In this document: positions 1-64,000 of the stretch, in pieces
Position numbering within the stretch: position 1 is the first letter of the stretch
How the letters are laid out: the number at the start of each line of letters is the position of its first letter
Source of the DNA: Gigantopelta aegis
Taxonomy: Eukaryota
Direction: 5' to 3'
Length of the DNA: 64,000 nucleotides
Assembly (NCBI RefSeq): GCF_016097555.1
Contig: NC_054708.1
Span: 62,332,537-62,396,536 of the forward strand
Notes under the pieces: model-generated
Told to the model about the DNA's origin: nothing
What the model saw: the letters and a program-made list of their open reading frames with translations, nothing else
The model's database searches: none
Program-made: the position numbers and the translations under genes

Positions 1-343
1 TGGCTCTGAATAATTGACAGAACAGTCGTCTGCTTCATATGAATGAAAATCTACAACCACAGTCGACAAATCGCCAGGTACGCCACGCACGGTCGAAATA
101 AAATACTAGTATATATAAATCAAGAGACTGCTAAACAAGTCCATGTTCAACGATGCCAAGCATTTATAATCGACAACGGCGACAAACGGTTCATCTTTAT
201 AACATGCAGTAAGTTTTCTGGATACAGAAGTACATTCCTAAATAAGAAACATGAAGAAGAAGAAAAAGAAGACGAAGGACAACAACAACAACACCCCACC
301 CACCCCGATACAAAAAATAAAAAACAAAACAAAACGAAAAACA

Positions 344-380
344 AAAGAAAGAAAGAAAGAAAGAAAGAAAGAAAAGAAAG
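344..380. repeat. (AAAG)n microsatellite within an A/G-rich low-complexity stretch
   Basis: Direct reading: gaaagaaagaaagaaag... The 125-aa ORF over it is a compositional artefact. Confidence 0.9.
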
Positions 381-636
381 ATTTGTTTATGTAACACTGC
401 TTACGAACAATCATGTTTAAAATGTTTAATGTTTAACAACTTTCGCATACAACTGTTATATTATTTACACGTGGGACGTAGTGAGAAATCCAGACAGGGT
501 GTAATCATATATTAAGCGTTGTTAAGTTGGAGAAACGTGGATATCCATTAATCAATTTAACAAAACAATTTTCTTTTCAAAATCGTATTTCTGCTCAGGT
601 CCAAAATATTTTAGAAAAGGCTATTGTATCTTGTAA

Positions 637-2755
637 ATTAATCAGTATTATCATATCTTGTAAATTAATCAGTGTTGGCACATCTTGTAAATTAATTAGT
701 ATTATCATATCCTGTAAATTAATCAGTGATATCACATCTCGTAAATTAATCAATGTTATCATATCCTGTAAATTAATCAGTGATATCACATCTCGTAAAT
801 TAATCAGTGATATCACATCTTGTAAATTAATAAGTGATATTACATCTCGTAAATTAATCAGTGTTATCATATCTTGTAAATTAATCAGTGATATAACATC
901 TCGTAAATTAATCAGTGTTATCATATATTGTAAATTAATAAGTGATATCACATCTTGTAAATTAATCAGCGATATCACATCTTGTAAATTAATCAGTGAT
1001 ATTACGTCGTCTAAATTAATCAGTGGTATCACATCTTGTAAATTAATAAGTGTTCTCACATCTTGTAAATTAATCAGTGGTATGATATCTTGTAAATTGA
1101 TCAGTGTTACCATATCTTGTAAATTAATCAATGTTATCACATCTTGTGAATTGATCAGTGTTATCACATCTTGTAAATTAATAAGTGATATCACATCTTG
1201 TAAATTAATCAGTGTATCCCATCTTGTAAATTAATCAGTGATATCACGTCTTGTAAAGTAATCTGTGGTATCACATCTTGTAAATTAACCAGTGGTATGA
1301 TATCTTGTAAATTAATCAGTGGTATGATATCTGCTAAATTAATCAGTAATATCACATCTTGTGAATTAATCTGGATTATCACATCTTGTAAATTAATCAG
1401 TGGTATGGTATCTTGTAAATTAATCAGTGGTATGATATCTGCTAAATTAATCAGTAATATCACATCTTGTGAATTAATCTGGATTATCACATCTTGTAAA
1501 TTAATCAGTGGTATGGTATCTTGTAAATTAATCAGTGGTATGATATCTGCTAAATTAATCAGTAATATCACATCTTGTGAATTAATCTGGATTATTACAT
1601 CTTGTAAATTAATCAGTGATATCACATCTTGTAAATTAATCAGTGATATCACATCTTGTAAATTATTGTGATATCACATGCTGTAAATTAATCAATGATA
1701 TCATATGTTGTAAATTAATCAGTATTATCATATCTTGTAAATTAATCAGTGTTATCATATCTTGTAAATTAATCAGTGTTATTACATCTTGTAAATTAAT
1801 CAATGATATAACATCTTGTAAATTAATCTGTGATATCATATCTTGTAAATTAATCAGTGATATCATATCTTGTAAAGTAATATGTGATATCACATCTTGT
1901 AAATTAATCAGTGATATCACATCTTGTAAATTAATAAGTGATATCACATCTTGTAAATTAATCAGCGATATCATATTGTAATAATCAGTAATCTTGTAAA
2001 TTAATCAGCGTTACCACATCTTGTAAATTAATCATTGTTCTCACATCTTGTAAATTAATCAGTGGTATGATATCTGCTAAATTAATCAGTGATATCACAT
2101 CTTGTGAATTAATCTGGATTATCACATCTTGTAAATTAATCTGGATTATCACATCTTGTAAATTAATGTGATATCACATGCTGTAAATTAATCTGGATTA
2201 TCACATCTTGTAAATTAATGTGATATCACATGCTGTAAATTAATCAATCATATCACATATTGTAAATTAATCAGTATTATCATAGTTTGTAAATTGATCA
2301 GTGTTATCATATCTTGTAAATTAATCAGTGATATCACATCTTGTAAATTAATCAGTGATATCACATCTTGTAAATTAATAAGTGGTATGATATCTTGCAA
2401 ATTAATCAGTGCTGTCATATCTTGTAAATTAATCAGTGATATCACATCTTGTGAAGTAAAATGTAATATCATATCTTGTAAATTAATCAGTGATATCACA
2501 TCTTGTAAATTAATCAGTGTTATCATATCTTGTAAATTAATCAATGTTATGACATCTTGTAAATTAATCAGTGTTATCACATCTTGTAAATTAATCAGTG
2601 GTCTGATATGTTGTAAATTAATCAGTGGTATGATAGCTTGTAAATTAATCAGTGATATCACATCGTATAAATTAATAACTGATATCACATGCTGTAAATT
2701 AATAAGTGATATCATATCTTGTAAATTAATTGGTGATATCATATCTTATAAAATG
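637..2755. repeat. 27-bp minisatellite (consensus near ATCTTGTAAATTAATCAGTGATATCAC), about 80 copies, with a 120-bp higher-order repeat x3 at 1297-1620 and a roughly 57-bp HOR at 2060-2240
   Basis: Perfect and near-perfect 27-bp periodicity read directly from the sequence. The unit length is a multiple of 3 and lacks stops, which explains the long overlapping ORFs on both strands. Confidence 0.95.
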
Positions 2756-3573
2756 AACCATTGTCATGCATTGTTTGTAAGTGGCATTAATTGAAAATTT
2801 TGCACCAGCTATATAGTACTCTAAATTTGTAGGAAAATAATAAAAACACAAACGCACAAACGTTCGCTCGAAGTGGCAAACAAACACTTAAGCACACAAT
2901 AATGAAAGTAGAGGACGATGAATATGAGTACTTGTCATTTATGCGAGAAGATTAAGTTGTAAGAGATTTTATACACCACGATTTAAACATCCTTTGACAC
3001 TAACACAATTAAGTTTGATATTACGTTACTATAAATCATTCAAACTTGCAATAACGAAAAATTAATTTTATACTTGAGTTGATCGACATTTAAAAGATCA
3101 ACCAGTGAAAACACTGAGTACACGTGACACAGTTTAGAGAAACGAGGCAAATAACGGATTGATAGCTCAACGAATTTAGCAGACTTGCTGGAACTTCGAG
3201 CAATACGCTACAAACGAAATGGGAGTGGGGGTATGTGATTGTATTTGTCATTGGCCTAGCTAATATTGTGGGGCACCCACAATGGGGGTAGAGTGGATGG
3301 GAGTATACATTATTTATCGGGCGGCAGGAAAATATAAACGGCGATGGGGAAAAAAAGACGGGGCCCCATTATTTCCCCTCTAGCAACGCCAAACAAATTG
3401 AGGTAATGAGAAAACTGATTTATTACCCCCTGGTTAACATGCAGTGGTGCTATAACAATATTATATGCATGTACTAAACTGTGTCTAAGCATCAGACTAG
3501 GTTGGCAAATGAACACGTAAATACTGTATATCGTATTAAATATGCGATAAAAAATACTTATTAGGTAACATAG

Positions 3574-3576
<3 letters not shown>

Positions 3577-3664
<88 letters not shown>
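3577..3664. repeat. (CT)n microsatellite followed by a short (CA)n
   Basis: Direct reading. Confidence 0.95.
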
Positions 3665-4617
3665 TACAGTCATACATACACTGAGTTTGTGACAAAATTG
3701 ATAGCTATAATTTTACAGTATTAGACCCCTACTAGTTGATTTCAGTTAAAAACAAACAACATATCAATTCTGGAAGATCAACAGTAAACAACAATGTTGT
3801 TCAACAATCAAACAAACAAAACTGCAGCATACGCAGTATAGGCTACTGATTTAATGACTAAATAAGTTAGATATCATTTTTAAATGGAACTCAACAAACG
3901 AAACCAATTAAAAACCCGAACTTAGTCACTGGCAAAGTCATAGGTTAAGCTCGGGATAGGCGTACTTGAACCTAAATTGGATATAGGCACGCTAATAAAG
4001 TTCTCTATCCAATTCAAATAGGTTTGTTTTTTTAAAGAACCAGGGATGGGAAAGGGTATGCGTCTTACTCTCATATTAGCGGCTTAGTAAAAAGCCACAA
4101 ATGTATGTTAATTCGCAATAAAGGTAATTAAATAGGTCATAAAATAGTATAATACTAATCTGCAAACCATTTAAATAAGTCGAAGAAACTATGTAGCGTT
4201 GTATCAGCACAGCAGCAGTCAGACTATAATACTAAAAATTATAACAATGATTACATAATCATTTTAGTTTGCAATAAAAGTGACTACTTTGGTATATATA
4301 ATATTACAGTATTAAAGGCACGGTGGAAAGCTAAATTGTGAATCAAAAATATTATTGGTAGTAAATCTTATGGCAGAAAAGTGCATTTTAGGACATCTAG
4401 TTTTCAAAAATTTACGGGGAGCATACCCCCGAAACCCCCTCGATCTCAGTCAGCCCTCCACCCCACCAATGTCTACTTGCTTCCGCCGTGCCTGCAATAA
4501 GAACGGATTTACAGAAATCGGAAAGAAAGAATCTCAAAAAAGAACCTCCATCCCGAGTCAGGCCACCGATCTTATCGCAGGTCGAACCCTAGTGGTATAT
4601 GGGCACGTTAAACTAGT

Positions 4618-4643
4618 TATCATCATCATCATCATCATCATCA
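4618..4643. repeat. (ATC)n microsatellite
   Basis: Direct reading. Confidence 0.9.
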
Positions 4644-5059
4644 GAAAAGAACACCTGGTAAGATCTACGCTGTGAGATGAGGTGTATCAGCATGCCAGCA
4701 GTGAGAAAGAACACTACAGTACAAATATATCATAGTTTAGTCCACGATAAGGGTAACTAAATATATGGTAACTAAATATAACATCATAGTACTAATCAGC
4801 AAAGCGTCTAGTTAAGTTCAAGAAAGTGGTAAGTCTGTCTATACGTTGATATTGGCGGAGTATCAGCAAATAAAAATAACACTGTCAAATACATCATATT
4901 TTGGTTGTCGATAAAACATTTAGGAAGGCTAGTTTTCTCTGAACTTTCCTGCAGAGAAACAGAGAGAGGGTATCAATGCGGTAGTTTCCATTACTCCAAC
5001 AAGAAGAACGAAGAACCTGGTAACTGCAAGACGGCTTTGATTGTAAAAACACAGCAACA

Positions 5060-5068
5060 AAAAAAAAG

Positions 5069-5100
<32 letters not shown>
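5060..5100. repeat. Poly(A) homopolymer of about 40 nt
   Basis: Direct reading. Confidence 0.95.
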
Positions 5101-5102
<2 letters not shown>

Positions 5103-5745
5103 CACACACAACTAAAGATGCAGCAGAGTTAGAAACCTTGATAAGAGAAGAGAAGATTTGTTCAATAATACACCGTTGCACTCACCTACAGTAACTGTTG
5201 ATAGCAGGAACAGCGGCAGGAGGCACGTTAGTAATAGCCGTGAAGAATGATTCATGCTAGTGAAAACTGACCACTCGTCAAAGTACTTTCTTGTCACAAC
5301 TCCCAGGACGGCGGCTAGTGCTATTTCCAAAATGAGCCTTTCCAGACCTTCATCCCGGTTAGCGATTCAGGCGACTTCTGTCCCACGTGCGCGTGTTGTG
5401 ACGCGCCTGGCTCCAATACGTTCTGCCGTGTTATGACAGTCGATCGCGGCCCGCGCCCAGCTGATGTTTAGGCCACGCGTTGCAATTATCTGTTTCCGTA
5501 TACACAGCTTCTTCGCGCATCGGTGGCAGAGTGTAGCCAAGCCATTGGAATTAATGCTAGTAGTTACTACAGGTTCGTGGCTCGGTACCAGTTGATGTTT
5601 AGACAACGTGTAAAAAAATATTTGTTTCTGTGCTCAGGATCTACCAGACCTGGTGGTGAAGCACATACACCTTCAGAGTTAAGGCTGGTAGATACTATGT
5701 TCGTATCCCGGTATCGGATCCTACGCATGGAGAGGTGTCCATTAC

Positions 5746-5746
5746 G

Positions 5747-5812
<66 letters not shown>
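5746..5812. repeat. (CT)n microsatellite, abutting a SINE-tail fragment with the ...GACAGCGTGCTTGAACC motif at 5813-5870
   Basis: Direct reading. The same tail motif recurs at 3955-4010, 9905-9950, 12236-12290 (rc), 32896-32925 and 34540-34565. Confidence 0.85.
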
Positions 5813-5815
<3 letters not shown>

Positions 5816-6152
5816 CAAGACAGCGTGCTTGAACCTCAATTGGACATAAACACGAAAATCAACTTGAAACAAACACAGGTTCTGTCTACACGAGGACATA
5901 TCCAAGAAAGAATCCTCTGAAGCCAGATAAAGTTTAACATGCTAATCACGGCTTATACAAGCAATGTCATGGGCGCACTTTCTGGTCTGTGTCAGAGCGT
6001 CAAGACTGGGTAAGCAAAAAAAGACCCCAAAAACTAGCGGAAGTAGGACATGAGCATTTCTACAACCTGGCTGATTTAGGACAACACGACCAGTAACCAT
6101 TTTAGTTACCACAACGAATCGTGGCTATATTTTGGTGACTTGGATCGTAGGC

Positions 6153-6318
6153 TAGCACAGAGGCGGATCTAGGGGAGTGGGGTAGGGGCGATAGTTATAC
6201 TATTATTATATATCAATTTTCATTACTTTACGATCCCCCTCCAAACCTCCCCCAAAGTTCCCTTGGCATTCCACCTCATGTTACTGGAGCCCCCCATAAT
6301 GGATTTTCTGGATCCGCC
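6153..6318. mobile_element. MITE-like element, about 165 bp, with 19-bp terminal inverted repeats (GCTAGCaCAGaGGCGGATC ... GATCCGCCACTGGGCTAGC). Related copies lie at 47515-47700 (inverted) and 52110-52285.
   Basis: The TIRs are readable at both ends. The 47.5 kb copy aligns as the reverse complement (ggaatgccaagggaactttggggg...). Copies 2 and 3 carry internal poly-G. Confidence 0.6.
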
Positions 6319-6992
6319 ACTGGGCTAGCATACACTTTATTTTACATTAGTGTACAAAACAGCAGTAGTTTGGCAAACCAAAATGGAAATAACTATTGTT
6401 TCAGTATGGCTTGGTAGCAATTAGCCTATATTTCAGACATGGTAGCCCTATTTAACGCCAACACTGGCCTGCATGGCAAAATTACAACGAGGCTACACCA
6501 CCCCATCCGGACCCCCAACTCCGTACTTAAAGCGTACTACAAATTAGAATGCTCCACACGTTTGACAACTGTGGAAGGTGTCAAAAAGGAAGCATATTTA
6601 ATCAACCATTATTGTGTGTCGAACAAAAAGGTGTGAAGTAGCACTATGTCGACTTCGGATGATTCCGTCTGAAGTGGACCCGCTCTTCGTTCAGTTATAT
6701 TTGATTACTATGTCACTAGGGGATTCAAGATTCTATTTTCACACAGACATGGTGGCGGTGCTGAGCTGCGGGTTTCCTGAAAATAACGAGGCAGAAAATA
6801 CACATGCCAATGATGCGATCACAGCGCCATCTGCGCGACCCGGTGCTTAGTCCAATAACCGTTCAGTACGAAATTAGTGGCTGCTTATAGCACAATAATA
6901 CAATCACGCACACTTGATTTTCAATTAAAGTAAAAATAATTAGCTTTTTAATGTATTAATTTAAAACAGTACAAAATATACACAAAGTATAT

Positions 6993-7018
6993 CACACACA
7001 CACACACACACACACACA

Positions 7019-7101
<83 letters not shown>

Positions 7102-7139
7102 AGACGTCGAAGAGAGGAGAGAGAGAGAGAGAGAGAGAG
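6993..7139. repeat. (CA)n then a long (GA)n microsatellite
   Basis: Direct reading. Confidence 0.95.
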
Positions 7140-8343
7140 TTTCATAGGTGTCGGGAGAGGACACGGGTTGAGACAGCTTTATATGAATCAACTGAGGGTC
7201 AGAGTTGGGGACAGTGCCTCCCAAACATCCACCACCGCTTCCGATGCCTATGGATTTGATTGTTAAAGTTTATTTAACGACACCACCAAACCACATTGTA
7301 TAATTAACCATCTGCTATTGGATGTCAGTTATTTGATAATTCCGAAACGAAGTCTTCAGAGGAAATCCGCTATATTTTCCCGTTAGTAGCAAGAGATATT
7401 TTATTTGCATTTTCCTACAGATAGGACAGCACATACCACGGCTTTAAGCAGGGTTCCTTTTATTTTGTAAAGTACTGAAGACAGATTGACAGACATTCAT
7501 CAAAAGAAACACGCTAGTTTCTATTAGCACCAAGACAGCTCATACTATTGTGTTTGGTATACCAGTTGTGGGACGACGGGGATAAATTAGTCCGAGAGAA
7601 TGATGACTCAAACGTATGAAGATGGAAGATTATTATATAAGTAATATATAGCTTTGTTAACCAAGTTATGCGATTTTAAAAAAAAATAACCCACCCCAAT
7701 GTATATGGAGTTTTTGTCCAATAGACCTAACACCAAATGGCATGTAAGGATCTACCGCCATTCCCATTAAGAACTTCATTGCACATTGTGGATAGAGTGC
7801 ACAGAATTCCCATAAATAATCACAAGGAAAACCATTTCAAAATGAGCCGGCCGGAGATTTTTCCAGTAACCGGCATCATTGACCTGACGGTCGTTGTCAT
7901 TACCGCAGCTCTTAAGCACTATAGCAGCTACCACTACAGTATCTGCAGATGGATACAGACCCAGTGAATGTCAACAGAGATTCGATGACAATCTCCGCTG
8001 CAGCCAATATTAAACTTGTGAGATTCGATGATGTTTAACAACGACGTCTGCTGCAAACACGGAGCCTGGAAACACCAGTCATACTGGCCGTTAGTGGCGT
8101 CGTCCTGGGAGATCGTCGGATTAGGGACGACTCAGGGCTGGTCAGGCTAGGACATCGCTTTAAAACCCGCCAGCAGCCCGTGGTCGGCCGGCGTCTGTCG
8201 CCGACATATCTGATTGTATTTACCGTGCAATTTGTGATAATTGTCCCAAGTGGCTCCTCGGCGACACGCTCTAATACTGTATAATGAAGTGATTGTCTCC
8301 ATCTGGCGGCCCGGCATCGATAGCTACCGAGATACCGTCTTGC

Positions 8344-9540
8344 AGTTACAGCAAGCCAGGACGCCACACTTAGCTATAGCTCAGTGGCAGTTAGTTACAG
8401 CAAGCAAGGACGCCACACTTGGCTATAGCTCAGTGGCACTTAGTGACAGCAAGCCAGGGCGCCACGCTTGGCTATAGCTCAGTGGCAGTTAGTCACAGCC
8501 ACCAGGACGCCACACTTGGCTATAGTTCAGTGGCAGTTAGTCACAGCAAGCCAGGACGCCACACTTGTCTATAGCTCAGTGGCAGTTAGTCACAGCAAGC
8601 CAGGACGCCACACTTGGCTATAGCTCAGTGGCAGTTAGTCACAGCAAGCCAGGACGCCACACTTGGCTAAAGCTCAGTGGCAGTTAGTCACAGCAAGCCA
8701 GGACGCCACACTTGGCTATAGCTCAGTGGCAGTTAGTCACAACAAGCCAGGACGCCACACTTAGCTATAGCTCAGTGGCAGTTAGTCACAGCAAGCAAGG
8801 ACGCCACACTTGGCTATAGCTCAGTGACAGTTAGTTACAGCAAGCCAGTGGCAGTCACACCAGGCCAGGACGCCACACTTATCTATAGCTCAGTGACAGT
8901 TAGTTACAGCAAGCCAGGACACCACAATTAGCTACAGCTCAGTGGTAGTTACAGCAAGCCAGGACGCCACACTTAGCTATAGCTCAGTGGTAGTTAGTTA
9001 CAGCAAGCCAGGACGCCACACTTAGCTACAGCTCAGCGACAGTTACAGCAGGCCAGGACGCCACACTTAGTTATAGCTCAGTGACAGTTAGTTACAGCAA
9101 GCCAGGACGCCACAATTAGCTATAGCTCAGTGGCAGTTAGTTACAACAAGCCAGGACGCCACACTTAGCTACAGCTCAGTGACAGTTACAGCAAGCCAGG
9201 ACGCCACACTTAGCTATAGCTCAGTGGCAGTTAATTACAGCAAGCCAGGACGCCACACTTAGCTGTAGCTCAGTGGCAGTTAGTCACAGCAAGCCAGGAC
9301 GCCACACGTAGCTATAGCTCAGTGGCAGTTAGTCACAGCAAGCCAGGACGCCACGCGTAGCTATAGCTCAATGGCAGTTAGTCACAGCAAGCCAGGACGG
9401 CACACGTAGCTATAGCTCAATGGCAGTTAGTCACAGCAAGCCAGGGCGTCACACGTAGCTATAGCTCAATGGCAGTTAGTCACAGCAAGCCAGGGCGTCA
9501 CACGTAGCTATAGCTCAATGGCAGTTAGTTACAGCAAGCC
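8344..9540. repeat. 49-bp tandem satellite of about 24 copies; unit GCTATAGCTCAGTGGCAGTTAGTCACAGCAAGCCAGGACGCCACACTTG, with 43-bp deletion variants from 8.9 kb. Each unit carries a tRNA A-box-like motif (TAGCTCAGTGG).
   Basis: The period was measured at 49 bp (ctatagctcag at 8569 and again at 8618). It continues directly into a SINE-like body at 9540-9950. Confidence 0.9.
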
Positions 9541-9950
9541 AGGGCATGACACCTGGCTCATTGGTACAGCAATACCCCTTTTTGTAGAGTCGGGTTTTTT
9601 ATTTTTTACCAGTCTTGGTGATGTAGTGGTTAAGCCATCGAATATAAAGCTGGTAGGTTGTAGTTTCGCCTCCCATCCAGGGCTCCGTTCCACGAATCGA
9701 TCTTAGTGCTACGATCACATTAAGTACATACGGTAGCTATGCACTTAAGGTGATCTTAGGGCTAAGATCGCTTCGTGGAACGGGGCACAGCGCGAGTTGT
9801 AACGACTTAATGGGTAGGTGTAAGGCCACTACACCCACTTCTCTCTCACTAACCACTAACCCTCTGTCTTGGAGAGACTGTCCAGATAGCTGAGGTGTGT
9901 GCACAGGACAGCGTGCTTGAACCTTAATTGGATATAAGCACGAAAATAAC
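9540..9950 (+). mobile_element. SINE-like element body. It contains a second tRNA-like A-box (GGTGATGTAGTGGTTAAGCC) and a 25-bp inverted-repeat hairpin (9682-9718 vs 9749-9786), and ends in the family tail ...GACAGCGTGCTTGAACCTTAATTGGATATAAGCACGAAA.
   Basis: The tail motif is shared with at least 5 other loci in the window. The hairpin arms were read directly. Confidence 0.6.
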
Positions 9951-10219
9951 TACAAATTAATGAATGAATGGTTTTTCTTAAATCCATCCAATGGTTCATA
10001 GCTGGTACTGGTATATATCAAAGGCAGGTTTCGTCTTTATGAAATCTCATAAGATTCTGATACCCAAGCACCAATCGATAATAAAATTTGCGTAACGGCA
10101 GCAGGTTGCTTTGTCAGTTTGGAGGGGAAAAAAGGACTCTTTATGGGACCGCGGCGACCAAATGCCACGACTGGTTAGTAGACTTGCAAATGTGGCTGTG
10201 AGTTTAAAGACTTGTTTTA

Positions 10220-10375
<156 letters not shown>

Positions 10376-10879
10376 GAGTGGGGGTTGTTTTGTTATAAAC
10401 AAATCTGAAACATTGTTTGGCCCAATTACAACTGAAACATGGAATGGACGTACATTAATATAGGCTACTCGGGTCTCACACCGGAACACATTTGTGTTTT
10501 TCGCCAATTTTGAGATAAGTAGAGTATTTTTATTGAAAATGGTTAATTTAAAGAACAATACATTAGCCAAAGACTAAAAAGTGTTGTCACTTTGTATAAA
10601 AATTAGCAATTGGCTAATTTGGCAATGAACAGGGAGAGCCATGGATACTGATGGAAAGAAAGAACACGTGGTATTTGAGACCAGATTTTATTGCCTATAT
10701 TAGTAGTTATGCCTCTATAAAATACAAAGATGTAATAAAAATGTTAGTACGATGGAACTGAATCAATGTCAGTGACTTTACGGATAGAGTTATGGTAGCA
10801 GTCAGTGTTTGCTGTTACAGTTTATGTGTCTCTTTTTACTATTTATCTGTTCCTTAGTTCAGTAACAAAAGAAAGAAAG

Positions 10880-11257
10880 AAATGTTTTATTTAACGACGC
10901 ACTCAACACATTTTATTTACGGTTATATGGCGTCAGACATATGGTTATGGACCACACAGATTTTGAGAGGAAACCCGCTGTCGCCACTACATGGGCTACT
11001 CTTCCGATTGGCAGCAAGGAATCTTTTATTTGCGCTTCCCACAGGCAGGATAGCACAAACCATGGCTTTTGTTGAACCAGTTATGGATCACTGGTCGGTG
11101 CAAGTGGTTTACACCTACCCATTGAGCCTTGCGGAGCACTCACTCAGGGTTTGGAGTCGGTATCTGGATGAAAAATCCCATGCCTCGACTGGGATCCGAA
11201 CCCAGTACCTACCAGCCTGTAGTCCGATGGCTTAACCACTGCGCCACCGAGGCCGGT
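10880..11257 (-). mobile_element. Full-length tRNA-derived SINE (family A), minus orientation, with an 11-13 bp target-site duplication TCAGTAACAAA
   Basis: The tRNA-like head ACCGGCCTCGGTGGCGCAGTGGTTAAGCC...GGGTTCGGATCCCAG (A and B boxes) is at the 11257 end. The conserved body is ...GGAAACCCGCTGTCGCCAC... and the tail is ...GTCGTTAAATAAAACATTT. The direct repeat gttcagtaacaaaag (10857) matches tttcagtaacaaag (11257). Confidence 0.85.
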
Positions 11258-11964
11258 TTCAGTAACAAAGTGTTCAGATAAACGGGAATACTTTGATAAT
11301 TAAAAAAAAGAAGAGAAAAAAGAGAAGCAAACCGAAAAGAATTTTTAAAAATCGTCAAATCTGTGCACAAAACTGATAATTTGAAACAATCTAAACAAAC
11401 TGCTATCAGTTTGAAAAACGCGTAGTAGAGAGAGGAAAAAAGATACATTTATTAAATTACGAATGTACTTGTTTTCGGTATTATTGGTCACTTTGATTAA
11501 AGTGGACGGGGAAAGTCGCACATAATTTCTTATTTGATTATAGTGAACCCTTTCTCCGCGCGATTTCTCTCTAATCACATCATTGCACCTAATCTCGTCT
11601 CTTTGTTCCGCTGCCAATACTCAATACTTAATTTCCTGGTCCATTTGTCCGGCGATACGTGATCAGTCAGCCGCCTGACGTTAGACATTCATGCAGTATC
11701 CAGATATAATTACGTTTTGACGAATGTACCCAAGATGTTTCCATATTTACTAGCTAGCGTCCGTTAACTGAATTACGTTTCATATGCAGGTTTTGCAGCT
11801 TTAGAACTTGCATAACAATGTCTGTTGGCGTAGCAAAGGCATCTGTCCCGTGTTCAGCGATAGAGAGAAAGACGCTAACGTTCATCAAATATTTGACTGG
11901 TCCCCGTAATGGTCCTTTTGTTTGATATGAAGCGCAAAGACCAGTTTAGCAAACGTCTCTACGC

Positions 11965-12082
<118 letters not shown>

Positions 12083-12573
12083 GGTGTGGCTGAACCCATT
12101 CCTAGTGGTCGAAGGTAATTTGTACGGCTGGAGCGATTAATCATATAACCGGTTAATTTATCGATCTGGTTATAAAAAAGGTTATCGATCTGTTCTAAAA
12201 AATTTTAAGCTGAACTGTATTAACGTGCCCATATCCACAGAGGTTCAAGCACGCCTACCCTGGACGTAGACTCTGACTTCGCCAGTGACCAATTCCGGGG
12301 CGGGGGATAAGTTTGAGGTGGGAGGAATTTGGAATAAAAAATTTGTAAGTTCCAAAGAGTACGATGTCTGGTAAAATTGAGGCCAAACAAAAACATTTGA
12401 CTGCTCATCCAAAGTTGAAGGTGATTAGAGCAATTTAGACGGACTGCCAAAAATAAAGGGTGTCAGACTATTTATAAAAAAATAAACAAAGTGTTTTTGA
12501 GATGGCTGCCAAAAGGTTTAAAGTCTGACTAAGTCGATACTCACGGAGGCAATGTTGACTAGGGAGGTTGGCG

Positions 12574-13355
12574 CTACGGCGAGTGGAGGAAGTCAGTCGT
12601 CCTTAGGTTTGGAAGAGCCGGTTGTTGTGTTGGTCTTGACAGCAAGGTGGTGATAGTCGGGTATGCTCTTCCGAAGACCTTCTTAGTCATCTGGTGGATG
12701 GTGAGGTTGTCCATGTCGGGGAGCAGGAGAGTTTTATTCACAATGTTGTTACGTCGGTGGGTGATGCACGCTGCGGCCTTCATGTTCTCCTTCATAGAGA
12801 CGCGTTGGATCGCGAACACCCCTTCAAAATCCACCAGTGGCTCGTACGGGATTGACATGCCTTGCATGAAGAGCCTCCTGGAGCTGTCCTTGATGTTAAT
12901 GCACGTCTTGACAAGATTGGCGTAGCGGGGGTTGAGTTTGCCTCCATGCACCGTCCAATCTTGTCCACCGCCGGAGTTGGTCGAGCTCTTGAAGAGGTGG
13001 CGCCTGGCTGGTTGTCTGCCTTCCTCTTCCCAACGGCCACTTGTCGGGCCGGCTTCTCGACGGGGGCCACCTGTAGAGTCGGTGGACGCACCGGAGTTGC
13101 CGAAGTCGGGACTGGTGTTGGGGGCGATGGTGTGTCCAGGACCGTCCCTGTCGTAGTGGAAACGTCAGTATCCAGTTCAACCGGGGCCTCTTCTGTCTTC
13201 TTCAGCTTCCTAGGAGCGGTGGTGGGCAGCGAAACAGGAGACACCGCCGGCGGTTTAGCCACCGGTTTTGGCTCCCTCTGAACCGCCCCTGACGCACGTT
13301 TCCTCTTCCTCCACCTTCCTTTCTTCAGTTGCCGGTCGCCATACACCAGGATCAC
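12574..13355 (-). pseudogene. Unassigned two-frame ORF of about 260 codons (187 aa plus 125 aa joined by one frameshift). The N-terminal half is K/R- and P-rich; the C-terminal half is ...IPYEPLVDFEGVFAIQRVSMKENMKAAACITHRRNNIVNKTLLLPDMDNLTIHQMTKK...
   Basis: The two overlapping minus-strand ORFs are compatible with a single frameshifted reading frame. No family was recognised. It is flanked by a SINE-tail fragment and a (TG)n(G)n tract. Confidence 0.3.
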
Positions 13356-13427
13356 GGTTGCCAGAGACCCGGTGTAGGCGACACGGTATTCAAGCAGCGT
13401 TCCATATGTTTCGATAAGTCCCCCCAG

Positions 13428-13443
13428 GTGTGTGTGTGTGTGT

Positions 13444-13479
<36 letters not shown>

Positions 13480-13480
13480 G
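13428..13480. repeat. (TG)n followed by a roughly 40-nt poly(G), embedded in a 13-bp inverted repeat (GTTTCGATAAGTC ... GACTTATCGAAAC)
   Basis: Direct reading. Confidence 0.9.
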
Positions 13481-13799
13481 ACTTATCGAAACATCTCTGA
13501 AAAACTTTGGAATCTGAGTTGAAAACCTCACTTGTTGAAAATTCATATCAAGTAATTAAATTAAATTAAGTTTACTGAGGTATAATTATTACAGTAATAG
13601 GATTATTTCAGTTTACAATATAAACATGTAACAACGCATACACAGTGTTCCACCTCACACCCAGTGGCTAGCGATGTACCCATGGTGTCAGTGCACGAAC
13701 CTAATGCACGATGTATGCACGATGATCAGTATTACACTAACCTGACCTGATATACAATGACAGATATAATTAGATATAAAGTAAAGTAAAGTTTGTTTA

Positions 13800-14058
13800 A
13801 AGTTTGTTTGCCACTAGAGCACATTGATTTTTTATCTTATCATCAGCTATTGGACGTCAAACATATGGTCATTCTGGCAGCAAGGGATCTTTTATTTGCG
13901 CTTCCCACAGGCAGGGTAGCACAAACCATGGCCTTTGTTGAACCAGTTTTTGGAGTCAGTATCTGGATTAAAAATCGCATGCCTCGACTGGGATCCGAAC
14001 ACAGTACCTACCAGCCTGTAGACCGATGGCCTAACCATGACGTCACCGAGGCCAGTAT
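13800..14058 (-). mobile_element. Chimeric, internally deleted SINE: family-A tRNA-like head joined to a family-B type tail (...GTGCTCTAGTGGCAAACAAAC)
   Basis: The head ACTGGCCTCGGTGACGTCATGGTTAGGCCATCGG... is present (as reverse complement). The tail matches the tgtttaacgacaccactagagcac module seen at 21460, 34005 and 39420. Confidence 0.7.
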
Positions 14059-14229
14059 AATTAGATATATACATTTACATAATAAATAATTATGGGCATT
14101 CCCACTTTGCTCCGCCTTACAACATATTAAAACAATTATATAGAAACTATGAAACGAATGGAGATAGAAAAGTGGGTGGAAAGACATCTTTCAAATGAAT
14201 TAAAGAATAAATGTTTAACGACACTCCAG

Positions 14230-14470
<241 letters not shown>

Positions 14471-15384
14471 TTTGTGGAAAAAAATCACTAGTTGATATTC
14501 ATTATCCTGAAGGATGTGCGAAAAGACTATCACCTGCTAAAGACTCACACCAAATATTACCCCGAAAACTCTGATTTTCGATAGCTAGATTAAAAATGTT
14601 GGACAGTAGAGAGCGATCATAACGATCCTTGGAAATGGCCGTCTAGCTTCGTAACGCAGGGTTCCAATCCTGTCCCACCTTCGACACCCTGCGACAGCAA
14701 ACATGGCCCAGTGCAGTGGACCGGAGGGAGAAGCTATGGGGACCGGCGACGTCGCTATGGCAGACGGCGGAATTCGTCCACAATACCGGACTACCCATCT
14801 GACATGGCCGGGATCGCTGAAGAAGAAGAAGAAGTAACGCAGAGTATTCGGGATAACCCAATATGAAGAGCACCCGTGGAAGCAAGTAGAATCACTGAAC
14901 AAAGTTCCACACGTCCTTGGGTCACACGTTAGTGGGTGCAGCTGAAAGACTCACCAAGTGAAGAAATACAAGAAAACAGAACAAATTTAACTAATTGTTA
15001 AAAAAAACCCTGTAAATGAGCTTGCCTTTGCCCTGGGGTCACAGTCACTATCAAATGTGACAGCTATCCGTTAAGGGGTTTAAACAATTATAATGTAATT
15101 GGAGAAACTTGAACCAAGTTCAGAGTACAAAAATAAACAATAATAAACCCGCAAATCCATCACAAAATGTAACCAATATCTTACAAAATGGCGTCGTTAA
15201 ACTTAAGTATCCCATTTATAAATTTCGTCGCAACGCAAACGTAATTTGGCGCTCACGGTTCGTTTACAAACGATACATCTGGATACGAGCGAAATCGTCC
15301 GAGCAGAATCAAATAATTGATTTCTGAAAACGCAACGTAACAGTAGAAAACGCTACTATTTCAGCCAGTGTGTTCTTTTGTCCC

Positions 15385-15545
15385 GGTGTAGCATTTAATT
15401 TGCACTCCCCAAGAATATGCACCCCCCAGTCATTATTATATGTATAATTTGCACTCCCCCAGTTATTATTATACGTATAATACGCACTACCCTTGAATTA
15501 TTTGCACTCCCCTAGTTATTATTATACATATAATGTGAACTCTCC
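15385..15545 (-). repeat. Short block of the roughly 32-bp satellite (...TGCACTCCCCAGTTATTATTATACGTATAA...), in the opposite orientation to the main array at 18300-19575
   Basis: It is the reverse complement of the ...TATAATAATGAATGGGGAGTGTAGATTATA... unit. Confidence 0.8.
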
Positions 15546-15975
15546 ACAATCTAATTAAAATTAGCTCCACTATTACATGTGGATCTAACAGCAGCCCGTT
15601 GGAGATCATGTCCAGTTACCTTTCATTCGACCAATCAACACCTTACTTGCAAAATCATGCCAGTGATTTGAAAAGAATTTGAAAACATTCGGGATTATGC
15701 CGAGGGTATACAAAATGATTCGGGTGAATTACGAAGTATGCCGGAAACTAATTTAAATATAAACTTTTATATAAAATTCGTTTGAAGACGAAAAAAAAAC
15801 CCTGATGGTATAGCCATAAAATCTGTTTATGCTAGTATACAATCCAGAGTTTATTACTGAACTTTTCCCCCTGTTTTTTCAATGTTGAAATAGACCAACA
15901 AGTTCGCCTATTGCATAAATAGTCTCGTTCATTAATTCATTAAGTTTTAACATGCTCCTATACCACAAAGGTTTC

Positions 15976-15999
15976 GAGCATGAACCCCCTCCCCCCCCC

Positions 16000-16031
<32 letters not shown>

Positions 16032-16033
16032 TG
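15976..16033. repeat. Poly(C) homopolymer of about 55 nt
   Basis: Direct reading. Confidence 0.9.
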
Positions 16034-17164
16034 GGCTCGGTCTCTGGATGCCAGTGACCCAGTCCGGGCCGATAAATTATTTAGGACAATTTTGATTTTT
16101 ACCGCCAATCAGGGAAGGGACTTTATATAATTAAATTTTTATTGCGTCTTTTCTAACATATAGATTTAAATTAAAAATCAATATAATATATAATTTTGGA
16201 CGCCTTTTTAGAACGGGTTTTTCAAAAGGTATAAACAATTACAAGAGCTCATTACCCTTAAATTTGGTGTAGGTACATAGGAGGTTGGGCCTAGGCCACA
16301 GGATATTTGCCCAATAGCAGATAAAAAATTTAATAGACACACTGATCATATCGGGAACTTCAGTGTGGCCGAAGCCAGGGGAGGGAGGCCCGGGGGAGCC
16401 GAACAGGCCCCCAGACACACCTAGCTCCCCCTACGGCCGAAACTGCCTACGCCTATAGCCTAACCTATTTCTGGTGGCACGTCCCCCACCCGCCGGCATC
16501 CCACCCCCAGCCAACCCAACCGTCGTGCCCTCCATTCTCGGTGTTCCATATTTAATAGGCGGGTCACTAGGAGAGTGACCCCCTGAATGGGTGTCGAAAA
16601 GATAGGTCCGGCTAGCCTGGCAGAGCGAAACGTATTCGGATGATCCTGAAGTCCAGAGGCGCCTCTCTGTAATCAAGAGAAACAAAAGGTTACATCATTC
16701 AACAGACGCTGTGACTCTTTGCTTTGGAAGACTAGGGAGGGTCACCTGGTATATTACCAGGTTCCAACCTCTAGTATAGGAGCAGTCTCCCGCCCTATTA
16801 AGTTCCTAAAATAGTCTTGACCGATATTTTTAGAATTTGTATGCTCCCGAATAACGCTATAAAAGGCGAAGTGTAATTGGTCGATAATTAAATTGTTATT
16901 TATAGATGAAATGTCACCTGGACATGGGAGTCCATGCAATGCTGTTAGATCTATTGGTGAGACCAGCAGAGCTAATTTTAATCAGATTTCACTCTCCACT
17001 ACTATGTTTGAATAATTCAGTAAATACAATCCACATTCATTATTAGTCCCCTATCCATCCAACCGGAAGGGTTATCTATAGGTTTCATCTCCGTTCTTCT
17101 GTCTGTCCGTCTGGAGTCTGTCCGTCCGTCTATCCCACATAACGTTTTGTGGATATGTTTTTTC

Positions 17165-18190
17165 CACAATGCCTCGAGATATTGAGATGAAATTTGGTAT
17201 ATAATTTTATCATATACCATTAGAGATCAGGTTTGACTTTCATGACGATTTACACATTTTGACCGAATTATGGTCCTTGAACATAGGTGATACAGACATT
17301 TGTTTTCCCGTCTCCCCTCCCCCCTTCCCCTCAATGCCTCAACATACTGAGCTGAAATTTTGCGTATAGCTTTATAGTGTACCATTAAATATCACGTTTG
17401 ACTTTCTTGACGATTTACGTTACATGTAGCTTTATCATATACTATTACATATCAAGTGTGACTTTCATAACTATTTACTCATTTTGACAGAGTTATTACC
17501 CTTGAACTTAGGAGATGCGAAAATGTGTTTTTCTTACTCTTTTTTTTTTTTTTTTTTTTTTTAAAATTTTGTGTATAGCTTTACAGATCATGACGATTTA
17601 CCTATTTGTGACAAAGATATAGCCCTTGAATTCTGGCGAAACAAAAATTAGTTTTCCAGACTTTGTTTTTGCAATGCCTCAATATATTGAGCTGAAGTGT
17701 TGTGTACAGCTTGTGTACAGGCTCAATGGGTAGGTGTAAACCACTTGCACCGACCAGTGATCCATAACTGGTTCAACAAAGGCCATGGTTTGTGCTATCC
17801 TGCCTGTGGGAAGCACAAATAAAAGATCCCTTGCTTCTAATCGGAAGAGTAGCTCATGTAGTGGCGACAGCGGGTTTCCTCTCAAAATCTGTGTGGTCCT
17901 TAACCATATGTCTGACGCCATATAACCGTAAATATATTGTGTTGAGTGCGTCGTTAAATAAAACATTTTTTTTTTTTATGGCAATTTGCCCATTTGGTTT
18001 TACAGAGTTATAGCCCTTGAACTTAGGAGATATGAAAATATGTTTTTCGGACTTTTTTTCAATGCTTGAAGATACTGAGATTAAATTTTGTTTACAGTTT
18101 TGTCATGTACTGTTACAGATCAAGTTTAACTTCCATGTTAATTTATCCATTTTAAACAGAGTTATGGCCCTGGAACGTAGAAAATACAAA
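17165..18190. repeat. Degenerate roughly 130-bp tandem satellite of about 7 units (AATGCCTCAA.ATACTGAGCTGAAATTT...GACGATTTAC...GTTATAGCCCTTGAACTTAGGAGAT.CGAAAAT.TGTTTTTC), interrupted by a SINE insertion
   Basis: Unit starts recur at 17165, 17330, 17565, 17665 and 18060. The array resumes after the SINE at 17965. Confidence 0.75.
17707..17962 (+). mobile_element. 5'-truncated family-A SINE inserted into the 130-bp satellite
   Basis: GCTCAATGGGTAGGTGTAAACC...GTCGTTAAATAAAACATTTTTTTTTTT matches the 3' two-thirds of the 44285 copy. Confidence 0.85.
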
Positions 18191-18299
18191 AAATTGTTGG
18201 ACCCTGTAGGAGACATGTATTGCTTTGTCAGTACTCCCAGAATGCTTGTTATACATATAATCTACACTCAACATTCTTTATTATACACATGATTTACAC

Positions 18300-19575
18300 A
18301 CATTTCTTTTATTATACACACAACCTACACTTTGCAGTCATCAATATAAATGTATTCTGCATTCAACAAATATAACTATATATGTGATCTACACTGCACA
18401 TTCATTATTATACATATAAAACGGAAAGTGTTGTCTAGATTATATGTATATATAATGAATGGGGAGTGTAGATTATGTGTATAATAATGAATGTGGGGTG
18501 CATATTACATATAATAATGAATGGGGAGTGTAGATTATATGAATAATAATGAACAGGAAGTGCAGAGTATGTGTATATCAATACATGTAAGGTGTATAAT
18601 AGTGCATGGGGAGTGTATATATGTATACTAATGTATGGGTAGTATAGAATATTTGTCTAATATTGAACGTAGAGTCGATTATGTGTATAATAATGAATGG
18701 GGAGTGCAGCTTATATGTATATTTAAAAGAACAACGTGTCATTTGGCAGGAATGTCAATTGATAATAATGAATGGGGAGTGTACATGTATATTGTATGTA
18801 TAATAATGAATGGGGAGTGCATATTATATATATTTAAAAACACAAAGTTTCATTTCGCAGGATTGTCATTTGATAGCAATCATTGTGGAGTAATATTATA
18901 TGTATAATAATGAATGGGGAGTACAGATTATATGTATAGTAATGAATGAGGATTACATATTACATGTATAGTAATGGGTGGGGAATGCAGATTATACATA
19001 TACTAATTAATGGGCAGTGTAGAGTATATGTCTAATAATGAAAGGGGAGTATAGATTATACGTATAATAATGAATGGGGAGTGTACATTATACGCACCAT
19101 AATGAATGGAGAGAGTATATTATACATATTATAATGAATGGGGAATGTAGATCATAAATATAATATTGAATGGGGAGTGTATATTATACGAATAATAATA
19201 AATGTGTTGTGCAGATTATATGTATAATAATGCATATCGAGTGCACATTACATATTATAATGAATGGGGAGTGTAGATTATATGAATAATAATGAATGGA
19301 GAGTAAAGATTATGTCTATAACAATGAATGTAAGGTGTAGATTATAAGTATAATAGTGAATGGGTAGTGCACATTATATGTATAATAATTTATGGGTTGT
19401 ATAGAATATATGTCTAATAATTAGAGTAGATTATATGTATATTATACGTATAATAATATTATGAATGGGGAGTGTAGATTATATGTATAATATTGAATGG
19501 GGAGTGTGGATTATACATATAATAATGAACGGGTAGTGCCCATTATAATAATTTATAGTAATTTATGGGTGTTAT
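18300..19575 (+). repeat. Roughly 32-bp tandem satellite of about 39 copies (…TATAATAATGAATGGGGAGTGTAGATTATATG…). A related variant block lies at 19860-20020.
   Basis: TGAATGGGGA recurs at 19071, 19104, 19136 and 19168, giving a period of about 32-33 bp. Confidence 0.9.
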
Positions 19576-20460
19576 AGAATATAAATCTAATAATGAATGT
19601 AGAGCTTTGCAATGCTATCTCCACATAATTTCTGTCATATTAATGGGAAGTAAGGGAAGCAAGGGATGGGTGAAGAGATTCTGGGATCCAGGAATGTTTT
19701 GCCCTCCATGGATCCGCCCCTGATTCACATAGCCATCTATATTCGCCACTGATATTTATATCAACTTTTACAAAATGCACTGGCCATACAAACATCAAAA
19801 AACGCTGAAAAATATAGTTATGTGAATGCTTAAAACATTATTATAATCTACGTGTAATATATACTGGAGGAGTGCATATTATTCAGAGGGAGTGCATATT
19901 ATACATATAATATAGACTGGGGGAGTGCATATTACATGTATAATACGCACTGGGGAGTGCTTATTCTACGAATAATCTTGACTGGGGAGTACAAATCCAG
20001 GGGGAGTGCAAATTATATGCGACACCGGGTCACGTCCCTGGCCATGTCAGAGACCGACCCGGGATAGACGTGCCTGAAATCCCAGTGGTATAGGGGCGTG
20101 TATAAAGAGTTCTCTCTCCCTCTCCCCGTCACGAGCTACTCTCGATTCACTAATATCAAAACCTATTTTACCTCGGCCATTTACCTTTCGACCGACCGTT
20201 CAAAATTGCGCCAAATTCCCTCAATCAAAATTGCGCACCCTTTTCTCTTTGGCATTTAACTGCTCCATTCAAATTCCATAGCACCACCCCCACCCCCACC
20301 TTTCCTGTCATGGACGGAGGAGCCGGTCAAGGCCGGCTCTTGTGCCCACGACAGGTGTGCGCTACAACAGCTTGTTCTGAATGTGCACGTAAAACCCTAT
20401 GACATGACATGACATCTCCCCGTCTCGGTGTGTTCACACAGCACTGTTTTTTTTTTTTTA

Positions 20461-20828
20461 AAAGGGACATACCCTAGTTTTTAAACACTAAGACATATTT
20501 TTTCCTATTAGAGCAGTTTTTGATAACTGAAATCATACTTTACTTAGATTTTATTGTTTAGATTATCAATTTCCGTACATTCGAAGTGTTCCTGATCATC
20601 CTAGTGTTTTTAATATCACAAAATGCATTTCTCAAATTTTAAAAAACGCACGTGCGTCTGAGAAGTAACAGCTATGGAGTCCAGTTTTAGTCCATTTTAG
20701 AGGGTATTTCGCCATTTCAAAGTCATAGACTCCTGTTTCACTCAATTGTAACTTTATCTAAATGTGTTATAGGTTTGTGAACTTGGTGCTAATTTTCACG
20801 GGTTGTAACTAGGGTATGTCCCTTTAAC
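20461..20828. mobile_element. MITE of about 370 bp with perfect 19-bp TIRs (AAAGGGACATACCCTAGTT ... AACTAGGGTATGTCCCTTT) and possible TTAA/TAA flanks. Partial relatives lie at 25010-25160, 25915-25950 and 46085-46330.
   Basis: The TIRs were read directly. The internal sequence at 20700-20830 matches 25010-25150. Confidence 0.7.
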
Positions 20829-20939
20829 GCATCTGGGTTTGTAACAAATACCCATGTAGACCGGATGTCAGGGCACTTGATATTCTGTCAGTCCTCTATC
20901 CACAATAGTTCCTAGTGGTTTTTGCATCGCTGAAAGGTA

Positions 20940-21252
20940 GGGGGCGGGTCGTTGCTCAGTGGTACAGCGCTCGCCTAATGCGTGGTCGATCTAGGATCGA
21001 TCCCCGTCAGTGGGCCCATTGAGCTATTTCTTGTTTCACAACTGGTGTAAATAACAAAGGCCGTGGTATGTATTATTCTGTTTGTGGAATGGTGCATATA
21101 AAAGATCCCTTGCTGCTAATTGGAAAGTGTAGCCTATGAGGTAGCGACAGCGGGTTTCCTCTCTCAATATTTGTGTGGTCCTTAACCATATGTCTGACGC
21201 CATATAACCGTAAATAAAGTGCGTTGAGTGCGTCGTTAAATAAAACATTTCC
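20940..21252 (+). mobile_element. SINE with a third head variant (GGGTCGTTGCTCAGTGGTACAGCGCTCGCC...) fused to the family-A body and tail
   Basis: The 3' 200 bp is near-identical to the family-A copies and ends ...GTCGTTAAATAAAACATTTCC. Confidence 0.8.
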
Positions 21253-21459
21253 TTCCTTTGAAAGGTACTGATTGAGAATCCGAGGGGTGCAAACTTTAAA
21301 TATTCAAGATGGCTACCAAAACACAAAACTCCATCACAAATAAAGACTCAGTTGATTTCTATGATAATATTTTATGCGTCAAGGAATTGAAATTGAACTA
21401 CCCCTAGCTAATCATTTAATTCCACTATAACCGTCATAACAAGACAATTGTAATTTATC

Positions 21460-21756
21460 ACAACTGGAGCACTTTGATTAATTAATCATCGGCTATTGGA
21501 TGTCAAACATTTGGTAATTCTGACTTGTAGTCATCAGAGGAAACCCGCTACATTTTTCCTAATGCAGCAAGGGATCTTTTATATGCACTTTCCCACAGGC
21601 AGGAAAGCACATACCACGACCTTTGTCCAGTTGTGGTGCACTAGTGGTTGGAACGAGAGAAAAAAACAATCAGCTGAATGGATCCACTGAGATGGTTCGA
21701 TCCTGCGACGCAAGCACCTCAAGCGAGCACTCAATCGACTGAGCTAAATCTCGCCC
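21460..21756 (-). mobile_element. Family-B tRNA-derived SINE, minus orientation. Its head reads GGGCGAGATTTAGCTCAGTCGATTGAGTGCTCGCTTGAGGTGCTTGCGTCGCAGGATCGAACC... as the reverse complement.
   Basis: It shares the central domain ...GCAGCAAGGGATCTTTTATATGCAC...CCACAGGCAGG... with family A, and has the tail module TGTTAAACGACACCACTAGAGCAC (rc). Further B copies lie at 23693-23862, 24725-25015, 34005-34150, 34575-34745, 35225-35420 (+), 39420-39715, 45750-45895 and 54555-54765 (+). Confidence 0.8.
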
Positions 21757-24700
21757 TGTGATGTTAGTGATTAAGTTGTATGGGTAAAGGAATTAATTTA
21801 TAACAACATCTTGCTGAATGAGATATTGCATCATAATTTAAATCCAAGATGACCATGGAAATGGCTGCCAAGAGTAAGAAGTAGTCTGATCTTATATTCT
21901 ATTTTAACGCCTCCTCCCCACCCCCACCCACTAAAAAAACCCCAACCCAACAAAAAGAAAATAATAAAAAAATCTAAACAAACAGTCTTATTTCAAATAC
22001 AAGTATAGATAATTTTAGGGAATAACGAATTTATTTCTTTCATTTACTTTTTAATATAGAGCAATTTTTATCATTGTTTGAATCCAAGTTGTCTAACAAA
22101 AAGGCTGCCAGAACAAAGAAATGTCCTCGGTATGTGCATAAAATAAAACAATAATTATAAAACCAACTACTAATATAATTTTTTAGGATGTTCGATTCAT
22201 CAACTTTTCTCATCTTAGCATTGCAATTGCTTTTATATGTATCCCCTTATATCTGTAATACCACTACAAAAGTATCCATATATTCATAAAATACAAATAT
22301 CAACAAAACGGTTGCTGCCCAGTAAAAAATTTCGATTTTAAAAATACACCATTCTACGATAGTTGGCCAAACAATGCACACCTAGAGAAAACTTCTCTTT
22401 CAGCACCCACGTTACCCAGTCGGTAATATTGGTTACATATTAACATTGAGTCGGTTGCACGATTTCAGAAAATGTTGGCTTCACTCCATGTGGTGAGTGG
22501 AAGCAATGTCCAGTTTAATTGTTTTCACTAATCAACGTAGGTGACATATGAATGTGGCAACAAATTTGATGACAAATACTATCAACATCTAAGTCTTGGA
22601 CCATAAAATTCAGTTACTAACATCATATTCTTTTACCACTGGATGTGAAATGTGATCATTGCAATGTCCTTGTTCTAGCTGTTGGGCCATCTTGGATTTA
22701 AATGATGTTGTGATGCCTTAATTAGATGGGGGTAGTCCAAAATGAATTCATTGACCCCTAAAACACCACAATAAACATCATCTGTTTTGACATAGGTGAT
22801 AAAATATCAGAGATATTGCCAGTTATGTGTTTCAATAGCCATCTTGAATATTTCAAAATATTCAAGGGTGGTACCATGTTTGCATCCCTCAGCTCAGCAC
22901 CTTCCAAAGATGCAAACATCATAAAGAACAATTGTGGGTATCGAACTGAAAGGTTCAGCCAAAAACAAGGGTCTGGCAACACAACTAATACGCCTACATT
23001 GAACACATGTCTAAAATGAATACTGCACTTCTTGTTTCTACGTCCTGTAACATCCAAAACAGATGAGATTGAGGTTCGAGAAAATAAACCGTGATAGTAG
23101 TTTGTCCTCTCTTTTAACTTCATTAAACCATGCTGACCTTAGGTCGCGTGAACCTTTTCGGTTATGGTAGCTTTTTTTCTTCTTTTTTTTTTACAACCAT
23201 TCACATTTAAAAACAGTGTCAGTTGGCAGGGTTCGAACTTACTTAACCGACTTCCATAGCCTGTGACAGTCCGCTACCTTAAACCCTCGATCTCTTCCAC
23301 AAAAATGAAAGTTAAGGTTAAAAGTTTGTTTTGTTTAATGACACGGGCCGGTAGGAACAATTCTGGTGTGTGTTGGTAGGGAGACGACAAGCCATAATTT
23401 TATTTTTATTTATTTCATTTTATTTTATTTATAAGTATGGATAGGTGGGTGGCTGCGACTCCACTACAGCACATTAATTTATTAATTATTGGCGACGTCA
23501 GTTTTATTTCCCGGTCTTTAATCTGTACATTTTCATGTCTTGCTTAGTTATGTTGAAAGTCAGTCTGCGATTTTTGTTCATTGATGTGCAGTATAATAAA
23601 TAAAATACTATACTCGTTTCTATGTGCGACCGTTTATATTACAACTCGTGTGTTTTTAATCGTGGTCTCACACTGGAACTTGTTTAGTATTCCTTCCATA
23701 CACAATCCCACAGAAAGGATACCACATACCATAGCCTTTAATATGCCAGTCGTGGTGTAGTCCATTGGCTGGAACGAGAATAGCCCAATGGGCCCACCGA
23801 CGGGGATCGACCTTAGACCGATCGCGCTTTACCACTGGACAACATCCCGTCCCTCCACAAAAATGAAAGCCTGGGCTTAGTCGTAACATAGCTAATAATG
23901 TGTCCTGTCAAACACTCGGTTTAATAATAGTGCAACAGTTTGTATTTTAAGGGGAATATATATTATGTAGAAATGGCATAATATATTGATATTTTTTTCT
24001 TAGGCTGGAACTGTATACACTTGGATAAACTACATTTGCGACTGATCGTATGTTGACGATAGTATCTACAGTATAATCAAAGAAAGGATATTAAGCAATT
24101 ATGGTACAGTACAGCGACAACGCCTAAAGGACTTTTATATCGACATTTTTTAGATTACAAACGTATTTAAGATTGCCAACAGAAACACGCTATATATAAA
24201 GGAAATATGTACGATTAAAGTCTGCGCTCAAAAATTAAATGCAGAATCTGGCAAGTATCGAAACATCTATTTAGATGGGGGAACATGACCCGAACGCCAT
24301 TAGAAACTTCGCTCGCCAGTCTAGACCTCCAATTACCTCCACACGCGCCAATAAAGACCAATATCGGAATAAAAGGGGTGTTTTACGACATCTGGAAACA
24401 ATGTGTTATCAATTGTTATGAGCTGCGTAAGACTTGATTCAGAACAGAAAGTGACGACCATGATAATACGACAGGTTGACAACCATGATAATACGACAGG
24501 TTGACAACCATACACCAACTTTCTACCATCAAGTGTCCAGTTAACGACCATGTAATAAGAAGTAATGTTTGTTTAACAACACCACTAGACAACATTGGTT
24601 TCAGGGTTAGTAGATATTAACTTTTTTTACAAGGCAGAAAGTAATTACTGCCAGGACTAAAAGTGGGCAGCAAATTTATTTACGAGGCAGCAACATTTTG

Positions 24701-26028
24701 AAATGCATGAATAAGTGGACATATTTTTTTTAAACTTTTTATTTACGGTTATATGGCGTCAAACATATGGTTAAGTACCACACAGATAATGAGAGGAAAC
24801 CCGCTGTCGCCACTTCATGGGCTACTCTTTTCGATTAGCAGCAAGAAATCTTTTATATGCACCATCCCACAGACAGGGTAGTACATACCACGGCCTTTGA
24901 TATACAAGTCGTGGTGCACTGGCTGGAACGAGAACAAATAGCTCAATGGGCCCACCGACGGGGATCGATCCCAGACCGCCCGCAGAACGAGCGAGCGCTA
25001 TACCACATCCCACTCCACATTTTAGAGGGTATTTCACCATTTCAAAGCCACACACTCATGTTTCACTTAATTATAACTTTATCCAAAAGTGATACAGGTT
25101 TGTAGATTGACTAAACACGGTGTTAATTTTCACAGGTTCAAACTATGGTCTGTCCCTTTAAAGCCTCACACCCTAGTTCCATCCAGCGAAAATAAATTAT
25201 AATTTGGTTAATCTACAAACCTGTAACACACTTAGATCACGTTTTTATCAAATGGAGTGAAAAAGCAGGTTTTATATCGATAAATACCATGGGGATCCCC
25301 ATGTCCCAATTGCTTGAAATAATTTTGAAAGTTAGTATTCTGATGTCACCGGTAGAAACACAACAATGCCTACGTCACGACAAATTTCACAGACTTGGGG
25401 TGCGTTCGTTTCACCTCTCCTGGACATGCTCCAACTGTTCTGTCCTGCTTGTATCCCCTCTCCAGATATCGTAAGACTTAGCAAAATTATTGGTTTTAAG
25501 GGTTTGTAACGTTTTGTATTGAGACACTTACTTGTCTGAACTTTATTGTTACTGAAAATGTTCACGAACTGTGAAGAAAAATCTCACAAATGAACAACAA
25601 CAAATCGGATGTTGATTGCGCGAACCGTGCACGAGAAAACAAACCGAACCAAAATGATAACGGTCACGTGATATACCAACGTCTGTGACATTAAAAATAG
25701 ATTGGACCTTGCTTGCTTAACGGTTTTTTCTCGACAACACGTTTTGTGAAAAAATGCAAAAAATGCATTTCGTGGTTTTACAAACATCAGGATTACCAAA
25801 AAGCACTTCAGGTGAATGGAAATGTGTATTCTAAATAATAAAATGTAAGTAAAGTGCAATTTTATTTGTGAAAAATGGGGTTTAATAGCGAAAAACAACG
25901 CCGTAATGGTTAACAAATAAACGTAACTAGGGTGTGTCCCTTTAACAAATCATATAGATAACTATTTATTAAAGAGGGTACTATTAAGTTTTTCACGTGT
26001 GGGTCGTGACCTGTAAACTGTTAGAAAC

Positions 26029-26170
26029 TGTCACGGGGATCCTATAATACCCGTAACTGAATGAAACACGATTATCCAAATATCTCTCCTAACTGTATAT
26101 CTATTTGATCTCTCTGTATCGGGCAGTCTAATACCCGAGTGGCTCGGCTCTAGGTATAATCAGAGATAAG

Positions 26171-26221
<51 letters not shown>

Positions 26222-27186
26222 CACGTTTAGTTCACTAGAAAACACAACAAAACACAATACACTTTGGAATCTGTATTAACACTACGCTGACAAATGTATT
26301 GGCCGCAGTGGTTAATTAACAACAACAATATAATAACAACCCGGAGCTAATCACTTAATTAGTTAATCACTAGGTGTCTAGTTTACACAATATTCTAATC
26401 ACTTCACGGTAATACAACCCACACACGTGTGATAATTGAGAAACGCTGCCAGGGGAACTTAATTAATAAAGGAATTACAACTCTATTCCTAACTGGTTAA
26501 TTTTTAATTAACCCTTAACTACTCATTCAGTAACCTTGTAATACAGAATTAATACTGGTACATATCACCATAAAGACAATAACCTACAGTTTACCTAGGT
26601 CCTCTAGGATGACCGGCTAAGCTTTATCTTACCAAATACTCGTATCATAATATTAGAGCAGTGAAGCCTACAATTTACTTCGTCAGATTACCGGAGACAC
26701 TGTCTAAAGAATATTGGTATAATACAGTATTAAAATATTTAAAGTCACATCAATCACATCAAGGTTATACAACAGAGCAGAAAAATATATTTACCAGTCC
26801 AGTCGGACAAACATGTCCAATGTTTCTCCTCGATATCTCTAAAATCCTATCTATTTATTCAAAAATCTCAGAGACAGCGAATATCGCCTGGGGGCACAAC
26901 GCGGTACCTCACCTATCATGTGATATTTCCACAACTCCCAGGGATGGTATTTTTTCTTAGATGGCCAGGCTTACTGTCGGCAGTTCGCTAGAAATACTCC
27001 GGTCGTAAACCGCACTACCGGAGTTATTACGTAACTACTGGCCACATGGCCTCCACACCTGATCTAAGTGCATATTGGGACGCAGCTCTACCACGTCGCG
27101 CGGGGGTATTACGTAACCAAGCTGCACACGGCCCTCTAAAACAATTAACATCGCCACAGGCGAAAAGATAAGAGCATGTTCCGTCA
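26029..27186 (-). mobile_element. 3' LTR (1157 bp, TG...CA) of the minus-strand LTR retrotransposon. It contains a (TA)n tract at 26170-26220.
   Basis: It matches 31031-31236 plus 32990-33967 at roughly 97-98% identity. A polypurine tract (GAGGTGGGGGTGTG) on the element strand abuts it at 27187-27200. Confidence 0.85.
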
Positions 27187-27409
27187 CACACCCCCACCTC
27201 AAAAAGGATATTTCCTCTACTTTAGGATTAGGGAAATATACTACATTTAAACAAAACAAAATGTGCGTTAACCGACGCATCCGGGCATTTATAACACAAG
27301 TAATAAGGTGACTACCAGTAATCACACTGAGTCTCTGAGTCCCTAGTATACAATAAAATATATAAAAACAAAAACAGAAATCAAGAACGTCAACACATTA
27401 TCACAACGT

Positions 27410-28318
27410 TCAACTTTGGAACAGGGCATCAGCGATTACATTGGATGTGCCCTTGATATGTTCAATGGTAATTGGGAATTCCTGCAGAAGAAGACTCCAT
27501 CTCAAAACTCTCTGGTTGGTGGCTTTCATTCTGTGAATGAAAGTAAGCGGATTATGATCAGTAAAGACAACCACTTGATGCAATGCCGATTTCACGTAGA
27601 TCTGAAAGTGCTTCAGAGCTTGTACCATGGCCAAAGCTTCCTTCTCTATAGTGGAATAGTTCACCTGGTGTTTGTCAAACTTTTTGGAGAAGAAACTTAC
27701 AGGATGGTCCAGTTCATTTTCGTCTCCTTGGAACAGCACAGCTCCAGCCCCCACGTCACTGGCATCCACAGCCAGCTTGAAAGGCATTCGATAGTCTGGT
27801 GCTGTCATCATGGGAGACGAGGAGAGCATCTGCTTAAGACGGTTGAATGACTTCTCGCATTCATCTGACCACTGGAACTTCGATTCCTTCTTTAGCAGCG
27901 ATGTGATGGGGGCAGCTACCGTCGCAAATTTAGCACAGAAACGACGGTAATAACCGGCCATACCAAGAAACCGGCGAACTTCACGACGGTTGGTCGGTGC
28001 AGGATACTGGCTGATGCTTAGTGTCTTGGCCTGCAGTGGGGCGACGCAACCATGTCCGACAGTATGACCTAAGTAGGTCACTGAAGCTTTCACGAATTCA
28101 CATTTACCCAGGTTCACAGTCAAGTTAGCTTTCTGTAGGCGACTGAATATTTGTTGTAAACCGGTTAAATGTTCATCCCAAGTGTCGGTGGCTAACACCA
28201 CATCGTCCAGATACACACTGACGTTTTCTAAGTCTGATAACACATGGTTCATCATCCTTTGAAAGGCAGCAGGGCAGTCTTCAAACCAAACGGCATCACT
28301 CGGAATTGGAAGAGGCCG
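27410..28318 (-). pseudogene. pol: pol RT(C-terminal palm/thumb)/RNase H segment of the LTR retrotransposon, Ty3/gypsy-type, with a 1-bp frameshift inside the ...FGLKTAPAAFQ... motif
   Basis: Frame 1 reads ...TPDGLFQFRVMPFGLKTA. After a 1-nt shift the frame continues AAFQRMMNHVLSDLENVSVYLDDVV...LGKCEF... The RNase H segment includes DASDVGAGAVL...YSTIEKEALAMV, and the domain ends ...VIADALFQS before a stop. RT motifs 1-2 are missing. Confidence 0.85.
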
Positions 28319-28760
28319 TCAGGTGTGATGATCGCCAGAATGTCAACTTGCTCATGAAGTTCGTACCCCGGTCGCTTTGAATTTCACCTGGTAAACCCGT
28401 ATACGTGAAGTATTTAAGCAGCGCACTAGCTACAACAGATGCAGTAACCTTCCTTAAAGGAATCACCTCTGGAAAACGCGTAGTTAAGCACATAATTGTT
28501 AACAAGAATTGGTTGCCTGAACGCGTTTTCGGTAATGGCCCCACGACATCTATCAATACTTTTGAACAGGCTTCCCCAACTATGGGAACCTTCTGCAGGG
28601 GATAGGGCGGAATTTGCTGATGATTTGGTTTCCCCACAACCTGACACACATGACATACAATGCTTACTGACATCTGCAAACATTCCCTTCCAATAAAACT
28701 CTGAGGCAAGTTTACTATGAATCTTATTCCGCCCTAAGTGGCCAGCAAACACGTCCTCGT
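28296..28760 (-). pseudogene. pol: Integrase (HHCC zinc-binding region plus start of the DD(35)E core), lying upstream of RT within the element, frameshifted and truncated after ...QSDRGTNF
   Basis: Frame 1 reads LLLAHEDVFAGHLGRNKIHSKLASEFYWKGMFADV. After a shift the frame continues VCHVCQVVGKPN...SKVLIDVVGPLPKT...GEIQSDRGTNFMSKL. The IN core is fused directly to RT motif B sequence at about 28318, which is a deletion junction. Confidence 0.8.
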
Positions 28761-29299
28761 GTGCTAACAATAACAATGACGGATGGTACTTAGAGGGCAC
28801 CACAATTCTACATCTTGTCACACATTCCCCACTATCAGGCACAACCTTCTCCACACTCTTATTCATTAATACTCCCTTGTCCATATAATAACCTGACATC
28901 TGATCCTCCATACCACCCTCAGTTAACAATGTAGTGCGAGCTGCCAGCAAATTTGGATCAGCCCCCTGCTCTAGGATTAACTCTTGTCTATTACAAGGTA
29001 AGTCCCCTCTATCAAACACAACTCGTTCATTTACCCTCTGCGGGAGGTCAACAGGTTCCACCACATTTAGTTCCTCAGTTGACTTATCTACCTCATCCAC
29101 TCCAATTTCATGGCTCACACACGTATCAGACAAATCACAATTTTCCTCTGGGTCTCGTGCTACCCTTCTGGCCATAGCCCTAGTCATTACATACGCAGAA
29201 TATCTAATCTCATAAACCTCACACTCTTCTATGGGTAAAGGGCTGTCTTGAATTAACAATTTGTCACCTGGCGGCTGGCAACACTGACTAGTCAAATCG

Positions 29300-30457
29300 T
29301 TACCCAACAAAACTCCTGTTTTCAAAAGGCAAATCCTTCACAACACCCATAGTGACTGGTCCCGTCACAAACTTCGAACACAAGAAAACGTTATGTAACC
29401 GGACAACCATATTTTCTCCAGTAACCGAGGTTAAGGCCAAACTACGTCCTGTATCTGAATTCTCTATACCAGCTAAACAATCTGACGTTATAAGAGACTG
29501 GCTACACCCTGTATCTCGATAGATTGATATTGCCTTAGGACTCAACTCTTGTTTTACATAACAAACCATACCAGTGGACACATACGGGTTTACTTTCTCT
29601 GCCATGGGACTAACCATTAACTCTCTCGCTAACGGAGCTGACCTCACTAAACCGACCACTTGCGCATTATCGCGTTTCCTTTTAAAACAGTCCCCGACAA
29701 GATGGTTATCCTTTTTACAGTAACTGCAATGTGGACGAAAAGTTCGTGCATTGGCTGATAATGCAGGCCTATCCTTACTTTGCCCACCAGGTACATTCCT
29801 TGCCTGACTAGCTGACCAACTAGATGACTCTCCCCGATAGTTACTTTCCCGGGAAAAACCTGGCTGAAATTTCTTCTTATCACCCTGTTGTATAGAGCTA
29901 CCCTGTACTGCCTGAGCTTTGTGTATTAACATGTAATCATCTGCCGCTATGCCTGCCTCCTCTATTTTTTTTATATCACGATCCTCTAAATGAATACGTA
30001 AGCTAACTGGTAATCCATTTTTAATGTCCTGTAAGATCAACAATTCCCGTAACTCGGTATATGACCCTACCTGATGAGAAACCACCCATTTATCAAACAA
30101 CCCTGCTTTCTTAGCCACGAACTCACTAAAAGACTGACCCTGCGTTTTCTTCAACTCGCTATACCGTAAATGATAATCCTCAGGTCGTAACTCATAAGCC
30201 CTCAACACTGCAGACGTAACTAGGTCGTACTGACTTGCTCGCTCATCACTCATTGAATTATAAGCTACGCTAGCCTTCCCCTTAAACTTAGACTGCGGCC
30301 AATTTAGCTGCTTAGTGGCCCGTTCAAAAAGTTGGAAGAACATATCTACCTCCTGGTCGTCAAATACAGGCACTGATCTATAAGCCTCCGACATGTTAAA
30401 CCCATTTCCTGCCTCTCGTCTAACTTTTTCAGTATTCAACATTAACTCATGTTCCAC
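29300..30457 (-). CDS. gag-pro: gag-protease ORF of the LTR retrotransposon (385 aa). It has a CCHC zinc knuckle (CSYCKKDNHLVGDC) and an aspartic protease motif (YRDTGCSQSLI).
   Basis: The ORF is uninterrupted. Both motifs were read in the translation. The 299-aa ORF at 28426-29325 continues into the IN N-terminus. Confidence 0.8.
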   Translation of the reverse strand: MEHELMLNTEKVRREAGNGFNMSEAYRSVPVFDDQEVDMFFQLFERATKQLNWPQSKFKGKASVAYNSMSDERASQYDLVTSAVLRAYELRPEDYHLRYSELKKTQGQSFSEFVAKKAGLFDKWVVSHQVGSYTELRELLILQDIKNGLPVSLRIHLEDRDIKKIEEAGIAADDYMLIHKAQAVQGSSIQQGDKKKFQPGFSRESNYRGESSSWSASQARNVPGGQSKDRPALSANARTFRPHCSYCKKDNHLVGDCFKRKRDNAQVVGLVRSAPLARELMVSPMAEKVNPYVSTGMVCYVKQELSPKAISIYRDTGCSQSLITSDCLAGIENSDTGRSLALTSVTGENMVVRLHNVFLCSKFVTGPVTMGVVKDLPFENRSFVG

Positions 30458-31183
30458 TTTTAATTTTGCTAACTAGAATTCTCTATCCCTATCTCTCTTC
30501 TCTTTCTCTCTCTCTCTCTCTTCTCTATCTCTATCTTCTCTTTCTCTCTCTATCTTCTTTTTTTCTCTCTCTCTCTATCTCGCTTTCTCTCTTCTCTATC
30601 TAATGCACGTTCTTCTCTTTCGTACTCGTTTTTTAAAAGCTAACTGTTGTTCCACACTTAACTCATTTATCTCTATCTCTGGAACAACCTCACTGTCTTC
30701 CATAACAGGCATATCACCAAAAACTTCCTGGATAATAATTGTCTTTATATCACTTAATGTTTTAGCTGATGTTAAATAAATTTCTCGCTCACTCGCGATT
30801 TCAACTAATTCGGCCTTACGCGCTCGCTTAATCTCCACTACACTGAGCGTAGGCCTATCCAGCAAATTCTTATCCATATTTAGGTATGACGCACTTATTA
30901 TTATTTTTTTCTAGTGAACAACGTTGCTACTTCTAGTGAATTTGTAAAAATAATTTATAAAGCCCCCATTTATAAACAATACTTTTTAAATATGCATGTC
31001 CCGTTTCAGATCCGGGACGAGCACCCCAATTTTTACTCCTGTCACGGGGATCCTATAATACCCGTAACTGAATAAAACATGATTATCCAAATATCTCTCC
31101 TAACTGTATATCTATTTGATCTCTCTGTATCGGGCAGTCTAATACCCGAGTGGCTCGGCTCTATGTATAATCAGAGATAAGAT

Positions 31184-31235
<52 letters not shown>

Positions 31236-31238
<3 letters not shown>

Positions 31239-32840
31239 TACTCAAAAGAATTTAAGGGTCAACAATTTATAACCAAATAAGTTTCAGAGTGTATTAGATT
31301 GATGATGTAAACTACACCAAATTTTTTATTTATTGTTATATATTTACAAAAAAACACAAATAAACGTCACTGTATACAAGAAAGTCACATTACATGCTGT
31401 CAAAGTTGAAGGTTGTCAAACATGGATTTTACACATTAGAACATTCGTTTAATAGTGTGTGAAGCCACCCCTGGCGCGAATACACTCGACACATCGTTGC
31501 CTCATGCTGTTGATCAGACGTCTGAAGGACTCTTGGGGAATGGCCTGCCACTCTGCCATAAGAAGTTGACCCAGATCATGAAGGTTGGCCGGAGGGGCAT
31601 GGTTATCCCGAACTCTCCTGCCTAATTCGTCCCAGGCGTGCTCTGTTGGGGCCAAGTCAGGCGAATATGCTGGCCAATCCATCCTGGCGATACCTTGTTG
31701 TCTGAGAAAGTCCGTTACCACCCTGGCGCGGTGGGGTCTGGCATTGTCATCCTGCAGAACTGCCCCGCCGCCAATCTGCTGAAGGCCTGGGAGAACCAAC
31801 GGCCGGATAATCTTATTCAGATAGCGGATTCCATTCAGATTGCCATCCACCACATAGAGGGGGGTCCTGTGGTGGATAGAGATGCCGCCCCACACCATGA
31901 CGCTGCCACCACCGAACCAGTGACGTTGTCTAACGTTAACGTCAGCGAAGCGCTCCCCAGGACGTCTGTAGACACGAACCCGACCGTCGTTGAACTGGAG
32001 ACTAAACCTGGACTCATCAGTGAACATCACTCGACCCCACTGAACACGTTGCCACCGCAGATGAAGCGTGCACCAGTGACGTCTGGCCGTTCTGTGACGT
32101 GGTAGGAGTGGTGGTCGAACAGCCTGGCGACGGCAGTGTAGATTATTGGCTCTCAGACGATTGCGTATGGTTTGATCAGACACTCGAGTTCCAGTCGCAG
32201 TCCGCAGATTGTCACGTAATCGGCGTGCAGTGGTTGTGCGTTGACGTAGAGCCATATTGGTGATGTAGCAGTCCTCTCTATTTGTAGTGCTTCGGGGTCT
32301 TCCCGAACGTGGACGATTTCGAACAGAATTCGTTGCTTGGTACCGTTGCCACAGTCGGCCAACGACACTCTGACTGACACCAAGTCTCAGAGCAACATTT
32401 CTTTGCGTACTGCCATCCTGAAGCCAAGCAATAGCCCTTCCTCGATCTTCGATAGTCAGTTGAAGTCGTACCATTGTCGAATTTGGAGTGTGCACCGTAC
32501 ACGAACGCAAGCTCCAATTATACGGAAATTCAGCACTGGGAACATGGAATACACGTGCAAAGCGTGCAAATGAAGCGCTTTGTGAAAAAGCAAGTTATGG
32601 GCACTTAGCAGACCTTTCGCTTTCGCCCTAATTTACGTGCAAATGTAAGCATGTTTTCGCCATTAGAACTAGTCGACAATGTCAATGACAGTGGATTTTA
32701 ATTCATTTATGGGTTGCTTAGACCCACTTTCGTCAAAATGGAACAATACCATGCGTGACATTATGGTCTAGCTAATATAATTGACATTCAGAAAATAATG
32801 TCGAAAATATCGTCTGACCCTTAAATTCTTTTGAGTAGTA
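31236..32840 (-). mobile_element. Complete Tc1/mariner DNA transposon (about 1.6 kb) with 25-bp TIRs (TACTACTCAAAAGAATTTAAGGGTC / GACCCTTAAATTCTTTTGAGTAGTA), inserted at TA within the (TA)n of the retrotransposon 5' LTR
   Basis: The TIRs are perfect reverse complements read directly. The element encloses an intact transposase ORF. Confidence 0.9.
31449..32510 (-). CDS. Tc1-family DDE transposase, 353 aa, uninterrupted. The real start is probably the internal M at 32474 (MVRLQLTIEDRG...).
   Basis: It has the paired-like HTH region ...RPRSGRPRSTT... and the catalytic triad contexts FTDESRF, LQDDNARPH and SPDLAPTEHAW. Confidence 0.9.
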   Translation of the reverse strand: MRSCTVHTPNSTMVRLQLTIEDRGRAIAWLQDGSTQRNVALRLGVSQSVVGRLWQRYQATNSVRNRPRSGRPRSTTNREDCYITNMALRQRTTTARRLRDNLRTATGTRVSDQTIRNRLRANNLHCRRQAVRPPLLPRHRTARRHWCTLHLRWQRVQWGRVMFTDESRFSLQFNDGRVRVYRRPGERFADVNVRQRHWFGGGSVMVWGGISIHHRTPLYVVDGNLNGIRYLNKIIRPLVLPGLQQIGGGAVLQDDNARPHRARVVTDFLRQQGIARMDWPAYSPDLAPTEHAWDELGRRVRDNHAPPANLHDLGQLLMAEWQAIPQESFRRLINSMRQRCVECIRARGGFTHY

Positions 32841-32923
32841 TATATATACTTGTATATATATAATTTGTCCAACCCCCTTTCTGTCCTTGACTGGACAGTG
32901 TCCCCAGGACAGCGTGCTTGAAC

Positions 32924-32990
<67 letters not shown>

Positions 32991-35489
32991 CACGTTTAGT
33001 TCAATAGAAAACACAACAAAACACAATACACTTTGGAATCTGTATTAACACTATGCTGACAAATATACTTGCCGCAGTAGTTAATTAACAACAACAATAT
33101 AATAACAACCCAGAGCTAATCACTTAATTAGTTAATCACTAGGTGTCTAGTTTACACAATATTCTAATCACTTCACGGTAATACAACCCACACACGTGTG
33201 ATAATTGAGAAACGCTGCCAGGGGAACTTAATTCATAAAGGAATTACAACTCTATTCCTAACTGGTTAATTTTTAATTAACCCTTAAATTCTCATTCAGT
33301 AACCTTGTAATATAGAATTAATACTGGTACATATCACCATAAAGACAATAACCTACAGTTTACCTAGGTCCTCTAGGATGACCGGCTAAGCTTTATCTTA
33401 CCAAATGCTCGCATAAAAATATTAGAGCAGTGAAGCCAACAATTTACTTCGTCAGATTACCGGAGACACTGTCTAAAGAATATTGGTATAATACAGTATT
33501 AAAATATTTAAAGTCACATCAATCACATCAAGGTTATACAACAGAGCAGAAAAATACATTTACCAGTCCAGTCGGACAAACGTTCCCCGGGAGCCTTCCA
33601 ATGTTTCTCCTCCATATCTCTAAAATCCTATCTATTTATTCAAAAATCTCAGAGACAGCGAATATCGCCTGGGGGCACAACGCGGTACCTCACCTACCAT
33701 GTGATATTTCCACAACTCCCAGGGATGGTATTTTTTCTTAGATGGCCAGACTTACTGTCGCCAGTTCGCTAGAAATACCCCGGTCGTAAACCGCACTACC
33801 GGAGTTATTACGTAACTACTGACCACATGGCCTCCACAACTGGTCTAAGTGCATATTGGGACGCAGCTCTACCACGTCGCGCGGGGGTATTACGTAACCA
33901 AGCTGCACACGACCCTCTAAAACAATTAACATCGGCACAGGCGAAAAGATAAGAGCATGTTCCGTCATGAAAATTATGATACGGAATGTCCTGGAGATAT
34001 TCAGTTAAAATTTTGTTTTGTTTAACGACACCACTAGAGCACACTGGTGTATTAATCACAGACTATTGGATAACTTATGGGAGGTTAGTAGCAAGGGATC
34101 TAAAGATTCTTTTATATGCACCATTCTACAGACAGAGCCTTTTTAACGACTAAAATGACAGATTAAATACATGGTCCTGTTTAAAATACCACTGTCCATG
34201 TATCCAGTGTTTCTGGTCGTTTTAAATTTTGCAGTAACCCAAACTGGGTTTTACTTACCAATAATAAGTTTCATATTTGTGCCTTTTTATTTCTTCATTC
34301 ACCAATTCATTTATTCATTAAAAATAATCACGTCCTCAAACCATACCACGTAGGTCCATGGGTGAGCTTGTCATTATTTCTCTTTAGGTTGTGGCTTCAA
34401 ACTTGGTCTACATGTCTGCTTTCGTTTTTATTTTTGGGGAAAATATACCCACTAATTATATTATAGATCACTAATTAACCAAATAAAGCTATAGCACAAT
34501 TTGTCCAACCCCCTTTCTGTCCTTGACTGGACAGTGTCCCCAGGACAGCGTGCTTGAACATTATTTTAATATGGGCACATCAAATTCCACAGGATAGCAC
34601 ATACCACGGCCTTTGATATATCAATCGTGGCGCACTGGCTGGAACAAGAAACAGTCCAATGGGCCCACCGTCGGGGATCGTTCCCGACCGCGCATCAAGT
34701 GGACGCTTCACCACTGGGCTACGTCCCGCTCCCAAAACACAGAGAACATACCTTAACAATAAGGATACATTTGTGCAACTTTGAAATTTCTGTTGTGGGT
34801 ACAGATACCCCCATAACCCAGAGCCCGTTTATCCTAGTGGCACATGTAGCATGTGCTACGGACACCCCGGTGTGTACATTTATCCATCCCCCCCCCCCCC
34901 CCTCCTCTCCCCCGAGTGGGTTGCAAAAAAAGGATATCCGCCGTTATTTGTACTACTCTGTACAGGCTCCGCGGATCCTAAAACCGGTTCTGCCATAACC
35001 CTTGAATAATTTTTAATTCAGTTTTACAATTAATAGTGAAACCATAATAAAATAAATGTTAGTTTTTCATCCATTTTTATGTAAACATGGGAATAGGATG
35101 TGGGATGAATGACATTAAAATTTTCAGGACATACCACATGGTATAAAGGACACATTTTTGAGATGGCCAATAAAAAGGGTGGTGGTTGGTCAGAGACGAC
35201 ACTTTAGTATTCATTTCATTATGGTCCTGGGGCAGGACGTAGCCCAGTAGTAAAGCGCTCGCTTGATGTGCATTCGGTCTGGGATCGATCCCTGTCAGTG
35301 GGCCCAGTGAGTTATTTCTCGTTCGAGCCTGTGTACAACTGGTATATCAAAGGATGTGGTATGTGCTATCCTGTCCATGGGATGGCGCATATAAAAGATA
35401 TCTTGCTACTAATGAACAAGAGTACTGGTGAGGTACATGATACACCTGTCAGGAGTTTGATGGAAAACCATATTGTAAGTGACACACCA

Positions 35490-35700
35490 CTATCCTAAGT
35501 TGTTCCTACATGTGAGGTTTGATGTTCCTATATGCAAGATATGGTCCGGACAAGGATTTACCGTTATGTGCAGTAGACTGTGAAAAGTAGGTCACAGTCA
35601 CCTAGTAATAGTACGCGGCACATCACCATCCCATGTTGTTCCTACATGTGAGGTTCGATGGTTCTGTATGCATCTGTATCCAAGATATGGTGAGGACAAG
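35490..35700. repeat. Two units of a roughly 120-bp satellite (…GTGCAGTAGACTGTGAAAAGTAGGTCACAGTCACCTAGTAATAGTA…CATCCCA.GTTGTTCCTACATGTGAGGTT.GATGGT.CTGTATGCA…AAGATATGGTCCGGACAAGGATTTAC). The same family forms a 6-7 unit array at 38050-38790.
   Basis: Direct comparison. 35410-35700 is duplicated at 37975-38300, including the preceding segment gagtactggtgaggtacatgatac... Confidence 0.85.
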
Positions 35701-36808
35701 AAAAAAATAACAGACGGATGTATGGACGGACAATGCCACACCATAATACGACCCATCACAGACGGGCATATAATAAATGCAGCAGGTTTCCTCTCTAAGA
35801 CAAAAATGTCAATGATTAATATATCAGTGCTCTAGTGGTGTCGTTAAACAAAACCTTTTTTTATTATGATCCATTGATAATGGCTGCTCATTATGCAGCA
35901 AAATAGTTTAATCAAGAAGAATGTGGAGTCTCCGTCAGCAAGGCAACTGGCCCCAAGTCTTTGTAATCATCTCTTCTCCTAAATGTTACAAACTCACCTT
36001 GATCTTTGTAGTCAACTATCAAAAAGTTACCAATTCGTCACAATGAATAATAAACCAGAGTTTAACATTCTAATAATTGTAGCAAATATCTCTCAAAACA
36101 CAATTCCTTTCTTATCAGCAAACATAAATCGGAGTTTGTTATTTTCTGATTATTGTAACCTAAATACAACAGTAATGATCATTCACGTCTTGTGCCATGT
36201 CCTGCACAGGACTTTGCCCTGGTACTCGCAAAATTTGTGAATTTCAAAAACAAATTGGTGAATTTGGTTTTAATTCGGTAAAATAATTTCATGAAAATTT
36301 TCTGCTTTCCCAGAGCTAGTCGAACCCTGCAAAATGATAACAGAGAACACCAGGATGTTCAGTAGCAGGCGGCAAGTGGTTAGTTTCTGCAGCCACCATC
36401 GTCTGCTTTTCATGCTAATAAGTATATACTTCGCTGCACGCTGTAGATGTCTATTTTTCTTAAACAGCCTCCTACTTTTAAAATAATGAATACCCTAAAC
36501 AATGCTTTTTTTTATGTGTATGCAGCCCCATAGGAAGATATCTTGTGGGGATGGTGAAACACAATTCCTGGAAGGGGGGGGGGGGGGGGGGGGTATGGAC
36601 ACAAGCCACATTTGTATCTTTATTTATATAGAGAACAAAAAAAACCTGTGCATTTTCGTCCTCAAGTAGGGATAAATACACAGTCCCCTTCTCCTGGATC
36701 CTATGTGTCCAGTATGTAAAATCAACACTCAAAACCACAAATGTATTTAAAATAATCACATTTATATTTACAAAAAAGAGAAAATAACAATAATAACAAT
36801 ATTGAAGG

Positions 36809-37083
36809 ATATCAAACGGCATCCTCCCCGTCCTCTATCTCCTCTACACTGTTTTCATCATCGTCATTGTCGAACTCTCCGTTCACCGTGATAATAAAGT
36901 CTTCTCCTTCCCTCGGCTCCGTCACGACATCGCAGCCCTCGCTGTCTTCGTCGCTGACCAGCACAGCGGTGCCATTCGTCTGGGTGTCTCCAGTAGCGGA
37001 GTCGGTGATGCTGGCGTCTCCAGACACGTTCTGATCTCTCTCCTTCTTCTTGTCACGCTTGCCTTTCTGCTCACTTCTGTAAG
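36809..37083 (-). CDS. POLE3: DNA polymerase epsilon subunit 3 (POLE3/CHRAC17-like), terminal coding exon: ...(LE)AYRSEQKGKRDKKKERDQNVSGDASITDS...acidic tail...EDGEDAV*
   Basis: The acceptor ttccag is read on the minus strand at 37084-37087. Joined to the upstream exon it gives ...PLKTCLEAYRSEQKGK..., compared with human POLE3 ...PLKEALEAYRREQKGKK... It has an acidic D/E-rich C-terminus like POLE3. An AATAAA lies on the minus strand at about 36621. Confidence 0.85.
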
Positions 37084-38820
37084 CTGGAATTACAGCAAAA
37101 GCTGAGAGAGTTAATCATTTTTCAATTACACAGAATTGATTTTCTCGATGGTGAACCCATCAATGCCAGAAAGTATCCTGTGTGAACTTATTATAAGAAT
37201 TTAATTGCTTGAAATCTATTCTGGATATTAGAATCAATTTTCTTTTAAAGTGTCATTTTACTGAGTGAAAAAACAAAACAAAAAAACCCGGGAAAAACCC
37301 CACACACACAGTAAATGCCGGTAATTGTGACATTCAAGATAATCTTAAGAGATTTGAACGAGTTTAGAAGTACATGCAGCTTGACAGTTTTAATTGCAGG
37401 TGCTAGCACAAAAACATATCACCACACATGCAGGTTCTGTGAAGCCACACCATTGAATAGTGTAATTAATATCCAGTGCTGTTAAATATAGATTTCAAAA
37501 TACCCATATAATCACCAAAAACAGATTTTTAATAAACCCAATTACATGCCGTGTAAGTCTAATGCAGACTCAGTCTTTATAATACATTTGTAATCCTTTG
37601 AGAAAAAAACTTATATGCCAGACAAAGATGCCTGTAAACAGTTAATGTCCATGTTCTTGCACTTGCAGACTATCTACTGTAATATTGTCTTGTATTGTTT
37701 TTTTCTCTCTCCCATTCATACCATTACTTTTGTTTTCCTTAAACTCTCATGGTTTTAAAGACAGAAAAAAGAAATCTGTAAACCAAGAATTTTTAATTCT
37801 TAAATTTCTTTGTATAAATGATGGATTTTTTTTTGGGGGGGGGTGGGGGGGATTTAAACCATTCAAGTAATTACTGTTATATTTTAGGTGGTGGTTTTTC
37901 TTTAAAAAAATTTTATTCAAATTAAGGAAAGTAGTTCCTGTTATATCTCACCGGTCATTTGTGTAATGTTGTTGTTCACTGTACAAACAAGAGTACTGGT
38001 GAGGTACATGATACGACCATCAGGAGTTTGATGGAAAACCATATCTATATTAATGATTATGTTACGTGTATGATTCAATTCTAATTATGAGAAAATTTTG
38101 CTGTGAAAAGCAGGTCACAGAGACCTAGTAATAGTATGCGACACACACCCATCCCAAGTTGTTCTTACATGTGAGGTTTGATGGTCCTGTATGCAAGATA
38201 TGGTCCAGACAAGGATTTACTGTTATGTGCAGTAGACCGTGAAAAGTAGGTCACAGTGACCTAGTAATAGTAGGTGACACACCGCCATCCCAAGTTGGTC
38301 CTACACGTGAGGTTTGATGGTCCTGTATGCAAGATATGGTCCGGACAAGGATTTACTGTTATGTGCAGCAGACCGTGAAAAGTAGGTCACAGTGACCTAG
38401 TAATAGTAGGTGACACACCGCCATCCCAAGCTGCTCCTACATGTGAGGTTTGATGGTCCTGTATGCAAGATATGGTCCGGACAAGGATTTATTGTTATGT
38501 GCAGTAGACCATGAAAAGTAGGTCACAGTGACCTAGTAATAGTATGCGACACACCGCCATTCCAAGTTGGAGACACCATCATCCCAAGTTGTTCCTACAT
38601 GTGAGGTTTGATGGTCACAGAGACCTAGTAATAGTATGCAACACACCACCATCCCAAGTTGTTCCTACATGTCAGGTTTGATGGTCCTGTATGCATCTGT
38701 ACGCAAGATATGGTCCGGACAAGGATTTATGTGCAGTAGACCGTGAAAAGTAGGTCACAGTGACCTAGTAATAGTATGCGAGACACCGCCATCATAGATG
38801 CTCGTATATAAATGTGTTAC

Positions 38821-38939
38821 CTTCTAGACAGGTTTTGAGAGGGTCACAGAACTGTTCAAACTCCATATCCTCCATCGCAGAGATCACGTCTTGGGCTGAG
38901 ATTGTTTTTCTCTTGCCTTTCATCGCAAAGTTGTTGGAG
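38821..38939 (-). CDS. POLE3: POLE3 internal exon: (C)[39 protein letters not shown](G...)
   Basis: Near-identity to human POLE3 ([39 protein letters not shown]). The acceptor tttcag and donor GTAACA were read on the minus strand, and the phases match the neighbouring exons. Confidence 0.9.
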
Positions 38940-39767
38940 CTGAAACCAACCGACAAATAATCTATTAAGTCAAAGCACAAGATATAATGTAACTGATGGA
39001 TGTTGGTTTTAGAACCCCAAAATAGTAGATCAGAAAATATTTCACAGAGAGAGGGCATCAAAGCTAAAAGGGCACAAGGACGAACTGTAAAGGGTACCCC
39101 AATAAAGTTTGGCATTTCTAAATGAAAACCGTCAACAACTTATATGAAGAAAAGGCACTTGAATTATTGCATGGGAAACAGATTCCCCTTGTTCTTCTTT
39201 TACTTATAGTCAAGTATTCATATCTTTAAAGTTATGGACAGAATGATTTAGATATTGTATTGCTATGCAAGTTTCACAGATAACTAAACAATTCTAAAAC
39301 ATTAAATATCAGCTGCTAATCAACTTTGAAATTAATTATAACTTAATGATCAAAATTTAAAAAACAAAATGTTCCTTTGAAAGGGTGTCTCTTGACATTC
39401 CAGTGTGAGGCAGAAATTTAAAGTTTGTTTTGTTTAACGACACCACTAGAGCACATTGATTATTAATCATCGGCTATTGGATGTAAAACATTTAGTAATT
39501 TTCACATATAGCCATAGAGAGGAAACCCCGTGCATTTTTTCAATAGTAGCAAGGGATCTTTTAAATGCATCAATCCACATCATTTGATATACCAGTCGTG
39601 GTGCACAGGCTGGAAAGAGAATTAACCTAAATGGCCCACCAACGGGGATCAATCTTAAACTGACTGCGGATCGAGCAAGCACTTTACCACTGGGCTACAT
39701 CGAGCCCCAAACAGGCAGAAATAAAAGTCATGATGCACACATAGTTTAAAACCCAAAATTAGCTTAC

Positions 39768-39853
39768 CAGGATGTGGCGTATAAAATGAACACACTTGCT
39801 GCCTTTGATATGGCAAGTCTTGCTTCTTTTGATACATTCACTCCTTCAGGAAT
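39768..39853 (-). CDS. POLE3: POLE3 internal exon: [28 protein letters not shown](C)
   Basis: It matches human ...[29 protein letters not shown]. The acceptor tttacag and donor GTAAGC were read on the minus strand. The N-terminal exon (about 22 aa, MAE...ITRIIKEA) was not located and presumably lies beyond the 42-bp satellite. Confidence 0.85.
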
Positions 39854-39954
39854 CTGTAAATAACAAACATACACAGGGATTCTAGAATGTTTATAAAAAC
39901 CCACTAGTCAAAAATCATACTTTAAGTAATTATACAGTTTTATAATATAGATGT

Positions 39955-42400
39955 GGGGGGTGGACCTAAATAGATAGAGCTTGAAAACCCTTAGATTGCA
40001 GGACCTAAAGAGATAGATAGAGCTTGAAAACCCTTAGATGATAGGACCTAAAGAGAGAGATAGAGCTTGAAAACCCTTAGATGGCAGGACCTAAAGAGAT
40101 AGAGCTTGAAAACCCTTAGATGACAGGACCTAAATAGATAGCCAGAGCTTGAAAACCCTTAGATGATAGGACCTAAAGAGATAGATAGAGCTTGAAAGCC
40201 CTTAGATGACAGGACCTAGAGATAGATAGAGCTTGAAAACTCTTAGATGATAGGACCTAAAGAGATAGATAGAGCTTGAAAACCCTTAGATGATAGGACC
40301 TAAAGAGATAGATAGAGCTTGAAAACCCTTAGATGATAGGACCTAAAGAGAGAGATAGAGCTTGAAAACTCTTAGATGATAGGACCTAAAGAGAGAGATA
40401 GAGCTTGAAAACCCTTAGATGACAGGACCTAAAGAGAGAGATAGAGCTTGAAAACCCATAGATGATAGGACCTAAAGAGAGAGATAGAGCTTGAAAACCC
40501 TTAGATGATAGGACCTAAAGAGATAGATAGAGCTTGAAAACCCGTAGATGACAGGACCTAGAGATAGAGCTTGAAAACCGGTAGATGACAGGACCTAAAG
40601 AGATAGAGCTTGAAAACCCTTAGATGACAGGACCTAGAGATAGATAGAGCTTGAAAACCCTTAGATGGCAGGACCTAAAGAGACAGATAGAGCTTGAAAA
40701 CCATTAGATGACAGGACCTAGAGATAGTTTGAAAACCTGTAGATGACAGGACCTAAAGAGATAGATAGAGCTTGAAAACCCTTAGATGACAGGACCTAGA
40801 GATAGATAGAGCTTGAAAACCCGTAGATGACAGGACCTAAAGAGAGAGACAGAGCTTGAAAACCCGTAGATGACAGGACACAGAGATAGATAGAGCTTGA
40901 AAACCCTTAGATGACAGGACCTAGAGATAGATAGAGCTTGACAACCCGTAGATGACAGGACCTAAAGAGAGATAGAGCTTGAAAACCCTTAGATGACAGG
41001 ACCTAGAGATAGATAGAGCTTGAAAACCCTTAGATGGCAGGACCTAGAGATAGAGCTTGAAAACCCTTAGATGACAGGACCTAAAGAGATAGATAGAGCT
41101 TAAAACCCTTAGATGACAGGACCTAGAGATAGATAGAGCTTGAAAACCCTTAGATGACAGGACCTAAAGAGAGAGATAGAGCTTGAAAACCCGTAGATGA
41201 CAGGACCTAAAGAGAGAGACAGAGCTTGAAAACCCGTAGATGACAGGACCTAAAGAGATAGATAGAGCTTGAAAACCCGTAGATGACAGGACCTAAAGAG
41301 ATAGAGCTTGAAAACCCTTAGATGATAGGACCTAAAGAGATAGAGCTTGAAAACCCTTAGATGACAGGACCTAGAGATAGATAGAGCTTGAAAACCCTTA
41401 GATGGCAGGACCTAAAGAGATAGATAGAGCTTGAAAACCATTAGATGACAGGACCTAGAGATAGTTTGAAAACCTGTAGATGACAGGACCTAAAGAGATA
41501 GATAAGAGCTTGAAAACCCTTAGATGACAGGACCTAGAGATAGATAGAGCTTGGAAACCCGTAGATGACAGGACCTAAAGAGAGAGACAGAGCTTGAAAA
41601 CCCGTAGATGACAGGACACAGAGATATATAGAGCTTGAAAACCCTTAGATGACAGGACCTAGAGACAGATAGAGCTTGAAAACCCGTAGATGACAGGACC
41701 TAAAGAGATAGAGCTTGAAAACCCTTAGATGACAGGACCTAGAGATAGATAGAGCTTGAAAACCCTTAGATGACAGGACCTAGAGATAGATAGAGCTTGA
41801 AAACCCTTAGATGACAGGACCTAGAGATAGATAGAGCTTGAAAACTGTAGATGACAGGACCTAGAGATAGATAGAGCTTGAAAACCCTTAGATGACAGGA
41901 CCTAAAGAGAGAGATAGAGCTTGAAAACCCGTAGATGACAGGACCTAGAGACAGAGATAGAGCTTGAAAACCCTTAGATGACAGGACCTAGAGAGAGATA
42001 GAGCTTGAAAACCCTTAGATGACAGGACCTAAAGAGAGAGATAGAGCTTGAAAACCCTTAGATGACAGGACCTAGAGAGAGATAGAGCTTGAAAACCCGT
42101 AGATGACCTAAAGAGAGAGATAGAGCTTGAAAACCCGTAGATGACAGGACCTAAAGAGAGAGATAGAGCTTGAAAACCCGTAGATGACAGGACCTAAAGA
42201 GAGAGATAGAGCTTGAAAACCCGTAGATGACAGGACCTAAAGAGAGAGATAGAGCTTGAAAACCCGTAGATGACAGGACCTAAAGACAGAGATAGAGCTT
42301 GAAAACCCGTAGATGACAGGACCTAAAGAGATAGAGCTTGAAAACCCGTAGATGACAGGACCTAAAGACAGAGATAGAGCTTGAAAAAAAAAACCTTAGT
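39955..42400. repeat. Roughly 42-bp tandem satellite of about 55 copies (GAGCTTGAAAACCCTTAGATGACAGGACCTAAAGAGATAGATA), inside the presumed POLE3 5' intron
   Basis: Direct reading. Variants carry GA/GAGA indels. Confidence 0.9.
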
Positions 42401-44284
42401 TGTGAGATGTGCAGGATATTCAATTTATTATTAATTAGAAACAGTCCACTTTTTTAAGGTAATAGATCACAACGTCTGATAAGGATAACTCATTTATACT
42501 GTTCATACAGTTATGACAAAAAGAGAAAAGGGATTGAATTAAATAGTGGCTTCTGTAGCCTACACAAATGAACTCTTTTATGGAAATCAGCGAAGTCGGT
42601 AAAATTGTCTCGATTAGTTCATAACTGTTAGCCTACAAAGCTTACGTAAGGTCCCGAAAATGGCAATCATGTAATTTTATACTTTCTTTTAAAAAAAAAA
42701 AAAATTGATTGAAAAGAAATGATAATAGGTATGTACGAATAAGCCTAGGTCTTTTTTTTTTACATCTATTATTTTTCTTTTTTATCTTTAAAAAAAAAAA
42801 TCAAATAAATATTTATATTTCAGCCAGAGGTTAATGAATGTGCATATGCTATTTATATATGTATATATGTACACACTATAGTAACAGTAATCAATGGTAA
42901 TAGCTGACTATTTAATTTTTGTTTCGTTTGTTAGAAAGTAACAAGACCATGTGACTGGAACATGATTTGATGCGCAGTAGTCTGTGGCATACTGACCAAT
43001 CAGAGCTATCGGGGTCAGATTATTTTTACTCTTGGAATTCTGCATGCACACGCTGGTCTACTTGACAACTTATTAAGTATTGATGATGGTGTCTAAAATT
43101 ATGGGGACGGGGTGGTGTGTATTATCTTTATTATGGCATCCCACATTTGGAATAAAATCCTTTGCAATGACAGATTTTTTTCAGAGTTTGTGTATTTTGT
43201 TATTAACAACATTGGGGCTGTTCTAGATCAATGACGTAACGCCATCAGAGCTGTTCGTAACTTGTAGCGGTAGCTTAAATGATGTGTTGCAAAATGTTGA
43301 GGGAGGGAGATTGGTTGCGCAATTGTTGAATTAAAAATGCCACGTGAATGTCAATGTCCCAACTAACACTATTAATTGAAGTAATTGTAGGCCCACGTTT
43401 CACGAGTAAATTTTTTTTTTTAATGTTTTAATAATATGAGTCAGTAGAGCACACCTGATATTATTGGGTCGTAATTCATAAACCACCTCCTCGGAACCAG
43501 TGGGTTTTTTCCCATCCCAACTATTCTAATCATGTTCGTTGTACATAATAATCAAATTCAATACAAGTTGATTCCTATATATGTTTAGCTGCACGTCCAT
43601 CAAACCATCTAACACTGAAAAGGTATATATATATAATTGTGTGCATCAAATTATCTGAATAGTACATATTGTAATTAAAAAATCAAATGGTCTGCATCAG
43701 TGTATACATGTCATAATTATATTTCTATAGTACTACTCCTGAAACTTTTTAATATACTATAACTTCATTCCTGAAAGGGAAAAGAAGTCAGACTACACTA
43801 ATGAACCAAACAACATAACATTAGAAAAAAATATTATTGGTTCATTTTTGCAACATATGTCTCTACATTTACATATACCAATTACTAAATTAATAAATGC
43901 TCTATTTTCACTCGCCTTGGTATTTTGATGAGTGCGATTTTTCACTCACCTAAGTGTTTTGAGGTGTGCAATTTTTCACTCAGCTTTGTTTTTCAAAAGG
44001 CAAAGACTGACCATGGAGGTATGGCTACAGATGGGCGGTACTGAAATTTGAAGCCCTGACATACAGTATCTGTTTGGAGTATGACAATTAGAGAGTATGT
44101 GACCACTTGGTGCAAGCATTATTATATAACCACAGGGCTCTAGATTGCAACAATGCTGAAACATTAAAATGTGTGCCCAAAACAAGTAATCACACATTAA
44201 GTACAAACATGCTAACCCTAAAACATTTCACCTCAAAATCAGTGGAATGCTAAGCTATAATTAGATTACAAATAACTTGATATT

Positions 44285-44690
44285 ATGTACCGGCCTCGGT
44301 GGTGTTGTGGTTAGGCCATCGGTCTACAGGCTGGTAGGTACTGGGTTTGGATCCCAGCCGAGGCATGAGATTTTTAATCCAGATACCGACTCCAAACCCC
44401 GAGTGAATGCTCCGCAAGGCTCAATGGGTAGGTGTAAACCACTTGTACTAAACCAGTGATCCATAACTAGTTCAACAAAGGCCATGGTTTGTGCTATCCT
44501 GCCTGTGGGAAGCACAAATAAAAGATCCCTTGCTGCTAATTGGAAAGAGTAGCCCATGTAGTGGCGACAGCAGGTTTCCTCTCAAAATCTGTGTGGTCCT
44601 TAACCATATGTCTGACGCCATATAACCGTAAATAAAATGTGTTGAGTGCATCATTAAATAAAACATTTCTTTTTTTGATATTATGTATTT
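44285..44690 (+). mobile_element. Full-length family-A tRNA-derived SINE with a 10-bp TSD GATATTATGT
   Basis: The head is ACCGGCCTCGGTGGTGTTGTGGTTAGGCCATCGG...GGGTTTGGATCCCAGCC and the tail is ...AAATAAAACATTTCTTTTTTT. The TSD was read on both flanks. Confidence 0.9.
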
Positions 44691-46477
44691 TTAAATATGT
44701 ACAACTCTTTATCAGCTAATATTAAGATTACTGCACTAAAAAGACCTTTGTGTGCTCAGAAGACAAAAAGCCTGTTGTACCCAAATTAGAGTGATCTAAA
44801 GGCCCGTAAAAAGAGTGTGCAATGCCAAACACTGAAACAGGTAACTGTGATTTTAAAATCAACAATATTGAATTTTTTATAATGGGGATTTAAAAATACA
44901 ATCAAATTCACTAAACTGCATAAATCCTAATAGCTATGCAATGAAAATATATGCAAATAACTGGTCTACTTGATCAACCATTGTAGCCCTATATATCTCT
45001 AGGTTATAAACATCTAATTTTGGGCAACATATTTTTCATTCATATATTAAATTTAGAACTTTCAGTGATCCATTTACAATTACATGTGTCAATGTCATGG
45101 ACATAACGGCACAAGCAAAAAGGAAATGGGTTATGCAAATTTTCTATTATCGGAGGTCTGAAAATGTCCATGGCAAAAAAAAACTGTTGTTGAACAAAGA
45201 AAACACCCTGAATATAGTTCAATGCAAAAAAGTGCTGTGAAGAATTAAAAACTCCACGGCATTGTTGATTGCCATAAGCAATTGCAGGGGCTAACATATA
45301 TACTAACAAAAAACCTGCCACTGAACAAAAAAAACAAAAAATAATAATATCGTCCACGGCAAAGGCAGGGGCTGACATGTTATGTACTAACAGCATCTTT
45401 GATGATTCTGGCAACAACAGCATTTGGCAAATTGAGATCCTCAGGTCTCTCTGCCATCGTATATTCTCAAGATTGCTGGAAACACACGCCTACAATGAAA
45501 AATAAAAAGATACATGTATCAGCAAAATTAGTTGCGGATTCAGAATATTTTTACTCATACTGCCAACATTCACAACAACTAGCCATTTCCTTTCTCTGAT
45601 GCAAAATTGTTGGGGGGGTTTTCACCAAAATTATGGTCAGCCAGAAAAAGACAGATCACCCATCGGACCAGTACTCTCATTTTGTAATTTGTCTGTCAGA
45701 ATGACGTTTACTCTCATTTGGCAAGCAAGCGAATACTTTCTGCACCCCTATGCACCATAACCACACCACAGCCGTTGTCATTGTGCACTGGCTGGAATGA
45801 GAAATACCCCAACTGGCCTATCGACGTGGATTGATCCAAGACCGACCACACATCAAGTGAGTGCTTTACCACTGGGTTAAATCCTGCCCCAAATGTTTAA
45901 CAACATCCCAGCATGAATAATACATGTGCTTTTGGGTGTCATACACAGGTAAACATATGAATGAAGCGATAATCAAATCAATAATAAAAATGTCAAGTTG
46001 TTGTAATTAAAGGTCTTAATAAAACACAATGTATAAAAGAGCTGTGCAAAATACAAGTTAAAGCATGCGTTGAAGTGACAGACCCTAGTTTCTAAAAACA
46101 CGTTTGTCTGAGAAGTAATGGTTATTGAGATAAGCTCTAGCCTCTAGTTATTTTTAGACACTATTTCCATGTTAAAATTATCATGTTTAAAAATCACAGA
46201 ATCAGATTTTAGCTTCTATAAGACTATATGAAATAACTTTATTCAAATGTATGTTGCAGGTTTGTTAAATATTTGACTACAACTTGGCAAAACATATTTT
46301 TGTCAGGTTTTTAACTTTTAACTTTACTTATTATAAAAATAACTTTCTGTTCTAATACGAACTCATGTCGTCCGTCGCATGTCCGTTCGAACTTGAGTAA
46401 GAACCCTACTAGGGCATGAGTTCCTTATTTTCCCCATAACGATTTTAAAAAAAATATTTGTTAGAATTAGTTTAAGG

Positions 46478-46502
46478 TTAGGCTTAGGGTTAGGGTTAGC
46501 GA
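46478..46502. repeat. Short interstitial telomere-like repeat (TTAGGC TTAGGG TTAGGG TTAGCG)
   Basis: Direct reading. Confidence 0.6.
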
Positions 46503-47029
46503 TAGTTATATAAAATATCTTTTAAAACAATTTGTTCTATAAAACCAACATAATGTTTATATTTCGTAATCCAGACCTAGCACTACGTCATTTGTAGTAG
46601 TGGGGAAAATACTTTAAATAGTTACCTAGTTTATATAGAATTTGTCTCAGTTGGATGATCACCTACTGAAAACAACACACTTAGCCATTGGCGCCATTAG
46701 ACTGGTATTTAATTGATTACTACTACCTATTGCATTCAAAAGAAATAGCGCAACAGTTTAAACATTTTGGTTATAAATAATCAATTTCATTTTGTCCCCA
46801 AACAGTGAATCTGTTCACCCCCACCCTATATAAGTATGCCCGCTATAACTACTTTGTCAAATTTTGAATAATAAAATTTGAAAGAGAACACGTAACAGAT
46901 ATGTCAAGTTTACAATACCAAACACTGAAAAATATAACATGTATAAACCTATTTGCGTATTTTAATTACATTTTCATTCATTCATTTCAACTTATTTTCG
47001 TGCTTATATCTAATTAAGCTTCACGCTCT

Positions 47030-47215
47030 CTGCCCTGGGTTGGTAACATGTCGTTTCGCCCTTATTACTAGTTCACCCGAGTCGTTTTGAGCAGGGTCGA
47101 TTCGTACCTCCAACGACTCGGTACGAATGAGATTAGGGCGAACCAACCCTGAGTGAATAGGACTAAAGGGCGAAACAATGCAGTGTTCGAAATGGTTTTA
47201 GGGCGAAACGACCCA
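47030..47215. repeat. Imperfect long palindrome / foldback structure with nested inverted repeats and three copies of the AGGGCGAAAC motif
   Basis: Inverted pairs: CCCTGGGTTGGT / ACCAACCCTGAG, ACCCGAGTCGTT / AACGACTCGGT, GTCGATTCGTACC / GGTACGAATGAG, GTCGTTTCGCCCTTA / TTAGGGCGAAACGAC. Confidence 0.6.
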
Positions 47216-47944
47216 GATTCTTTTGGGTACATACAGCTTGTTGTTACTGGGGTTTTCTTGAGAGGGGGGGGGGGGGGTAAAATAGTTGAGGGGTATTTTT
47301 AAAATATTAGGTTTTTTGTTTTGCCTGCAACTTACGCTTATGTATAGAACACTGTCTTCATTTTAACATTTAACCTTAAATAATCATCATGCAAGTCTAA
47401 CATAAATATGTTTACACAGATATTTTGATGTAAATATTGGACTCGAGAACTCGAGGGTCAAACTCGACCCGGCACTTACATTAGATGATAATGAGACTAA
47501 GGACTAAAGTAAACAAGCATTATACACAGTATCGGATCCAGAAAATCCATTTGGGGGGGGGGGGGGGGGGGGGCAGTGACATGAAATGGAATGCCAAGGG
47601 AACTTTGGGGGAGATTTGGAGGGGGATCGTAAAAAAAAAAATGAAAATTAATATATAATAAATTTAGGGGGTCCCCTAGATCTGCCTCTAATACATCTTA
47701 ATTCCAGCGCTGAACATGGCTGCCAAATCATGCCATTGTATTACATTCCACACATTTGACTTTTGTTTTTCCTCCATGTCTCATAGCCCTATAATGTAAC
47801 CGGAGGCAAAATGGCAAAATTACGTTATCAAACAATATAATTAAATGAATTAGCTCTTCCTTTATAGGGTACTCGAGTCCTGTGATCGAGTACTCGTGGA
47901 GACCCTATCCTGGTGTTTCTAATATCACGAAATGTATTATTATT

Positions 47945-48040
47945 TTTTTAATCTTAAAACAACAACAACAACAACAACTCCAACAAAAACAACAACTCCA
48001 ACAAAAACAAAAACAAAAACAAAAAAGTACGTACCTCGAT
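47945..48040. repeat. (CAA)n / (CAAAAA)n microsatellite
   Basis: Direct reading. Confidence 0.9.
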
Positions 48041-48179
48041 CTCGTAAGTAATGGCCGGTTATGTATGACAGGTATTGCAACAAACTCCGGTCTATGTTTA
48101 AAGAGTATTTCACTATGTAATTGGGATCTGTAAATTAATTAGTGTCAATTGTCAAGGGTTGAAACTATAGGGTCTGCGA

Positions 48180-48213
<34 letters not shown>

Positions 48214-49193
48214 AACAACCAAAAAACATTAAGAAACTGATTCGTAAAAGACTCATTTTAAAAAGTTTTATTTCTCAAAGGCGATTTGGTACGTTTTATT
48301 ACCAAGAATGACCTAAAACTGAGATGATCAGGTTAAAACTGCACTACTACTAAGACGGAACCATTTTCGTTGGCGAGAACGGAACCAATTTGGCTATAAC
48401 TGCACCTTGGCAAAAACAGAACCTTTTTCGGCAATAACGGCTAAAACGGAAACTCTTTTTCTTTAATGTAACAGTTCAAAGATATTAAATCACACTATCA
48501 AAGGGATTTAGTTAAATGGACTACTTGCTCATGGCAGAGGTAATTGTGAGACGTTATGGCTACCACAAGTACTGGTGGTTAATTAAATTTAGACTACTTT
48601 AAAAACAACAATAAAGGAAAACTTAAAATTTTAAAAATAATAAAAGGAAAACAAATAGAAAAATAACAATAAAATAACAACAGCAAGGACCGGCAAAAGT
48701 TTTTTCCCTTTATTAAATATTGAATAATGTAAAGAACGCATGTTTTCTGCAAACACCCCCATGTGGACGTTTGGATTACAGGGGACAAAGCAACTTGGGG
48801 CGATGTCCATTTCCGTTTTGTCATGCGCGTTATCCGTTTCCTGTGTCTGGAACGGCGAGATAGAAAGAAAAACCTTAATAATTTTTAGTTTGGTGTGTTA
48901 TTTTTTAGATTGAGCAATTATGGATTCTGATTAATCACTAAACAAGGATTATCGTCTAGGGAAGATTTTTTTGGCCCCTCTAATTTAAAATTACACCATT
49001 TTTCTTAGTTAAAACTTAAAGACCCTTTATCTGTTTATCATCATAATCATGGTTTTTTGCAAGAGTCTATAATCGGCCCCCATATTTCATGATTTTAACA
49101 TTTATTACAGGGCTCGAACGTACGAATTTGATACCTACGGCAATTTTGAAATACCTTTGAAAAAAAGTTCTGAACATTCCAGCATGCACTAAC

Positions 49194-50613
49194 CTAGCCC
49201 GAGTACTCTGACTGTAAGAGAGCTAGACGGACATTTGGACATAAATACGCTCTCATTACAGTCAGAGACCAACCTATGTCTTTTTTTGGCAATTCCTGAC
49301 TACCAAACGGTAGGCAACGATTCCCACTCTAATACCACAACAATCCTATGTTTGACGTCAAATACCTTTACATCGATCATTTTCGAGTTAACGGAGTGTC
49401 ACGAAGCGTAGCTGAATGTGGGTGCTGTCAGGTTTCTTTCTGTAGTATGTGTATTAGTGATTAATATGTGGATTTTTTTGTATCAGTTAACTTGAAAATG
49501 ATCGATGTAAAGGTATTTGACGTCAAACATAGGATTGTTGTGGTATTAGAGCGGGAATCTTTGCCTACCGTTTGGTAGTCAGGAATTGCCAAAAATATAC
49601 ATAGGTTGGTCTCTGACTGTAATGAGAGCGTATTTATGTCCAAATGCAGGCCTGCACAAATTGCACGAACGACAGTTTCGTTCGTGCACTGGTTATGCCA
49701 TTTTATTTGGCATAACCGATTTACCGTTCATGTCAAATTTACCGAATTATTAATCCCGGCAACGTACCAACATATTTTTATCGCGAGTACAAACATTAGA
49801 CTTGTTCCCAACGCAGTGTAGTGCGTACCGTAACCAGCCAAATTTGTATAAATATCTTGCGAAATAGGTGCATTCCCATTGGTTGTTAGAAGGTGTTATA
49901 GACGAATTTAACCAATCAAAAATGGTGATATTGTGATGGTCATTACAATCTCGAACTGGATCAGCAACCAGGGTAAACCAGTCACAGTGACCCTATTATT
50001 AACTGTAATTCCGAATTGGATAACGACAGTGACAATGACAACAGTGTCAGTGATAATGACAGTGACAGTATCAGTATCCATTGTTCCTCAGATGAGGAAG
50101 ATAGCACCGAGTCTCCCACTCACGACTGAATGTCATGACATTACATACACATAAAAGACTAATATTATAAAATTAATGGTAAGCGATTGCCTTGCAATGA
50201 ATTCTTATTAATTCACATGTAGTTATGCACACATGATGATGTGTTTTATATAATAGGTCAAGCCTGACAAACACCCAATAGCCGATATGTATTTTTGTGC
50301 TGGGGTGTCGTTAAACAAGCATTCACTATGTTTTGGTAACTTATTATAATAGTTCTAATCATTATTATTTTTAAATCTCTTAAGCATTCGTATACATATA
50401 CTTTTTACTTAACATTGCCACTCTTGTTTCTCAAAATTAAGTATATATTTATTTTTTTTTAATTATAAACAAAAAAAACAGGTTACGCAAACCAAAATAG
50501 GTTATGTAAAATCTTTTAGCATAACCCCTTTTCAGGTTATGCAAAAAAAAAATTTGCACAGACCTGAAATGTCCGTCTAGATAGCTCTCTTACAGTCAGA
50601 GTACTCGGGCTAG
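49194..50613. mobile_element. Non-autonomous TIR element of about 1.42 kb, possibly hAT-like. It has roughly 48-bp TIRs (CTAGCCCGAGTACTCTGACTGTAAGAGAGCTAGACGGACATTT...), an internal inverted duplication of about 155-bp arms (49240-49391 vs 49486-49647), three subterminal AGGTTATGCAAA repeats, and flanking direct repeats ACTAAC(C).
   Basis: 49195-49245 is the reverse complement of 50563-50612. The flanks read gcACTAACc|TIR and TIR|gtACTAACc. There is no transposase ORF; the internal 73-aa ORF is a VTVT low-complexity run. Confidence 0.55.
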
Positions 50614-53317
50614 TACTAACCCTATACCTCATGGAACCTACCTCATTTGGCTTTTTTGAATGCGACAATTGGAAGTTTTATCATAGTATCATAGTATTTC
50701 TTACAACAAATATATATGTAATTTTTATCCAGTGGCAAAATATTGTCATCAATAAAGTCCTTAACCTACAGCAATTCGTATCACAGTGATGGTAATTCAA
50801 GTAATTTCTGTCGGTGCCATCATTAAAATTTAGCCCTGTTTTTAACATAATAGGCCTAGTAATAGGATATAATTGTTAAGGTCGATGATAGTCACTTTTC
50901 GCACCCTTGTTTTGGCATTATACGCAATAAATATAGCATATCTTAGCGTAATTTCACTTGAAATCCATATTTGGTAAAAGGTACAATTTTTTAATCACAA
51001 GATTTTCTTCAAACACATTCAGGTGCATTGCTAATGTTCAGACAAAAAATTTTGCATTGGAATTTTTTCAGCATTCTTAAAACGGAAACGTCATGTAGCC
51101 AGTTTATGGTTATTGTAAGGAGATGCAAAGTGATGTCATTGGAATATTGACATCATTCAATTCAAAATTAGCTATAGTATTACAATGCTTTGCTTAAAAA
51201 ATAAAAACTGGTCTACTGACCTTGACCCCTGTCAAATTTCTATGGCAAGCAAACAATGCTGTTTATAGGTTGGTATTTTTTTATTTTCATAATTCTGGAC
51301 AAAATATTTATTTTAAGTTTTAAAAGATGAAAGAAATACCTTTTGTCAAATATGTCATTTCAAAAAAATATCGTTTGCAGTGCTCTACAAAGCAAGTTAA
51401 AATTTACTCTTCCCAGGCCAGTAAAGTGTAATATTTTAGTCGCCAGCCACTTATATTTAGTTGCCAGCTAATATATACTTGTAATTAAATCGATTCATCT
51501 GCCATTTTATGACACATTACTAATGCCGTAATTGTTATTAGAACCACATTCGAATGAACTCGTGAAGGGGTAATTCCTAGTTGTTAAATAGTAATTACAA
51601 ATTAATGTTTGTGTCTGGTTCCACTAAATCAGTGAACGACTGTCAACTAGCATCATCAAATTCCATACCCAATAAGTTTATTAAACGAAGTTAAGCGAAT
51701 TACTATTTTAATGGCACTGCTAAGATATGCATTTAAATTGCAGTACTCATTAAAAGTTAAATAAAAGCATTGTGATAATATCTACTAGGCGTCAACGTGT
51801 TACTAGTAGTTAACAATCGGCTACCTTACTTTTGGTTTAAATAATATTTATTTTCGTCACATACTGCCTTGTAAATCCATAAATACTGTTTTGTAAATAG
51901 TTGTGTCTTTAAAGCTGTCTAAAGTCCAGTCATGAAATTAGAAACATGTTTTCATCCTCCACTGGTGAACATGACTTTCGACGTGATTAAAACAACATTC
52001 ACGACTGGAGACGTTATCGTGGAGGGAAAGTTAAGGGAGATAACATCATAACCAAGTATTACCTCCCTTAACGTCACCATGTTTACTATTTATTACAGGA
52101 AAATCGTTATTCATAGTCCCAGTGGCGTAGGAAGGTGCCAAAGCGTGGGGGGCACACTTTTATATTTACACACTTTTACACTATTATAAAGCAAATAAAA
52201 AGCAAAGTATCTAAAAAGTGGGGGGGGGGGGGGGGGGGGGGCAAATGCCCCCTTGCCCCACCGCTTCCTACGCCAGTGAGTCCGATTAACTTGTCTCAAA
52301 CTTTTATTTTGCAAACAAACTACTGATAGAAAACACGTTTTATGGAAGATAAATTGCTACTGGTCCACTGTGTTTTCCGATGTCCAGTTTTGTTTACTGA
52401 TTAAAGTAATATTATTGGACAGTCACCAACTGGCGAATGTGATTTTATTGTTTAAACGCCATGGCGAGTATTTTACTCGCTTTGTAGAGCACTGGTTTGA
52501 TATATTTTATTTATTGTGTACGAAGCCAAAAAAAGTGTCCGAAAAGTGACCGTCGTTGACCTTAAGAGAAGAGTTGCACTGGATGGCAACCACATATAGG
52601 CATCTGATAATATAAAATAGGCGTAAATTATTTATGGGTTACCAGGGCATCAAAGTCGAGGTGATAAACATACTCAAAATACATTAACAAATTTACTCAC
52701 TATAATCATTCCCAAATTAAGTACAAACATGCTAACCTCAAACTATTTTACCTCAAAACCACTGAACTGTTAAGTTTAATTAGATTAAAATAACTTGAAA
52801 TACATTTCTGAATATTGACAACTCTTCTATATTAACGGTTAATGACACTACTGAACTAAAACAACCTTCCTGCACTGAGAAAAGACGAGTCCCTGTTGTG
52901 CCCAAATTAGTGAGATCTTGTAACTCATTTTGTTTTTGTGTGGCCATAATGACCATGTAAATGATGTTCTAGAGAAATTTAATGTCCAAATATTGGGTTA
53001 CACAAAATCAAATTTTGCGCAAGTGAGGTGTCATTGAAACTGTTGTCACAGTTTTCAGAGTCATGTGGCAAGTCATCCTTACACGCGCGCATGCACACAT
53101 ACACACATACACACATACACATACATATATATATATATATGCATGTATTTTAAATTTTTGTTGAGAGCATTTATACACGTCATATATGTTGACAAACATT
53201 ATTAGCAGCCCGTGAAATGTGATGAAAGATAGGTCAGGTCCATTGGTTACGTCAAGGATTGATTAGATGGTTTCATAACAGTTATGTTTTTATTTTATCA
53301 TCCAGATTAGTTTAATG

Positions 53318-53389
53318 ATGAGTTCTTCAGAGGAGGTATCGTGGATTTCCTGGTTCTGTGGTCTCCGAGGAAATGAATTCTTCTGCGAA
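53318..53389 (+). CDS. CSNK2B: Casein kinase II beta subunit, coding exon 1: [24 protein letters not shown]. An in-frame ATG also lies at 53315.
   Basis: Identical to the human CK2beta N-terminus. The donor GTAAGT is at 53390. The upstream tccag at 53301-53305 suggests a 5'-UTR exon further upstream. Confidence 0.9.
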
Positions 53390-54063
53390 GTAAGTACCTG
53401 TATTATACATGTATAACATTTAATGAAATATCTTAAAATATCTGTGAAATAAAAGTGTTATTAGTCACTCAGTGATGATAACACATTTTAGAGTGAAAAT
53501 TTCACTATTTCACTCTAAAATGTGTTACTGTCACTGTAGACAATGTCATCTTCACTGTAAGAAAGCCGGAACTATTTTGCTGCTGGCATTTTAAAAATGA
53601 TGGTAAATTGCCAAAAGTTATATAATAAATAGAAAATTTCATGTTTTTTGTCAAATATGATTTATATCTCATGTCGTGAAGTTTGCAATCATATTACATT
53701 AGTCGCGCAAGTGCGACTCGTGAGATATGACTGAAAACTTCACTCGATGACTAAAAACATGAAATATCCTCTATGTATTCATTGATTTTTCACTACAAAT
53801 AGCAAGGGAATAATAAAAAAAAACCACCAAAATCTTTTTACATTGATTTATACAAATAAAAAGCTTTCAGATTTTTAGATTAAAAACATATTGTACAAAA
53901 TATATCTGTAATATAGTTTGAACCATAACATTTTTATGTCAAGATGTTTTGCATGAGTATAGTTAGAACTACACAACATTTATTTAATTTTTTTATAGGG
54001 CTGACTGTGACAGTAACCATGTTGACTATTCTTGTGTACAGGTATTGTAAATGTGTGTTTCAG

Positions 54064-54166
54064 GTGGATGAGGACTATATACAAGACAAGTTCAACTTGA
54101 CAGGTCTTAATGAGCAGGTTCCACATTACAGACAAGCCTTGGATATGATTTTAGACTTGGAACCAG
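54064..54166 (+). CDS. CSNK2B: CK2beta exon 2: [34 protein letters not shown](+1 nt)
   Basis: Identical to human residues 25-58. The acceptor tttcag and donor GTACGT were read directly. The exon ends in phase 1. Confidence 0.9.
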
Positions 54167-54884
54167 GTACGTGTAACAAGATAAACACTGAAACGTCATC
54201 TGGATTCCTGCTTTCATCTTTTCAAATGAATTATCAATTATTTTTACATGTATATTTTTGCACAGTAAAAACTGCCTAAACTGGATCCTGAGGATAACAG
54301 GCCAGTTTTTTTGCCCCACATTTTACCTATTTATGTGCAGTAGACAATCTTTTATTAACAAGTAAGATAGCAATAATTGGTCTGCATTAACAAATTACAT
54401 CAGTTTTTTAATTGGCCAAACCCACTAAAAATAAAAATCTATTTTGTCATTTAGTTGGAAAAGTAAATCAAAAATCTATTTGATCATGATGAAACATCCA
54501 CTCATTTGATAAATTATGATGGTATTAAGCAAACATGCTGGGCTGCATTTACACATGTATAGGGTGGGACATAACCCAGTGGTAAAGTGCTTGGCTGATG
54601 TGTGGTCAGTCTGGGATCGATCACCATCATTGGGCTATTTCTTGTTCCAGTCAGTGCCCCACGACTGGTATTTCAAAGGCTGTGGTATGTGCTGTCCTGA
54701 ATGGGATGGTGCATATAAAAGATCCCTTGCTACTAATGGAAAAATGTAGCGTGTTTTGTCTCTAAGACTATATGTTAAAATTATCCATGATTAATAAATA
54801 GCCAGTGATTAATAAGTCAGTGTGCTCTAGTGGTATCATTAAGCAAAACAAACTTTTAACTTTTTACACATGTATAACTATGCA

Positions 54885-55283
54885 GGGAACATTTTGTTGT
54901 TCAGTATCGTGTCACGATTTGCTTCGTAAGTTTCGTAGATAGTTACACACTTTTAAAACATTTAAACAGTAGTTGAGCTAATCAAGTTTAGTTGAGAAGA
55001 AAACAAAATGTTCCCTGTTATGTAGGCTACATTTACAGAACTTTCTTAAACACCTGTGTAAACCTTACAGGGAACATTTTGTTTTTAAAATTTTGACTAG
55101 CGACATTTCTGGTCAATTGAAAATTGATTAGCGACATTTCTGGTCAATTGAAAATTGATTAGCGACATTTCTGGTCAATTGAAAATTGATCAGCGACTAC
55201 TGTTCAGTGTTTTAAAATTGTGTAGCGATCTCTGAAATTTGTGTTGTGAGTTGTTGCGATACTGAACAAAATGTTCCCTGACC
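54885..55283. mobile_element. Two adjacent MITE-like units (54885-55020 and 55063-55283) sharing the TIR CAGGGAACATTTTGTT / AACAAAATGTTCCCTG. The second contains a 35-bp x3 tandem repeat (TTGACTAGCGACATTTCTGGTCAATTGAAAATTGA).
   Basis: The TIR pairs were read directly at 54887/55003 and 55063/55268. Confidence 0.55.
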
Positions 55284-55423
55284 TAAGAAAAACGGTTCTG
55301 TGCTATCCTATGTACATTTACAGTGCTTAAAACCCATGTGAAAAACTTAAAGAAGGACAAGTTGTCGTAAATTGGGTCCACTGTGTTTTATAATGTGCTG
55401 GCTTTCTGTTTGTGCCCCATCAG

Positions 55424-55536
55424 AGGAAGAGCTAGAGGAGAACCCAGGGTCTGATTTGGTCGAGCAGGCGGCCGAGATGCTGTACGGCCTGATACACGCT
55501 AGGTTCATACTAACCAATGCAGGCGTCAGCAAGATG
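55424..55536 (+). CDS. CSNK2B: CK2beta alternative exon 3a (113 nt): (E)[38 protein letters not shown]. It is a divergent paralogue of exon 3b.
   Basis: It has a strong acceptor (ctttctgtttgtgccccatcag), a strong donor (ATG|GTAAGA), the same phase-in/phase-out as 3b, and 113 nt (not a multiple of 3). Confidence 0.6.
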
Positions 55537-55883
55537 GTAAGAGGTTTCTCGTCCACCTTGGTAGCCGAGGGCCTGGCTTGTCTCCTCTGGGTTACTAGGT
55601 GGCATGCTTGTGTGTCTAGTACATTTACCATTGTTAGCCAGATTTTGTGCCAGTAATAATGAAGCCAGTTGTTGCATACGTTGTAAAAACACAAGTTACA
55701 GGATTCTGTGCACATGTATGTCCACTGTATAATATATGTACAGGCTACAAATTTAGCACAATTCTGTGCATCCGCAAATCTCAGATGTTCGGTCGGAAGC
55801 ACAAGATTATGAGATGGAATCCCAAAATATCTGTATTAAATTATATTTTATGGTAATGGCGGAATCCTTTAAAAAAAGAAAAT

Positions 55884-55914
<31 letters not shown>

Positions 55915-57437
55915 ACATATACTTTTAACTTTTCTTGTTGTTTTTAATTATGTACAGGTACAGGTATATTTGTAAATAATAAATTCAGCTTTTAGCTACC
56001 TAAAACTACTTGTACCTGTACTGTTGTTTGTTCTGTTACTTTTCACTCATTTCCTGGAACTTGTGTTTTAAATATTCATTTTTGGTATTATCATAAATTA
56101 TGATAATATAGTTTCCTTGTTACTGGCATATATACATACACATGTATTGCTGCATGTGTGTGGCTGTCTTGGCCAAAAGGGCATCAATTCTGTTTTAACT
56201 TTGAGAAATGTAATATTAAATACATGAACTTTTGCTAGAGCTTTTTTTTTTAAATGTACAAACCATGTGTATTCAAATGTTCTGATATTTTAAAAATTGC
56301 TCATATGGATTTAAAAAAAAACTTAAAACAATTGCACATATATTTTTGGCAATAAGTCCTTTACCAAGTATAGCAGTGTTTTTGCATTTGGCATGCATAT
56401 TTTCTTCATATACACATAGGACTATATGACAAGATACAACCAGTAGCGCCACCTGTAACCTATAAGCCTAATTATCTCCCTTGGCACAAGGTCTAGAAAT
56501 CTGCATTCAACGTTTGCTGCCAGGTTTCCTCTGAGGATATTTCAGTTGTAAGGAATGGTGGGAAGTGTGCACAGGCTTAAAAATGCTTTTTAATTCTACA
56601 ACAATTCGGTTTTGTCAAATTAATTGCTTTTATTTTCTTTTTTAAGTGGCATATTTATTTTGTTGATTTCCATATACGTTTAGTCATAGAACCATGTAAT
56701 GTTGTTTTGATCACAGTGTTTACTGTTAATATTTCTATTTAAAATAGTTTTGTCACAGCAAATTACCCGTAATTTGAGAAAGTAAATATTAAACTTTTTA
56801 TTACAAAAAGTATAATTAAGAAAAAATGTTTTTATTATTTTTCTATTCTTATTTTTTTTGCTTATGTACACATTTGGTGATCCACAGAGGAAATCGTTTG
56901 TTTGTTTTTACTTACCCAATTCTCATCAACATTTACTCTTTTCTTTTATTAAACAAAGATAAAAACCCTGACCAAAAGTAAAAACACATTGATGTTATTT
57001 CATTTGGCAGCATTTAGTTGCCCAAAACACGTAGCCTTCTGTGAATACCATCAAACTGTTAAATTGGCTATTACATGCAGTTACACCATTACGTTTTTTA
57101 AGTTATCAAAGAGAATAAACTATGTTTCTTCTCTTAATTCTCCAGACCAAGTGCTTGATGCTTGAAACACACCGATTAAGCACACTGCTGAGGTTTTGTT
57201 AAGCAAATTTCTTTTTCCTTTTGTTTTTGCATGAAATAATCCACTGTGTATAAATATACCTGTACATACAAAAGAAATATATGTTAACAGTGCAATATTT
57301 TGTGTGCAAAACGGAATACGAAGGAACATGGTGTTTTGAAGCACAGACTGATGACTGTCACTGTCAATGGTCAGCCGCATGGTGAGTGTTGATGAGAATG
57401 TTCTGTAGCTGTTAACACATGTTCTGTTTTTGTTCAG

Positions 57438-57553
57438 ATGATGAGTTGGAGGACAATCCTAATCAGAGTGACCTCATAGAACAGGCGGCCGAGATGTTGT
57501 ATGGCTTGATACACGCGCGATACATTATGACTAACCGAGGCATAGCCCAGATG
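57438..57553 (+). CDS. CSNK2B: CK2beta exon 3b (116 nt): (D)[38 protein letters not shown]. This is the canonical version.
   Basis: Near-identical to human residues 59-97 ([39 protein letters not shown]). The acceptor is tgttcag and the donor is GTAAGC. Confidence 0.9.
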
Positions 57554-59294
57554 GTAAGCCAAACTTCGTAACGGTCTGCCTCCATAGCAGAACTCGCTTG
57601 TATGCCTCGGTGGTCTTGGCTATTTACCTGTATGTTTACTAAATGAGAAAAAAACCCCCCACTAGGGGGTATATTCATGATCAAAATAAGATTGCATAAA
57701 ATAAAGAGAAGTGTGGGGGGGGGGGGGGGGCAGTCTCTAATGAAAGGGAGCACAGTCTCTATCGAGAGGGGGCAGTCTCTAGTAGAGACTACAAACCAGA
57801 TTTTTATATTTATGTACAAAAAATGTACATTTTCATTCTCAAGTGAGAGGGTGGAGGTGCACAGGTCCTCTCTACTCCCTTGGTTCCTTTGGGCTGTGAA
57901 ATGTCAGGCTGTTAACAATTACCAGACTTGTAGTGTCTACGGCTTCGTACAGGGAGTCCAGACAAACTCTGAGACTTGAGTTGCTTTTTTTCTTATCATA
58001 CAGGTAAACTGTCCATTTACAAAAAATTTCTATTTGATATATTATTTTTTGGATTAGTTTTAATTGAGTCCAAATGATTTTAATGAATCTAAATGGTTAT
58101 TTTATCAATCATTTCGCTGCCTTCTCTTCATTTGGCATTTGGATTACCACCAACATGGCATTGTTTTTTTTCCTGTAGTCTTTCCAGTGATCATATCCTT
58201 CCACTGAAGATGTTTGGTAACATAATATAGATGCATAATGGTAGTTTTATTTCACTGTGTTTACTGTTATACTCAATGGACTTTTATTTAAACAACAATT
58301 TGGCTCGTCCAAAATGTGTTTGACTATTTATTTAATCTAGCAGCACCATCTAAACAACTATACATTGTATTTTATCATGTAATACTGGAAATGATTTTGT
58401 TTTATACTTTTTCAAAGATCGAAAATATTTGCTTGGAAAATTAATCAAAAGTTTTAATAGCCATATCACTACCTTACTTTTAATGAGTCATTATTAAAAT
58501 GAGCATTAAGATAATTTAACTGGTTGTAGGGTGAGATCTGGTTTAAATTGAGTCCACTGCAGTAACCGTTTATAATGTTTGCTTTATTCAAAGTTTGATG
58601 TTCAACTTTATCTATTTATTATAGTACTATACATGTTTGTTATTAAGTTAGTTAGTATACTATATGTACTTATACATAAAATGTAATGTAATGTATAAAA
58701 TTTAATAATTGTAAACAGTTTATAAAATTTTAAAGTCCATTCAAAACCCAAACATAGATTTTAGACCTCACCTAACTTTACACTTATTGCATCTTTAGAG
58801 TTCATGTTGTTTTAAGGTGGTGTCTCATTTCTAGTTTTATTTGGTTATCTTTATTGTATGTATGTTTCAGCTGTGATCATCATTGTCAAATAATGCTGAC
58901 TGTATTAATATCAATTTCCAAAAGACAGTTGCAAATAATTATACACAATATTGAAACATTGGCAACTGCTTTGCCAGTTACAGGTATCAGTAAATCAGAA
59001 GTGAAAAATAAACTGATCAAAATTAGTTGAATAATGTCCAGAATATGCGGAGCATTTTTTAAATAATTATATGGCACTGCTAACAGTATTTAAGAAATTG
59101 ATCAAAATTTATTTCTATGATTAAAAAAAATCTAAAAATAGATACAGTGTCATAACCAGTTTCCCATGGTCACCACTGACTGCAGCACCCCCCCCCCCCC
59201 CCCCCCACCGCTAGAAGCTACATGTAATGGATTTTTTATGCCACTGACACTAACTTTACCATTCTTATTTATTTGGACATTCACATGTAGTGAT

Positions 59295-60798
59295 ATATAC
59301 TCTTCAAAAGAAGAAACGCAAAACCACATTGTCGTAACATTTGGAGAATTGATTTAATTATTGAATGGTGAGTCCGATAATTACCAAATGTTGCAGGATT
59401 GTTCACAATTCACTCTAGTCCATTGTGAGTAAGTGATAGGACACACCACCAAGGTCAAGGTCATCTGGAGTCAATACCGGGTGTGGCCTCCGCGTGTGTT
59501 GACAACTGCCTGGCACCGCCTGCCCATTGAAGCAACCAGAGTACGGATGACGTCCCTGGGGATGGTGGCCCACTCGGTCTGCAAGGCTGCTGCCAGCTCG
59601 GGCAGGGTCTGGGGCTGTGGTTGTCGCTGTCGGAGGCGTCGGTCCAACTCGTCCCATAGATTCTCAATTGGGTTCAAATCCGGTGATATCGATGGCCAAG
59701 GAAGGACATTAATGTTGTTGTTCTGTAGGAAAGCCGTTGTGAGACGTGCTGTGTGAGGCCTGGCGTTGTCATGTTGGAACACTGCGTTGGCGTTGGCCAT
59801 AACTGGAACGATGTGTGGCCGGAGGATCTGGTCAATGTAGCCCTGTGCATTCAGTTTGCCCTGCACGTGGACCAGGTCAGTTCTGCCAGTGTGTGAGATG
59901 GCTGCCCACACCATGACACTACCCCCGCCGAATCTGTCCACTTCCTGCACGCAGTTTGCCGCATAACGTTCACCACGACGCCTATACACGCGACATCTTC
60001 CATCATGACGTCGGAGCAGAAATCGGGACTCGTCACTGAACCACACCTGTCTCCATCGCAGTTGAGGCCATTGTCGATGAATCTGGCACCACTGCAGTCG
60101 GAGTCGACGGTGTTGTGGTGTTAAGATGACACCTCGAACTGGACGTCTGGCACGAATTCCTACCTCACGTAGGCGGTTCCGTACGGTCTGGTCGGATATC
60201 CTGCGCAAACCTGGTATTGCTGCGGCTGTGGAGGTGGCAGTAGTCAATCGTTCCCGAAGGTGGCGTACCCGGATGTAGCGGTCCTGCCCGGGGGTAGTGA
60301 CCCGTGGTCGACCGGATCTAGGGAGGTCACGTGTTGATCCATGTTGCTGGTAACGGTCCCACAGTCTGGAGATGGTGCTTGGGGACACATGGAATGCCCT
60401 GGCAACGGCCGTTCTGGATTCGCCTGCGTCTAGTCGGCCGATGGCATTGTTTCTCTGCGGTTCACTGAGACGTGGCATGTCCTGAATTGTCAACTGTCGG
60501 CCAGATACAGAGGCCAGGCAAGCGAACACCCTGCACTTTTATACTGTCGGTGTTCATGTTTCACGTGCAGACAACACACGTGCAGTGGTGACATGGTTTG
60601 CACGTGGCTGCGTTTTTGCGAATATTCACATTTTGGAACTTTATTGTACAGTAGCTGCGTTTTATCGAATGTAACCGTGGGAATGTGTTTGGGACATGCA
60701 ATGACCTTATATTCACAAAGCATGAACCGGTAGGAAACATAAAATCGGAGTTATAACCCATTTGTACCCTTTTGCGTTTCTTTTTTTGAAGAGTATAT
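59295..60798 (-). mobile_element. Complete Tc1-like DNA transposon (about 1.5 kb) in a CK2beta intron, with roughly 30-bp TIRs (ATATACTCTTCAAAAGAAGAAACGCAAAA / TTTTGCGTTTCTTTTTTTGAAGAGTATAT) and TA flanks
   Basis: The TIRs were read at both ends. It encloses an intact 352-aa transposase. It is a different family from the 31.2 kb element, since the TIRs are unrelated. Confidence 0.9.
59471..60529 (-). CDS. Tc1-family DD34E transposase, 352 aa, uninterrupted. The likely true start is M at 60478 (MPRLSEPQRNNAIGRL...).
   Basis: Motifs read in the translation: ...RSGRPRVTT..., WFSDESRF, FQHDNARPH and SPDLNPIENLWDEL. Confidence 0.9.
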   Translation of the reverse strand: MFACLASVSGRQLTIQDMPRLSEPQRNNAIGRLDAGESRTAVARAFHVSPSTISRLWDRYQQHGSTRDLPRSGRPRVTTPGQDRYIRVRHLRERLTTATSTAAAIPGLRRISDQTVRNRLREVGIRARRPVRGVILTPQHRRLRLQWCQIHRQWPQLRWRQVWFSDESRFLLRRHDGRCRVYRRRGERYAANCVQEVDRFGGGSVMVWAAISHTGRTDLVHVQGKLNAQGYIDQILRPHIVPVMANANAVFQHDNARPHTARLTTAFLQNNNINVLPWPSISPDLNPIENLWDELDRRLRQRQPQPQTLPELAAALQTEWATIPRDVIRTLVASMGRRCQAVVNTRGGHTRY

Positions 60799-61227
60799 GA
60801 TTATATATTTAACAGCAAATATTAAACACAGAACATATCTGTGAAAACATTTATTGTTATTCAGACTTGCAAAATTTTTAGGTTTCAACTTTATAATGAA
60901 TATAATTAATTTACTTTTGATTTTTGATTAGATTGTTTCATATGTATATGCATATCTGGTACTTAGATTTGTAGATATATATACTGTTTGATTTTGAATG
61001 GTTTTTCTGCAAGTATTAATTATATTATTGTAGTTTGAATGTTGGGTGCGAGCATGGAATTGCAGTAGTATGTGTACATGTACACAATACACATTGACAA
61101 GTACAGGCAGTATAGTTTTTTTCTATTTACTTAACTACATATATAGGTCTGCTGGATTAGCTTTGATGTATTGTGGTTTTAATGGAAAGTGCAGTAGTAT
61201 TACTTGTAATATGTTTGTTATTTTTAG

Positions 61228-61303
61228 ATTGAGAAGTGGCAGCAAGGTGATTTTGGTTATTGTCCACGAGTATACTGTGAAAATCAGCCAATGCTACCAA
61301 TAG
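61228..61303 (+). CDS. CSNK2B: CK2beta exon 4: [25 protein letters not shown](+1 nt)
   Basis: It matches human [26 protein letters not shown]. The acceptor is tttttag and the donor is GTAAGA. Confidence 0.9.
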
Positions 61304-61961
61304 GTAAGAGATCCAATGTGAATACACATCATACTGTTCATGTGTTGTTATTTTGTGATAACAAGTCGGTTCATCAGTACCATATAATTTCCTAATGGCG
61401 ATGCTTGTTATGTACACATAATGTTTGTCACATGGAAAATTTATTTTTATTGACTTGAGAAAATATTTACATCGGAAATCTTCAGTTGTTATGTTATGCA
61501 TGTAAGTGGAAAATTCTGCAGGTATTAGAAGACAAAAGTTGATATATTTTAAATCAAAGCATGTGTTTGGGAAGGGGGGGTGAAGTCTTGCCACAAAATC
61601 TGGGGGTGAAGTCTTGCCACAAAATCTGATTACATACAGAAACTAATAATGCAGTATAAATGTTTATTTATTACAAAAGTTAAGTACTGGTTTAAACTTG
61701 CTGTAGTCAGACTCAGAATTATGCAGGTTAACGTTTTATCTCTGACAAAAGCATTTCAAAATTGCTATAGGCTCTTACACATTCTTAAGTTTCGAGCCCT
61801 GCATTGTCAGCTCTGACATTATTGATGGGTTTCACTGTATATTCTGAAATCTTATATATGGAAATTAGCATCTTTTTGATTCTTCACTTTAATTTTCTCA
61901 TTAATTTTTTTTTTGTTAACTATGTTTGGGCCATGCTATGAGATTTGGCATTCTGTTTCAG

Positions 61962-62151
61962 GTCTGTCGGATGTTCCCGGCGAAGCGATGGTCAAACTGT
62001 ACTGTCCCAAGTGTCAAGACGTGTACACTCCCAAGTCATCCCGACACCACCACACTGATGGAGCCTACTTCGGAACAGGCTTTCCTCACATGCTCTTTAT
62101 GGTGCATCCAGAATATCGTCCAAAACGGCCAGCTAATCAGTTTGTACCAAG
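61962..62151 (+). CDS. CSNK2B: CK2beta exon 5: (G)[62 protein letters not shown](+2 nt)
   Basis: At least 95% identical to the human sequence, including the zinc-finger cysteines CPKC. The acceptor is tttcag and the donor is GTAACT. Confidence 0.9.
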
Positions 62152-62534
62152 GTAACTATTACAATTTTGACTGCATGTACCCGAGTATTCAAGAGGGTTT
62201 AGAAGTTCACAGATACTAACAAGAATCAATAGGCGTATACTTTGATACACAAATATACTCAAATTGGTATTGAAGCTTCACAGAAGATGCTTATTCACAA
62301 ATTTGATTTTCATGTGGTAAATTAAATGTGATTTCATCCTTGCTTGGGTGATTGTTAGCGTTCATACTTGTAAAATTATTCAGTCATTCAATTGCTGTAT
62401 TTATTTCAGCATTTGCTTGTTTAGCTTTAAGTAAATTTTTTAAAATTGTTTACCATCACAGTGTTTACTTTGTTAGCTTGACCCGTAAAACCTAGATCAA
62501 CTATGAATTCTTAAATTCTGTTGTTTTTTTTCAG

Positions 62535-62643
62535 ACTGTATGGCTTCAAAATCCACCCCCTTGCTTACCAGTTACAGTATCAGGCCGCAGCCAACTTCAA
62601 AATGCCGATGCGGGGAGCTAGTCACACAAATAGTAAAAGATGA
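62535..62643 (+). CDS. CSNK2B: CK2beta terminal coding exon: (R)[35 protein letters not shown]
   Basis: It matches human [23 protein letters not shown]... The acceptor is ttttttttcag and the stop TGA is at 62641-62643. An AATAAA lies at about 63260. Confidence 0.9.
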
Positions 62644-64000
62644 AAGAAGCTGGTGATATTTACGATCTGGGCTATGTTAATGATTGCCTCTCACTTGTGA
62701 ATCGATGTTTGTGTAAAATGACTAGTTGCCATGTGATACAGATGAAACTGCTGTGGTACAGTTTCAGGTGGGCAGGATGAACTATGAAATACAAGAGGCA
62801 GTTGTTGCTTGTAGTAATGGTGCCTGTGACTTATTAGTTCTCCGTTTGGTACTATAACCCGTGCACTATTAGCTGTGTTTGTATGTTTGTGTTCCCCTGT
62901 TTAATAATTTCATTTTATATTTGAATCAATTTGAAGTTACATCATTATGTATTGATTGAAATTGAAGAGAAAAACAAATCAATAATAACTGTTCTGTTAG
63001 TAATACTGTACAGTTCCAAGGATTGTAATTGTTGCATGGGAAAACTTCAGCTAATAGTAAAACATTATAGATAACATGTATCTACTTGTAATGCCAGGAA
63101 CATATTTTGTATCATAATCTTTCAGACATTTTCTTTTAAGTGATTGCCAAGACTGGAAATCAAATGACTTTATTTTTTTAAAAACCTACAGGTCACATAT
63201 AACCTTATTATTATTATGAATACAACTATTGCTAGTGGACACCAGTTTTCAGACTGTCTAAATAAATATCACTAAGTAGTTACTACGTGTTGGTAGCATG
63301 TACCCAAATGCGTACATGTAAACGGTGTACATCTTTGCACTTTTGGATTCATTCTGATGAACTTACAGCTCCCTCCAGTCTTTACAATTTTGTTAATTAC
63401 CACCACCCCCAACTATTTGGTGTCCATTCAGTCATCAAGCTTTGCAGGCCAGTGCACCCCTCATCTGAGGACCATAAAATGTACCATTTTGTCCTGTATT
63501 AAAAAAAAAAAAAAAAGACAAGAAATTGTCCTGTAAAAAATATATTTAATTCTTCAAATGCTAGGAAGTTGTGTCTGGGGACATCCACAGACGGACAGAC
63601 ACTTGTGTCCCATACATAATTCCTCCAGCTCCCTATTTAACATTGTTTGTTAAAATTGAATTTAGATATTAAGAAGTTCAAATGCAGATGACATGCAGAA
63701 TATTAGTTATTGTATACTAGTACTTCAGCTATAAAAACACTGTTACATTTAAAAGAAATGGATATGCTACCGAGATATTGTCAGTCTTGGTAAAAAGCAT
63801 ATCCATATGGTTGATATATTCTGCATTTGTACTACCGGTAATAAAAACGTATTTATGTGAATGTCGTTCTTGTTGGAAGTTTTTTGGAGAGTTCTATTGG
63901 TTATCAACAATTTACGGTATACATGAATTCACTACATTATGACTGGAGACATGGTTTTGTTTTGTTTTTTTAATCAGAATTGCAGGGTAGTATTTAATAG

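What the first reader, a model, noticed from the sequence alone, without database searches (positions are those of the whole stretch)
26029..33967. LTR retrotransposon with gypsy-type RT/RNase H but integrase upstream of RT (Gmr1-like domain order)
On the minus strand the order is 5' LTR, about 570 bp of leader, gag (CCHC), protease (DTGCS), integrase (HHCC zinc finger plus core D residues), RT motif B (TPDGLFQFRVMPFGLKTAPAAFQ), YLDD, thumb (LGKCEF), RNase H, a polypurine tract, then the 3' LTR. RNase H ends with the typical gypsy ...VIADAL terminus directly before the 3' LTR, with no integrase downstream. A single internal deletion fuses the integrase core (after ...QSDRGTNF) to RT just before motif B. 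That deletion is contiguous only if integrase sits upstream of RT. A PR-IN-RT-RH order with a clearly gypsy-like RT is the hallmark of the Gmr1-like lineage of Ty3/gypsy elements, which is a small group. The copy is dead (frameshifts in integrase and RT, internal deletion), but the LTRs are still about 97-98% identical.
Basis: partly seen in the sequence, partly recalled or inferred. Interest (0 to 1): 0.6.

Follow-up and report, generated by a model that had tools for sequence, protein, structure and literature searches.

The report
Dead Gmr1-like LTR retrotransposon copy

Summary
On the minus strand, 33967..26029 is an LTR retrotransposon. It has two 1.16-kb LTRs (2.96% diverged), a tRNA-Pro-type primer binding site, and a gag with a SCAN-like capsid and a CCHC knuckle. 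It also has a DTG protease, an integrase zinc finger and half core, the C-terminal half of a Ty3-type RT, RNase H and a polypurine tract. Integrase lies upstream of RT.

Intact relatives (P0001, P0031, P0029 and about 40 others from fish, a crinoid, oysters and abalone) are single ORFs. All have the order SCAN-gag, PR, IN, RT, RH. The window copy is colinear with them except for one contiguous gap of about 390 aa (about 1.2 kb) at 28344/28341.

An NJ tree using Gypsy Database reference cores puts the window with Gmr1 and rGmr1. All integrase-upstream sequences form one clade (74% bootstrap). The window's own four-member subclade has 99%.

Corrections:
- gag starts at 30877, so the leader is 162 bp, not 570.
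- The 5' LTR is split by a 1.7-kb insertion that carries an intact Tc1/mariner.
- There are also three in-frame stops in gag and a frameshift at the protease end.

Gmr1-like elements are already reported from several phyla. Interest is low.

The parts
32946..33967 (-). 5' LTR, outer (5') part. It starts TGACGG at 33967 and ends inside the LTR's (TA)n tract.
   Evidence: Aligns with 27186-26177 of the 3' LTR: 29 mismatches plus one 12-nt gap in 1022 columns. Sequence.
31232..32945 (-). Insertion of 1714 bp in the (TA)n tract of the 5' LTR. It holds a Tc1/mariner element (about 31236-32840; 24-nt terminal inverted repeats at 31238-31261 and 32815-32838; intact transposase ORF 32510-31449), a 75-bp copied piece (32862-32936) and extra TA repeats.
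   Evidence: Absent from the 3' LTR. Inverted repeat I16. Pfam DDE_3 and HTH_Tnp_Tc3_2. A 98% identical 341-aa protein, P0090, exists. The 75-bp piece is 96% identical to 34498-34572.
31040..31231 (-). 5' LTR, inner (3') part, ending ...CCCCGTGACA at 31040.
   Evidence: 188 of 192 positions identical to 26220-26029. The same CCCCGTGACA terminus is seen in the relative L003.
31010..31028 (-). Primer binding site, TGGGGTGCTCGTCCCGGAT. It matches the tRNA-Pro-type PBS TGGGGGCTCGTCCGGGAT with one inserted base and one mismatch.
   Evidence: Pattern search. L003 has the 18-mer exactly, 17 nt after its LTR end. L001 and L002 carry close variants at the same place. That this 18-mer is the tRNA-Pro PBS (as in MLV) is from my own knowledge.
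29687..30877 (-). gag: start ATG at 30877, an RE-rich N-terminal region with three in-frame stops (30598, 30577, 30475), a SCAN-like capsid domain (about 30184-29921) and the CCHC knuckle (29728-29687).
   Evidence: N-terminus aligns with P0031 residues 8-130, E 2e-20. Pfam SCAN 27.1 bits against a cut-off of 27. Translation and motif coordinates.
29293..29545 (-). Protease (RDTGCS at 29521-29495, LLGNDL at 29310-29293), with a frameshift near 29320.
   Evidence: Motifs seen directly. Colinear with P0001 residues about 440-520, with a frame change. There was no Pfam protease hit.
28344..28806 (-). Integrase, N-terminal half: HHCC zinc finger (28761-28641, broken by a frameshift near 28655) and the catalytic core up to the second D (LIDVVGPLP, QSDRGTNF). 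It ends at FMSKL.
   Evidence: Pfam Integrase_H2C2 E 2.7e-16 and rve profile 9-81/102. 65-78% identical to P0001, P0031 and P0029.
28339..28346 (-). Deletion junction. Integrase homology ends at 28344 and RT homology resumes at 28341. About 390-417 aa (about 1.2 kb) of IN C-half, linker and RT N-half are missing.
   Evidence: tblastn of five intact relatives skips P0001 840-1231, P0002 833-1237, P0003 619-1035 and P0004 851-1220. The missing segment has no hit anywhere in the 64-kb window.
27410..28341 (-). Reverse transcriptase C-terminal half (motif B, YLDD, LGKCEF; frameshift near 28273), followed by RNase H ending VIADALFQS and the stop codon.
   Evidence: Pfam RVT_1 profile 110-205/205, RT_RNaseH_2 and RT_RNaseH. 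Best PDB match is Ty3 RT 4ol8, E 1.7e-58. 61-67% identical to P0001 and P0031.
27187..27200 (-). Polypurine tract GAGGTGGGGGTGTG, immediately upstream of the 3' LTR.
   Evidence: Sequence. The relative L001 has GAAGGCGGGGGAG at the same distance (about 230 bp) after its RNase H stop.
26029..27186 (-). 3' LTR, 1158 bp and uninterrupted, TGACGG...CCCCGTGACA.

Best explanation
This is a dead, about 6.2-kb copy (7.9 kb with the later insertion) of an LTR retrotransposon of the Gmr1-like lineage of Ty3/gypsy. In this lineage the single gag-pol ORF is ordered SCAN-like capsid, CCHC nucleocapsid, protease, integrase, reverse transcriptase, RNase H.

What an intact element would do (inferred from the anatomy, not shown here): it is transcribed from the 5' LTR. 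Gag-Pol is made as one polyprotein and cut by the DTG protease. Reverse transcription is primed from a tRNA-Pro-type PBS a few bases after the LTR. Plus-strand synthesis is primed from the G-rich polypurine tract before the 3' LTR. The integrase then inserts the DNA copy.

What happened to this copy after or during insertion: one contiguous deletion of about 1.2 kb removed the C-terminal half of integrase, the IN-RT linker and the N-terminal half of RT. It also acquired three nonsense codons and three frameshifts. The (TA)n tract of its 5' LTR received a Tc1/mariner element plus a 75-bp piece copied from about 1.6 kb away.

The copy can encode no active protein and is a genomic fossil. By LTR divergence (K about 0.03) it is roughly 3-15 Myr old if the neutral rate is 1-5e-9 per site per year. 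That rate is assumed, not known for this host.
For: - LTR pair, PBS and PPT.
- Domain identities and order by Pfam.
- Colinearity with intact single-ORF relatives and a single gap at 28344/28341.
- All of about 40 full-length relatives have SCAN > IN > RT > RH.
- L001 and L003 have only non-coding PPT/LTR sequence after RNase H.
- The IN and RT-RH fragments have the same nearest relatives (P0029/P0031/P0001), so this is one element and not a chimera.
- The NJ tree with GyDB references groups the window with Gmr1/rGmr1. All integrase-upstream taxa 74%, the 27-taxon clade with the window 83%, the window's subclade 99%.
- Gmr1 and rGmr1 are the most similar references (43% against 39% or less).
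- Ty3 RT is the best solved-structure match.
- The literature defines Gmr1-like by exactly this architecture.
Against: - No copy of the same family (over 80% identity) was found, so the order was confirmed in clade-level relatives only.
- The deep node joining the window's clade to Gmr1/rGmr1 has moderate support (74% NJ with 341 columns). It is unresolved (31%) when only the part of RT that survives in the window is used.
- The SCAN hit in the window copy is borderline (27.1 bits against a cut-off of 27). SCAN-like gag also occurs in a standard-order element (P0064) and in BEL/Pao proteins (P0087-89), so it is not diagnostic on its own.
- There is no clean target-site duplication.
- The protease was recognised by motif and colinearity only.
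Confidence: 0.93

Rival explanations
1. It is a rearranged copy of an ordinary Ty3/gypsy element (PR-RT-RH-IN). Several deletions, or recombination between tandem or nested copies, happened to place an integrase fragment in front of an RT fragment.
For: The copy is heavily damaged by frameshifts, stops, a deletion and a nested insertion. Rearrangement is therefore conceivable a priori.
Against: The PR-to-IN stretch (29352-28344) and the RT-RH-to-PPT-to-LTR stretch are each colinear with intact single-ORF proteins that have the same order. One contiguous gap explains the whole structure. A standard-order origin would need at least three independent deletions. RNase H is followed by a PPT and LTR at the same spacing as in the intact relative L001. 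Standard-order proteins (P0009, P0011, P0012, P0064, P0068-73) fall outside the clade.
Confidence: 0.02
2. It is a Ty1/copia element, in which PR-IN-RT-RH is the normal order.
For: The domain order is the copia order.
Against: The RT matches Pfam RVT_1, and there is no RVT_2 hit at E up to 0.01. The integrase finger is Integrase_H2C2. The RNase H is of the RT_RNaseH/RT_RNaseH_2 type. The best solved structure is Ty3 RT/RNase H at E 1.7e-58. The element clusters with Gypsy Database Ty3/gypsy references.
Confidence: 0.01
3. The 1.2-kb deletion is not private to this copy. It marks a non-autonomous deletion-derivative subfamily that was mobilised in trans by intact Gmr1-like elements and inserted here already deleted.
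For: The LTRs, PBS and PPT are kept. Deletion derivatives of LTR elements are common (general knowledge). Nothing here dates the deletion relative to the insertion.
Against: No second copy exists in the window. No protein carrying the same IN-RT fusion appeared among the database hits. The many other lesions show long neutral decay, which is enough to explain a single deletion.
Confidence: 0.15

Closest known systems
Gmr1 and rGmr1 (Gmr1 clade of Ty3/gypsy; first described from Atlantic cod, Goodwin and Poulter 2002, as cited in PMC6238403 and PMC8220671)
   Same: Gypsy-type RT/RNase H with integrase upstream of RT. Groups with the Gmr1 and rGmr1 reference cores in the RT+RH tree (74%). These are the most similar references (43% identity). 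Shared TN(A/Q)R...RW motif in RNase H.
   Different: The window belongs to a separate 27-taxon branch (83%) that is sister to (Gmr1, rGmr1, P0005), not inside that trio. It is only 43% identical to the references over RT-C plus RH. This copy is truncated and dead.
SCAN-encoding 'Gmr1-like' elements of vertebrates (source of the SCAN domain of zinc-finger proteins; bioRxiv 10.1101/2025.03.03.638093, PMC3424704)
   Same: Same architecture: SCAN-like capsid, PR, IN, RT-RH. Teleost proteins (Alosa, Danio, Astyanax, Mugilogobius, Chanodichthys) sit in the same 27-taxon clade.
   Different: The window's nearest relatives come from invertebrate-associated sources: Haliotis asinina P0053, a Solemya velum symbiont assembly P0010, and unnamed metagenome/Logan contigs. 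The host here is unidentified.
P0031 / L003 (intact element in JGI sample 3300017525)
   Same: Closest relative found. 1543-aa single ORF with the same order. Same LTR terminus CCCCGTGACA. An exact tRNA-Pro-type PBS.
   Different: Only 34% identical in gag and 67% in RT-RH, so it is a different family. It is intact, whereas the window copy is not.
Ty3 (Saccharomyces; PDB 4ol8, 7q5b)
   Same: Best solved-structure match for RT-RNase H, E 1.7e-58 over residues 2-305.
   Different: Ty3 has the standard order, with integrase downstream of RNase H.

Membership tests
Gmr1-like clade of Ty3/gypsy | LTR retrotransposon anatomy: two LTRs, a PBS after the 5' LTR, a PPT before the 3' LTR | tested here: met
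   The LTRs are 97% identical. A tRNA-Pro-type PBS lies at 31028-31010 and is conserved in L001-L003. A G-rich PPT lies at 27200-27187. The TSD is not clean.
Gmr1-like clade of Ty3/gypsy | Ty3/gypsy-type RT and RNase H | tested here: met
   Pfam RVT_1, RT_RNaseH_2 and RT_RNaseH, with no RVT_2 hit. Best PDB hit is Ty3 RT.
Gmr1-like clade of Ty3/gypsy | Integrase upstream of RT (PR-IN-RT-RH) | tested here: met
   Seen in this copy and in about 40 intact or near-intact relatives. No integrase lies downstream of RNase H in the window, L001 or L003.
Gmr1-like clade of Ty3/gypsy | RT/RNase H phylogeny places it with the reference Gmr1 sequences | tested here: met
   NJ tree, 341 columns, 200 bootstraps: clade of all integrase-upstream taxa including Gmr1 and rGmr1 at 74%. 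Support falls to 31% with RT C-half plus RH only. Only 21 reference elements were available, and no maximum-likelihood tree could be run.
Gmr1-like clade of Ty3/gypsy | SCAN-like C-terminal capsid domain in gag | tested here: met
   Pfam SCAN 27.1 bits against a cut-off of 27 in the window copy. Relatives score 43-62 bits. The feature is not exclusive to this clade (P0064, P0087-89).
Gmr1-like clade of Ty3/gypsy | Integrase C-terminal domain (Integrase_p58_C / SH3_Tf2-1) between the IN core and RT | not testable with these tools
   This region lies in the deleted segment of the window copy. It is present in relatives.
Ty1/copia | Copia-type RT (Pfam RVT_2) and copia-type integrase N-terminus | tested here: not met
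   No RVT_2 or gag_pre-integrs hit at E up to 0.01. Integrase_H2C2 and RVT_1 were found instead.
BEL/Pao | Peptidase_A17 protease and BEL-type RT, order PR-RT-RH-IN | tested here: not met
   No Peptidase_A17 or DUF1758 hit. The BEL/Pao proteins P0087-89 matched the family profile far more weakly than the integrase-upstream proteins (E 1e-50 to 1e-54).

The most novel reading that the evidence does not exclude
The window copy, with P0031, P0001 and P0029 (and, in the integrase tree, abalone P0053 and the Solemya-derived P0010), may represent a molluscan or other protostome branch of Gmr1-like elements. That branch lies inside a clade that also holds teleost and crinoid elements and is sister to the reference Gmr1/rGmr1. 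If so, either the integrase-upstream arrangement arose once before the protostome-deuterostome split, or these elements moved horizontally among marine animals. The host of the window is not identified, and Gmr1 is already listed as present in several phyla (PMC8556966). This would refine known distribution rather than reveal a new kind of element.
Probability: 0.4. Interest if true: 0.25.

Novelty: new member of a known kind. Interest (0 to 1): 0.15.

Why it matters
It matters little beyond annotation. The copy is a correct textbook example of the Gmr1-like arrangement. It shows that a single contiguous deletion can be used to read domain order from a fossil copy. The wider data collected here have some value for TE classification pipelines, many of which assume the RT-RH-IN order for gypsy elements. 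About 40 intact SCAN-gag/IN/RT/RH polyproteins were found from fish, a crinoid, oysters and abalone, with a conserved tRNA-Pro-type PBS. Some of these proteins are filed in public databases as bacterial proteins. The nested, apparently young Tc1/mariner is probably the more active element at this locus.

Tried and rejected
- Exact-sequence look-ups of six window ORFs (RT-RH, gag-PR, PR-IN and both Tc1 transposases) to identify the host or other copies: none is in the collection.
- The first protein search, with the stitched 1014-aa polyprotein, found no same-family copy. The best hit was 38% identical overall.
- The Tc1 transposase search gave a 98% identical protein. It came only from unnamed Logan/ENA records (SRR30000411, ERZ25071447). 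Named hits (Littorina, Batillaria) are about 57% identical. The host stays unidentified.
- An Rfam scan of the whole window found no family at gathering score.
- I looked for the missing IN-C/RT-N segment elsewhere in the window, as a test for local rearrangement. There was no hit.
- I looked for solo LTRs or other copies of the element in the window. There are none.
- A tree from only the surviving RT half plus RH did not resolve the deep node. It was replaced by a full RT plus RH tree in which the window carries gaps.
- L002 (GCA_001998525.1 contig) has an odd repeat structure and was not used for LTR inference.
- No structure prediction was run, because sequence evidence was decisive.

Full report
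OBSERVATION. On the minus strand the region 33967..26029 is bounded by two long direct repeats. BLAST of the two ends shows the uninterrupted 3' LTR at 27186-26029 (1158 bp). It matches 33967-32946 with 29 mismatches and one 12-nt gap in 1022 columns. It matches 31231-31040 at 188 of 192 positions. Outside the LTR's (TA)n microsatellite that is 33 substitutions in 1114 sites, 2.96%, Jukes-Cantor 0.030.

A 1714-bp stretch (31232-32945) sits in the (TA)n tract. It contains a Tc1/mariner element with 24-nt terminal inverted repeats (31238-31261 and 32815-32838). Its 353-aa ORF is intact and hits Pfam DDE_3 and HTH_Tnp_Tc3_2.

CODING CONTENT.
- CCHC at 29728-29687
- RDTGCS at 29521-29495
- the HHCC finger at 28761-28641
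- the first two catalytic D residues of integrase (LIDVVGPLP, QSDRGTNF)
- RT motif B at 28329-28250
- YLDD at 28213
- LGKCEF at 28111
- RNase H ending VIADALFQS with a stop at 27410

Pfam on the stitched 1014-aa protein gives this order: SCAN (gag capsid, 27.1 bits, cut-off 27), Integrase_H2C2 (E 2.7e-16), rve (profile positions 9-81 of 102 only), RVT_1 (positions 110-205 of 205 only), RT_RNaseH_2 and RT_RNaseH (E about 1e-32). There was no RVT_2 (copia RT) hit and no protease family hit. The best solved structure for the RT-RNase H fragment is Ty3 RT (4ol8, E 1.7e-58). It scores far above caulimovirus and retroviral RTs. So the RT is gypsy-type and integrase lies upstream of it.

INTACT RELATIVES. 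A search with the stitched protein found P0001-P0005 and oyster proteins. A second search with their alignment found 77 proteins. These include named teleost, crinoid, oyster and abalone entries. Pfam on P0001-P0005 and BLAST mapping of P0001 segments onto all 89 proteins show that every full-length relative is one ORF. The order is SCAN-gag > IN finger/core > IN C-terminal domain > RT > RNase H. More distant hits such as P0009, P0011, P0012 and P0068-73 have the standard RT > RH > IN order.

tblastn of P0001, P0002, P0003, P0004, P0029 and P0031 against the element shows strict colinearity:
- gag-PR at 30880-29318
- PR end to the IN finger at 29352-28645
- IN core at 28655-28344
- a jump in the query (P0001 residues 840-1231, about 390 aa; 370-417 aa in the others) while the window moves only from 28344 to 28341
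- RT-RH from 28341 to 27413

The missing segment is nowhere else in the window.

In contig L001 the RNase H stop (4861) is followed by about 230 bp, a G-rich PPT and then the LTR, which ends at 6408. In L003 the RNase H end is followed by about 1.4 kb of non-coding sequence before gag starts again. Neither has a downstream integrase.

CORRECTIONS TO THE ANATOMY. The gag ORF does not begin after a 570-bp leader. The ATG at 30877 opens a reading frame whose first 130 residues align with the N-terminus of P0031 (37% identity, E 2e-20) and with other relatives. The leader is 162 bp. This N-terminal, RE-rich stretch carries three in-frame stops (30598, 30577, 30475). There are three frameshifts: at the protease end (about 29320), in the zinc finger (about 28655) and in RT motif B (about 28273).

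A PBS lies 10 nt after the 5' LTR. TGGGGTGCTCGTCCCGGAT (31028-31010) differs by one inserted base and one mismatch from TGGGGGCTCGTCCGGGAT. From my own knowledge, that 18-mer is the tRNA-Pro PBS of MLV. L003 has it exactly, and L001 and L002 have close variants at the same position. The LTR terminus CCCCGTGACA is shared with L003. The PPT GAGGTGGGGGTGTG abuts the 3' LTR. I found no clean target-site duplication. The flanks are TTTCA and GTTTC.

PHYLOGENY. A first NJ tree of the RT C-half plus RNase H used database proteins only. It placed the window with P0031, P0001 and P0029 (100%) inside a core clade made solely of integrase-upstream proteins (91% split from the rest). The integrase fragment gives the same neighbours, plus abalone P0053 and P0010 (87%). 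The two halves therefore come from one element.

The supplements of PMC8220671 hold Gypsy Database RT and RNase H core alignments. I copied 21 references: Gmr1, rGmr1, Osvaldo, Ulysses, Woot, Boudicca, 412, Mdg1, Mag, Gulliver, DRM, CFG1, Hydra21, SPM, SURL, Cer4 and five plant Tat/Ogre-type elements.

With RT C-half plus RH (254 columns) Gmr1 and rGmr1 are the references most similar to the window (43% against 39% or less). The core clade has 90%, but the deep node is unresolved.

With full RT plus RH (341 columns, the window carrying gaps) the results are:
- all 30 integrase-upstream taxa, including the window, Gmr1 and rGmr1, form one clade at 74%
- the 27-taxon branch holding the window has 83%
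- (Gmr1, rGmr1, P0005) has 91.5%
- the window's own subclade has 99%

All standard-order sequences and the other reference clades fall outside. This is NJ with a simple distance and a partial reference set, so the deep node should be treated as moderately supported.

COMPARISON WITH THE LITERATURE. The Gmr1 clade is described as the unusual group of gypsy elements whose integrase lies upstream of RT (PMC6238403; PMC8220671). 'Gmr1-like' elements are characterised by SCAN-like capsid, PR, IN, RT-RH and are abundant in fish and turtles (bioRxiv 10.1101/2025.03.03.638093). The SCAN domain of vertebrate zinc-finger proteins derives from their gag (PMC3424704). Gmr1 is listed among the few gypsy clades present in several phyla (PMC8556966). 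It has been reported in an annelid and, as Gmr1/Osvaldo, in a flatworm. The element here meets every testable defining feature. It is a new, dead member of a known kind.

HOST. I could not identify the organism. Exact look-ups failed. The nested Tc1 transposase has a 98% identical protein in an unnamed Logan run and 91% relatives on large unnamed ENA contigs. Named relatives (gastropods Littorina and Batillaria) are only about 57% identical. The retrotransposon's nearest named relatives are molluscan: Haliotis, oysters and a Solemya-derived contaminant. A mollusc is a reasonable guess, not a result.

VERDICT. Interest is low because the lineage and its architecture are well documented.

Noticed in passing
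window 31236-32840 (minus strand; ORF 32510-31449): A Tc1/mariner element with an intact 353-aa transposase and 24-nt terminal inverted repeats is nested in the (TA)n tract of the retrotransposon's 5' LTR. A 98% identical 341-aa protein (P0090, a cluster of 143 sequences) exists in a Logan run, which suggests a young and possibly active family.
   Followed up: partly
window 32862-32936 and 34498-34572: A 75-bp piece lies between the Tc1 end and the (TA)n tract inside the 5' LTR. It is a 96% copy, in the same orientation, of sequence about 530 bp outside the element. It looks like templated filler DNA from break repair or a tiny mobile fragment. It remains unexplained.
   Followed up: partly
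window 59471-60529 (minus strand): A second Tc1/mariner transposase ORF (352 aa, uninterrupted), only 45% identical to the one in the LTR, so it belongs to a different family.
   Followed up: no
window 24734-25006, with copies at 20959-21218, 44453-44640, 10908-11094, 17754-17934, 35247-35424, 54579-54750 and others: A dispersed repeat of about 190-270 bp occurs in both orientations at 75-85% identity (SINE- or MITE-like). ARAGORN calls an unassignable tRNA-like sequence at 11181-11253, next to one copy.
   Followed up: no
window 527-2794: Long minisatellite arrays give spurious repetitive ORFs on both strands (ISCKLISDITS / LINLQDVIS units).
   Followed up: no
window 35472-35700 and 38101-38793: Tandem or dispersed copies of a unit of about 136 bp, 82-88% identical, in the flank on the high-coordinate side of the element.
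   Followed up: no
proteins P0010 and P0033 (database hits): Gmr1-like polyproteins are filed under bacterial names (Solemya velum gill symbiont, Breoghania sp.). These are almost certainly eukaryotic host DNA in bacterial assemblies.
   Followed up: no
proteins P0064 and P0087-P0089 (database hits): A SCAN-like gag also occurs in a standard-order gypsy polyprotein (P0064: SCAN > RT > RH > IN) and in BEL/Pao-type proteins. The SCAN-like capsid is therefore wider than the integrase-upstream lineage and may bear on how that arrangement arose.
   Followed up: no
L001 146-164, L002 6150-6167, L003 2400-2417, window 31028-31010: A tRNA-Pro-type primer binding site is conserved across distant Gmr1-like relatives. 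The window and L001 both carry an extra base after TGGGG, at the same position.
   Followed up: partly

What the first reader, a model, noticed from the sequence alone, without database searches (positions are those of the whole stretch)
55424..57553. Tandemly duplicated exon 3 in the CK2beta gene: a candidate mutually exclusive exon pair
Two homologous copies of the exon for CK2beta residues about 59-97 (the end of the acidic loop plus helix [16 protein letters not shown]) lie 2 kb apart in the same intron interval. Exon 3b (57438-57553, 116 nt) is essentially identical to the human sequence. Exon 3a (55424-55536, 113 nt) is divergent: [38 protein letters not shown] versus [39 protein letters not shown], one residue shorter, with R to A and IAQ to VSK changes. 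Both have strong polypyrimidine/AG acceptors and GTAAG donors. Both enter in phase 1 and exit in phase 0. Neither length is a multiple of 3, so including both would shift the frame, which is the classic signature of mutually exclusive splicing. The affected segment borders the regulatory acidic loop of CK2beta, so the two isoforms could differ in polyamine sensitivity or autoinhibition. I am not aware of this having been described for CK2beta.
Basis: partly seen in the sequence, partly recalled or inferred. Interest (0 to 1): 0.75.

Follow-up and report, generated by a model that had tools for sequence, protein, structure and literature searches.

The report
Conserved alternative exon pair in mollusc CK2beta
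A mollusc gene for the regulatory subunit of protein kinase CK2 carries two tandem versions of its third coding exon, only one of which can be used per transcript; the second version is conserved in snails, octopuses and scallops, so it very probably encodes a real alternative form of an otherwise almost invariant protein.

Summary
Window 53318-62643 (+) holds a six-coding-exon CK2beta gene. Two homologous copies of exon 3 lie between exons 2 and 4: 3a (55424-55536, 113 nt) and 3b (57438-57553, 116 nt). Both have AG/GT splice sites, enter in phase 1 and leave in phase 0. Using both or neither gives an early stop codon.

Exon 3a is not a decaying relic. An intact 3a-type exon sits upstream of 3b, always with length 2 mod 3 and AG/GT sites, in three caenogastropods, two octopods and three scallops. 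It is missing from Lottia, Sinanodonta, an annelid and a hemichordate. dN/dS for 3a is 0.02-0.18 in snails and scallops. RefSeq already lists isoforms that swap 3b cleanly for a 3a-type exon: Octopus sinensis X2 and Biomphalaria glabrata X3.

All 3a copies lose Arg92 and change residues 94-96 and the acidic loop, but keep Tyr80, Arg86 and Met97.

I conclude this is an old, selectively maintained, mutually exclusive exon pair, a known kind of event. I found no paper describing it for CK2beta. Transcripts from this species, tissue pattern and biochemical effect remain untested.

The parts
53318..53389 (+). CK2beta first coding exon ([24 protein letters not shown]). ATG at 53318, with a further in-frame ATG at 53315. 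An acceptor-like AG at 53304-53305 suggests a non-coding exon further upstream.
54064..54166 (+). CK2beta exon 2, 103 nt, ends in phase 1 (…LDLEP + G)
55424..55536 (+). Exon 3a, the divergent alternative copy. It is 113 nt with AG/GTAAGA sites and encodes (E)[37 protein letters not shown].
   Evidence: orthologues
55537..57437 (+). Intron between 3a and 3b, 1901 nt. It has microsatellites and no homology to the other introns, and no convincing docking/selector complementarity was found.
57438..57553 (+). Exon 3b, the canonical copy. It is 116 nt with AG/GTAAGC sites and encodes (D)[38 protein letters not shown]. This peptide is identical in every mollusc 3b examined except Lottia.
61228..61303 (+). 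CK2beta exon 4 ([26 protein letters not shown]), enters in phase 0
61962..62151 (+). CK2beta exon 5 (zinc-finger CPKC, KSSRHHH, body of the domain)
62535..62643 (+). CK2beta last coding exon ([36 protein letters not shown], stop TGA 62641-62643)

Best explanation
Exons 3a and 3b are an old tandem exon duplication in the mollusc CK2beta gene, and they are spliced in a mutually exclusive way. Each mRNA carries exon 2, then either 3a or 3b, then exon 4. The result is two full-length CK2beta proteins of 220 and 221 aa that differ only in residues 59-97. That segment covers most of the acidic loop, helix alphaD and the start of alphaE.

Shown here: both single-inclusion products are open and are full-length Pfam CK_II_beta matches. 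Double inclusion or double skipping shifts the frame and creates an early stop codon.

Inferred: mis-spliced products are removed by nonsense-mediated decay, so the reading frame enforces exclusivity at the level of productive mRNA. Also inferred: 3b is the default exon. Its peptide is invariant, its acceptors are stronger, and it is the only form found in assembled transcripts. 3a would then be a regulated minor or tissue-specific choice.

All 3a copies keep the buried or conserved residues Tyr80, Arg86 and Met97. All of them lose Arg92, change residues 94-96 and remodel the acidic loop; scallops lengthen it. My best guess is that the 3a isoform is a structurally normal beta subunit with altered surface properties. 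These could affect either the autoinhibitory and polybasic-effector function of the acidic loop or partner docking on the N-terminal domain. This last step is inference only.
For: Pfam CK_II_beta scores are 259.9 bits for the 3a isoform and 262.5 bits for the 3b isoform.

Orthologous 3a exons, with AG/GT sites and length 2 mod 3, lie upstream of 3b in these loci:
- Nucella lapillus L001 11182-11294.
- Two further caenogastropods, L010 4475-4587 and L011 5205-5317.
- Octopus sinensis L002 11458-11570.
- Argonauta hians L008 6961-7073.
- Three scallops: L004 6716-6852, L005 5697-5836, L006 3011-3141.

Purifying selection on 3a: dN/dS is 0.018-0.043 among caenogastropods and 0.04-0.18 among scallops. 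For window-Nucella, pN is 0.075 against pS 0.77. Flanking introns are not alignable there (about 0.6 identity in a forced global alignment, versus 0.78 for the exon).

Clean exon-substitution isoforms exist in RefSeq: Octopus sinensis X2 versus X1 and Biomphalaria glabrata X3. The X2-specific peptide maps exactly onto the genomic 3a exon.

Within-species 3a-3b synonymous divergence is saturated (pS 0.75-0.96), so the copies are old in every lineage. Gastropod and cephalopod 3a share the same 113-nt length, one codon shorter than 3b. An NJ tree groups all 3a copies together. A conserved head-to-head histone-fold neighbour shows the window locus is the orthologue. The roles of the acidic loop, Arg86, Tyr80 and Met97 are taken from PMC9608649.
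Against: There is no transcript evidence from this species.

The exact predicted 3a isoforms of the window, Nucella, three scallops, Octopus (short N-terminus) and Argonauta are absent from a 15-billion-protein collection that includes RNA-seq assemblies. Canonical isoforms are present there as assembled transcripts. Scallop RefSeq lists only the canonical protein. So 3a usage is probably low or restricted.

Between Octopus and Argonauta, 3a shows 7 nonsynonymous and 0 synonymous differences. That fits relaxed constraint in that lineage.

Lottia and Sinanodonta lack 3a, so it is dispensable in some molluscs.

Bootstrap support for a single origin of all 3a copies is only 0.53. No conserved RNA structure or other active exclusion mechanism was found.
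Confidence: 0.8

Rival explanations
1. Exon 3a is mainly a regulatory 'poison' cassette. It would be included together with 3b to shift the frame and send CK2beta mRNA to nonsense-mediated decay, tuning the level of the subunit rather than making a second protein.
For: Joint inclusion gives a stop codon 17 codons into exon 3b. No assembled 3a-only transcript or protein was found outside two RefSeq models. Octopod 3a evolves with no sign of amino-acid constraint.
Against: A poison cassette needs no conserved reading frame. Yet 3a keeps an open frame, the right phase and a CK2beta-like peptide in nine loci. dN/dS is 0.02-0.18 in snails and scallops with synonymous sites saturated over longer distances. 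The RefSeq models in Octopus and Biomphalaria use 3a instead of 3b, not with it.
Confidence: 0.08
2. Exon 3a is a non-functional leftover of an exon duplication (a pseudo-exon) that is not spliced into mature mRNA in this species.
For: No transcript data for this species. 3a is absent from some molluscs (Lottia, Sinanodonta). Canonical 3b is the only form in assembled transcripts.
Against: Intact copies persist in three mollusc classes that separated in the Cambrian by established palaeontology. Splice sites and frame are preserved, introns are unalignable and amino-acid change is low. A neutral 113-nt segment would not survive this.
Confidence: 0.04
3. The 3a exons of gastropods, cephalopods and scallops arose by independent duplications of exon 3 and look alike by convergence. 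On this view they are several younger events rather than one ancient mollusc-wide alternative exon.
For: Scallop 3a differs greatly from the others: 131-140 nt, 14-18 of 27 core residues shared, TS[PQ]G versus TNAG. Bootstrap support for monophyly of all 3a copies is 0.53, and only 0.22 for gastropod plus cephalopod. The exon has a patchy distribution. Recurrent duplication of the same exon is documented for other genes (PMC9741552).
Against: The alternative copy is always the upstream one. All copies lose Arg92 and alter residues 95-96. Gastropod and cephalopod copies share the exact 113-nt length. Within-species 3a-3b synonymous divergence is saturated in all three classes, so none is recent.
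Confidence: 0.25

Closest known systems
Tandem duplicated exon substitution events (mutually exclusive homologous exons), as catalogued for human and fly genes (PMC8373072, PMC9741552; review PMC9013439)
   Same: Two adjacent homologous exons of nearly equal length and the same phase. One of them is strongly conserved and both are old. The isoforms are identical apart from a homologous segment that preserves the fold.
   Different: CSNK2B/CK2beta is not mentioned in the text of PMC9741552, and vertebrate, hemichordate and annelid loci examined have one exon 3. The event is confined to molluscs in my sample. Known catalogues are enriched in ion channels and muscle proteins, not kinase regulatory subunits.
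Mollusc examples of duplicated-exon alternative splicing: oyster alternative oxidase (PMC5589949) and COQ-2 in helminths, annelids and molluscs (PMC7434440)
   Same: Lophotrochozoan genes where a tandemly duplicated exon is used alternatively to give two enzyme forms.
   Different: For those genes, transcripts and a physiological role (stress or hypoxia, rhodoquinone synthesis) have been shown experimentally. For CK2beta only genomic conservation and two automated isoform models exist.
Drosophila alternative CK2 beta subunits (CK2beta', SSL/CK2beta-tes, Stellate) and C-terminal splice isoforms of DmCK2beta (review PMC5374408)
   Same: Diversification of the otherwise single, highly conserved regulatory subunit of CK2 into variant forms, some of them tissue-restricted.
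   Different: In flies the diversity comes from whole-gene duplicates and from alternative C-terminal exons. Here it comes from an internal duplicated exon that changes only the acidic loop and helices alphaD-alphaE.
Mutually exclusive exon clusters controlled by competing RNA structures (docking and selector sites; PMC6071210)
   Same: Tandem homologous exons of which one is chosen.
   Different: No complementary intronic elements linking the exons were found in the window. The conserved caenogastropod intron blocks show no evident pairing. Frame incompatibility is the only exclusion device shown.

Membership tests
Mutually exclusive exon pair from tandem exon duplication | Two neighbouring exons homologous to each other | tested here: met
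   Both match CK2beta residues 59-97 (E 3e-15 and 2e-20). They share 75% nt identity over 80 nt and form the only long direct repeat in the interval.
Mutually exclusive exon pair from tandem exon duplication | Same entry and exit phase, canonical splice sites, and each exon alone restores the full reading frame | tested here: met
   Both enter in phase 1 and exit in phase 0 with AG/GT sites. The products are open 220-aa and 221-aa proteins. Both score as full-length PF01214.
Mutually exclusive exon pair from tandem exon duplication | Joint inclusion or joint skipping is non-productive | tested here: met
   113 and 116 nt are both 2 mod 3. In-silico joining gives premature stops in both cases. 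The same length class holds in all nine loci.
Mutually exclusive exon pair from tandem exon duplication | Mature transcripts carry one or the other exon, never both | not testable with these tools
   No RNA data for this species. Indirect evidence: RefSeq Octopus sinensis X1/X2 and Biomphalaria glabrata X3 are clean substitutions. A junction scan of JGI metagenome and metatranscriptome contigs found 0 contigs with a 3a-to-exon-4 junction, but only 5 junction-spanning contigs in all, every one of the canonical (3b) type, so it is uninformative.
Mutually exclusive exon pair from tandem exon duplication | Both copies conserved in orthologues under purifying selection | tested here: met
   3a is intact in 8 other mollusc genomes. 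dN/dS is 0.02-0.18 in snails and scallops, and the 3b peptide is invariant. Exception: the octopod 3a pair has 7 nonsynonymous and 0 synonymous changes.
CK2 regulatory subunit (Pfam PF01214, CK_II_beta) | Full-length profile match, zinc-finger cysteines (CPRVYC…CPKC) and the C-terminal alpha-binding segment (RLYGFKIH) | tested here: met
   One search gives E 1.6e-77 and 2.6e-78 with profile positions 1-182 covered. The motifs are visible in the translated exons 4-6. The gene is 87-97% identical to human over exons 1, 2, 3b, 4 and 5, and 73% over the last coding exon.
RNA-structure-controlled mutually exclusive exon cluster (docking/selector) | Conserved intronic sequences complementary to a common docking site next to each variant exon | tested here: inconclusive
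   The inverted-repeat scan of 54167-61227 shows only transposon ends, homopolymers and AT-rich matches. Caenogastropod introns hold two conserved blocks with no obvious complementarity. No close relative of the window species was available for covariation analysis.
Poison (NMD-inducing) cassette exon | Inclusion of the exon by itself introduces a premature stop or frameshift | tested here: not met
   Exon 3a in place of 3b keeps the frame open to the normal stop.

The most novel reading that the evidence does not exclude
Molluscs have maintained, probably since before gastropods, bivalves and cephalopods split, a second form of the CK2 regulatory subunit made by exon choice. Its acidic loop and alphaD-alphaE surface are remodelled and Arg92 is always lost, while the structural core is kept. 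If this isoform changes CK2 autoinhibition or oligomerisation, or partner docking, in particular tissues, it would be a natural, evolution-tested switch in a kinase usually regarded as constitutively active and unregulated.
Probability: 0.3. Interest if true: 0.7.

Novelty: new member of a known kind. Interest (0 to 1): 0.5.

Why it matters
CK2beta is one of the most conserved animal proteins. The 3b peptide is identical in eight of the nine mollusc loci examined (Lottia differs at two residues) and differs from human at 2 of 39 residues. How CK2 activity is regulated is a long-standing question. An alternative exon retained in three mollusc classes and confined to the acidic loop and the alphaD-alphaE region marks the positions where variation is tolerated and presumably useful. 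It also provides two natural variants that could be compared biochemically for polyamine or polylysine stimulation, holoenzyme oligomerisation and partner binding.

The finding has a practical side for genome annotation. The Nucella GenBank model fuses part of 3a with 3b, and the RefSeq entries seen for scallops and the GenBank models for Nucella and Argonauta miss the 3a exon.

Against this, tandem exon duplication with mutually exclusive splicing is a well-known mechanism. The event is already captured by RefSeq in two species, and its function is unknown.

Tried and rejected
- Exact look-up of the predicted 3a and 3b isoforms of the window, and of the 3a isoforms of Nucella, three scallops, Octopus and Argonauta, in a 15-billion-protein collection. 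None was present; only the Nucella-type 3b protein was.
- Three homology searches, using a 70-aa segment, the full 3a isoform and a profile of six 3a segments. The segment and profile searches returned only short canonical fragments. Only the full-length search was productive.
- DNA pattern scan of JGI metagenome contigs for a 3a-to-exon-4 splice junction gave 0 hits. A control pattern allowing any residue gave only 5 canonical hits, so the negative result carries no weight.
- Look-ups of the Octopus X2 and Biomphalaria X3 loci by isoform failed because only the longest product of a gene is indexed. The oyster entry was not on record.
- Search for docking/selector RNA pairing found nothing convincing.
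- Rbfox-type GCATG lies downstream of 3a in all four gastropod loci but not in cephalopods or scallops. It is not significant given background rates and the non-independence of the three caenogastropods.
- The AlphaFold2 model of the 3a isoform from a 20-sequence alignment was poor (mean pLDDT 45). I used only its helix boundaries (68-87, 90-101), which agree with published descriptions. I ran no fold search.
- Four literature searches found no report of a CK2beta mutually exclusive exon.
- The species of the window could not be identified. It is not any of the fetched loci, since only exons align at about 76-88%. The 3a peptide is closest to the caenogastropod one.

Full report
**Observation**

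A tblastn of human CK2beta against the window places a complete CK2beta gene on the + strand between 53318 and 62643. Residues 59-97 match twice, at 55423-55548 and 57434-57562. Reading the DNA and joining exons in silico gives this model:
- exon 1, 53318-53389
- exon 2, 54064-54166
- exon 3a, 55424-55536 (113 nt)
- exon 3b, 57438-57553 (116 nt)
- exon 4, 61228-61303
- exon 5, 61962-62151
- exon 6, 62535-62643

All introns are GT-AG. Exon 2 ends in phase 1 and exon 4 begins in phase 0, so either copy of exon 3 alone restores the frame. The products are 220 aa with 3a and 221 aa with 3b. Including both copies gives a stop codon 17 codons into 3b. Skipping both gives a stop at the start of exon 4.

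The two exons are the only long direct repeat in the interval (80 nt, 75% identity), and the homology stops at the exon borders. Both isoforms are full-length matches to Pfam CK_II_beta, at 259.9 and 262.5 bits.

**Is exon 3a a real exon? Comparative evidence**

A full-length search with the 3a isoform returned two informative proteins. The first is a Nucella lapillus GenBank model of 256 aa that contains part of a 3a-like exon fused to 3b. The second is Octopus sinensis RefSeq 'isoform X2', in which the canonical segment is replaced by [38 protein letters not shown]. Cluster members show that X1 and X2 of Octopus differ only in this segment.

I fetched genomic loci and located the exons by tblastn and by eye. 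An intact 3a-type exon lies between exon 2 and 3b in:
- Nucella lapillus (L001 11182-11294);
- two further caenogastropod assemblies (L010 4475-4587, L011 5205-5317);
- Octopus sinensis (L002 11458-11570, which is exactly the X2 exon);
- Argonauta hians (L008 6961-7073);
- three scallops (L004 Mizuhopecten 6716-6852, L005 5697-5836, L006 Pecten maximus 3011-3141).

Every copy has an AG acceptor, a GT donor and a length of 2 mod 3. The lengths are 113 nt in gastropods and cephalopods and 131-140 nt in scallops. A further RefSeq model, Biomphalaria glabrata 'isoform X3' (XP_055897970.1), uses a 3a-type exon, [36 protein letters not shown].

No 3a was found in four other species:
- Lottia gigantea, where intron 2 is only about 136 nt;
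- Sinanodonta woodiana;
- the annelid Dimorphilus, where exons 2-4 are fused;
- the hemichordate Ptychodera.

The window shares a head-to-head histone-fold neighbour gene with Lottia and scallops, so it is the orthologous locus.

**Selection**

Nei-Gojobori counts give these values for 3a:

| Comparison | Result |
|---|---|
| Among the three caenogastropods | dN/dS 0.018-0.043 (dS 0.3-0.6) |
| Among scallops (alignable 28 codons) | dN/dS 0.04-0.18 |
| Window versus Nucella | pN 0.075, pS 0.77 (saturated) |
| Octopus versus Argonauta | 7 nonsynonymous, 0 synonymous differences |

Between window and Nucella, the introns next to the exon are not alignable. The octopod result is compatible with relaxed or positive selection there, although the frame and splice sites are kept and RefSeq models the exon as used.

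Exon 3b is even more constrained. Its peptide is identical in the window, caenogastropods, octopods, scallops and Sinanodonta. Within each species 3a and 3b are saturated at synonymous sites (pS 0.75-0.96), so the duplication is old in every lineage. A decaying pseudo-exon is therefore excluded for snails and scallops.

**One origin or several?**

Four features are shared. The alternative copy is always the upstream one. All copies have lost Arg92, which becomes A, N, V, P or Q. All have changed residues 94-96. Gastropod and cephalopod copies share the same one-codon-shorter length. An NJ tree of the 27-residue core groups all 3a copies, but bootstrap support is only 0.53. A single duplication before the gastropod-bivalve-cephalopod split, with later losses, is the simplest reading. 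It is not established.

**Mechanism**

Shown here: only single-inclusion mRNAs are productive. Inferred from the established rules of nonsense-mediated decay: double-inclusion and double-skipping products would be degraded. Frame incompatibility is the classic passive device for mutual exclusivity.

I looked for an active device. The 1.9-kb intron between the exons rules out steric hindrance. Both exons have ordinary U2-type sites. An inverted-repeat scan found no docking/selector candidates. Caenogastropod introns contain two conserved blocks, one about 80-200 nt downstream of 3a and one in intron 3b-4, with no evident complementarity. A GCATG motif lies 66-168 nt downstream of 3a in the four gastropod loci only, which is not significant.

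3a acceptors generally have poorer pyrimidine tracts than 3b acceptors. Only 3b-type transcripts are found as assembled contigs. Both points fit 3b as the default exon and 3a as a regulated or minor choice.

**What the isoform changes**

According to PMC9608649, the acidic loop spans Asp55-Asp70 and modulates CK2 activity. Neutralising residues 55-57 hyperactivates the enzyme, and the loop contacts the basic substrate-binding region of CK2alpha of neighbouring tetramers. The N-terminus of helix alphaD belongs to the acidic groove. Arg86 belongs to a conserved exposed cluster, and Tyr80 and Met97 are buried.

Exon 3 encodes residues 59-97. All 3a copies keep Tyr80, Arg86 and Met97, so the fold should be preserved. 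They differ as follows:
- The acidic loop is conservative but one residue shorter in caenogastropods, three residues shorter in Biomphalaria, Asp-rich in octopods, and lengthened by 5-8 mostly acidic residues in scallops.
- Glu77 becomes Asp in octopods and Gly in scallops.
- The alphaD-alphaE turn changes from [10 protein letters not shown] to F/Y-I-L-T-N-x-G-x-x-x.

My inference is a structurally normal beta subunit with altered surface or regulatory properties. I could not test this. An AlphaFold2 model was of low confidence (pLDDT 45) and was used only for helix boundaries.

**Comparison with what is known**

This is a tandem duplicated exon substitution event, a well-described class (PMC8373072, PMC9741552, PMC9013439) with mollusc precedents in other genes (PMC5589949, PMC7434440). 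CSNK2B does not occur in the text of PMC9741552. Four full-text searches found no report of such an exon pair in CK2beta. In Drosophila, beta-subunit diversity comes from gene duplicates and C-terminal splice variants (PMC5374408). The mollusc solution is an exon-level counterpart.

The event is, however, already present in RefSeq automated annotation for two species. I therefore rate it a new member of a known kind: undescribed in the searched literature, of moderate interest, and mostly of interest to CK2 and alternative-splicing specialists.

**Limits**

- No RNA data exist for this species, which I could not identify.
- Predicted 3a isoforms of seven species are absent from a very large protein collection that includes RNA-seq assemblies, so expression is probably low or restricted.
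- The taxon sample is small.
- dN/dS rests on 28-38 codons per comparison.

Noticed in passing
window 59295-60798: A Tc1/mariner-type DNA transposon sits inside the CK2beta intron between exon 3b and exon 4. It has 29-nt terminal inverted repeats (59295-59323 / 60770-60798, 97% complementary). An uninterrupted 352-aa transposase ORF on the minus strand (59471-60529) matches Pfam DDE_3 and HTH_Tnp_Tc3_2, so the copy may be recent or active.
   Followed up: partly
window 57711-57730 and 59189-59208: A run of about 16 G and a run of about 16 C lie 1.46 kb apart in the same intron and form a perfect inverted pair. A short 22-nt repeat lies next to the G run (57726-57781). Origin unknown.
   Followed up: no
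window 38801-45457 (minus strand): A histone-fold gene ([24 protein letters not shown]…, CBFD_NFYB_HMF type) lies head-to-head with CK2beta. The same neighbour is found in Lottia and three scallops, so the microsynteny is conserved across mollusc classes.
   Followed up: partly
window 26376-33231: A retroelement region on the minus strand has RT/RNase H (27410-28255), an integrase zinc-binding domain (28426-29325) and a gag-like ORF (29300-30457). A second Tc1-like transposase ORF lies at 31449-32510. Identical short peptide matches at 26376-26462 and 33145-33231 suggest flanking repeats.
   Followed up: partly
window 527-1234: A satellite-like tandem repeat gives long repetitive ORFs on both strands (…SCKLISDITS…).
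   Followed up: no
window 54883-55280: Intron 2 holds a 31-nt tandem repeat (55093-55197, 3.4 copies). The 16-mer CAGGGAACATTTTGTT occurs twice (54883, 55068) and its reverse complement AACAAAATGTTCCCTG twice (55002, 55265), which looks MITE-like.
   Followed up: no
L001 (Nucella lapillus) 13555-14884, 17412-17529, 18875-19310; also L010 13871-14307 and L011 13421-13717: Caenogastropod CK2beta introns contain tandem arrays built from copies of exon ends plus the adjacent splice site. In Nucella: 22-nt x20 and 90-nt x7 from the 3' end of exon 3b, 58-nt x2 from the end of exon 4, and 71-81-nt repeats from the end of exon 5. L010 has 80-nt-spaced copies of the start of exon 6. The origin and any effect on splicing are unexplained.
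   Followed up: partly
L002 11458-11570 versus L008 6961-7073: Octopus and Argonauta 3a exons differ by 7 nonsynonymous and 0 synonymous substitutions, while their 3b exons differ by 3 synonymous and 0 nonsynonymous. This is unlike the strong constraint on 3a in snails and scallops.
   Followed up: partly
L001 (Nucella lapillus), GenBank KAL8561188.1: The deposited 256-aa protein model is a mis-prediction that joins the first part of exon 3a to exon 3b through a spurious splice. The RefSeq entries seen for scallops and the GenBank models for Nucella and Argonauta do not include the 3a exon.
   Followed up: yes
L001 11371-11450 / L010 4701-4812 / L011 5420-5509; L001 16433-16474 / L010 11165-11233 / L011 11949-12022: Two intronic blocks are conserved among three caenogastropods. 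One lies 80-200 nt downstream of 3a and contains GAGCATGGC. The other, in intron 3b-4, has the core GTGTCGTGCGTGGTGATTGGTC. They are possible splicing regulatory elements. No counterpart was recognisable in the window.
   Followed up: partly
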